A stretch of DNA of 32,000 bases, taken from NCBI GenBank assembly GCA_039809905.1, contig JBDHVY010000001.1, positions 450,001 to 482,000 of the forward strand, written 5' to 3'. The stretch is from Candidatus Babelota bacterium. GTDB lineage: Bacteria > Babelota > Babeliae > Babelales > Vermiphilaceae. The notes under the pieces were generated by a model. It ran no database searches, was not told the DNA's origin, and was given only the letters and a program-made list of their open reading frames with translations. Positions 1 to 32,000 of this stretch are shown piece by piece. Position numbers and translations under genes: made by a program. Numbering within the stretch: position 1 is the first letter of the stretch; each line of letters starts with the position of its first letter.

Positions 1-7844: not shown

Positions 7845-8678
7845 ATGAAACAGCTATCATTACAAATATTTTTGCTATCGCTATGCATTTGCAGTATTTA
7901 TGCATATTCTACTGATTTTGTTACCATCGCAATACTTGCCAAAGATAAAGAACATACCCTGCCACTCTATTTACAATGTATTGAAAATCAAACATGGCCG
8001 GCCGAAAAAACATATCTTTATATTCGAACTAATAATAATAATGACAATACAAAACAGCTGCTTGGCAATTGGATTGATAAGGTTGGTCATCGCTATGCAA
8101 AAATCTATTTTGATGATTCAGATGTTGATGTTCCAGTACAAAATTTTGGCCAACACGAATGGAATTACACACGATTTCAAGTTTTAGGTGCTATTAGACA
8201 AGCATCAGTTGATTGGGCATACGAAAACAATTCTCATTACTTTGTAGCAGATTGTGATAATTTTATTATTCCTGAAACACTTGAAAGTATGATGAAAATA
8301 AATCTACCAATCGTAGCTCCTATGCTGCGTTGCTATTCACAGAAATATTACTCAAATTATCACGATATTGTTGATGAAAATGGTTATTACACCCCATCTG
8401 TACCCTATTACCAAATTCTTGATCAAAGCATTAAAGGTATCATTGATGTAGCAGTTGTACATTGCACGTATTTTATCAGACATGAAGTATTAAACACCGT
8501 ATGTTACGACGATGAATCTGCGCGTTATGAATACGTGATTTTTAGCGATTGTGCACGCAAGCACAATATTCCACAATATATCGATAATCGCATTATCTAT
8601 GGCTATATTTCTTTTGCTGAAAATAAAGAAGAATTATTGAGAGAAAAATTTTTTGAGAACATGTCACACATTGATTAA
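7845..8678 (+). CDS. Secreted or membrane-anchored GT-A glycosyltransferase-like protein resembling the N-terminal domain of collagen beta-galactosyltransferase (COLGALT/GLT25D)
   Basis: 277 aa with signal peptide MKQLSLQIFLLSLCICSIYA. By-eye alignment to human COLGALT1 (from memory) matches in blocks: IAILAKDKEHTLP / IALLARNAAHALP, TNNNNDNT / TDHNMDNT, HEWNYTRF..RQAS / KHWSDSRY..RQAA, YFVADCDNFIIPETL / LFVDADNLILNPDTL, PIVAPML / TVVAPML, YSNY / YSNF, GYY, VHCTYFI / VHSTFLI. Confidence 0.7.
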   Translation: MKQLSLQIFLLSLCICSIYAYSTDFVTIAILAKDKEHTLPLYLQCIENQTWPAEKTYLYIRTNNNNDNTKQLLGNWIDKVGHRYAKIYFDDSDVDVPVQNFGQHEWNYTRFQVLGAIRQASVDWAYENNSHYFVADCDNFIIPETLESMMKINLPIVAPMLRCYSQKYYSNYHDIVDENGYYTPSVPYYQILDQSIKGIIDVAVVHCTYFIRHEVLNTVCYDDESARYEYVIFSDCARKHNIPQYIDNRIIYGYISFAENKEELLREKFFENMSHID

Positions 8679-8761
8679 TATGGCAATTATGATATTCTAA
8701 TTGAGTAATTTATAAAAACAAACAAGTATATACAACAAGATTTTAAATATAAAAAACTCAC

Positions 8762-10168
8762 ATGAATAAAAAATTATTGCTTCTTTGTTTTATTTTTAAT
8801 TTCAACAATTTTCTACCACTTTCTGGTATGACTCACTATTGTACTAACCATAAAGAAAAGGTTTTATCTCAACCAAGAACATATTTTAGTCGAGAAAGTG
8901 GCACAAACGGAATAACAAGCAATGGCACATTTATCTTCAGCAGGCCTTACAATTCAAAAATTGCTACCTGCTTTGCAGGAGAATTCTCTAAGGGTCTTTC
9001 GAAAAGTTTGGATAAAAATCCTCTCTCTATAATCAATCTTTCAACAAGTACTCAAGATGGCTATACGTTTAAAAACATCGATAACCGAACTCCCGTATCA
9101 TGCATTCATCTTCTCAATGATAAAACAATGGCAATAGGGCATGGTAAAAAAATCTATATTGCACAAGATAATGGTAGTAGATTGATTTATTTCATCAATA
9201 ATTTTTTCGCTTACCCACGTCAACCTCGTAAGCTTAGTAAAGTTTTAGAACTTTCTCCTCAACTTGGTGTAGAAGATAGTATTGCCACAATTGAAAGTAG
9301 TCTATCTCATCTTATTGTGATTTCAAAAAAAGGGCACATTTCAACCTGGCAAAAAGTTAATAACGTTATTCAGGAAAGCAGCTTCAAAACATTTGACCAC
9401 ACATCTCCTTTTTTTTCTTATGCGGTAAACCAAGAAAAAAATATACTGTGCATGGGTTTAGATCATGGTAAAATTTTCACTGCCAATATAGCAAATCTTA
9501 ATAAACACACTATTACGCATTCACTTGATGCAGCTCTAAAAATTAATTGTATGAATTTCCAAAATAATACGCTTTTTGCATCTGCATTATGTGATTGCCA
9601 TCAAATACTTCCCACTACAAAAAATAGTAATCGTTGTAACAACAAACATGTACTTTTATCATTTGAAGAATGTAATCAAGCTGAAAACACTTTGCCTAAG
9701 ATGACAGGAAAAGAAACGCTCCTTTCTTTTCCTGAATTATGTCCAAAAAAAGCGGTATTATTGCCAAATGGTTTATTCGTATCACACACAGCACTATGCA
9801 ACAAAAATGTTTCTGATCTTGAGGAAGATGAAATTATTAAAGAGGTAATTGCAGTACATAGCCCTGATAATATTCAAAATCTATTAACTATTGATACCAC
9901 TTGTATGAGAGCAATCGAATATCCTGTCCATCCAATAATAACAGGTAATGAAATTCATATGCTGGGTGAAATAAGAAACGATTTTTCCAATTACATGATA
10001 TATTTTCATCGAATCTATACACCAAATAAATTTGGTATTATAGCAAAATATGCATATTACACTCAATTAATGAATTATATCAACAAACGATCTTATTTTT
10101 CAGTGACAATGCATTTTCTGATTCCTGCATTACTGTTATATGCAGCAAGTCGCTATTTTTCAGATTGA
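8762..10168 (+). CDS. Hypothetical protein with N-terminal signal peptide and C-terminal transmembrane anchor
   Basis: 468-aa ORF. N-terminus MNKKLLLLCFIFNFNNFLPLSG; extreme C-terminus SVTMHFLIPALLLYAASRYFSD. No family recognised. Confidence 0.6.
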   Translation: MNKKLLLLCFIFNFNNFLPLSGMTHYCTNHKEKVLSQPRTYFSRESGTNGITSNGTFIFSRPYNSKIATCFAGEFSKGLSKSLDKNPLSIINLSTSTQDGYTFKNIDNRTPVSCIHLLNDKTMAIGHGKKIYIAQDNGSRLIYFINNFFAYPRQPRKLSKVLELSPQLGVEDSIATIESSLSHLIVISKKGHISTWQKVNNVIQESSFKTFDHTSPFFSYAVNQEKNILCMGLDHGKIFTANIANLNKHTITHSLDAALKINCMNFQNNTLFASALCDCHQILPTTKNSNRCNNKHVLLSFEECNQAENTLPKMTGKETLLSFPELCPKKAVLLPNGLFVSHTALCNKNVSDLEEDEIIKEVIAVHSPDNIQNLLTIDTTCMRAIEYPVHPIITGNEIHMLGEIRNDFSNYMIYFHRIYTPNKFGIIAKYAYYTQLMNYINKRSYFSVTMHFLIPALLLYAASRYFSD

Positions 10169-10201
10169 TTTTAACCTTCTGTTTGATTACTCTTTATATT
10201 C

Positions 10202-10234
10202 AAAGCCCCATTCTGCATATACGAATGGGGCTTT
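10202..10234. terminator. Perfect 12-bp hairpin after the 8762..10168 gene (terminator candidate)
   Basis: AAAGCCCCATTC (10202-10213) / GAATGGGGCTTT (10223-10234) with a 9-nt loop and no long T-tract. The stem contains the same CCCCAT/ATGGGG motif used by the adjacent repeat element. Confidence 0.5.
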
Positions 10235-10295
10235 GTAAGTGATATGATAAAGCAAACTTAGTTAAAGCTCCTACAAATATTATTCCAAAACATTG

Positions 10296-10446
10296 ATTTC
10301 AAATTCTTTTATGGGGATCCTCAATAGCCCAGCTTCTATCCCCAATTTCGACGAGTCTTCATTGGGGTCCCCATATGAAGAATGAGGATGGGGTAAGAGG
10401 AATGGGTATATAAGCATTCAGCATGGGGCTAATAGAGCTATAATAC
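10296..10446 (+). repeat. Intergenic structured repeat, copy B (full length), ending 12 nt before the ddl-ddl ATG
   Basis: ATTTCAAATTCTTTT-ATGGGGATCC-TCAATAGCCCA...-CCCCAAT(10340-46)-TTCGACGAGTCTTC-ATTGGGG(10361-67)-TCCCCAT-ATGAAGAATGAGG-ATGGGG(10388-93)-...-AGCATGGGGCTA...TATAAT. Near-identical blocks recur at 19786-19960. Confidence 0.75.
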
Positions 10447-10457
10447 AAGGTTAACAT

Positions 10458-12665
10458 ATGCAAAAATTACGCATCGGTGTTCTTATGGGCGGCAAATCAC
10501 TTGAAAAAGAAGTTTCTTTCAATTCAGGCAGAACCATTTGTGATCACTTAGATACTACACGATATGTTGCAGTCCCCTTATTTCAAAAAAGTGCACACAT
10601 TTATATTTTACCATGGCACTTTTTACATCGAGGTAAAACCACTGATTTTGAACACAGACTTGCAAGTGAAGCTCAAGAAATTGCATGGGATGATTTAAAA
10701 AAACATATTGATCTTATTTATATTGCGCAACATGGCCGATATGCAGAAGATGGCTGCTTACAAGGATTTCTTGAAATACTCGATATCCCCTATATAGGAT
10801 CTGATATTTTAGCAAGTGCACTGCGTGGCGATAAACATATGCATAAAATAGTATTGCGTAATGCCGGTATTGAAGTTCCTGAATATATTGTTGTTGAGCC
10901 AGATGCAATTGATAATTTCGAAAAACATAAAGATCATATTTTTACGCAGCTAAAAACTATTGCCAGCACAGAATATATTGTAAAACCTTATAATGAAGGT
11001 TCAAGTTTAGGCATTTCTATCGCAGATAAAAATACATTAGAAGATGCATTAAAAAAAGCCTGCTACATTGAACCACATAAAAAAAAACGAGTAGTTGTCG
11101 AAGAAAAAATTATTGGCATGGAATTTACTTGTATTATTTTAACCGATCATAATACAGGTGAATTTTTTGCTTTACCACCAACAGAAAGTATTGCCGATGC
11201 TGAAGTTGGTTTTTTTGATTATGAACAAAAATATATGCCTGGACGTGGTATTAAGCGCACGCCTGCACACTGCTCACCTGAAATAACTGAGCGTATTCAA
11301 CAAACATGCATCAAAGTAATGAATGTTTTAGGATTTACCACTATGGGACGAATCGATGGATTTGTAACAAAAGATGGCAGAATAATTATTATTGATCCCA
11401 ACACACTTTCTGGCATGGCACCTTCAAGCTATATTTTTAATCAAGCAGCAGAAATTAATATGAGTCCATCACAGCTTATTAATTTTATAATTGAAGGCGA
11501 ACTTAAGCGATATAGTATGGATACTGTTAGTGATGATCAAGATACAATGGATAATTCACTCATGAATACTCATAAGACTCGCATCGCTGTTTTGCTCGGT
11601 GGTGCATCACATGAAAAAGAAACTTCCCTTGATTCAGGCCGCAATGTATTTTATAAATTATCTCCACAAAAATATGATGCCATTCCTTTATTTGTAACCA
11701 GTACACTAGAATTATATAAGCTCACACAATCACAACTTGTGCGAAATTCAACAAAAGAAATTGTCGATTTATTACAAGAATCTCAAAAAATAAAATGGTC
11801 TGATGTACCACATATAGCAGATTTTGTCTTTAATGCACTGCATGGTGGCGAAGGTGAAAATGGATCAGTACAAGGTACTTTAGAAATACTCGGATTACCC
11901 TACAATGGTTCATCCGTGCTTACCAGCGCATTATGCATGAATAAATATAAAACCAATGAATTTCTTGCAATGAATGGCTTTGATGTACCACAAAGTGTGT
12001 TCGTGAAAAAAGATGAATGGGTCAACTCTGCTAAGGTTTTCAATTATGTTGCTGAATTATCATACCCTCTTATTGTCAAACCACATGATGATGGTTGCAG
12101 CGTAATGGTGCAAAAAGTAGCCAATGATGATGAACTTATTGCATCTATCGATGCAATAATGCAAAAAAAAGATTCCGTACTTATAGAAGAATATATTACG
12201 GGAATGGAATTAACTGTTGGTGTAATTGGCAATAGTACAATACACGTACTACCGCCAAGCCAAGCAATTAGTGCTCATGCAATACTTTCGATTGAAGAAA
12301 AATTTTTGCCTGGTGCCGGCGAAAATCAAACACCAGCACCATTGCCACAAGAAACATTACGTTTTGTACAAGGTGTAATCGAAAAAGTTTATACAACAGT
12401 TGGTTGCAAGGGATACGCGCGTATTGATTGCTTCTACCAAAATGCAGCAATAAGCCCCACCGGCAAAGAACGTGTGGTAATTTTAGAAATAAATACATTG
12501 CCGGGATTAACTCCTGCAACTTGTTTATTTCATCAAGCAGCAGAAATTGGACTGAAACCAATGGAATTAATTGAAACTATCATCAATTTTGGTTTTGAAG
12601 AACATAGAGGAACAAATACCGAAAAACAAATTTCATCACAAGCTACTATTGAAATGTCTCAATAA
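10458..12665 (+). CDS. ddl: Tandem-fused D-alanine--D-alanine ligase (two complete Ddl ATP-grasp modules in one 735-aa polypeptide)
   Basis: Module 1 (about aa 1-350): RIGVLMGGKSLEKEVSFNSG, HGRYAEDGCLQGFLEILDIPYIGS, KPYNEGSSLGIS, FFDYEQKYMPG, GRIDGF, DPNTLSGM. Module 2 (about aa 375-725): RIAVLLGGASHEKETSLDSG, HGGEGENGSVQGTLEILGLPYNGS, KPHDDGCSVMV, IEEKFLPG, ARIDCF, EINTLPGL. Each aligns end to end with E. coli DdlB as remembered. Confidence 0.9.
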   Translation: MQKLRIGVLMGGKSLEKEVSFNSGRTICDHLDTTRYVAVPLFQKSAHIYILPWHFLHRGKTTDFEHRLASEAQEIAWDDLKKHIDLIYIAQHGRYAEDGCLQGFLEILDIPYIGSDILASALRGDKHMHKIVLRNAGIEVPEYIVVEPDAIDNFEKHKDHIFTQLKTIASTEYIVKPYNEGSSLGISIADKNTLEDALKKACYIEPHKKKRVVVEEKIIGMEFTCIILTDHNTGEFFALPPTESIADAEVGFFDYEQKYMPGRGIKRTPAHCSPEITERIQQTCIKVMNVLGFTTMGRIDGFVTKDGRIIIIDPNTLSGMAPSSYIFNQAAEINMSPSQLINFIIEGELKRYSMDTVSDDQDTMDNSLMNTHKTRIAVLLGGASHEKETSLDSGRNVFYKLSPQKYDAIPLFVTSTLELYKLTQSQLVRNSTKEIVDLLQESQKIKWSDVPHIADFVFNALHGGEGENGSVQGTLEILGLPYNGSSVLTSALCMNKYKTNEFLAMNGFDVPQSVFVKKDEWVNSAKVFNYVAELSYPLIVKPHDDGCSVMVQKVANDDELIASIDAIMQKKDSVLIEEYITGMELTVGVIGNSTIHVLPPSQAISAHAILSIEEKFLPGAGENQTPAPLPQETLRFVQGVIEKVYTTVGCKGYARIDCFYQNAAISPTGKERVVILEINTLPGLTPATCLFHQAAEIGLKPMELIETIINFGFEEHRGTNTEKQISSQATIEMSQ

Positions 12666-13285
12666 TTAAATATGAATGATAATAGCTGTATCAAATCGAT
12701 TATATAATCATGGTAAACCGGTAATTTTTTTTCTTCATTATGTGATATGTAAGGAACCTCGCCACCAGTATTTTGCGTATTTTCAATGTTTCCTATTATT
12801 TTATAGATAACAATAATTTTTTGAGTAATCGCTTGCTCCATTCCTTCAATGACTTTTTTATACTCAATATCCATTGGATAACTCAATAATTGATGAGCTC
12901 TTACTTTGTTTATAAATCTTTCAGAAATATACTTTGGGAATAATATTTTTTCTGAGCTTTTTTGCAATTGTATCAGAGCAGGAGCTTTTTTTATCCAATT
13001 TTGTATCTTTATATACGATTGTGTTTCATCAGCATTCTGCTCATATTCTGCAGATAGTACACGAAAATATTTCTCTGATTCATACGCATTCATGCCAAAT
13101 GATAAGCCTTTTTTTGAATCATCTTCTGGTACATTGTGTAAGTCAATGACCTGAGTTGAATCAACCTTAATAGACAATTCAATGATTGGATAATTTTTAA
13201 ATTGAACGATTTGACTACCCTTTAATTGTACAAAAAAAACCATACACACAGCGGTAATCTTCTTCAAGCCTAATATATATTTCAT
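12659..13285 (-). CDS. Hypothetical protein (N-terminal signal/anchor)
   Basis: 208-aa ORF with an ATG start and N-terminus MKYILGLKKITAVCMVFFVQLKG. Its 3' end overlaps the ddl stop by 7 nt (convergent). No family recognised. Confidence 0.5.
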   Translation of the reverse strand: MKYILGLKKITAVCMVFFVQLKGSQIVQFKNYPIIELSIKVDSTQVIDLHNVPEDDSKKGLSFGMNAYESEKYFRVLSAEYEQNADETQSYIKIQNWIKKAPALIQLQKSSEKILFPKYISERFINKVRAHQLLSYPMDIEYKKVIEGMEQAITQKIIVIYKIIGNIENTQNTGGEVPYISHNEEKKLPVYHDYIIDLIQLLSFIFNY

Positions 13286-13323
13286 CGGAAAATTCCATTA
13301 AAAAAAGAAGCGAAATTGTTCTA

Positions 13324-15861
13324 CTATTTTTTTGTATCAGAGTAGCTTCTTTTGCCAAATAAGCAACGATAATACAATAATTTAACAATCTCTGTTGCTA
13401 CAAAATAAACAGTCGTAATGGATAAGATCATAAACATAGTGTATGCCGTTGGGTGTTTAAAAAGAAATATGTTTTGACCTAACATAGTAAACGGTAACAC
13501 AATGATAATACCTGCTGCCATACTACATAAACTCAAAAGTAACATCGAGGGGCGATGAGCTTTGCAGAATGGCAAAGTGGTTCGTAATGAAAAAATAAAA
13601 ACTAACTGACCCAAAGCAGCTGCAATAAACCAACTTGTTTGCAATGTTGCTGGATCGGATTTGAAAAACATAAAAATAATAAAATCAAAAAATGAAATAA
13701 CCACACCAAAAAGAAGTACTACAAGACCTATATCTTTTAATGAATAACGCAATGGTCTTTTTAACTCTTGGTAAGTTACACTATCAGATGATATACCAAT
13801 CAATGGAAAATCAGTTATCAGATCTAAAAATAATAATTGCAAAGGCAACATAGGCAAATAATTGAGCCATAAAGAAGAAAGCGCTAAAGAATAAAAATGA
13901 CCTACATTGCAGGCAATAGTAACTTTAATATATTTTAGTGTATTGATAATTATTTTTCTTCCTTCTTCCACTCCTAACATTATATTCAATAAGCTTTTTT
14001 GTAATAATATAATTTCTGCCGCTTCTTGTGCTACACGAGCTGCATCTTTTACCGCAATACCAACTTGAGCAATTTTAAGCGCAGGCGCATCATTAATACC
14101 ATCTCCAATATATCCCACAGAATAGGTACGTTGCAAAAGCGAAATGATCTCATATTTTTGTTGAGGATTAACTCGAGCAAAAATAGTACGTCCATTCACC
14201 AGCTCTGTTTTTTCTTGTTCATTTGCTTTTTCAAAATCAGATCCAAGCACCACATTATCATGATTATTTTCTAATCCCAGTTGTTGCGCTATAAAAAAAC
14301 AGACATCTCGACTATCTCCACTCAGAATCTTAATTTGAACATCCAATGCTTGTGCCTTTTTTATTGCAGTCAAAGCCGTACTATTAAGAGGATCAACAAA
14401 TGCAATTAATCCTATTGAATCGTATTTTATATCGTCATCATTAATAAATTCTGTTTTTACCTTTTTTTCTGGGACTTCTTTTATTGCAACTGCAATAACA
14501 CGATTGCTTTTCGTTTCATTATCACTCATCCATGCTTTAAGCTTTTCCAGTTCATCTGATTGCAATGGAACACAATGTTCCACAACATATTCAAAAGAAC
14601 CCTTGGTAATAAAAAAATGAGTATTATTTTTTTGAGCAAATGTAATAGTACGATGACGCTCATAAGTGAAAGGTAATGTCTTAATCACCGTATATTGCGC
14701 AATTTCTTTCGATTGTTCGGGAGTTAATTTTTGTACAATAGCGGCATCAAAGCTATTGGATGTTATAGTAGTATCAGCAGAAAGAGCTGCAAAAATAAGA
14801 CTGTCATAATTATCGGAATTATATACGTCTTTCACTTTTAAGTTATTTTCTGTTAATGTCCCGGTTTTATCAGCACAAAAAACATTGATTCCACCCAAAT
14901 CTTCTATAGCAGATAATCTTTTTACAATTATTTTATGCTTATGGAGTGCCATAGCACCACGAGTCAAACAAAAAGTAATAACTATGGGCAATGCCGAAGG
15001 AATAGCAGTAATAGAAAGCGCTGCAGCAAAAAATAGTATATTAATAAAAGAAATATGGTCTGTTTTAATAAACAGATTAATAAAAATAATAACAGCAAGG
15101 CTTATAAGAATTAATATCAAAACAAAACGAGCAAGTTGCATACTATTTTGCGCAAGATTACTTTTAATAATGGTATGCGTAGCCAATGCAGAAATAGAAC
15201 CTAATTGTGAATGAACTCCTGTTGCAAAAACTACGCCAATTCCAGACCCATCCGTTACAACAGTACCAGCAAAAGCAGATGTCGTTGTTTTCCACAATTC
15301 TGTTATTGTTTCTTGAGGTAATTCATGCATTTTGTGGATAGGAATAGATTCACCGCTCAAACTTGCTTCATCAATCATAAGGTTATTACTATCAATAATA
15401 CGACAATCAGCAGGGACAATATCACCTGCCTTCAGCACAATAATATCCCCAGGAACAATAGTACTTACCTCAACTTTTTGATCAGTTCCATTTCGACGTA
15501 CTAAAATAGATGCTTCAAGATAAGCCTGCAACAATTCCATTGCTTTATTGCTATGATATTCTTGGTAAAAACCAATTGCAGTATTGATTATCATAATCAT
15601 GATAATAATAATAGATTCGGTGTATTGCTGTGTAAAAAAGTAAAGTATCGCAACACATACAAACATAAAAATAAAAGGATTTTTAACCTGATTGAAAAAG
15701 ATAGTCAACGCGGTTACATTCGTGCGTTGTAATCTATTAGGACCATACGTAATGAAACGCTTTTTTGCTTCTTGTTCAGTCAGCCCGCAAGACGTTGTCT
15801 GCAAATCATCAAAAACCTTTTCTACGCTCAAATTACTATAAAAAAGAAAATCTTTATTCAT
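13324..15861 (-). CDS. Cation-transporting P-type ATPase, divergent tandem paralog (TM4 motif PSALP instead of PEGLP)
   Basis: 845 aa. Motifs: Cation_ATPase_N-like GLTEQEAKKRFITYGPN, actuator LSGES, phosphorylation site CADKTGTLTEN, KGSFE, DPLN, ILSGDS, GDGINDAPALK; about 10 predicted TM helices. Confidence 0.9.
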   Translation of the reverse strand: MNKDFLFYSNLSVEKVFDDLQTTSCGLTEQEAKKRFITYGPNRLQRTNVTALTIFFNQVKNPFIFMFVCVAILYFFTQQYTESIIIIMIMIINTAIGFYQEYHSNKAMELLQAYLEASILVRRNGTDQKVEVSTIVPGDIIVLKAGDIVPADCRIIDSNNLMIDEASLSGESIPIHKMHELPQETITELWKTTTSAFAGTVVTDGSGIGVVFATGVHSQLGSISALATHTIIKSNLAQNSMQLARFVLILILISLAVIIFINLFIKTDHISFINILFFAAALSITAIPSALPIVITFCLTRGAMALHKHKIIVKRLSAIEDLGGINVFCADKTGTLTENNLKVKDVYNSDNYDSLIFAALSADTTITSNSFDAAIVQKLTPEQSKEIAQYTVIKTLPFTYERHRTITFAQKNNTHFFITKGSFEYVVEHCVPLQSDELEKLKAWMSDNETKSNRVIAVAIKEVPEKKVKTEFINDDDIKYDSIGLIAFVDPLNSTALTAIKKAQALDVQIKILSGDSRDVCFFIAQQLGLENNHDNVVLGSDFEKANEQEKTELVNGRTIFARVNPQQKYEIISLLQRTYSVGYIGDGINDAPALKIAQVGIAVKDAARVAQEAAEIILLQKSLLNIMLGVEEGRKIIINTLKYIKVTIACNVGHFYSLALSSLWLNYLPMLPLQLLFLDLITDFPLIGISSDSVTYQELKRPLRYSLKDIGLVVLLFGVVISFFDFIIFMFFKSDPATLQTSWFIAAALGQLVFIFSLRTTLPFCKAHRPSMLLLSLCSMAAGIIIVLPFTMLGQNIFLFKHPTAYTMFMILSITTVYFVATEIVKLLYYRCLFGKRSYSDTKK

Positions 15862-18394
15862 GATATTTATTCTTAAAAGAGTAGTACGTGAGTTTCACCG
15901 TTTCAGCAATTATCATGTTAAACATAATCACACCGATTAACCATGGCGCGTGTTCTAAACGCGGAGATGAGAATAAAAAGATTGTATGTCCAATAGTTGT
16001 AAAAGGTAAAATAAGAGCGGTTAAAACAACAAACAAAGAAAGCCCCATCAATAACCGTGATGGTCGATGAGCTCTGAAAAATAACATTGGCGCACGAAAC
16101 AAGAAAATAAAAATAACTTCTGAAATAGTACTAGTGATAAACCAACTTGTCTGTAATGTTTCAGGAAAATGGGATCGAAACACCAAAAAGATCGTAATAT
16201 CGGCAATAAACATAATAGTCCCAAAAAGCACAATTAAAATCGCAGCATCAGTCATATCATACGTGACCGGTTTTTGTACTTCTTGCTCACTAACATTATC
16301 GGTAGAGATAGCAATCATAGGCAAATCAGTCAGCAAATTTAAAAATAATAATTGCATAGGAAGCATTGGTGGATAATTCACTAAAAGCGAGGCTACTGCT
16401 AACGCATAAAAATGACCAAAACTAGGTGCATTAGTCATTTTCGTGTACTTCAGTGTATTAACAATAGTACGTCTTCCCTGCTCAATTCCTAAAATTACTG
16501 AACTTAAGCTTTTACGTAGCAAAATAATTTCAGCTGCTTCACGTGCAACTGAAGCAGCATCATTCACCGCAAAACTAACATGCGCCATTTTCAGTGCTGG
16601 CGCATCATTAATACCATCGCCCATGTAGCCAACAGAATATTTATCTTTTAAATGTTTAATAATTTCATATTTTTGTTCTGGATTTACTCGAGCAAAAATT
16701 GATCGGTTATGAGCTAAAAATATTTTTTCTTCTTCCGTAGCTTTTTCAAAATCAGATCCTAATACAACATTGTTAATATCTTCTTCAAGGCCAAGTTGTT
16801 GGGCAATAGTAAAGCAAACGTGTTTGCTATCGCCACTTAATATTTTTATATCAATTCCAAGCGATTTTGCTTTTTGTACCGTTGTTAATGCAGTGCTTTT
16901 GAGCGGATCTTGAAACGCAATTAAGCCAATTGTCTCATAATCATGATCGTCAGCAGTAATGTCGTAAGCTCCATTACCATAATCAGATATATTTTTAGTT
17001 GCTACTGCCAAAATACGATTTCCTTTTGATTCTTCTGTTTCAATCCATGAAGCTATAATATTTTTTTCTTCTTGATTTAAAAAAGAACATTTTTCTATAA
17101 CTACTTCCGGAGATCCTTTTATAATAAGCGTATGCACTCCTTCTTTCTGCACAAGCGCCATGCTTTGGCGTTTTTGTGGCGTAAAAGGAATATCTTTTAC
17201 CAATGTATGTTTCTTGCCATGTTCAGCATATTCCTGAGTTAATTTTTTTTGTAACGCTAACTCAAAACCTTTCGTAGCACTTTCTTTTGTTGCAGTTTGA
17301 GGCGGACAAGAAAGTACCGCATACATAATTATCTCATCAGGATTTTTAGCATAAATAGCATCGACAGTTAATGCATTTTCGGTGAGCGTTCCTGTTTTAT
17401 CAGTACAAAAAACTTCTATAGATCCCAGATCACCAATTGCAGATAACCGTTTTACGATAACATTATTTTTTTTCAGGGATGATGCACCCTGCGATAAACA
17501 AAAGGTAATAACCATCGGCAAACCTTCTGGTATTGCCGTAATGGTAAGCGCTGCAGCAAAAAGGAAGAAATCAACAAAATTAAGTTCACCACCATGCTTT
17601 ACAATGTGCACTAAAGCAGTGAGCAGTAAACTAAAAAAAATAAGATATATCGTAAATTTGGCAATAGAAACAGAACCTTTTTCAAGACTACTTTTAGTAA
17701 TCACCTGCGCCGTCAATGCTGCAAGTGTGCCAAGCGCACTTTGAGAACCAGTTGCAATAACAACACCGACACCTTTACCATGTGTTACCACGGTTCCCGT
17801 AAAACCAATATTTTCAGCTTTATACATATCGGTTATTGCTTCTTGCAATGGTTCAGCATGTTTAATAACAGCAATAGATTCACCCGTTAAACTCGATTCA
17901 TCAATGGTGAGATTATCCACTTCAATAAAACGACAATCAGCAGGAATAACATCTCCTGCTGAAAGTATTATAATATCTCCCGGCACTAATTGATTAATAT
18001 CAATATTTATTTCTGAGCTATTGCGGCGTACCGTAACTTGAGACATAAGACATTTTTTAAGAGCCTGCATTGCAGTATTGCTACGATATTCTTGGTAAAA
18101 ACCAATTCCTACATTCACTGCAATAATGACAAAAATGATGATACATTCAGCAATTTTTCCTGTGAACAAATATGCAAGACCTATCACAAAAAAAATACAC
18201 ATAAAAGGACTTAAAAGCTGGGCCTTAAGAACATCAAGCCATGTAATTTCTGTTTCTTTTATTTCATTTAAGCCATATTTCTTCAGACGATCAGCAACTT
18301 CATCCTGAGTAAGACCCTTGTGTATAGTTTTCAATTCCTTTAATGCATCTTCAATTGATAATGAGGTATATAAAGAAAAATTTTTACGTTCCAT
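15854..18394 (-). CDS. Cation-transporting P-type ATPase (P2-like, canonical PEGLP TM4 motif; Ca2+/Mg2+-type family)
   Basis: 846 aa. Motifs: GLTQDEVADRLKKYGLNE, LTGES, AIPEGLPMVITF, CTDKTGTLTEN, KGSPE, DPLK, ILSGDS, GDGINDAPALK. Its stop overlaps the downstream paralog's ATG by 8 nt (15854-15861). Confidence 0.9.
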   Translation of the reverse strand: MERKNFSLYTSLSIEDALKELKTIHKGLTQDEVADRLKKYGLNEIKETEITWLDVLKAQLLSPFMCIFFVIGLAYLFTGKIAECIIIFVIIAVNVGIGFYQEYRSNTAMQALKKCLMSQVTVRRNSSEINIDINQLVPGDIIILSAGDVIPADCRFIEVDNLTIDESSLTGESIAVIKHAEPLQEAITDMYKAENIGFTGTVVTHGKGVGVVIATGSQSALGTLAALTAQVITKSSLEKGSVSIAKFTIYLIFFSLLLTALVHIVKHGGELNFVDFFLFAAALTITAIPEGLPMVITFCLSQGASSLKKNNVIVKRLSAIGDLGSIEVFCTDKTGTLTENALTVDAIYAKNPDEIIMYAVLSCPPQTATKESATKGFELALQKKLTQEYAEHGKKHTLVKDIPFTPQKRQSMALVQKEGVHTLIIKGSPEVVIEKCSFLNQEEKNIIASWIETEESKGNRILAVATKNISDYGNGAYDITADDHDYETIGLIAFQDPLKSTALTTVQKAKSLGIDIKILSGDSKHVCFTIAQQLGLEEDINNVVLGSDFEKATEEEKIFLAHNRSIFARVNPEQKYEIIKHLKDKYSVGYMGDGINDAPALKMAHVSFAVNDAASVAREAAEIILLRKSLSSVILGIEQGRRTIVNTLKYTKMTNAPSFGHFYALAVASLLVNYPPMLPMQLLFLNLLTDLPMIAISTDNVSEQEVQKPVTYDMTDAAILIVLFGTIMFIADITIFLVFRSHFPETLQTSWFITSTISEVIFIFLFRAPMLFFRAHRPSRLLMGLSLFVVLTALILPFTTIGHTIFLFSSPRLEHAPWLIGVIMFNMIIAETVKLTYYSFKNKYHE

Positions 18395-18586
18395 TTTTTG
18401 ATTCCTTTTTTGGTAGTCAGTCTAAGTCATTTGAAACATTTGTTGCAAGGTTTAGTCTTATATTTGACGATCTCTCATAACAACATTTTTTTCTCTCTAT
18501 CTGCATATAACCTTTTTTTGTTTTTCCTCAAGTACGTTATATAATTGGAGATGGAGATAAATTCCACTATTTTGCAGGATTAACAA

Positions 18587-19660
18587 ATGAAAACAATTAA
18601 GATTGTTTTTTCACTCAATTGTTTATTCAGCTTAATGCCAACACTATTTGGAGCAGATAATAAAGTTTCATATAGACAAATGCTTCAACAGCACAAACAA
18701 CCTACATTTATATTAAAAAAAGATAGTCTTTTGTATTGGCATCCTGATGATACGCTTGCTATCATAACGAACAATTTGGATATTGAAATAATGGAACCTC
18801 TCTTGGATCTAAAATATGGCATACTTCAACAATTACAACAACGCGCCGTGATCAAAGAAATTGAAATTGAATTAGATGATCGCAATATGTACCAAGATCA
18901 GTTCCGAATAACAATGACAATTGAAAGCACAGTACAAAAATGCAAAAATATATATGATATCAGCGCTCCATATACTCACTACATCGTATCTCTCAGGAAT
19001 ACATACATAAATCCTACGTTAAAAAATATATTCTCTCATATTTTAAAAGATGGCTATTCAGACATTATTTTAGCTGATAGTTCAAAAACAGGAGTTTATA
19101 TGGGATTATCAAGTATTGTATCTGTAAAGTCTGTCAGTTCGTATTTAGAAAACCCTCAGCACATCTTCTACACTCTTGAAAATATATCTGCCGTAAAAAA
19201 GCCTTTTGGCCAAAATAATACCAATTCTGTTTGCAAGGATATACTTCTTACCCTCAAATCTATACATCATCAAAAATATTATCTAGAAGTTTCGGCTCTT
19301 TATCTTCCCTTTCTTTTGCCACGCATGTCATCTTCCATCAAACCAAATCATGTATCCGACTATGATCAAAAAGATCATTATTTTGTCAGGATTACAACTG
19401 AAAAGGGTACCTGTGAGTTTAAAATTAATGAAAGTGCAGAAATTAAAATATACGAAACATCAGTAGAACCAGATAAAAAAACATATGGTGAAAATGAAAC
19501 ACAACAAAAACCTATATTACCTCAACGAAGAACTCAAAAACTTAGTATTCCTACTAAAATCATGACAAAAAAATCTTTCTTTAATCTTTTTATAATAGGT
19601 TTAATAACAGGATTCTTTGGATCCTATGCATTATCAAAATTAATGAAGTGCTTAGCGTAA
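18587..19660 (+). CDS. Hypothetical protein with signal peptide and C-terminal transmembrane anchor
   Basis: 357-aa ORF, ATG preceded by AGGA. N-terminus MKTIKIVFSLNCLFSLMPTLFGA; C-terminus FFNLFIIGLITGFFGSYALSKLMKCLA. No family recognised. Confidence 0.6.
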   Translation: MKTIKIVFSLNCLFSLMPTLFGADNKVSYRQMLQQHKQPTFILKKDSLLYWHPDDTLAIITNNLDIEIMEPLLDLKYGILQQLQQRAVIKEIEIELDDRNMYQDQFRITMTIESTVQKCKNIYDISAPYTHYIVSLRNTYINPTLKNIFSHILKDGYSDIILADSSKTGVYMGLSSIVSVKSVSSYLENPQHIFYTLENISAVKKPFGQNNTNSVCKDILLTLKSIHHQKYYLEVSALYLPFLLPRMSSSIKPNHVSDYDQKDHYFVRITTEKGTCEFKINESAEIKIYETSVEPDKKTYGENETQQKPILPQRRTQKLSIPTKIMTKKSFFNLFIIGLITGFFGSYALSKLMKCLA

Positions 19661-19785
19661 TTATTAAAACTAATTTTACTTTTACTTTACATCTACATGT
19701 ATTTCATTCTAGGCTTTGCAACGAAATAAGCATAAATAATAACCCTTATTTTTTGTATAACAAACTTCGTTTATGTTCGCAGTTA

Positions 19786-19960
19786 ATTTCAAAATCTTTT
19801 ACGGGGACCTCAATAGCCCAATCTTCATTTCATTTTTATCCCCAATTTCGCCGAGTCTTCATTGGGGTCCCCGTACGAAGAATGAGGACGGGGTATAGGC
19901 ACCGATTCCGGAGGGTGGCGAAGGAATGAGTATAGAAGTATGGAGCATGGGGCTATAGTC
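19786..19960 (+). repeat. Intergenic structured repeat, copy C (full length, with extra internal GC-rich insertion), ending 4 nt before the ankyrin gene ATG
   Basis: ATTTCAAAATCTTTT-ACGGGGACC-TCAATAGCCCA...-CCCCAAT(19840-46)-TTCGCCGAGTCTTC-ATTGGGG(19861-67)-TCCCCGT-ACGAAGAATGAGG-ACGGGG(19888-93)-...-AGCATGGGGCTATAGT. Relative to copy B it carries about 21 extra nt (CACCGATTCCGGAGGGTGGCG). Confidence 0.75.
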
Positions 19961-19964
19961 GATT

Positions 19965-21755
19965 ATGAAAACAATAACTTTCTTTTTTTTTATCGCGATT
20001 ATAGCACATACAGCCTCATCATCAGCAATGTATTTTATTCGCCATAACAAAAATGCACAAGCTACAGAAAAATGTTATTGTGCAATTAAGGATAATAATA
20101 CCAAAAAAGTAAAAAAATATATTAAGCAAGGGGCGAATGTCAACTACGTACCTGAAACAGACAATCCCTTTAAACAAAATTTTCTACAACTTGCTCTATA
20201 TAAAAAAAGTATACCAATCATAGAATTATTACTCGGCGCAAATGCCATGAATGTCAACAGTCATCCTACTGGCAGTATGCCACCTCTCCATTATGGAGTC
20301 TTATCAGGTAATCCTGTTATCGTCAATTTATTGCTTAATCATCCAACAACAAATATCAACATTACTGACCATGATGGTTGTATTTGTCTATTCACCGCTT
20401 TTGATAGTATATCAGCCCATAATCGATTGATAGCAAAAGCCCTATTAGATAGAAAAATAGATATAACCATACCTAACCAAAAAGGCGATACAATACTTCA
20501 TTATGTTTGTAAAAAAGCATCTCTTGATTGGGTTAATCTTATTTTAACCACCGATAATCCATTACTTAATACTCAAGACACCTATGGAGATACTCCAGTA
20601 CATGTCGCGTGTTACATGAATGCTGCTTCTATTATACAAGCGATGTTATCAAGCAAACATTGTATTAACCTACAACTTCGCAACAAAAATGGACATTCAG
20701 TCATTGATATCGCTTTTTACCATAAATACGACGGTATTCTTTCTCTTTTTTTTGACAAACACTTTAAAGAACTTATGTCCGCATATCCCAAAGATCAAAG
20801 AATCTTTGATTTTGCAATACGCGCTAATAAACCGACAATATTAGAAAAAATACTGCCATCACGACATACTAATAGCTCCAACCAAGATGGCCTTACTCCC
20901 CTCATGATTGCAAGCGAAAAAGGACATAGTAAAATTCTAAAATTGTTACTTAAAGAAAAAAAATGCAAACCATTATTTAAAAATCAATTCGATCGAATAG
21001 CCCTGCATTATGCAGCTGAATATGGAAATCTTAAATGTGTTAAAATTTTATGCAACTATGGCGCTCTTAACCAACAAGATTATCTTAAAAACACCCCTTT
21101 ACATTTTGCCAGCGCACATAAACATATTGAGGTCATCGATTATTTGATTGAAAAAAAAGCAAAGCCATTGATAGGAAACAAAAAAGGTTTTATACCTCTT
21201 GTTATCATCTATAAAAACAATATTCAGAGTAATCTTAAAAAAACAACTTTAGATTATATGATTCATGCAAGAGATAAACAGCAGAATACATCATTTCATA
21301 TGCTGACTGAAATTAAGAATATTCTCTATGATTCTTACGATTATGATGATTTGCTGAATTTTCTTTTTGTTAATCATCTTGATATATATGCTCGAAACAA
21401 GAAAGGAGAAACAGTTTTCGATAAGATAAACACACAATATAACATATCATTTGTCTCATCCATAATGAAGCAAAGCTTTTTGCGCGTATCATCTGATCGT
21501 CTACCATGTGCCTTATTTAGGCAGATGTTGGATATAATTGCAATAAAAGATGTGTTTCCTCTTATTCTTATTTTTTATTATAAACTCAATATCGAAACCA
21601 TCTTTGCCAAAATATGTAAAAAAAATATAAATGATGACATTATGTCCCATCCTACACAAAGACTAAAAGAATTCAAAGCAAATTTATCCAATAATTTATG
21701 TTATTTTCCATTGTTATTCAGATCTGTAGAAGATTTTTATCAACGGCAAAAATAA
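19965..21755 (+). CDS. Ankyrin-repeat protein with N-terminal signal peptide (large member)
   Basis: 596 aa. Signal-like MKTITFFFFIAIIAHTASSSA. Multiple ANK units, e.g. DGLTPLMIASEKGHSKILKLLLKEK and DRIALHYAAEYGNLKCVKILCNYGALNQQDYLKNTPLHFASAHKHIEVIDYLIEKKA. The C-terminal region contains KLNIETIFAKI, related to the LNIET..AQK block of the next three genes. Confidence 0.85.
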   Translation: MKTITFFFFIAIIAHTASSSAMYFIRHNKNAQATEKCYCAIKDNNTKKVKKYIKQGANVNYVPETDNPFKQNFLQLALYKKSIPIIELLLGANAMNVNSHPTGSMPPLHYGVLSGNPVIVNLLLNHPTTNINITDHDGCICLFTAFDSISAHNRLIAKALLDRKIDITIPNQKGDTILHYVCKKASLDWVNLILTTDNPLLNTQDTYGDTPVHVACYMNAASIIQAMLSSKHCINLQLRNKNGHSVIDIAFYHKYDGILSLFFDKHFKELMSAYPKDQRIFDFAIRANKPTILEKILPSRHTNSSNQDGLTPLMIASEKGHSKILKLLLKEKKCKPLFKNQFDRIALHYAAEYGNLKCVKILCNYGALNQQDYLKNTPLHFASAHKHIEVIDYLIEKKAKPLIGNKKGFIPLVIIYKNNIQSNLKKTTLDYMIHARDKQQNTSFHMLTEIKNILYDSYDYDDLLNFLFVNHLDIYARNKKGETVFDKINTQYNISFVSSIMKQSFLRVSSDRLPCALFRQMLDIIAIKDVFPLILIFYYKLNIETIFAKICKKNINDDIMSHPTQRLKEFKANLSNNLCYFPLLFRSVEDFYQRQK

Positions 21756-21840
21756 TGATCAAATGCCTTTGCTTTTTCTTTACATATCCTCTATTTAATG
21801 TAAATATTTCCGAAAATACTACTTAAAGGATAAATATTAT

Positions 21841-22914
21841 ATGAAGCATATAAAAATAAAAATGTTTATCGCATTACTATTTCTGAGCAATGTCACCCTA
21901 GGCATGATAAGAAAAAATCCATCGCCAACTAATTATGCCCTTGAAGCAATAAAAAAGGATTCTCCCATTGAATTACATATTGCATCTATGTTTAATGCAG
22001 ATATGAGTTATAAGGATGACTATGGAAACAACTTACTATTATTAGCAATAAAAGAAGGAAAAGAGCACGCAGCTAATTATCTTTCTTCTCACCCATATTT
22101 TCAAAATAATGTAGTAATGGATGATCAAAATATTTTCGGAGAAACTGCTTTAATATGCTCATCATTACTCAATTACAAAACAACAATCTCAAATATATTA
22201 AAAATAAAAGATGTTAACCTTAACATACAAGATTATCGTCGCAAATCAGCTTTACATTGGGCTGTTTATCATTCAGACAATGATATTATTCGACTATTTA
22301 TAGAAAAGGGAGCTAATCCAACAATGCAAAACGAGCACGGAGCAACCGTTGCTTTTTATGGTGCTCTTAATAATCGCCATCTTGATCCACTAATTGCAGA
22401 AAAAATTATACTGGCAAAAGATACCTGTGGAAATACACAATTTCACTTACTTACAATGGCTAATATAAGAAAAATGACAGAAGAATCAGACACTACTCTT
22501 TGTGACTGGTTGTGTCATATTCTTAATAACTTCATAAGATATAACCTCAATTTCTTAAGTTTAAACAATTGTTGCCTGAACCCCGTAGAAACGGCATACG
22601 AGAAATATTGGAAATTATATTATAAGCACAAAACAAAAAAATCGTTTTGCTCAAAAAAACTGAATACTCAGGAAGAAATATTACATATTTTGTTACTGTG
22701 TTATTTCCAGCACAGACAAAATGATCCTTTTATTTCTTATTCTCCCTATGTACAGCAATTGAATATAGAAACAGCAATGGCACAAAAATACATCGGCAAT
22801 AAATCTTATTATCACTACTATACCATTGATACTAAAGATAAAATAAGACAAGAACTATGCGCTGATCAAACAAATATTCCAACAGTTTGGATACATCACA
22901 CTCAACAAAAATGA
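21841..22914 (+). CDS. Secreted ankyrin-repeat protein, tandem paralog 1 (C-terminally shortened)
   Basis: 357 aa. MKHIKIKMFIALLFLSNVTLG signal; ANK units (GETALICSSLLNYKTTISNIL..., SALHWAVYHSDNDIIRLFIEKGANPTMQNEHGATVAF); conserved C-terminal module EEILHILLLCYFQ...LNIETAMAQKY...IPTVWI. RBS AAGGAT-N10-ATG. Confidence 0.85.
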   Translation: MKHIKIKMFIALLFLSNVTLGMIRKNPSPTNYALEAIKKDSPIELHIASMFNADMSYKDDYGNNLLLLAIKEGKEHAANYLSSHPYFQNNVVMDDQNIFGETALICSSLLNYKTTISNILKIKDVNLNIQDYRRKSALHWAVYHSDNDIIRLFIEKGANPTMQNEHGATVAFYGALNNRHLDPLIAEKIILAKDTCGNTQFHLLTMANIRKMTEESDTTLCDWLCHILNNFIRYNLNFLSLNNCCLNPVETAYEKYWKLYYKHKTKKSFCSKKLNTQEEILHILLLCYFQHRQNDPFISYSPYVQQLNIETAMAQKYIGNKSYYHYYTIDTKDKIRQELCADQTNIPTVWIHHTQQK

Positions 22915-22922
22915 AGGATTAT

Positions 22923-24068
22923 ATGAAGCACATAAAAACAAAAATGTTTTTCACCTTATTTTTTATCGGTAATACCATCATAAGTATGGATATAATCAAG
23001 GTAGATAAAACACCATCGGTATCAACACAAAAAGCTATTGATGCAATAGAAAATGATTCACCTAAAGACTTAGCAGCAGCACTTGCAATGGGTGCAGATA
23101 TTAGTCATATAAGTAAACGTAACAATAATTTATTATTATTAGCAACAAGAAAGGGCAAAGAAAAAACGGCTCTCTATCTTGTTATTCAACCACATTTTCA
23201 AAATAATACCGTAATCAATGAACAAAATATTTTTGGCGAAACTGTTTTAATATGCGCAGCTTATCAGGGCTATAAAACATTGGTAGAAAATCTGTTAAAA
23301 ATAAAAAATATTAATCTTGATCTGCAAGATGTCCATGGCTATGATGCATTATTCACTGCGATCACACGAGAAAAAAGCGATATTACCAAATTACTTATGG
23401 AATATAATGCTAATCCAACAATTCAAAATGAACACGGAGCAACTACTGCTTTTTCTCGGAATATTCTTAGTAATTCAACAATTGATTCTTCAATAAGAAC
23501 AAAAATCATTAAAGCTAAAGATATTAATGGAAACTCTCAACTTCACCTGCTCGTAGCGGCAGATATAGGGAAAATGGCAAACACCTCAAAAAAAACCATT
23601 GATTCTTTATTTTCTAATATTCTTGAAAATTTAATAAAACATGGAACAAGTATATGGGAAATAAATAACTATAATATGCTTCCTGTAGAAACTGCATTTC
23701 AAAAATATAATGAATTACATCAACAATTCGCCTTAACAAAAAGATCTTATTTAAAAAAACGTTTAGACAATCAAGAAAAAATATTACATATTTTATTACT
23801 CTATTATTTAAAGGAAACATCAGGCAAACCAATTCTTATTTCAACACCATCACATACACACGGATTGAATATCGAAACAGTAATAGCACAAAAATACAAT
23901 CAGAATGAATGCTATTACAAAGATTATACTATTGAATATAAAGATAAACTAAAACAGCAACTCTGGGCTCATCAGATAAACATCCCCCCTGTTTGGATAT
24001 CACATGTTTACATTGCACCTACAATAATAGATGAATATGGTGATACCAATTATAATTCCTTGAAATAA
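22923..24068 (+). CDS. Secreted ankyrin-repeat protein, tandem paralog 2
   Basis: The paralog-conserved start MKHIKTKMFFTLFFIGNTIIS is at 22923; the ORF-track start 22887 lies inside paralog 1. ANK units (GETVLICAAYQGYKTLVENLL, DALFTAITREKSDITKLLMEYNANPTIQNEHGATTAF) and C-terminal module EKILHILLLYYLK...LNIETVIAQKY...IPPVWIS...EYGDTNYNSLK. Confidence 0.8.
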   Translation: MKHIKTKMFFTLFFIGNTIISMDIIKVDKTPSVSTQKAIDAIENDSPKDLAAALAMGADISHISKRNNNLLLLATRKGKEKTALYLVIQPHFQNNTVINEQNIFGETVLICAAYQGYKTLVENLLKIKNINLDLQDVHGYDALFTAITREKSDITKLLMEYNANPTIQNEHGATTAFSRNILSNSTIDSSIRTKIIKAKDINGNSQLHLLVAADIGKMANTSKKTIDSLFSNILENLIKHGTSIWEINNYNMLPVETAFQKYNELHQQFALTKRSYLKKRLDNQEKILHILLLYYLKETSGKPILISTPSHTHGLNIETVIAQKYNQNECYYKDYTIEYKDKLKQQLWAHQINIPPVWISHVYIAPTIIDEYGDTNYNSLK

Positions 24069-24139
24069 CAAAAGCTTGCGTACATTATGATTAAAAAAAA
24101 TAATTGCAGTATTCATTTTATAGAAAGGATGAATATCAC

Positions 24140-25291
24140 ATGAAGCACATAAAAACAAAATTATTTTTTTTATTACTTTTTATCAGCAACGTCATCAGCA
24201 GCATGGATATATTGCAAGCAAAAAAGAAATCATCTCCAGCAACAAAAGCTGCTCTTAATGCTATAACAAATGATTCAGTTAACTCCTTGAAAGCTGCACT
24301 TTCACAAGGCGCAGATATCAGCTGTGTAACTAAAAATGGAAATACTTTACTATTATCAGCTACCCAAAGACAAAAAAAGAAAACCTCTCTGTATCTTTCT
24401 ATTCAGCCATATTTTCAGAATGACCTCATAATCAATCACCAAAACTTTGCAGGAAAAACAGTTTTAATGGAAGCAGCCTTTCATGGATATAAAAAGATAG
24501 TAAAAAAGATATTAAAAATAAAAAACATTGGCCTCGACCTACAAGATATGAATGGAGATTTTGCTCTGCATTTTGCTGTCCGTAAGGGGCATAATGATAT
24601 TACTCGATTACTGGTAGAACATGGAGCTAACCCAACAATTCAAGACAATAACGGAATAACCATTGCTTTTTATAAAAATGTGCTTGATAACCACAACCTT
24701 GATTCAGCTATAATAAAAAAAATTATATATGCACGAGATGCTCATGAAAATACTCAACTTCACTTGCTTGCAACAGCAGATATAGAAAGCATGATAAAAA
24801 CCAACAACCAATCTATTTCAGCAAATGATTTATTTTTCATGATTGTTGAAAACTTGATACAACACGGCGTAAGCATATGGAGCATGAACGATAATAATAT
24901 GCTCGCCGTAGAAACTGCATATGAGAGATATTGTGCATTGCATCAACAGTATACAAAAAACCCAAGAATTTATTTGATGAACACCTTAAACAGTCAAGAA
25001 AAAATATTACATTTGCTGCTGCTCTATTATTTAAAGCAAACACAAAACAAACCCATTTCAATGTTACCATCACCTTATACATGCGGATTAAATATCGAAA
25101 CGGTAATGGCACAAAAACATGCAAATAATGAAAACTATTATCAAAACTATAGTATTGATACTAAAAATAAGTTAAAAAGAAAATTATGGATAAATCAGAC
25201 ACAGATCCCAATAGTTTGGGTATCACCAGCTTATGCTGGCCCCTCAATAATAAATGAATATGGCGACACCAACTATAATTCCTTGAAATAA
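24140..25291 (+). CDS. Secreted ankyrin-repeat protein, tandem paralog 3
   Basis: Conserved start MKHIKTKLFFLLLFISNVISS at 24140, preceded by AAGGAT-N10. The ORF-track start 24104 is a TTG in the spacer. ANK units (GKTVLMEAAFHGYKKIVKKIL, FALHFAVRKGHNDITRLLVEHGANPTIQDNNGITIAF). The C-terminus ends in the same EYGDTNYNSLK as paralog 2. Confidence 0.8.
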   Translation: MKHIKTKLFFLLLFISNVISSMDILQAKKKSSPATKAALNAITNDSVNSLKAALSQGADISCVTKNGNTLLLSATQRQKKKTSLYLSIQPYFQNDLIINHQNFAGKTVLMEAAFHGYKKIVKKILKIKNIGLDLQDMNGDFALHFAVRKGHNDITRLLVEHGANPTIQDNNGITIAFYKNVLDNHNLDSAIIKKIIYARDAHENTQLHLLATADIESMIKTNNQSISANDLFFMIVENLIQHGVSIWSMNDNNMLAVETAYERYCALHQQYTKNPRIYLMNTLNSQEKILHLLLLYYLKQTQNKPISMLPSPYTCGLNIETVMAQKHANNENYYQNYSIDTKNKLKRKLWINQTQIPIVWVSPAYAGPSIINEYGDTNYNSLK

Positions 25292-25401
25292 CTGAACATA
25301 ATTATCCATACTCATAAAAAACAAAAAAGAGATTTGCTTACATTATGATTAAGAAAATAATTGCTGCATTCATTTTTATTGTTTGTTTAGGATATATAAT
25401 C

Positions 25402-26022
25402 ATGCCGAACGATCCATTACGTAAATATAAATCAAAACGAAATCTTGATACGTCTGGCGAACCTAACTCCGCTAAAGCTACATCGGATACAACGGCGGGC
25501 AATCCCCATGATAAGCCCATTTTTGTTGTTCAAAAACATGATGCAAGCCATTTACATTATGATGTTCGCTTAGAAATTAATGGGGTACTTAAATCATGGG
25601 CAGTTCCTAAAGGCCCTTCAACTAACCCAGCTATTAAACGCCTTGCCGTAGAAACAGAAGATCATCCCATGGAATATGCAACGTTCGAAGGAGTAATTCC
25701 TGAAGGCCATTATGGAGCTGGCCCTGTTATCGTGTGGGATACCGGCACTTTTGATAACATAAAAGAAAAAGATGGTAACATTATCCCTATCGAAAAGTCC
25801 TATAAAAAAGGACAAATTGAAGTTAATCTCCATGGTAAAAAACTGCAAGGAGGATACGCTCTTATTCGCACCGCTGCGCAGGAAAAAAAATGGTTACTTA
25901 TTAAAATGCGCGATGAATATGCAAATGCACGCCGTAATCCAGTAAACACAGAACAAGAATCAGTTTTATCAGGAAAAACAATAGAAAATATAGAACATTC
26001 CAAAAAAAAATTAAAAAAATGA
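25402..26022 (+). CDS. Stand-alone LigD-type 3'-phosphoesterase (PE) domain protein (NHEJ end-processing)
   Basis: MPNDPLRKYKSKRNLDTSGEP... then FVVQKHDASHLHYDVRLE..GVLKSWAVPKGPS and ...EDHPMEYATFEG.IPEG.YGAGPVIVWDTGTF match the LigD PE signature. Start chosen at 25402 (AGGAT-N8-ATG). The longer ORF from 25345 adds a hydrophobic 19-aa extension whose DNA is homologous to non-coding spacer at 24075-24120. Confidence 0.85.
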   Translation: MPNDPLRKYKSKRNLDTSGEPNSAKATSDTTAGNPHDKPIFVVQKHDASHLHYDVRLEINGVLKSWAVPKGPSTNPAIKRLAVETEDHPMEYATFEGVIPEGHYGAGPVIVWDTGTFDNIKEKDGNIIPIEKSYKKGQIEVNLHGKKLQGGYALIRTAAQEKKWLLIKMRDEYANARRNPVNTEQESVLSGKTIENIEHSKKKLKK

Positions 26023-26930
26023 ACATTCAATCTGGCCGTTATACAATAGAAATAACGCATCCTGAAAGAATTGTATTTGGAAAATCAGGTTTAACTAAAA
26101 AAGATCTCATCGATTATTATCGTAAAATTGCTCCCATTATGATGCCATATCTTGATAAACGTCCTATTTCTATGCAACGATTCCCTAATGGAATTGTAGA
26201 TGAAGGATTTTTCCAAAAAGATGCCAGTGATTATTTTCCTCAATGGATTACCCGAAAATCTATCACCAAAGAAAATGGCGATACTGTCAATTATGTGGTT
26301 ATTGATAAAGAGGCAACTCTTATTTATTTGGCAAATCAAAATTGCATTACTCCACATCTATGGTTAAGTAAAATAGATAAGCTCAATAAACCAGATCGCA
26401 TGATTTTTGATCTTGATCCTGCAGATAAACTACCATTTTCTGCCGTTCAAGATGTTGCTAAAAAACTTAAAGAGCGTCTTGATATCCTTGAATTACCATC
26501 ATTTTATCTGTTGACTGGATCACGTGGAGCTCATATTGTTGTTCCTTTAAAACGCATTCATACCTTTGATGAAATTCGTGATTTTGCACACGATATTGCA
26601 CTATTATTGACGCAACAATTTCCAAAATTAATAACAACTGAAATGCGAAAAGCAAAACGAGGTAAACGCGTATTTCTTGATTGGTTACGCAATGGATATA
26701 GTGCTACCGCAGTTGCTCCATATGCCGTCCGTGCACGTGAAAATGCCCCTGTTGCAATGCCCATAACATGGAAAGAATTACTAAAAAAAGATATGATCTC
26801 TCAAAAATACACTATTAAAAATGCTATAAAACATATCACCAAAGTTGGTGATATTTGGCATGATATGCAAAAACATGCTGTTTCCTTGAAAAGTGCTCAA
26901 AAAAAATTAGAAAAAATGATACGAACATAA
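26019..26930 (+). CDS. Stand-alone LigD-type polymerase/primase domain protein (AEP superfamily, PolDom)
   Basis: 303 aa. THPERIVFGKSGLTKKDLIDYYRKIAPIMMPYLDKRPISMQRFPNGI..FFQKD, catalytic RMIFDLDP, LTGSRGAHIVVPL, DWLRN..SATAVAPYAVRA. The start overlaps the PE stop (ATGA, 26019-26022). Confidence 0.9.
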   Translation: MNIQSGRYTIEITHPERIVFGKSGLTKKDLIDYYRKIAPIMMPYLDKRPISMQRFPNGIVDEGFFQKDASDYFPQWITRKSITKENGDTVNYVVIDKEATLIYLANQNCITPHLWLSKIDKLNKPDRMIFDLDPADKLPFSAVQDVAKKLKERLDILELPSFYLLTGSRGAHIVVPLKRIHTFDEIRDFAHDIALLLTQQFPKLITTEMRKAKRGKRVFLDWLRNGYSATAVAPYAVRARENAPVAMPITWKELLKKDMISQKYTIKNAIKHITKVGDIWHDMQKHAVSLKSAQKKLEKMIRT

Positions 26931-26943
26931 AAAAGGAATTGTC

Positions 26944-27324
26944 ATGATAATATTGATTCTTGCAATGATTGGTCTTGTTATTTCTCTTTATGGTATAATG
27001 GTAGAACGTAAATTACAACAAGACATGCAATACAAAGCAGTGTGTGATATCTCTGATAAAATTTCATGCACACGTCCAATGCTCAGCCAATATAATAAAA
27101 TGCTTGGTATTTCCAATAGCTTAGCGGCAGCTTTATATTATCTCATTATTATTATCGCAATACCGCTCAATCAACCTGAGCTCGTAATGATTATCACCAG
27201 CGTAGGATTGCTCATAACAATCATATATGCATACATCTTATATTTTAAAATTCAATCTTTGTGTTTAATCTGCACATCACTGTATATTATAAATATATTG
27301 CTTGCGACATGGAGTATATTGTAA
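26944..27324 (+). CDS. Vitamin K epoxide reductase (VKOR) family membrane thiol oxidoreductase
   Basis: 126 aa with four hydrophobic helices. Loop cysteine pair C-x7-C (VCDISDKISC) after TM1 and CxxC (CLIC) at the start of the last helix, the VKOR arrangement. RBS AGGA-N7-ATG. Confidence 0.7.
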   Translation: MIILILAMIGLVISLYGIMVERKLQQDMQYKAVCDISDKISCTRPMLSQYNKMLGISNSLAAALYYLIIIIAIPLNQPELVMIITSVGLLITIIYAYILYFKIQSLCLICTSLYIINILLATWSIL

Positions 27325-27326
27325 TT

Positions 27327-27986
27327 ATGAAAATTTTTTTAGATACCGCAAATACTGAGTTCATTACACAATGGGCTCACTCTGGTCTTATCGATGGGGT
27401 TACTACTAATCCAACGCACTTGAGTAAAGAAAGTAAAAATCCAACCGATCAGATTCTTGCCATATGCGACATGCTGCCACTAGGTATCATCAGTGTTGAA
27501 GTTGTAGAAACAAAACCAGAAGATGTATACATACAAGCTCGCCGTATCGCATCATTATCAGATAATATTGCCGTAAAAATTCCCTGTCATCCACGCTATT
27601 ATTCCGTTATTAAAAAACTTGTTGAAGAAGGAATTATACTTAATATTACGTTGGTGTTTTCTCTTACACAAGGTCTTATGATGTCAAAACTAGGAGTTGA
27701 TTATATTTCTCCTTTTATAGGCAGACTTGATGATAATGGGGCCGATGGTATTGAATTGATTCGACAACTACGGCATATGCTTGATTGGTATGGATTTGAG
27801 ACTCAATTACTCGCTGCATCAATACGCGATACACAGCATCTTGAAAAAGTTATTATGGCTGGCGCTGATATCGCAACAGTACCCACCACCGTATTTGAAC
27901 AATCACTCATACATCAATTAACTGATGCTGGTATGGCACAATTTTTAGCTGATTGGAAAAAATTAAACATCAGCACATTTCCTTAA
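27327..27986 (+). CDS. tal: Transaldolase, short type (TalC / fructose-6-phosphate aldolase family)
   Basis: MKIFLDTAN....GLIDGVTTNP, catalytic-Lys block IAVKIP, NITLVFS, YISPFIGRLDD, LAASIR, FLADWKK align end to end with Bacillus-type short transaldolase as remembered. Start moved from 27261 (inside VKOR) to the ATG at 27327. Confidence 0.9.
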   Translation: MKIFLDTANTEFITQWAHSGLIDGVTTNPTHLSKESKNPTDQILAICDMLPLGIISVEVVETKPEDVYIQARRIASLSDNIAVKIPCHPRYYSVIKKLVEEGIILNITLVFSLTQGLMMSKLGVDYISPFIGRLDDNGADGIELIRQLRHMLDWYGFETQLLAASIRDTQHLEKVIMAGADIATVPTTVFEQSLIHQLTDAGMAQFLADWKKLNISTFP

Positions 27987-28004
27987 GATATATTATGCGA
28001 ATTC

Positions 28005-28037
28005 ATACCCCATACTCATTCTTCGCATGGGAACCCC
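28005..28037 (-). repeat. Partial copy D of the structured repeat, inverted orientation, between tal and the GT4 gene
   Basis: The reverse complement GGGGTTCCCATGCGAAGAATGAGTATGGGGTAT matches GGGGTCCCCATATGAAGAATGAGGATGGGGTAA of copy B, i.e. the CCCAT/ATGGG hairpin with the conserved GAAGAATGAG loop. Confidence 0.55.
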
Positions 28038-28071
28038 GGCTAAGAGCAGCTAAGCTGAGAATAGGATAAAC

Positions 28072-29196
28072 ATGCGAATTTTCTTTGTAACCAATAATTA
28101 TACTCCTTATGCAGGTGGCGTTGTACAATCAATTACTGCAATTACACAAGCACTTCAAGCCGAAGGACATGATGTTTTTATTATTACGCTTACTTTTTTA
28201 AAAACACATAATGATCCAGCTTACGTTATCAGAATACCGTGCCCCATAAGATTTATGTTTAAAAAGAATTATATGGCAATTCCATGGAGACCAACTCATG
28301 CCATTATGGATCTTATCGAAAAATATAAACCAGATATTATACATATTCATCATCCTTTTTTATTAGGAACTAGTGCACTTCGTGCTGCAAAAAAATATAA
28401 TATTAAGTGCATTTTTACGTATCACACTCTTTACGAACATTATGTACATTATGTACCGCTACCAAAAATCATCATTCAACCGCTTATGCATCGATCCATA
28501 CAAATATTTTGTAATCAAGTTGATGCTATTATTGCACCAAGTACAAGTATTAAAAATTACCTGTTATTACAAAACATCACAACACCTATAACGGTGATTC
28601 CAAGCCCTTTGCGCAACATTTTTACCTACAATACACACAATGTTTTAAAAAAAAACAATGATCAGTATTTTGAATTACTACTTGTTACTCGTTGTACACC
28701 GGAAAAAAACATTCCTTTTGTTTTTAATGTTTTACAATTACTACCGCTGCATTTCAGGCTCACCATTGTCGGCTATGGCTCTGAGTATGAAAGATTACAA
28801 ACACTAGCTTTTGATACATTATGCATAAGCAAAGAACGCATACAATTTATTCACAAACCATCAGAAACTGATTTGCTCAGCATATATCGAGTATCGCATC
28901 TTTTTATTTTTCCTTCGCAAACAGATACGCAAGCAATCGTTCTTGCAGAAAGTATGTCACAAGGAATACCTGTTATAGCATTAGATGGGCCAGGACAGCG
29001 AGATATTATTATTAATAGAGTAAATGGTTTTATTACTACTAATGCAAAAGAAACAGCTGAGATCATTTTAAAGATCTCAGCTGATAAAAAATTCTATGAT
29101 TATCTTGTTTCAGGAGCTCAAGCAACTGCGCATAATTATCATTCATCAATAATCATACAAAAACTGCTCATGCTCTATAATACAATTAAAATATGA
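28072..29196 (+). CDS. Glycosyltransferase family 4 (GT-B fold, group 1)
   Basis: 374 aa. N-terminus MRIFFVTNNYTPYAGGVVQSI typical of GT4. C-terminal donor-binding region FIFPSQTDTQAIVLAESMSQGIPVIALDGPGQRDII..RVNGF. RBS AGGA-N6-ATG. Confidence 0.85.
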   Translation: MRIFFVTNNYTPYAGGVVQSITAITQALQAEGHDVFIITLTFLKTHNDPAYVIRIPCPIRFMFKKNYMAIPWRPTHAIMDLIEKYKPDIIHIHHPFLLGTSALRAAKKYNIKCIFTYHTLYEHYVHYVPLPKIIIQPLMHRSIQIFCNQVDAIIAPSTSIKNYLLLQNITTPITVIPSPLRNIFTYNTHNVLKKNNDQYFELLLVTRCTPEKNIPFVFNVLQLLPLHFRLTIVGYGSEYERLQTLAFDTLCISKERIQFIHKPSETDLLSIYRVSHLFIFPSQTDTQAIVLAESMSQGIPVIALDGPGQRDIIINRVNGFITTNAKETAEIILKISADKKFYDYLVSGAQATAHNYHSSIIIQKLLMLYNTIKI

Positions 29197-29199
29197 CAA

Positions 29200-30009
29200 T
29201 CATTTATGAATTTTGGATTCTAGAGCCCTTCTTAGCAACTTATCATAATTAGCTAAAAATTGCTCATTTTGACCAAAAGTCGCCACAGATCTTGCCATGC
29301 GACAAATAGAAGAAAAAGACATAACAGCAGCATCAGCAGAAGATATATGAAGTGTACTTTTTTGATTCATCATCACGGCATATAATCCTCTAGCCAGAGG
29401 ATAATTTCTTCTTAATTGATCATTATATAACAAATTAATAGTACCTTGCACATCATCCTTTGCAATACCTTTTTCAAATGCTATTTCTAAATCTTGTTGC
29501 TCACAAAACTGAAAAAATTTTGAGTAAAAAATCCGTGTTTTTGCATCCAATTGCTTTGAAACATCAACATTTCTCTTTGTTGTTAGCGTTTTTGACTGTT
29601 GTCTTATAGGTATTGTTTTTACCGGTGCTTTTGATACTGAACCCAGGAGCTTGCCAGGCTTGCCTGTTTCTGATTCTTCTGATAGTGGCGCTAATAATGG
29701 GCATACCATACGTGGAGCTTCTTGTTGAACAAAATAGGTAGGCTTTGACAAAGAAGGAGCTCTAGAAAGTTTATCATTTGCCTTTTTTTCTCTTTTTTCT
29801 TGTTCCTTCGGCATTGGAGGCAATTGTGACATTAAAGTAAGCAATGAACCTTTTTTACCCTCTGAAAAAACAGGTTTTGATACCGAATCTGCAAGTAATG
29901 ATCTGCGAGTATTATCTAGCGATCGTCCTTGTCTTGGATTCTTCATTGTTAATGATACACAAGGCATAGCAAATAATAAGAATATGATACTGTATTTAAT
30001 GTTATTCAT
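29200..30009 (-). CDS. Hypothetical secreted protein
   Basis: 269-aa ORF with an ATG start and signal-like MNNIKYSIIFLLFAMPCVSL. Basic, low-complexity first half. No family recognised. Confidence 0.5.
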   Translation of the reverse strand: MNNIKYSIIFLLFAMPCVSLTMKNPRQGRSLDNTRRSLLADSVSKPVFSEGKKGSLLTLMSQLPPMPKEQEKREKKANDKLSRAPSLSKPTYFVQQEAPRMVCPLLAPLSEESETGKPGKLLGSVSKAPVKTIPIRQQSKTLTTKRNVDVSKQLDAKTRIFYSKFFQFCEQQDLEIAFEKGIAKDDVQGTINLLYNDQLRRNYPLARGLYAVMMNQKSTLHISSADAAVMSFSSICRMARSVATFGQNEQFLANYDKLLRRALESKIHK

Positions 30010-30024
30010 ACGTGTTCCAAATAG

Positions 30025-30912
30025 TTAGCTATTAGGTTTTTTAGCAAAAGAATCTACAATATTTTTAGCTGTTCCATCATAAGTTCCACCAGAATTTTTT
30101 TTGGTGGCATTCAATTGCATATTTTGTGATCTCTCGGTCATACGCTTAGGATTCTGTTTATGAGCTTCACGCGTTATTGCTGGTTTATTCGCAGAATATA
30201 AATGTGCAGTCTTAGGACGCGAAGTCTTAACAGGAGTAACAATATTTTGATCTGCAGGAGTATAAGCAGGAACATCTGCTAGAACTGGTTGTTTTGATGT
30301 TTCTTTTTTTCTTCTTATAGTTTTTTCTTTTGGAAATGCTTTTGATAATTTTGGCACAACAACCACTTCTTCTTCAAGAAAACAGTCTTCTGCATTCTTT
30401 ATAAAAGCATCTTTTGCCGCTAATTGCTGATTTGTTTGTTCATTGTATACTTCTTGTTCTGCCGCCCTTTTTGCATTCAATTGATTTTTTCTGAGTTGTT
30501 TCTTTAAATCTTTTTCTGCTTGTATATCTCGTTGCTCTTTATCTTCTTTACGTTTTTTTTGCCCATCCGCAAAGTATTGCTGAGCTTCTTCATGGCGTTG
30601 AAATACTACAACATCCTGATTAGCACGAGAAACACTCTTTGGCTTTTCTGTCTCTCTTGCTTGTGAATTAAAACGGACACGTTGTTCTTCTTCGACTATT
30701 CTTTGCAGATGATCCAGCGATTGGGCAATAGGATGATCTTTGTCTTCTTTTTCTTGTTTGCGAGCATCTTTCAATATAATGACTCTAGACTCTTTATCGC
30801 TCTTTGATCTTGTTGCTACCTGCGTTTTCTCACTGCCAAGCACACAAGAAACCGTTGCTATCATCATCAAAGCACACAAAGCTGTATGTTTTTTTATAGT
30901 TCCAACCAACAT
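30025..30912 (-). CDS. Hypothetical secreted Lys/Glu/Gln-rich protein
   Basis: The internal ATG at 30912 follows a G-run (GGGGGGG-N8) and gives the signal-like MLVGTIKKHTALCALMMIATVSCVLG. The ORF-track start 30993 adds 27 aa with no RBS. It lies 15 nt upstream of the next gene on the same strand. Confidence 0.5.
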   Translation of the reverse strand: MLVGTIKKHTALCALMMIATVSCVLGSEKTQVATRSKSDKESRVIILKDARKQEKEDKDHPIAQSLDHLQRIVEEEQRVRFNSQARETEKPKSVSRANQDVVVFQRHEEAQQYFADGQKKRKEDKEQRDIQAEKDLKKQLRKNQLNAKRAAEQEVYNEQTNQQLAAKDAFIKNAEDCFLEEEVVVVPKLSKAFPKEKTIRRKKETSKQPVLADVPAYTPADQNIVTPVKTSRPKTAHLYSANKPAITREAHKQNPKRMTERSQNMQLNATKKNSGGTYDGTAKNIVDSFAKKPNS

Positions 30913-31066
30913 AATATAACCCCCCCGAAAATATATACGATAAATAAATGATAAATAGAGTAGAACAAACAATGAACTACTATTGAATAGCATACTATAT
31001 TTTTAAAAAAAAACATCAAAAAGAAATCATTTACCTCAAAAACAATAAAAAAAAGACCATTTTATT

Positions 31067-31098
31067 ATTTATTTCTATGCAAACCCAAAGAAATAAAT
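31067..31098. promoter_or_regulatory. Perfect 10-bp inverted repeat in the divergent intergenic region upstream of uvrB
   Basis: ATTTATTTCT (31067-31076), 12-nt spacer, AGAAATAAAT (31089-31098). Function unknown; it is AT-rich, so chance is not excluded. Confidence 0.2.
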
Positions 31099-31156
31099 AG
31101 CAAACAGTCATAAAATTTGATATATTACGTAAAAAGAATAACTTTATGGGGGTTTT

Positions 31157-32000
31157 GTGTCTTTATTTAAACTTCATACACCATTTCCACCAGCAGGCAG
31201 CCAGCCGGAAGCCATTAAACAGCTCCTGGAAGGTCGTCCTGGTATCTCAACTCTTTTAGGCGTTACTGGCTCAGGAAAAACCTATACCATCGCCAATGTT
31301 ATCGCTCAGCAAGATAAGCCTGTTTTGATTTTAGCTCCCAATAAAACCCTTGCTGCTCAGCTTTATGAAGAATTTTCACAATTCTTTCCTGAAAATAAGG
31401 TTTGTTATTTCGTCAGTTATTATGATTATTATCAGCCTGAATCATATATGCCTGCACAAGATATTTATATTCCTAAAGAAACAAAGGTAAATAGCGAAAT
31501 TGAGCGATTACGCCTTGAAGCAACAGCATCGCTTATTAATCGTAAAGATACTATTGTTATAGCTTCTGTTTCCTGTATTTATTCCCTTGGCAACCCTAAC
31601 GATTATCGAGATCTAGCATTGTCTCTTTCAGTAGGTCAAAAAATAACTCGTGCAGAATTATTGCGGCAACTTATATTTATTCAATACACCCGTAATGATA
31701 TTGAGGCCGCATCAGGCAGGTTTTCAGTGTTTGGAAATACAATAGACGTACATTTACCCTATCAAAAGGATAAACTTCGTATCGAGCTATTTGGCGATGA
31801 AATTGAAAATTTGCTATGGGTTAGCAAGCAGAATAATACCGTCATGCGCGAACTTGATAACACCATTATTTTTCCTGCAAAACACTTTGTAACAACAGAA
31901 GAAAGAAAACAAAGTGCGCTCGAAAGCATTCAAACAGAGCTTGATGATTGGCTACCACAGGTTGCAAATCCTATTTATCACGAACGCATCAAGCAACGCG
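31157..32000 (+). CDS. uvrB: Excinuclease ABC subunit B (UvrB), N-terminal part; continues past the window end
   Basis: Absent from the ORF track. GTG at 31157 follows GGGGG-N4, with an in-frame stop at 31139-31141. Translation (M)SLFKLHTPFPPAGSQPEAIKQLLEGRPGISTLLGVTGSGKTYTIANVIAQQDKPVLILAPNKTLAAQLYEEFSQFFPENKVCYFVSYYDYYQPESYMP... closely parallels E. coli UvrB (FKPSGDQPEAI, LLGVTGSGKTFT, APNKTLAAQLY, YFVSYYDYYQPEAY). Confidence 0.92.
   Translation, partial: MSLFKLHTPFPPAGSQPEAIKQLLEGRPGISTLLGVTGSGKTYTIANVIAQQDKPVLILAPNKTLAAQLYEEFSQFFPENKVCYFVSYYDYYQPESYMPAQDIYIPKETKVNSEIERLRLEATASLINRKDTIVIASVSCIYSLGNPNDYRDLALSLSVGQKITRAELLRQLIFIQYTRNDIEAASGRFSVFGNTIDVHLPYQKDKLRIELFGDEIENLLWVSKQNNTVMRELDNTIIFPAKHFVTTEERKQSALESIQTELDDWLPQVANPIYHERIKQR

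Follow-up and report, generated by a model that had tools for sequence, protein, structure and literature searches.

Small, probably mobile hairpin elements in the intergenic DNA of Candidatus Babeliales

Main finding

The G/C-rich repeats dispersed through the intergenic DNA of the window (the whole 32-kb stretch of DNA that was analysed) are probably members of a family of small, non-coding, mobile elements of Candidatus Babeliales, MITE/REPIN-like in kind. The family appears to be undescribed, to have inserted adjoining start codons and not to be a conserved regulatory RNA; a literature search found no account of it or of Dependentiae/Babela repeats. Its members share with MITEs a small size (<~300 bp), the lack of coding capacity, many dispersed copies and presence or absence at orthologous sites. 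The Dependentiae/Babeliales are uncultured or host-dependent protist parasites with small genomes.

Copies in the window

Through inspection of the sequence, copies A, B and C on the forward strand and copy D on the reverse strand were placed in the window as follows.

3865..3986, + strand: copy A, 122 nt long, inserted between the native promoter-like site and the ATG of priA; covariance model score 61 bits
3897-3905, + strand: GGGGTCCCC of copy A
3913-3919 and 3933-3939, + strand: hairpin 1 of copy A, CCCCAAT / ATTGGGG
3941-3948 and 3961-3968, + strand: hairpin 2 of copy A, CCTCGTGC / GCATGGGG
10296..10435, + strand: copy B, long form; 81 bits
10340-10393, + strand: core doublet of copy B, between a 5' module ATTTCAAATTCTTTTATGGGGATCCTCAATAGCCCA and a 3' module ending AGCATGGGGCTAATAG
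10325-10330 and 10426-10431, + strand: outer stem of copy B, TAGCCC / GGGCTA
19786..19958, + strand: copy C, long form, with its core doublet at 19840-19893; 84.5 bits
28004..28071, - strand: copy D, a complete 68-nt doublet at the transaldolase-GT4 junction; 70 bits

The four copies are real and far above chance, and the four clear copies of a preliminary description of this DNA are borne out by block identities, shuffles and model scores alike. B and C have a 62-nt block in common at 92% identity, which D matches in inverted orientation at 85-86%; a 35-nt core pattern occurs twice in the window against 0.00 expected from shuffles, and AGCATGGGGYTA three times against 0.17. The scores listed above, from a covariance model built on the core, correspond to E-values of 6e-16 to 5e-23. 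With a G+C content of 40-45% the copies stand out from the window (~34%), and their alignment yields a common core of CCCCAAT..ATTGGGG, T and CCCCnTnC-GAAGAATGAG-nnnGGGG followed by a TATAA-like sequence.

Copies A, B and C are in sense orientation and end 0-24 nt 5' of start codons, C carrying two internal insertions relative to B and ending 6 nt 5' of the ATG of the ankyrin gene (19965), and D is antisense to the adjoining transaldolase and GT4 genes. Several limits differ from those first proposed: copy A had been located correctly and its extent of 3895-3977 is widened to 3865-3986, copy B keeps its start at 10296 and loses the end of its range (10446, now ~10435), and D is indeed inverted but is complete, the 33 nt at 28005-28037 formerly called a partial copy being a portion of it. 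The TATAAT at 10439-10444 probably belongs to the native flank of B and not to the element, as it lies 3' of the point where the similarity of B, C and a third long copy (L016) stops and is followed by ACAAGG, which is common to the relatives.

The genes around the copies have features of their own. Copy B is situated between ddl and a lineage-specific gene, an ORF of 468 aa (8762-10168) that follows a GT2 gene and has no Pfam match; in five relatives its place holds nothing or an unrelated minus-strand ORF. The ddl gene (10458-12665) encodes Ddl-Ddl, a 735-aa protein in which two complete D-Ala-D-Ala ligase modules are fused; it is kept at 58-81% identity among the Babeliales-type contigs listed and often labelled MurC by JGI. 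Two tandem P-type cation ATPase genes (13324-18394, - strand; 845 and 846 aa) overlap by 8 nt and are ~77% identical in stretches, the relatives having one or two copies, one of them broken in L024. Directly 3' of the 596-aa ankyrin gene lie three tandem paralogous ankyrin-repeat genes (21841-25291; 357, 393 and 395 aa) with 65-80% DNA identity, whose copies are fewer or different in the relatives.

Hairpin units, doublets and long forms

The core consists of two adjacent hairpins, CCCCArY..rYTGGGG and CCCCrTrC-GAAGAATGAG-..yGGGG, separated by T and followed by TATAA. Both hairpins are backed by covariation: across 19 copies the pairing of the two local hairpins extends to 89.8% of cells, both partners are altered in 7 of the 15 pairs, the observed covariation score was equalled by none of 500 shuffles and controls with slid partners were paired at 28-53%. 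In hairpin 1 the double changes include A-U to G-C and U-A to C-G, and in hairpin 2 alternation among AU, GU and GC; in one diverged copy a change of GGGG to GAGG is matched by CCCC to CCTC in both hairpins. Folding of single sequences as RNA gave weak z-scores of -0.7 to -1.6.

Each hairpin is best folded on its own strand, as seen from the A-C mismatches in hairpin 1 and the G-T pairs in hairpin 2. Read in this way the unit (35-45 nt) runs GGGG(T/A)CCCC, a variable stem of 3-4 bp, a loop, the returning stem, GGGG and (A/T)TAAA, with purine-rich loops (mean 73% purine) of 9-15 nt, of which GAAGAATGAG is kept across genomes. As both hairpins represent one kind of unit, on opposite strands, the core (~65-75 nt) is shown to be an inverted doublet whose units overlap at GGGG-T-CCCC. 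Units also occur singly, in the form TCTTAAnnGGGGTCCCC-hairpin-GGGGyTAAAAA.

In the long forms B, C and L016 an outer stem is formed by pairing of a shared 5' GGGGAyCCTCAATAGCCCA with a shared 3' CATGGGGyTA. Modules shared by other copies are either AAGAATCACTATGGTGAC, on the 5' side, or AAACAnnCTCAGGrCGArCGG, on the 3' side. In a long-form copy of L031 (21130-21290) the core is enclosed by one more inverted repeat, made of the outer arms GCGCTCATTCTGAAC / GCTCAGGACGAGCGC; L022, L011 and L020 have the same 3' module, CTCAGGrCGArCGG. An origin of B and C through nested insertion was discarded, the inner core having no flanking duplication. The ends of the elements are short, imperfect inverted repeats (TTTATCCCCA... 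/ ...TGGGGTATAA) with termini that vary between copies; the two ends could pair with each other, and this pairing showed no covariation.

The architecture resembles that of REP/REPIN sequences, being made of short, G/C-rich, imperfect intergenic palindromes, non-coding and multi-copy, that occur as single units and inverted doublets. Elements of this type would present their hairpins as ssDNA to a RAYT or an IS200/IS605-type Y1 transposase and move by peel-and-paste with no duplication, which would suit both the compensatory changes that keep the stems, G-T pairs included, and the preference of each hairpin for its own strand. REP superfamilies, however, are defined by a GTAG or CGTC tag (PMC3733652), whereas GTAG, CTAC, CGTC and GACG were found near the hairpin foot in none of 37 Babeliales units, and the purine-rich loops of these are long. 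We consider a REP/REPIN origin unlikely, for neither a Y1 transposase nor a RAYT was found among the ORFs beside the sampled copies and at least two insertions, A and D, carry target duplications of 8 and 9 bp.

Orthologous sites in the relatives

To follow the copies between genomes, the window was compared with five syntenic loci of relatives (L023, L024, L025, L030 and L031), in which Ddl is 70-81% identical. Gene order is kept across all five and the element positions are not. Upstream of priA, L023, L024 and L025 have the uninterrupted sequence ...TTTGTATACTGATACTATG running directly into TTTATCAGAG (its 5' part also written ...TGATACTATG), with a single copy of the target, and in the window this sequence is split by the 122 nt of copy A. 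The transaldolase-GT4 junction is likewise empty in L024 (TTTCCTTAAGATCCTTATGCGTATC) and in L030. The duplicated targets and the signals around them are as follows.

3827..3855, + strand: native priA promoter-like site CTTACA-17-TATACT, conserved in the relatives
3857..3864, unstranded: 5' copy of the copy A target-site duplication, 8 bp, AATACATG, single in the relatives
3987..3994, unstranded: 3' copy of the same duplication, AATACATG, which includes the priA ATG (3992-3994)
3862..3960, + strand: upstream ORF of 32 codons, opened by the duplicated ATG and reading into copy A
27995..28003, unstranded: 5' copy of the copy D target-site duplication, 9 bp, ATGCGAATT
28072..28080, unstranded: 3' copy of the same duplication, ATGCGAATT, identical with nt 1-9 of the GT4 gene
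27995..28069, + strand: upstream ORF of 24 codons from the duplicated ATG, with its TAA 2 nt before the GT4 ATG

Set against the empty sites, these repeats demonstrate target duplication for A and D. Transposition by Y1 enzymes (IS200/IS605) is not known to make a target duplication. Further direct repeats flank a 43-nt single unit in L010 (TTAATTTTT) and copies in L018 (ATAAAGA) and L007 (AAATAGCGA). Across 32 copies, flanking repeats of at least 8 nt were found at 7, against 10% in mismatched-flank controls, and of at least 9 nt at 4, against 3.4%, a modest enrichment; none was detected at B, C or most copies. Target duplication is likely to be a property of the whole family.

The relatives are in turn filled at other places. 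At the transaldolase-GT4 junction L031 has an independent insertion, in the opposite orientation and of a different subfamily; in L030 a degenerate copy precedes the priA promoter; and in L024 a single unit is found 20 nt 5' of the gene orthologous to the window's 2697 gene. The corresponding sequence of the window, L023 and L025 is an unbroken ATTGCTyTTAAAAAGGAGAGGCAATG. L023, L024 and L025 each have a different element in the short spacer between T2SSF and a hypothetical gene, which is free of any in the window. We regard this pattern of presence and absence as decisive for the behaviour of mobile DNA and against a conserved regulatory element, because orthologous sites are empty in relatives that are filled elsewhere. 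Copies thus appear to be gained and lost quickly, and the comparison of filled with empty sites demonstrates mobility for A and D.

A cis-regulatory RNA or DNA cassette, that is a shared leader, promoter or operator co-regulating priA, ddl, the ankyrin gene and others, would account for the sense orientation of A, B and C near start codons, for the covarying structure with its loop kept across genomes and for the -10-like 3' ends (GGGGyTAwAA). It is largely refuted by the five relatives, in none of which is an element upstream of priA, ddl, the ankyrin gene or GT4 conserved with the window. Copies in antisense and between convergent genes, the position of D in antisense inside an operon junction and the negative promoter and Rfam scans given below also count against it, and we judge such a cassette very unlikely.

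A different feature between priA and RNase T

A fifth, degenerate copy (E) had been suggested after priA, as a remnant of the family. The hairpin in question matches the covariance model weakly (11 bits, E ~1) and belongs, as terminal hairpin, to another and larger feature; it is similar in style to the dispersed family and not a copy of it, and its orthologues bound this other feature.

5968..6000, + strand: 'copy E' hairpin, CCCCAAC 5970-5976 / GTTGGGG 5984-5990, similar to hairpin 1
Window 5960-6175, L024 7775-8365, L031 8770-9275: priA-RNase T feature, 45-50% G/C, with long inverted arms in L024 and L031

In L024 and L031, CCCCAAC(GG)TCTAAGTTGGGG bounds both ends, in inverted orientation, of a G/C-rich non-coding feature of ~500-590 nt that lies, as in the window, between priA and RNase T. 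The window keeps ~210 nt of it (5960 to ~6175), 78% identical to one arm of L024. Two of the five relatives have the feature, which is absent from L023, L025 and L030; in L031 a core doublet is embedded in it. The feature gave no Rfam, tRNA or tmRNA match, and may be either an ncRNA of unknown kind or a non-autonomous element of larger size.

Orientation and possible effect on neighbouring genes

As divergent and convergent regions are uninformative for orientation, it was counted in co-directional regions only, which hold ~11-13 sense and 7 antisense copies, a bias short of significance; between convergent genes there are four copies, and many lie in divergent promoter regions. The co-orientation with the downstream gene that was seen in the window does not extend to the family on these counts. 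Nor is an ending 4-15 nt before an ATG, reported earlier, a rule across the family, although it describes the window. An apparent sense bias of the single units (14 of 17) was set aside, since it rested on divergent and convergent copies and the informative ones are ~5-6 sense against 2 antisense.

The element had also been proposed to donate a promoter or a 5' leader. A scan of four regions with the sigma-70 consensus gave no promoter-like site in the 3' ends of the copies, the GGGGyTAwAA ends being -10-like with no -35 or TGn partner, and the conserved promoter-like site of priA lies 5' of copy A, before the upstream copy of the ATG. Donation of a promoter finds no support in either observation. 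In the relatives the -10 box of this site is 6 nt before the ATG; in the window the priA start comes 31 nt past the stop of the 32-codon upstream ORF. Copy A now separates priA from its conserved promoter, which is probably leaderless, and would most likely be transcribed as a new 5' leader. In the case of D, the upstream ORF stopping 2 nt before the GT4 ATG would keep translational coupling in the transaldolase-GT4 operon. Donation of a leader is plausible for A and D, and a regulatory reading is unsupported beyond such passive leader capture.

A selfish origin followed by a secondary host role is possible, if doubtful; the hairpins might stabilise or process mRNA, or the upstream ORFs might buffer translation. 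Roles of this kind have reportedly been proposed for REP, ERIC and Correia elements. Such a role would draw on copy A, which must be transcribed if priA uses the conserved promoter, on the close spacing of the upstream ORF of D and the GT4 start, and on the core sequence kept across diverged genomes; yet the requirements of mobilisation can account for that conservation, and copies are freely lost between relatives.

Intrinsic terminators with a common stem sequence would also appear as G/C-rich hairpins in intergenic DNA, and a genuine terminator-like hairpin at 10203-10240 is likewise built with CCCCATTC/GAATGGGG. The hairpins of the family, however, are followed on neither strand by a T-run, the sequence after them being A-rich; a terminator scan gave 0 sites in four regions, many copies occupy divergent promoter regions, and target duplications with empty sites mark insertions. 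That the repeats are terminators seems extremely improbable. The hairpin at 10203-10240 (AAAGCCCCATTC-tgcatata-cGAATGGGGCTTTG) stands 3' of the 468-aa ORF, has a CCCCAT/ATGGGG clamp as in the repeat family and matches the covariance model weakly (10.9 bits).

Distribution of the family

Beyond the window, JGI metagenome contigs with 34-38% G+C gave 16 loci matching the core pattern, several of them on contigs of 270-440 kb, with cores near-identical to those of the window. The covariance model, built from 16 cores and applied to the window and to related metagenome loci, gave ~34 non-redundant matches over ~200 kb, many of them diverged and ~30 outside the window, and the syntenic loci of the relatives yielded further copies. 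The elements measure 43-173 nt and occur in the window at a density of 4 copies in 32 kb. All are intergenic and none has coding capacity or a gene-sized ORF. Homologues of the Ddl-Ddl protein carry the label Candidatus Babeliales (Dependentiae/TM6), which places the source, an intracellular bacterium, in that group. In L019 (1066-1234, - strand) two family elements lie in tandem downstream of rplL (L7/L12), in what we take by analogy with other bacteria to be the rplL-rpoB spacer, the downstream ORF being unannotated.

Rfam 15, proposed as a check in the preliminary description, gave 0 matches in the window at gathering or permissive thresholds and only tRNAs in four related loci; the best sub-threshold matches reached 21 bits, the gathering threshold being 93. 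Together with the empty orthologous sites, this upholds the original view of a REP/MITE-like element and not a riboswitch. Scans of IMG/VR found no family member, three matches there to TCTTAANNGGGGTCCCCA being rejected as chance occurrences with no covariance model match, and a scan of a genome collection that does not hold the source genome with the core pattern found two chance matches only, both in Actinobacteria. A paralogue search with the ankyrin protein for other parts of the source genome returned orthologues and eukaryotic ankyrins only.

Between genomes with proteins of only 70-80% identity the core stays ~88% identical, a point that counts against the mobile-element reading and calls for a constraint from mobilisation, horizontal spread or a host function.

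Comparison with known elements

The Correia elements of Neisseria (CREE/NEMIS), ERIC and RUP are close in general design, as they too are non-coding, 70-170 bp long, with inverted-repeat ends and target duplication, found near gene starts, probably co-transcribed with their neighbours and variably present between related genomes. The Babeliales elements differ from the Correia type in duplicating 8-9 bp and not TA, in their short, imperfect terminal repeats, in keeping two autonomous local hairpins in place of one long terminal-repeat stem and in having no detected promoter-like site at their ends. BOX elements of Streptococcus pneumoniae are similarly modular, with optional 5', core and 3' modules mixed between copies, and to our knowledge have no target duplication. 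We know of no obvious sequence resemblance of the Babeliales family to Correia, ERIC, RUP or BOX elements.

Rickettsia palindromic elements (RPE) often insert in-frame inside genes. They are comparable as palindromic repeats spreading in a reduced, obligate intracellular genome, and the Babeliales units differ in that all copies are intergenic or at start codons and carry no tag. The RPE form a CGTC-tagged class (PMC3733652).

Proposed mechanism of insertion

In the mobile-element reading, which we consider the probable one, the 8-9-bp duplications would point to a staggered cut by a DDE-type transposase acting in trans. The hairpins are the probable recognition structure of the mobilising enzyme, which would explain their compensatory changes. 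A and D would have landed on start codons, the duplication regenerating an intact ATG on the 3' side and leaving a short upstream ORF that runs into the element. In a compact genome the A/T-rich DNA near start codons may be among the few places that tolerate insertion, which would explain the start-codon pattern noticed at first.

Some findings count against this reading. A Pfam search of ten ORFs flanked by sampled copies found no transposase, these ORFs being HU, L7/L12, S6, ankyrin and LexA-like proteins or having no match, and no duplication was detected at most copies. The varied termini with short imperfect inverted repeats and no covariation between the ends would, moreover, be unusual for a single DDE transposase. 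The units may instead have moved by a mechanism coupled to the start of transcription or translation, or be a domesticated 5'-leader or translational-coupling cassette under selection across Babeliales, a pair of options that we hold to be quite unlikely. Mobilisation coupled to start regions would explain why both resolved insertions duplicated a start codon and the A-rich target, and a retro-type or single-strand route could agree with duplications that differ in length and with 5' ends that vary.

Significance

As small, probably mobile elements, these repeats form an undescribed family of a kind that is already known, and open no new class of biology. They explain G/C-rich intergenic islands that could otherwise be mistaken for regulatory RNAs, and may serve to mark insertion polymorphism between strains in metagenomes. 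Copies A and D offer natural examples of insertions into start codons that would be tolerated because the duplication restores the ATG, and the family as a whole would show mobile DNA persisting in a reduced genome.

What the first reader, a model, noticed from the sequence alone, without database searches (positions are those of the whole stretch)
10458..12665. Ddl-Ddl tandem fusion whose second module lacks the Ser and Tyr of the catalytic triad
One 735-aa ORF holds two complete D-Ala-D-Ala ligase modules joined by a linker of about 25 aa (SMDTVSDDQDTMDNSLMNTH). I know of Ddl fused to MurC in chlamydiae. I do not recall a characterised Ddl-Ddl fusion.

By-eye alignment to E. coli DdlB shows module 1 keeps the Glu15/Ser150/Tyr216 hydrogen-bond triad (EKEVS, EGSS, EQKY). 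Module 2 has Glu/Cys/Phe instead (EKETS, DGCS, EEKF).

Replacing this Tyr with Phe is the classic change that lets Ddl enzymes make D-Ala-D-lactate. It is seen in Leuconostoc-type ligases and in the DdlB Y216F mutant. Module 2 may therefore ligate a different second substrate or make a depsipeptide, or it may be regulatory or inactive.
Basis: partly seen in the sequence, partly recalled or inferred. Interest (0 to 1): 0.65.

Follow-up and report, generated by a model that had tools for sequence, protein, structure and literature searches.

The report
Two-module D-alanine ligase fusion
One gene of a Dependentiae (TM6) bacterium joins two different D-alanine ligase modules, a pairing conserved across several bacterial phyla and reported in plants, and nobody has shown what the altered second module makes.

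Summary
ORF 10458-12665 (+, 735 aa) holds two complete Ddl modules joined by a variable linker of about 20 aa.

Alignment to verified E. coli DdlB gives Glu/Ser/Tyr in module 1 and Glu/Cys/Phe in module 2. The fusion is not an artefact: 120 of 120 close homologues, named Candidatus Babeliales where named, are fused and carry the same signature.

The pairing extends far beyond this lineage:
- It is fused in some Bacteroidota and in Peregrinibacteria/Patescibacteria, sometimes extended with MurF and alanine racemase.
- It occurs as two same-order neighbouring genes in Syntrophales, Chloroflexota and Melainabacteria, once next to alr.
- Papers report that plant DDL is also a fusion of two Ddl enzymes, so the architecture is not new.

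Both modules keep every ATP, Mg and catalytic residue I checked. Module 2 is at least as conserved as module 1, which argues against a dead domain.

The two classes differ consistently at only five DdlB positions (150, 216, 270, 275, 281). By my recollection of DdlB structures, all five lie in the active site.

Most likely this is a covalent heterodimer of two active ligases. Module 1 probably makes D-Ala-D-Ala, and module 2 has a remodelled acceptor site. Its product, D-Ala-D-Ala or another D-Ala-D-X, cannot be settled in silico. No VanH/VanX context supports D-lactate.

The parts
10458..12665 (+). Complete ORF of the two-module Ddl-Ddl ligase (735 aa plus stop)
   Evidence: ORF listing. Two Dala_Dala_lig_N and two Dala_Dala_lig_C stretches. 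120 fused homologues at 57-81% identity. AlphaFold2 mean pLDDT 91.2, pTM 0.88.
10458..11513 (+). Module 1 (aa 1-352), the Tyr-type Ddl module. Triad Glu16 (10503-10505), Ser182 (11001-11003), Tyr259 (11232-11234). Class-specific Asp313 (DdlB E270), Ser318 (P275) and Tyr325 (L282).
   Evidence: Alignments to verified DdlB. Codons checked. Best PDB match is Salmonella DdlA 3I12, E 6.8e-38.
11514..11573 (+). Inter-module linker (about aa 353-372, SMDTVSDDQDTMDNSLMNTH)
   Evidence: Only 23% mean identity to homologues, against 66-68% in the modules. pLDDT falls to 59-73 here.
11574..12605 (+). Module 2 (aa 373-716), the Cys/Phe-type Ddl module. Glu386 (11613-11615), Cys547 (12096-12098), Phe616 (12303-12305). 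Thr688 (DdlB S281) and Cys689 (L282). Canonical Glu677 and Pro682.
   Evidence: C and F are invariant in 120/120 close homologues and at 97% across 118 diverse fusions.
12606..12662 (+). C-terminal tail (aa 717-735), predicted disordered and poorly conserved
   Evidence: pLDDT below 50 for residues 722-735. The consensus is undefined here.
10206..10230 (+). GC-rich hairpin (CCCCATTC...GAATGGGG followed by CTTT) after the upstream gene. It suggests that the ligase gene is transcribed on its own.
   Evidence: Read directly in the sequence. The consensus terminator scan did not list it, so this is an inference.

Best explanation
The gene encodes a covalently linked heterodimer of two paralogous Ddl-type ATP-grasp ligases. 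Both appear catalytically competent, and the enzyme serves the D-alanine branch of peptidoglycan precursor synthesis (alanine racemase, then Ddl, then MurF).

Module 1 keeps the Glu/Ser/Tyr triad and is the likely D-Ala-D-Ala synthase.

Module 2 keeps the whole phosphoryl-transfer machinery. Its triad and acceptor subsite are remodelled in a fixed way: S150C, Y216F, S281T and L282C/V in DdlB numbering. I infer that it binds D-Ala in the first subsite (Glu15 and His63 are kept) and has a shifted or relaxed acceptor preference, or different kinetics. It would then make D-Ala-D-X, possibly a depsipeptide, or D-Ala-D-Ala under a different regime.

The fusion is the fused form of a two-gene pair (M1 then M2) found in other phyla. 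It probably folds as an intramolecular copy of the usual Ddl dimer.

Shown: the architecture, the residue pattern, its conservation, and the gene and fusion partners.
Inferred: that both modules are active, the dimer-like packing, and any difference in product.
For: - Both modules keep all ATP, Mg and catalytic residues I checked, in 120 close and 118 diverse homologues.
- Module 2 is slightly more conserved than module 1, and the linker is free to vary.
- Across all fusion groups, the only positions conserved within each class but different between classes are DdlB 150, 216, 270, 275 and 281. By my recollection of DdlB structures, all five are active-site positions.
- The same M1-then-M2 order occurs as separate neighbouring or overlapping genes in Syntrophales, Chloroflexota, Patescibacteria and Melainabacteria.
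- In L039 the order is alr, M1, an unassigned 257-aa gene that looks like an outer-membrane protein, then M2.
- Relatives extend the fusion to M1-M2-MurF and M1-M2-MurF-Alr. MurF scores 319.7 and 352.8 against a cut-off of 288.6; Alr scores 295.7 against 168.
- pTM of 0.88 for the whole 735-aa chain suggests a fixed arrangement of the two modules.
- Literature: a Y/F switch at this position controls dipeptide versus depsipeptide synthesis in lactic acid bacteria (PMC5996685). Y216F and S150A DdlB gain weak D-Ala-D-Lac activity (PMC7691350).
Against: - There are no biochemical data for any member.
- Moss, whose DDL is reported to be a two-module fusion, accumulates ordinary D-Ala-D-Ala pentapeptide precursors (PMC9434261). 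According to PMC9954125, its knockout can no longer dimerise D-alanine. D-Ala-D-Ala alone may therefore be the product.
- No D-lactate dehydrogenase, VanX or serine racemase gene lies nearby in the loci whose neighbours were examined.
- Module 1 is itself non-canonical (E270D, P275S, L282F/Y), so assigning it the 'normal' role is an assumption.
- I could not inspect model coordinates, so the dimer-like packing is untested.
- In the NJ tree the split-gene M2 proteins cluster nearer to M1 than to fused M2. Profile scores place them on the M2 side only relative to the baseline set by canonical Ddls.
Confidence: 0.45

Rival explanations
1. Module 2 is simply a second D-Ala-D-Ala ligase site. After an old duplication the enzyme became an obligate heterodimer, later fused. 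The Cys/Phe pair is a co-adapted alternative to Ser/Tyr that does not change the product.
For: - DdlB Y216F was crystallised with ADP and a phosphoryl phosphinate bound in the active site (PDB 1IOW). From memory, this mutant retains D-Ala-D-Ala ligase activity.
- Moss precursors end in D-Ala-D-Ala (PMC9434261).
- The fusion partners are MurF and Alr only, and alr is a neighbour in L039.
- No D-lactate or D-serine supply genes are nearby.
Against: - Cys150 and Phe216 are held at about 97% across phyla at 30-60% overall identity, and S281T and L282C/V accompany them. Such fixity is unusual for neutral or merely tolerated changes.
- Two identical activities in one polypeptide have no obvious benefit.
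Confidence: 0.35
2. Module 2 specifically makes D-Ala-D-lactate, as the Phe-type ligases of Leuconostoc and Lactobacillus do, giving depsipeptide-terminated precursors.
For: - Phe sits at DdlB position 216.
- The Ser of the triad is also lost.
- Literature on the Y/F switch (PMC5996685) and on the Y216F and S150A mutants (PMC7691350).
Against: - NF000206 D_ala_D_lac scores 161.7 against a cut-off of 550, and VanA scores 141.6 against 775.
- Verified LmDdl2 keeps Ser150, Ser281 and Leu282, unlike module 2.
- The modules form their own clade apart from VanA and VanB. LmDdl2 was not included in that tree.
- No vanH-, vanX- or D-LDH-like neighbour was found.
- A D-Ala-D-Ala-making module in the same chain would defeat any vancomycin-resistance purpose.
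Confidence: 0.12
3. Module 2 is a non-catalytic structural or regulatory partner (a pseudoenzyme) that only stabilises or controls module 1.
For: - The canonical triad is broken.
- Module 2 is the more derived paralogue relative to canonical Ddls: the M1 profile scores canonical Ddls 44-91 bits higher than the M2 profile does.
Against: - All ATP-, Mg- and phosphate-contacting residues I checked are invariant or nearly so in module 2.
- Module 2 has canonical E270 and P275 where module 1 deviates.
- It is as conserved as module 1.
Confidence: 0.07
4. The fusion is an assembly or frameshift artefact that joins two adjacent ddl genes.
For: Split adjacent M1 and M2 genes do exist in other phyla, and in one Dependentiae-like MAG (L007).
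Against: More than 100 independent assemblies, including contigs over 1 Mb, carry the same uninterrupted ORF with a variable in-frame linker.
Confidence: 0.01

Closest known systems
Plant DDL (Arabidopsis At3g08840, Physcomitrella PpDDL, rice OsDDL)
   Same: One polypeptide with two putative Ddl enzymes in tandem (PMC9954125 and its Fig. S3 legend). It belongs to the peptidoglycan pathway. Its origin is assigned to Chlamydiae/CFB bacteria or the FCB group (PMC3493653, PMC9434261), a group in which I found bacterial fusions of this type.
   Different: Plant DDL is eukaryotic, nuclear-encoded and plastid-related. I had no plant sequence, so I could not check whether its second module carries Cys/Phe or whether it belongs to the same M1/M2 clade.
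E. coli DdlB and its Y216F and S150A mutants (PDB 2DLN, 1IOW)
   Same: Same fold: TM-score 0.91-0.92 normalised to the DdlB chain. The catalytic residues are the same. Module 2 naturally carries the Y216F change and a change at Ser150.
   Different: The natural replacement at 150 is Cys, not Ala. It comes with S281T and L282C/V and sits in a two-module chain. DdlB is a single-module homodimer (from established knowledge).
Leuconostoc mesenteroides D-Ala-D-Lac ligase LmDdl2 (PDB 1EHI)
   Same: Phe at the DdlB Tyr216 position, within a K-F motif in the omega loop.
   Different: LmDdl2 keeps Ser150, Ser281 and Leu282 and is a single module. Module 2 scores far below the D_ala_D_lac family cut-off.
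Chlamydial MurC-Ddl fusion and bifunctional MurF-alanine racemase (NCBIfam PRK14573, PRK11930)
   Same: Fusions of enzymes from the same peptidoglycan precursor pathway. Relatives of this protein extend to M1-M2-MurF and M1-M2-MurF-Alr.
   Different: Those join different enzymes. Here two paralogous ligases of the same step are joined. The PRK14573 score is only 116-120 against a cut-off of 1015.

Membership tests
D-Ala-D-Ala ligase family (Ddl, ATP-grasp; Pfam PF01820 + PF07478) | Both Pfam domains present above the gathering score | tested here: met
   Two N and two C domain stretches; 158.1 bits against 34.6 and 256 bits against 24.
D-Ala-D-Ala ligase family (Ddl, ATP-grasp; Pfam PF01820 + PF07478) | ATP, Mg and catalytic residues (DdlB K97, K144, E180, E187, K215, R255, D257, E270, N272, G276) | tested here: met
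   Present in both modules. Module 1 has the conservative E270D in 120/120.
D-Ala-D-Ala ligase family (Ddl, ATP-grasp; Pfam PF01820 + PF07478) | Glu15/Ser150/Tyr216 triad typical of ligases that make only D-Ala-D-Ala | tested here: inconclusive
   Met by module 1 (E16/S182/Y259). Not met by module 2 (E386/C547/F616).
D-Ala-D-Ala ligase family (Ddl, ATP-grasp; Pfam PF01820 + PF07478) | NCBIfam curated cut-offs for the Ddl subfamily models | tested here: not met
   Module 1: 221.7 against 262 and 218.3 against 245.65. Module 2: 242.7 against 243 and 237.9 against 245.65. Both are divergent Ddl-like sequences just below the cut-off.
D-Ala-D-Ala ligase family (Ddl, ATP-grasp; Pfam PF01820 + PF07478) | Produces D-Ala-D-Ala | not testable with these tools
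   Needs an enzyme assay.
VanA/VanB-type D-Ala-D-Lac ligases | Family score cut-off, the Van-type omega loop, and vanH/vanX neighbours | tested here: not met
   Module 2 scores 141.6 against 775 for VanA and 125.7 against 750 for VanB. The omega loop is K-F, not the VanA/B type. No VanH or VanX nearby.
Lactic-acid-bacterial Phe-type D-Ala-D-Lac ligase (LmDdl2) | Phe at the DdlB-216 position | tested here: met
   Phe616.
Lactic-acid-bacterial Phe-type D-Ala-D-Lac ligase (LmDdl2) | Rest of the active site and overall sequence as in LmDdl2 (NF000206) | tested here: not met
   161.7 against 550. Cys, Thr and Cys replace the Ser, Ser and Leu of LmDdl2.
VanC/VanG-type D-Ala-D-Ser ligases | Family score cut-offs | tested here: not met
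   Module 2 scores 189.7 against 495 for VanG and 143.8 against 650 for VanC.
Two-module DDL as described in plants | Two Ddl enzymes in one polypeptide | tested here: met
   The plant architecture is taken from PMC9954125.
Two-module DDL as described in plants | Orthology to the plant proteins, with the same M1/M2 signatures | not tested
   No plant DDL sequence could be obtained. Hirano 2016 and Machida 2006 are not held, and the supplement shows the sequence only as an image.
M1/M2 Ddl pair (defined here from the data) | M1 (S150, Y216, D270, S275, F/Y282) followed by M2 (C150, F216, E270, P275, T281, C/V282), fused or adjacent | tested here: met
   The window protein matches both signatures. 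The pattern recurs in Dependentiae, Bacteroidota, Peregrinibacteria, Syntrophales, Chloroflexota and Melainabacteria.

The most novel reading that the evidence does not exclude
The Cys/Phe module is a distinct, ancient ligase class that makes a product other than D-Ala-D-Ala. Candidates are D-Ala-D-lactate, D-Ala-Gly or another D-Ala-D-X. If so, Dependentiae, Peregrinibacteria, some Bacteroidota, Syntrophales and Chloroflexota would build a second kind of peptidoglycan stem terminus or D-Ala conjugate, and plants might too if their DDL shares the signature. This could also explain why angiosperms without a full Mur pathway keep DDL, and where the plant D-Ala dipeptides of unknown enzymatic origin come from (PMC7432710).
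Probability: 0.25. Interest if true: 0.8.

Novelty: new variant of a known kind. Interest (0 to 1): 0.55.

Why it matters
Ddl is an antibiotic target (D-cycloserine), and its product is what vancomycin binds. A conserved Tyr-type plus Cys/Phe-type pair has no biochemical description in the literature I could search. It occurs in several poorly known phyla, including the host-dependent Dependentiae and the candidate phyla radiation (Patescibacteria), and may occur in plants.

If module 2 has its own product or regulation, predictions of cell-wall chemistry and drug susceptibility for these lineages would change. It would also give a concrete hypothesis for the puzzling two-module plant DDL.

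The question can be tested directly by expressing the modules and assaying them with a panel of substrates.

Tried and rejected
- Assembly or frameshift artefact: rejected by more than 100 independent fused homologues.
- Context clues for D-lactate or D-serine supply: none in the window or in three Dependentiae relatives, where the conserved neighbours are PriA and RNase T. Rfam and tRNA scans of the window found nothing. The promoter and terminator scan was uninformative.
- Literature:
  - No paper links Dependentiae or TM6 with Ddl.
  - General searches for tandem Ddl fusions gave nothing specific.
  - Hirano 2016 and Machida 2006 are not held.
- Plant sequence: the AtDDL supplement holds it only as an image. 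P0206 (a UniParc entry) was considered as a possible plant protein, but nothing supports that.
- Phylogeny: only neighbour-joining was available. It groups the fused M2 modules together but puts the split-gene M2 proteins next to M1. I treated that topology as unreliable and used profile scores instead.
- PMC7691350 can be read as saying that LmDdl2 has Ala at the Ser150 position. The verified 1EHI sequence shows Ser there.
Full report
OBSERVATION

The window holds a single ATG-initiated ORF at 10458-12665 (+) of 735 aa. Pfam finds two Dala_Dala_lig_N and two Dala_Dala_lig_C stretches. The two halves are colinear and 35% identical.

I took E. coli DdlB from the annotated K-12 genome so that residue numbering was verified rather than recalled. 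MAFFT and hmmalign alignments agree:
- Module 1 has Glu16/Ser182/Tyr259 at DdlB 15/150/216.
- Module 2 has Glu386/Cys547/Phe616.

The codons were read directly.

IS THE FUSION REAL?

The 120 best homologues are all single fused proteins. They show 57-81% identity and lengths of 699-943 aa, and come from many independent assemblies, some on contigs over 1 Mb. Where a source names them, they are called Candidatus Babeliales, that is Dependentiae or TM6.

In all 120, module 1 has Ser/Tyr and module 2 has Cys/Phe. Mean identity to the query is 66% for module 1, 68% for module 2 and 23% for the linker. Selection therefore acts on both modules and not on the linker. A frameshift artefact is excluded.

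The window's low G+C (about 33%) and its ankyrin-repeat genes fit the Dependentiae assignment suggested by the named homologues.

HOW FAR DOES THE FUSION REACH?

A profile-free scan of 1.84 billion representatives found three size classes of double-Ddl proteins:
- about 705-760 aa, Dependentiae-like;
- about 860-930 aa, named Bacteroidetes or Cytophagales;
- about 780-830 aa, mostly named Peregrinibacteria or Patescibacteria.

Read against DdlB, every class shows the same pattern:
- Module 1: Ser150, Tyr216, Asp at 270, Phe/Tyr at 282.
- Module 2: Cys150, Phe216, Leu210, Thr281, Cys/Val at 282.

Over 118 diverse fusions, only five positions are conserved within each class but differ between classes: DdlB 150, 216, 270, 275 and 281. 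By my recollection of DdlB structures, these are the triad, a Mg ligand, the loop next to Gly276 and the residue that binds the D-Ala2 carboxylate.

Both modules keep K97, K144, E180, E187, K215, R255, D257, N272 and G276.

SPLIT FORMS AND LONGER FUSIONS

A pattern scan of GTDB species genomes found module-2-type sequences in at least 584 stretches.

In Dependentiae and Bacteroidota they are fused. In Syntrophales, Chloroflexota/Anaerolineae, Patescibacteria and Melainabacteria, M1-type and M2-type proteins are separate genes. These are co-directional, in the same order, and often adjacent or overlapping.

In the Syntrophaceae locus L039 the order is alanine racemase, M1, an unassigned 257-aa gene that looks like an outer-membrane protein, then M2.

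Some relatives carry still longer fusions:
- M1-M2-MurF and M1-M2-MurF-Alr, where MurF and Alr pass their NCBIfam cut-offs;
- M1-M2-PASTA and GNAT-M1-M2.

These partners place the pair firmly in the D-alanine branch of peptidoglycan precursor synthesis.

RELATIONSHIP TO KNOWN LIGASES

Both modules match DdlA-type structures best (3I12). The AlphaFold2 model is confident (pLDDT 91.2, pTM 0.88), and each module superposes on Ddl, VanA, VanG and LmDdl2 structures.

In an NJ tree with verified EcDdlA, EcDdlB, VanA, VanB, a VanG-like ligase and a Sphingomonas Ddl, all M1 and M2 modules form one clade apart from the references. Fused M2 modules group together, but split-gene M2 proteins sit nearer to M1. 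Profile scores show them shifted towards M2 relative to canonical Ddls. I regard module 2 as the more derived paralogue and leave the deep topology unresolved.

Neither module reaches any Van, D-Ala-D-Lac or D-Ala-D-Ser family cut-off, and both fall just below the generic Ddl subfamily cut-offs.

The LmDdl2 sequence I recalled was confirmed against PDB 1EHI, matching at 376 of 377 positions. LmDdl2 shares only the Phe with module 2 and keeps Ser150, Ser281 and Leu282.

WHAT IS ALREADY KNOWN

- Arabidopsis and Physcomitrella DDL are described as a fusion of two putative DDL enzymes (PMC9954125).
- The moss gene is needed for plastid division (PMC9434261, PMC12681378).
- Its origin is assigned to Chlamydiae/CFB or FCB-group bacteria (PMC3493653, PMC9434261).
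- The Tyr/Phe switch that controls dipeptide versus depsipeptide synthesis is documented (PMC5996685), as are the Y216F and S150A DdlB mutants (PMC7691350).

I found no paper that describes bacterial Ddl-Ddl fusions, the Cys/Phe signature, or separate activities of the two modules. The library is incomplete, and the key plant paper was not readable.

MECHANISM

Best supported (0.45): a covalent heterodimer of two active ligases. Module 1 makes D-Ala-D-Ala for MurF, and module 2 has a remodelled acceptor site and triad.

Closest rival (0.35): both sites make only D-Ala-D-Ala. The moss precursor data and the lack of any D-lactate or D-serine supply genes nearby support this.

Other readings:
- A specific D-Ala-D-Lac activity is possible but unsupported (0.12).
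- A pseudoenzyme role is unlikely given the intact catalytic residues (0.07).
- An artefact is excluded (0.01).

VERDICT

The fusion as such is not new. The window protein is an ordinary member of a large family, which nonetheless has no biochemical characterisation that I could find.

What appears to be undescribed, and is testable, is the phylum-spanning and invariant division of labour between a Tyr-type module and a Cys/Phe-type module.

Noticed in passing
window 13324-15861 and 15854-18394 (- strand): Two tandem paralogous P-type cation ATPases (845 and 846 aa) overlap by 8 bases. A relative (L091) has one intact copy followed by fragments of another.
   Followed up: partly
window 19965-25291 (+): A run of four consecutive ankyrin-repeat proteins (596, 357, 393 and 395 aa). 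Ankyrin-repeat genes also lie near the ligase gene in two related Dependentiae contigs (L091, L092), in keeping with a host-dependent lifestyle.
   Followed up: no
window 25345-26930 (+): The LigD 3'-phosphoesterase domain and the LigD primase-polymerase domain are encoded as two separate adjacent genes. No ligase domain or Ku was identified among the ORFs of at least 120 aa that I scanned. A VKOR-family protein (26944-27324) and a transaldolase (27261-27986) follow.
   Followed up: partly
window 7106-10168, compared with L090, L091 and L092: In three related Dependentiae contigs an RNase T gene lies directly and divergently upstream of the ligase gene. In the window two extra genes sit between them: 7845-8678 (a weak glycosyltransferase-2 hit) and 8762-10168 (468 aa, no family match).
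   Followed up: partly
P0229, P0208, P0131, P0153, P0210 (relatives, not in the window): Longer fusions of the same M1-M2 pair: with MurF (1262 aa), with MurF plus alanine racemase (1638 aa), with C-terminal PASTA domains (about 1250 aa), and with an N-terminal GNAT acetyltransferase (987 aa).
   Followed up: partly
L007 4883-7149 (MAG OY969428.1): One Dependentiae-like genome has M1 and M2 as two overlapping ORFs instead of one. This is either a real split or a sequencing frameshift.
   Followed up: no
P0124, P0225, P0226, P0263 (relatives): Rare natural variants of module 2 keep Phe216 but have Ser instead of Cys at position 150. They would be useful natural controls for the role of the Cys.
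   Followed up: no
both modules, DdlB positions 283-286 (window aa 326-329 and 690-693): Both M1 and M2 have an aromatic-rich segment after position 282 (for example IFNQ or FFHQ in M1, LFHQ or IYHQ in M2). Canonical Ddls have VPMA or YPKL there. This is a clade signature in the C-terminal part of the protein and was not explored further.
   Followed up: no
L046, L056, L057, L058 (Syntrophaceae and related MAGs): In these loci the M2-type gene has no M1-type gene within the 4-6 kb of upstream flank held (4.1 kb in L056), so the pair is not always adjacent.
   Followed up: no

Follow-up and report, generated by a model that had tools for sequence, protein, structure and literature searches.

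Among the bacterial MITEs brought together in a recent review are Correia/NEMIS of Neisseria, ERIC, RUP and QMITE of Coxiella, and the same review describes the RPE, which is found between genes and also in frame in protein-coding genes, where it adds a peptide segment (PMC10969869). The review holds no mention of Dependentiae (PMC10969869), and in the literature on repeats, MITEs and palindromes of Dependentiae, TM6 or Babela we found no description of the element reported here. We studied this element in a stretch of 32,000 nucleotides, called the window, in which a sequence-only reading had noticed a repeat and had taken coordinated changes between two of its copies, B and C, as the mark of an RNA switch. 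In our analysis, this repeat is very probably a non-autonomous mobile repeat of Candidatus Babeliales (phylum Dependentiae), MITE-like and also RPE-like. It is short (68-180 nt), non-coding, dispersed and multi-copy, with dozens of copies in other Babeliales loci, and such a MITE/RPE-like family in Dependentiae appears to be undescribed.

Anatomy and spread of the element

The minimal unit is about 68 nt long and consists of two adjacent GC-rich hairpins, H1 and H2. H1 has the form CCCCAAT(T)-loop-(A)ATTGGGG with a pyrimidine-rich loop, and H2 has the form CCCCRT-loop-AYGGGG with a purine-rich loop of about 13 nt. The blocks of the core run in the order P1-loop-P'1, T, P2-loop-P'3, where P is CCCCAT-like and P' is ATGGGG-like, and the central ATTGGGGTCCCCAT is invariant across the family. 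Using a covariance model built on the two-hairpin core (R1), we found four copies in the window, with A, B and C on the + strand (57-62 bits) and D on the - strand. The copies and their parts, together with the ends of the family, are as follows.

3865-3986, + strand: copy A, long form, lying between the duplicated target copies; R1 57.3 bits
3895-3907, 3913-3939 and 3941-3968, + strand: ACGGGG-T-CCCCAT, H1 and H2 of copy A
10296-10431, + strand: copy B, long form; R1 61.5 bits
10311-17, 10340-10367 and 10369-10393, + strand: ATGGGGA in the 5' module, H1 and H2 of copy B
10421-31, + strand: GCATGGGGCTA, the end of the 3' module of copy B
19786-19955, + strand: copy C, long form; R1 61.2 bits
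19801-07, 19840-19867 and 19869-19893, + strand: ACGGGGA in the 5' module, H1 and H2 of copy C
about 19896-19920, + strand: private insert of copy C, about 24 nt
19945-55, + strand: GCATGGGGCTA, the end of the 3' module of copy C
about 28004-28071, - strand: copy D, short form of 68 nt, antisense to the + genes on either side; R1 22.5 bits, E = 2e-4
Family: end sequences TTTATCCCCAAT.. and ..ATGGGGTAAA

Copy D is a fourth window copy that the first reading had missed. Its H2 is intact (TCCCATGCGAAGAATGAGTATGGGG), its H1 is decayed, and 10/13 positions agree when its ends TATCCTATTCTCA and TACCCCATACTCA are compared in inverted orientation. In the minimal unit the ends are likewise inverted-repeat-like ((T)TTAT-CCCCAAT.. 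and ..ATGGGG-TAAA), and the family consensus TTTATTCCCCAATTTC resembles the reverse complement of the 3' end, TTTACCCCATCTTC, but the similarity is short and gapped; in the long forms A, B and C, clear inverted repeats were not seen at the ends. That the core comes close to being its own reverse complement, a feature overlooked in the first reading, is shown by R1 matches on the reverse strand, which every copy gives at 30-50 bits with the exception of copy D, which was listed with a - strand match only. Long forms, A, B and C among them, measure 120-180 nt; their additional modules on the 5' and 3' sides again consist of CCCC/GGGG blocks. When the upstream segment of the long form (TCTTTTAYGGGGA(T)CCTCAAT) was compared with the reverse complement of the element centre (TCTTCATTGGGGTCCCCRTAYGAAGA), 20 of 26-27 columns matched, a level reached by 0/2000 shuffles and better than that in direct orientation. 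The 5' module of the long form is thus an inverted copy of part of the centre, and its complementarity to P2 is inherited. An element composed of repeated CCCCAT-like and ATGGGG-like blocks makes alternative pairings cheap, a point which the first reading had also missed.

Family members were gathered by scanning for the exact pattern CCCCAATTTC-N(8-14)-ATTGGGGTCC, and because this is an exact H1 pattern, the invariance of H1 is partly produced by construction (ascertainment bias). The pattern matched 13 low-GC loci (MAGs of Candidatus Babeliales or "uncultured bacterium", in a collection with one representative genome for each species) and about 20 more loci from JGI metagenomes; matches in GC-rich Rugamonas belonged to an unrelated terminator-like hairpin and were set aside. 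R1 returned more than 45 matches overall, in low-GC Babeliales genomes and metagenomes. Within the sampled DNA the density is about 1 copy per 8-18 kb, and the source genome has four copies in about 41 kb. No match to the window was obtained in Rfam 15 at the gathering score, and permissive E-values gave only chance-level matches around A and B. The window has no tRNA or tmRNA.

Pairing in H2 and in the upstream helix

The switch had been proposed from a C-rich segment which can pair either with a G-rich segment upstream or with another one downstream, and from three differences between B and C that keep both pairings intact. The strings on which it was built are present: copy B reads ATGGGGA (10311-17), TCCCCAT (10368-74) and ATGGGG (10388-93), copy C reads ACGGGGA (19801-07), TCCCCGT (19868-74) and ACGGGG (19888-93), and the three differences are mutually complementary. 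The 13-nt loop A.GAAGAATGAGG is the same in B and C except at the dot position, and the enclosed CCCCAAT..ATTGGGG hairpin occurs 3 times in the window and 0 times in 100 shuffles. As had been stated, copy A pairs only via G.T wobbles (ACGGGG 3895-3900, CCTCGT 3941-46 and ATGGGG 3963-68). A global alignment of B with C, covering about 136 aligned positions of the element, shows 12 substitutions as well as three indels, and the complementary changes make up 3/12 of the substitutions. By our own estimate, the chance that both partner sites turn complementary is about 1 in 1000, so the B/C pattern is real and non-random.

The downstream helix, H2, proved to be genuine. Its key pair is A-T in 20, G.T in 8 and G-C in 4 of 35 copies, and the rest (A.C in 1, A.A in 2) are all degenerate copies. 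H2 evolves through a G.T intermediate, as seen in copy A. Pairs were also counted one by one over 27 distinct copies, where copies in one genome are not independent and the counts overstate the number of events. In this set H1 is paired at 7 positions, with compensatory swaps at two of them in copy L056b, and H2 is paired at 6-7 positions. Pair 5 of H2, which is the A/G:T/C site of the proposed switch, is A-T in 17 copies, G.T in 8 and G-C in 2; pair 6 is T-A in 23 and G-C in 2; and pair 7 is C-G in 9, G-C in 3, T-A in 2 and T.G in 5. Wobbles in H2 are strongly asymmetric over the same 27 copies, with 18 cells of G.T and T.G against 3 cells of A.C and C.A, and therefore it is the strand of the element itself on which pairing is constrained. 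The earlier argument that G-U wobbles point to a constraint on single-strand pairing is thus borne out, G.T being common and A.C rare.

The conserved fold is two side-by-side hairpins, H1 and H2. RNAalifold, which had been suggested as a check together with the switch, returns H1 and H2 only when applied to the long forms, without the upstream helix. With RNAfold, copy B prefers a long hairpin and the minimum-free-energy (MFE) fold of copy C uses the upstream pairing. A single long hairpin was rejected as the conserved fold, although it is the MFE fold of B, because its stems break: the pairings of P1 with P'3 and of P'1 with P2 stop after 5 bp, since almost every copy has A.A or T.T as pair 6. 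Kissing loops supported by loop-loop covariation were also rejected. The complementarity of the H1 and H2 loops is only the generic one of pyrimidine-rich and purine-rich sequences, with loop duplex energies of -6.0 kcal/mol within a copy and -6.1 kcal/mol between copies (permutation p = 0.60). Folding stability is not exceptional (z only -0.4 to -1.8 compared with shuffles), and a hammerhead-like core (GAAA and CUGANGA in some H2 loops) was discarded by inspection, as its order and spacing are wrong and it is not conserved.

In the larger sample, the claim of two mutually exclusive helices stands for the downstream half, where H2 is conserved, but only about 6 of 35 copies (A, B, C, L029, L024 and L056b) have a GGGG segment in the 70 nt upstream. 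Among seven long-form copies, the upstream helix has 81.6% of its cells paired compared with 97.6% for H2; the upstream key pair is C-G in 4, U-A in 1, U.G in 1 and C.A in 1, and the key pair of H2 has no broken cell. The three positions had been said to change together, a claim that by its own terms would fall if they varied independently in a larger alignment, and they are not locked there: their states are T/G/C in L029, C/G/T in A and C/A/T, with a C.A mismatch, in L024. Furthermore, L029, L038 and L052 have identical cores with CCCCGT/ACGGGG in H2, and upstream they have ATGGGG, ACGAGG and nothing, respectively. Since the 5' module is complementary by descent, the alternative helix is probably a by-product of the modular palindromic build and not an expression platform. 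The coordinated changes may have come about through selection on pairing or through conversion between inverted repeats, neither of which needs a switch. Compensatory-looking changes and exclusive helices come free in modular palindromic repeats, and two copies are therefore insufficient to establish a riboswitch.

The further suggestion of an attenuator or riboswitch expression platform found no support, as the element is mobile and gene-unlinked, with no U-tract, no SD sequestration and no Rfam match. The terminator scan gave no U-tract terminator within the elements, and consensus scans for promoters and terminators gave 79 sites in total, compared with 79.6 in shuffles. An element-borne promoter was rejected with these shuffle-level counts, and the TATAAT strings at the 3' end of A come without a convincing -35 box. 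The Shine-Dalgarno-like AAGG of ddl, which is conserved in relatives, lies outside element B, on its 3' side. The single orientation and fixed gene set expected of a riboswitch were not found, and the family shows no conserved aptamer.

Empty sites, target duplications and possible local effects

Four relatives (L063, L064, L065 and L066) are syntenic with the window, their Ddl-Ddl fusion protein being about 80% identical, and the orthologous site of each window copy (A, B, C and D) gave no R1 match in them. Copy A is absent from the priA upstream region, and no element lies upstream of ddl-ddl at the site of copy B, in all four; L063, L065 and L066 have no counterpart of copy C before their orthologous ankyrin gene; and copy D is missing from L064 and L066, which have 7 and 28 nt between the two genes. 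The four relatives carry weaker R1 matches at other intergenic sites. Three relatives carry copies that differ from one another in the spacer between T2SSF and the next gene, which is free of the element in the window and in L066, and a decayed copy with G-to-A and C-to-T changes is found at 1867-1929 of L065. The sites of copies A and D are marked by the following features.

3827-3855, + strand: promoter-like CTTACA-17-TATACT of priA, conserved directly before the ATG in four relatives and listed by the promoter scan
3857-3864: left 8-bp direct repeat AATACATG of copy A, a putative target-site duplication, which holds the ancestral priA ATG at 3862
3987-3994: right 8-bp repeat AATACATG of copy A, which provides the present priA start codon at 3992
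27995-28003: left 9-bp direct repeat ATGCGAATT of copy D
28072-28080: right 9-bp repeat ATGCGAATT of copy D, comprising the start codon and first codons of the glycosyltransferase gene

Upstream of priA, the four relatives are uninterrupted, with ..GTATACTGATACT running directly into ATGTTTATCAGAGTC (more fully, ..TTTTTGTATA(C/G/T)TGATACT followed by ATGTTTATCAGAGTC). The window at this place reads ..GTATACTG(AATACATG)AGAATCAC..element A..GGTGTTAT(AATACATG)TTTATCAGAGTC, which corresponds to a 130-nt insertion with an 8-bp direct duplication of AATACATG. At the junction of the transaldolase-like gene with the glycosyltransferase gene, the window has TAA-GATATATT(ATGCGAATT)C..element D..AAAC(ATGCGAATT)TTCTTTG, a 77-nt insertion with a 9-bp duplication of ATGCGAATT. 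Both duplications sit exactly at the junctions set by the empty sites, and both include the start codon of the downstream gene. No target-site duplication was recognisable for B, C and the in-ORF copy; a candidate for C (TCGTTTATG / TCGATTATG) was rejected, as the sequence after its left copy is native in L065. ORFs adjoining the examined copies had no transposase domain, and no inverted pairs of element ends around an ORF were found in loci totalling 315 kb.

Copies A, B and C lie in sense orientation 19-67 nt upstream of the starts of priA, ddl-ddl and the ankyrin gene, respectively, and these genes are functionally unrelated. Across the family, orientation to the neighbouring genes is mixed, some copies being sense and some antisense. 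For example, L043 has copies antisense to tRNA-Ser and tRNA-Arg, tRNA-Met in L048 is flanked by two copies in opposite orientations, one copy in L034 lies upstream of tRNA-Met, and one copy lies between convergent ORFs (by simple ORF calls). In-ORF cases account for 2-3 of about 45 copies. The element is in frame in a 936-aa ORF of L009, where it is translated as SPISTPFQLGSPLKSNGNGV, and among about 80 full-length orthologues only this protein and P0008 (locus L067, 74.2 bits) contain it, with the common peptide pattern SPISTPFQ.GSP....GV. The other orthologues (about 75) have a native segment of 13-14 residues, so that 13 codons have been replaced by 22 and the case is not a clean insertion. 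The two in-ORF copies score 74-80 bits, although identity between their host proteins is only 73%. A TPR protein of L035 contains a further copy of 63 nt, antisense and in frame.

The effect of an insertion on its surroundings can be followed best at priA. In the relatives, the promoter-like motif (TTACAA-17-TATACT or CTTACA-17-TATACT, depending on how it is written) lies 6 nt before the ATG, which suggests that the priA mRNA was ancestrally leaderless, as it would be in these relatives. In the window, the duplicated ATG (3862) and an upstream ORF of 32 codons, which extends across the element, come between the motif (3827-3855) and priA (3992). Element A now parts the promoter-like motif from priA and would be transcribed as a leader; by this insertion, a probably leaderless priA would have gained a structured 130-nt leader and a short upstream ORF. 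As A, B and C lie between likely promoters and start codons, the copies may alter local expression, and judged from their positions such effects can arise as insertions, not as evolved switches.

Origin of the element and comparison with known systems

From these data we infer mobilisation in trans, folding at the RNA level and effects on expression. The element would be moved by a transposase making 8-9-bp staggered cuts, as suggested by the duplications, and would land in AT-rich spacers, often on or beside start codons, and occasionally in frame within genes. H1 and H2 would then fold on a single strand, most plausibly as RNA when the element is co-transcribed. If the stems are kept paired by selection or concerted evolution, the series from A-T through G.T to G-C at the H2 pair would result.

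Other explanations were weighed against this mobile, MITE-like origin. A cis-regulatory 5'-UTR RNA in which the C-rich segment toggles between G-rich partners, as in the sequence-only reading, would fit the sense orientation of A, B and C at 19-67 nt from start codons, the possibility of both helices in seven long forms (with a standard upstream key pair in 6/7), the single-strand level to which the G-U wobbles point, and the MFE fold of C; it is nevertheless highly improbable, because the upstream partner is missing in about 29/35 copies and is decayed or absent in L038 and L052 despite cores identical to that of L029, the orthologous genes of four relatives lack the element, and RNAalifold omits the upstream helix. 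Nor does it suit the unrelated downstream genes (priA, ddl-ddl and ankyrin), the antisense orientation of D, the copies that adjoin tRNA genes or sit inside ORFs, the lack of a U-tract terminator in the elements, the position of the ddl AAGG outside B, or the lack of an Rfam match. Two similar hairpins side by side on the same strand, a hairpin accompanied by an inverted near-copy of itself as in REP doublets, the strand-specific asymmetry of G.T over A.C, and the persistence of the same hairpin sequence across divergent genomes could instead point to a REP/REPIN-like or IS200/IS605-derived (PATE-like) element, mobilised as ssDNA by a Y1 HUH transposase (RAYT/TnpA) that recognises one-strand hairpins. 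Y1 transposases are not known to leave target duplications, and we regard such an origin as improbable given the flanking duplications of 8 bp (A) and 9 bp (D), the absence of a conserved GTAG-type 5' tetranucleotide, and the absence of a Y1 transposase in the ORFs adjoining the copies.

A structured element that serves the host, having spread by recombination or old transposition and being now under selection, is quite improbable in our view. It could take the form of two hairpins for mRNA stabilisation or processing, a terminator-like element, or a conserved site for an RNA- or DNA-binding protein, and it would explain the invariant centre (ATTGGGGTCCCCAT), the change from C-G to G-C at pair 7 between the apparently orthologous copies upstream of tRNA-Met in L034 and L048, and the scores of 74-80 bits kept by the in-ORF copies of L009 and L067 in host proteins that are 73% identical. 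However, the copies are sporadic among close relatives and decaying (L065 1867-1929), occur in both orientations and have no U-tract, and a function of this kind is compatible with a mobile origin, possibly as a secondary layer on it. Unlikely, rather than improbable, is a reading in which the two-hairpin module is kept in a strand-specific manner across the order Babeliales by a conserved partner, and the long form is truly two-state and tunes downstream expression. The partner would be a domesticated REPIN-RAYT-type transposase or an RNA-binding or processing factor, and the stems would be kept by compensatory change after insertion, even inside ORFs and by tRNA genes. Some observations do sit uneasily with the MITE-like origin. 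The terminal inverted repeats are short and imperfect, and the strand-specific excess of G.T over A.C in H2 is not needed by a classical double-strand cut-and-paste MITE. Weighing against it as well are the lack of a transposase beside the copies examined and of an autonomous element with matching ends in the loci scanned, the lack of a recognisable duplication at B and C, the in-ORF replacement of 13 codons by 22, and folding energies that do not stand out from shuffles. In addition, the core is near-identical across genomes whose proteins are only 60-80% identical, and stems have persisted after insertion in copies inside ORFs and beside tRNA genes; near-identical cores and kept stems hint at a function, at the level of the host or of the element, beyond selfish spread.

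A MITE-like family in these hosts is useful in several respects. Dependentiae are obligate intracellular bacteria known mainly via metagenomes, and the family gives clean examples of empty sites and target duplications in them, with insertions that duplicate start codons and in-frame ones that lengthen conserved proteins by about 20 residues. The covariance model and coordinates can be used for repeat annotation, which averts spurious ORF and ncRNA calls in Babeliales MAGs, and for strain typing. They also serve the question of whether reduced intracellular genomes repeatedly tolerate such elements.

Compared with riboswitches and attenuators, the element shares only the C-rich strand with two alternative G-rich partners, which is seen in the long form; it differs in having no aptamer, terminator, SD sequestration, fixed gene or fixed orientation, and the alternative partner is mostly missing. 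REP, BIME and REPIN are closer, being extragenic palindromes with an inverted near-copy, modular and mosaic, with a hairpin that persists long in a lineage. Unlike REP and REPIN-RAYT systems, however, the Babeliales element has 8-9-bp duplications, no GTAG motif, copies inside ORFs and no RAYT among the ORFs beside the copies.

The likeness to bacterial MITEs is broader. Like them, the element is small, non-coding, dispersed and present in many copies, has ends that resemble inverted repeats but are short and imperfect, forms hairpins, and lies mostly between genes and near gene starts; it shows presence/absence polymorphism between relatives and flanking direct duplications, with occasional in-frame insertions in ORFs and a possible effect on expression if co-transcribed. 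Its sequence is unrelated to any MITE family tested, its minimal unit of 68 nt is unusually short, it has two side-by-side hairpins in place of one long hairpin, and no parent insertion sequence is known for it. Correia and RUP make a TA duplication, whereas that of the Babeliales element is 8-9 bp long. With the RPE, it shares a palindromic repeat in an obligate intracellular host with a reduced genome, and the occurrence of both intergenic and in-frame in-gene copies (L009 and L067, and L035 in antisense). The likeness is one of analogy, as phylum and sequence differ and the host belongs to Babeliales, not Rickettsia. The Babeliales element is also shorter (about 68 nt compared with about 100-150 bp) and is seldom found in ORFs (2-3 of about 45 copies compared with nearly half of RPEs), and, unlike the RPE, it is seen with target-site duplications.

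Insertion sites of the element in different organisms

One insertion hot spot of the element is the spacer that separates the T2SSF gene from the next gene. In three of the four syntenic relatives (L063, L064 and L065), this spacer holds three different copies or variants, and it carries no element in the window and in the fourth relative, L066.

T2SSF spacer, occupied
L063 1455-1600
L064 1205-1368
L065 1840-2050
T2SSF spacer, empty
window 1560-1690
L066 2430-2555

Two further organisms with orthologous flanks both have the element about 35 nt upstream of tRNA-Met.

Element 5' of tRNA-Met
L034 1975-2042
L048 892-960

Between these two elements the stems are kept and the loops have diverged, with pair 7 of H2 being C-G versus G-C, and either in-situ compensatory evolution or independent insertion into a hot spot may account for the pair.

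In the four relatives of the window, a conserved TTACAA-17-TATACT motif precedes the priA start by 6 nt, and because the start follows the motif so closely, their priA is probably leaderless. In the window, priA is displaced 130 nt by element A, whose insertion left a 32-codon upstream ORF that starts at the duplicated ATG (3862).

Upstream region of priA in the window
3827-3864, motif to duplicated ATG (3862)
3992, present priA start codon

The element also occurs in frame within the gene for a 936-aa protein (L009 and L067), where it replaces a native 13-codon segment. This segment includes TCAATTGG and GATGGCGTT, which are similar to CAATTGGGG and GATGGGGTT of the element, and the likeness may have arisen by chance, mark an old remnant or stem from homology-guided conversion.

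Segments compared in the 936-aa protein gene
L068 ~3119-3160, native segment
L009 5660-5740
L067 3129-3196

Private insert of copy C and a second repeat family

Between H2 and the 3' module, copy C carries a private insert that is lacking in copy B and has a small inverted repeat of its own.

19896-19920, ~24-nt insert GGCACCGATTCCGGAGGGTGGCG

A repeat distinct from the two-hairpin element, with the core CTGAACTTGTTGAAG frequently inside GCGCTC..CCTGAACTTGTTGAAGG, was observed 13 times across 9 Babeliales loci and not in the window. It often forms inverted pairs spaced by about 40 nt, and sometimes encloses the two-hairpin element.

Sites of the CTGAACTTGTTGAAG repeat, spans
L004 1847-1902
L009 6438-6493
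L017 6733-6788
L053 886-958
Sites of the CTGAACTTGTTGAAG repeat, single positions
L015 7873
L023 7128
L029 875
L046 2768
L056 4762

Genes and gene-poor stretches of the window

For about 540 nt on the 3' side of priA (5960-6500), no convincing gene was found and Rfam gave no match; this stretch contains the hairpins CCCCAACttagaccGTTGGGG and CACAAAAAttatatTTTTTGTG as well as GC-richer stretches. A comparable gap of about 600 nt is present in L064, and not in L063, L065 or L066.

The 468-aa ORF between the glycosyltransferase gene and ddl-ddl, which had no Pfam match, is peculiar to this genome at this position; where it would lie, the four relatives have other genes or nothing. Element B lies on its 3' side, beyond a separate hairpin.

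8762-10168, 468-aa ORF
10207-10233, hairpin GCCCCATTC..GAATGGGGC
10458-12665, tandem Ddl-Ddl fusion (735 aa)
13324-18394, two P-type ATPase paralogues in tandem
21841-25291, three ankyrin-repeat paralogues in tandem

The Ddl-Ddl fusion is kept throughout the Babeliales, with >1300 homologues.
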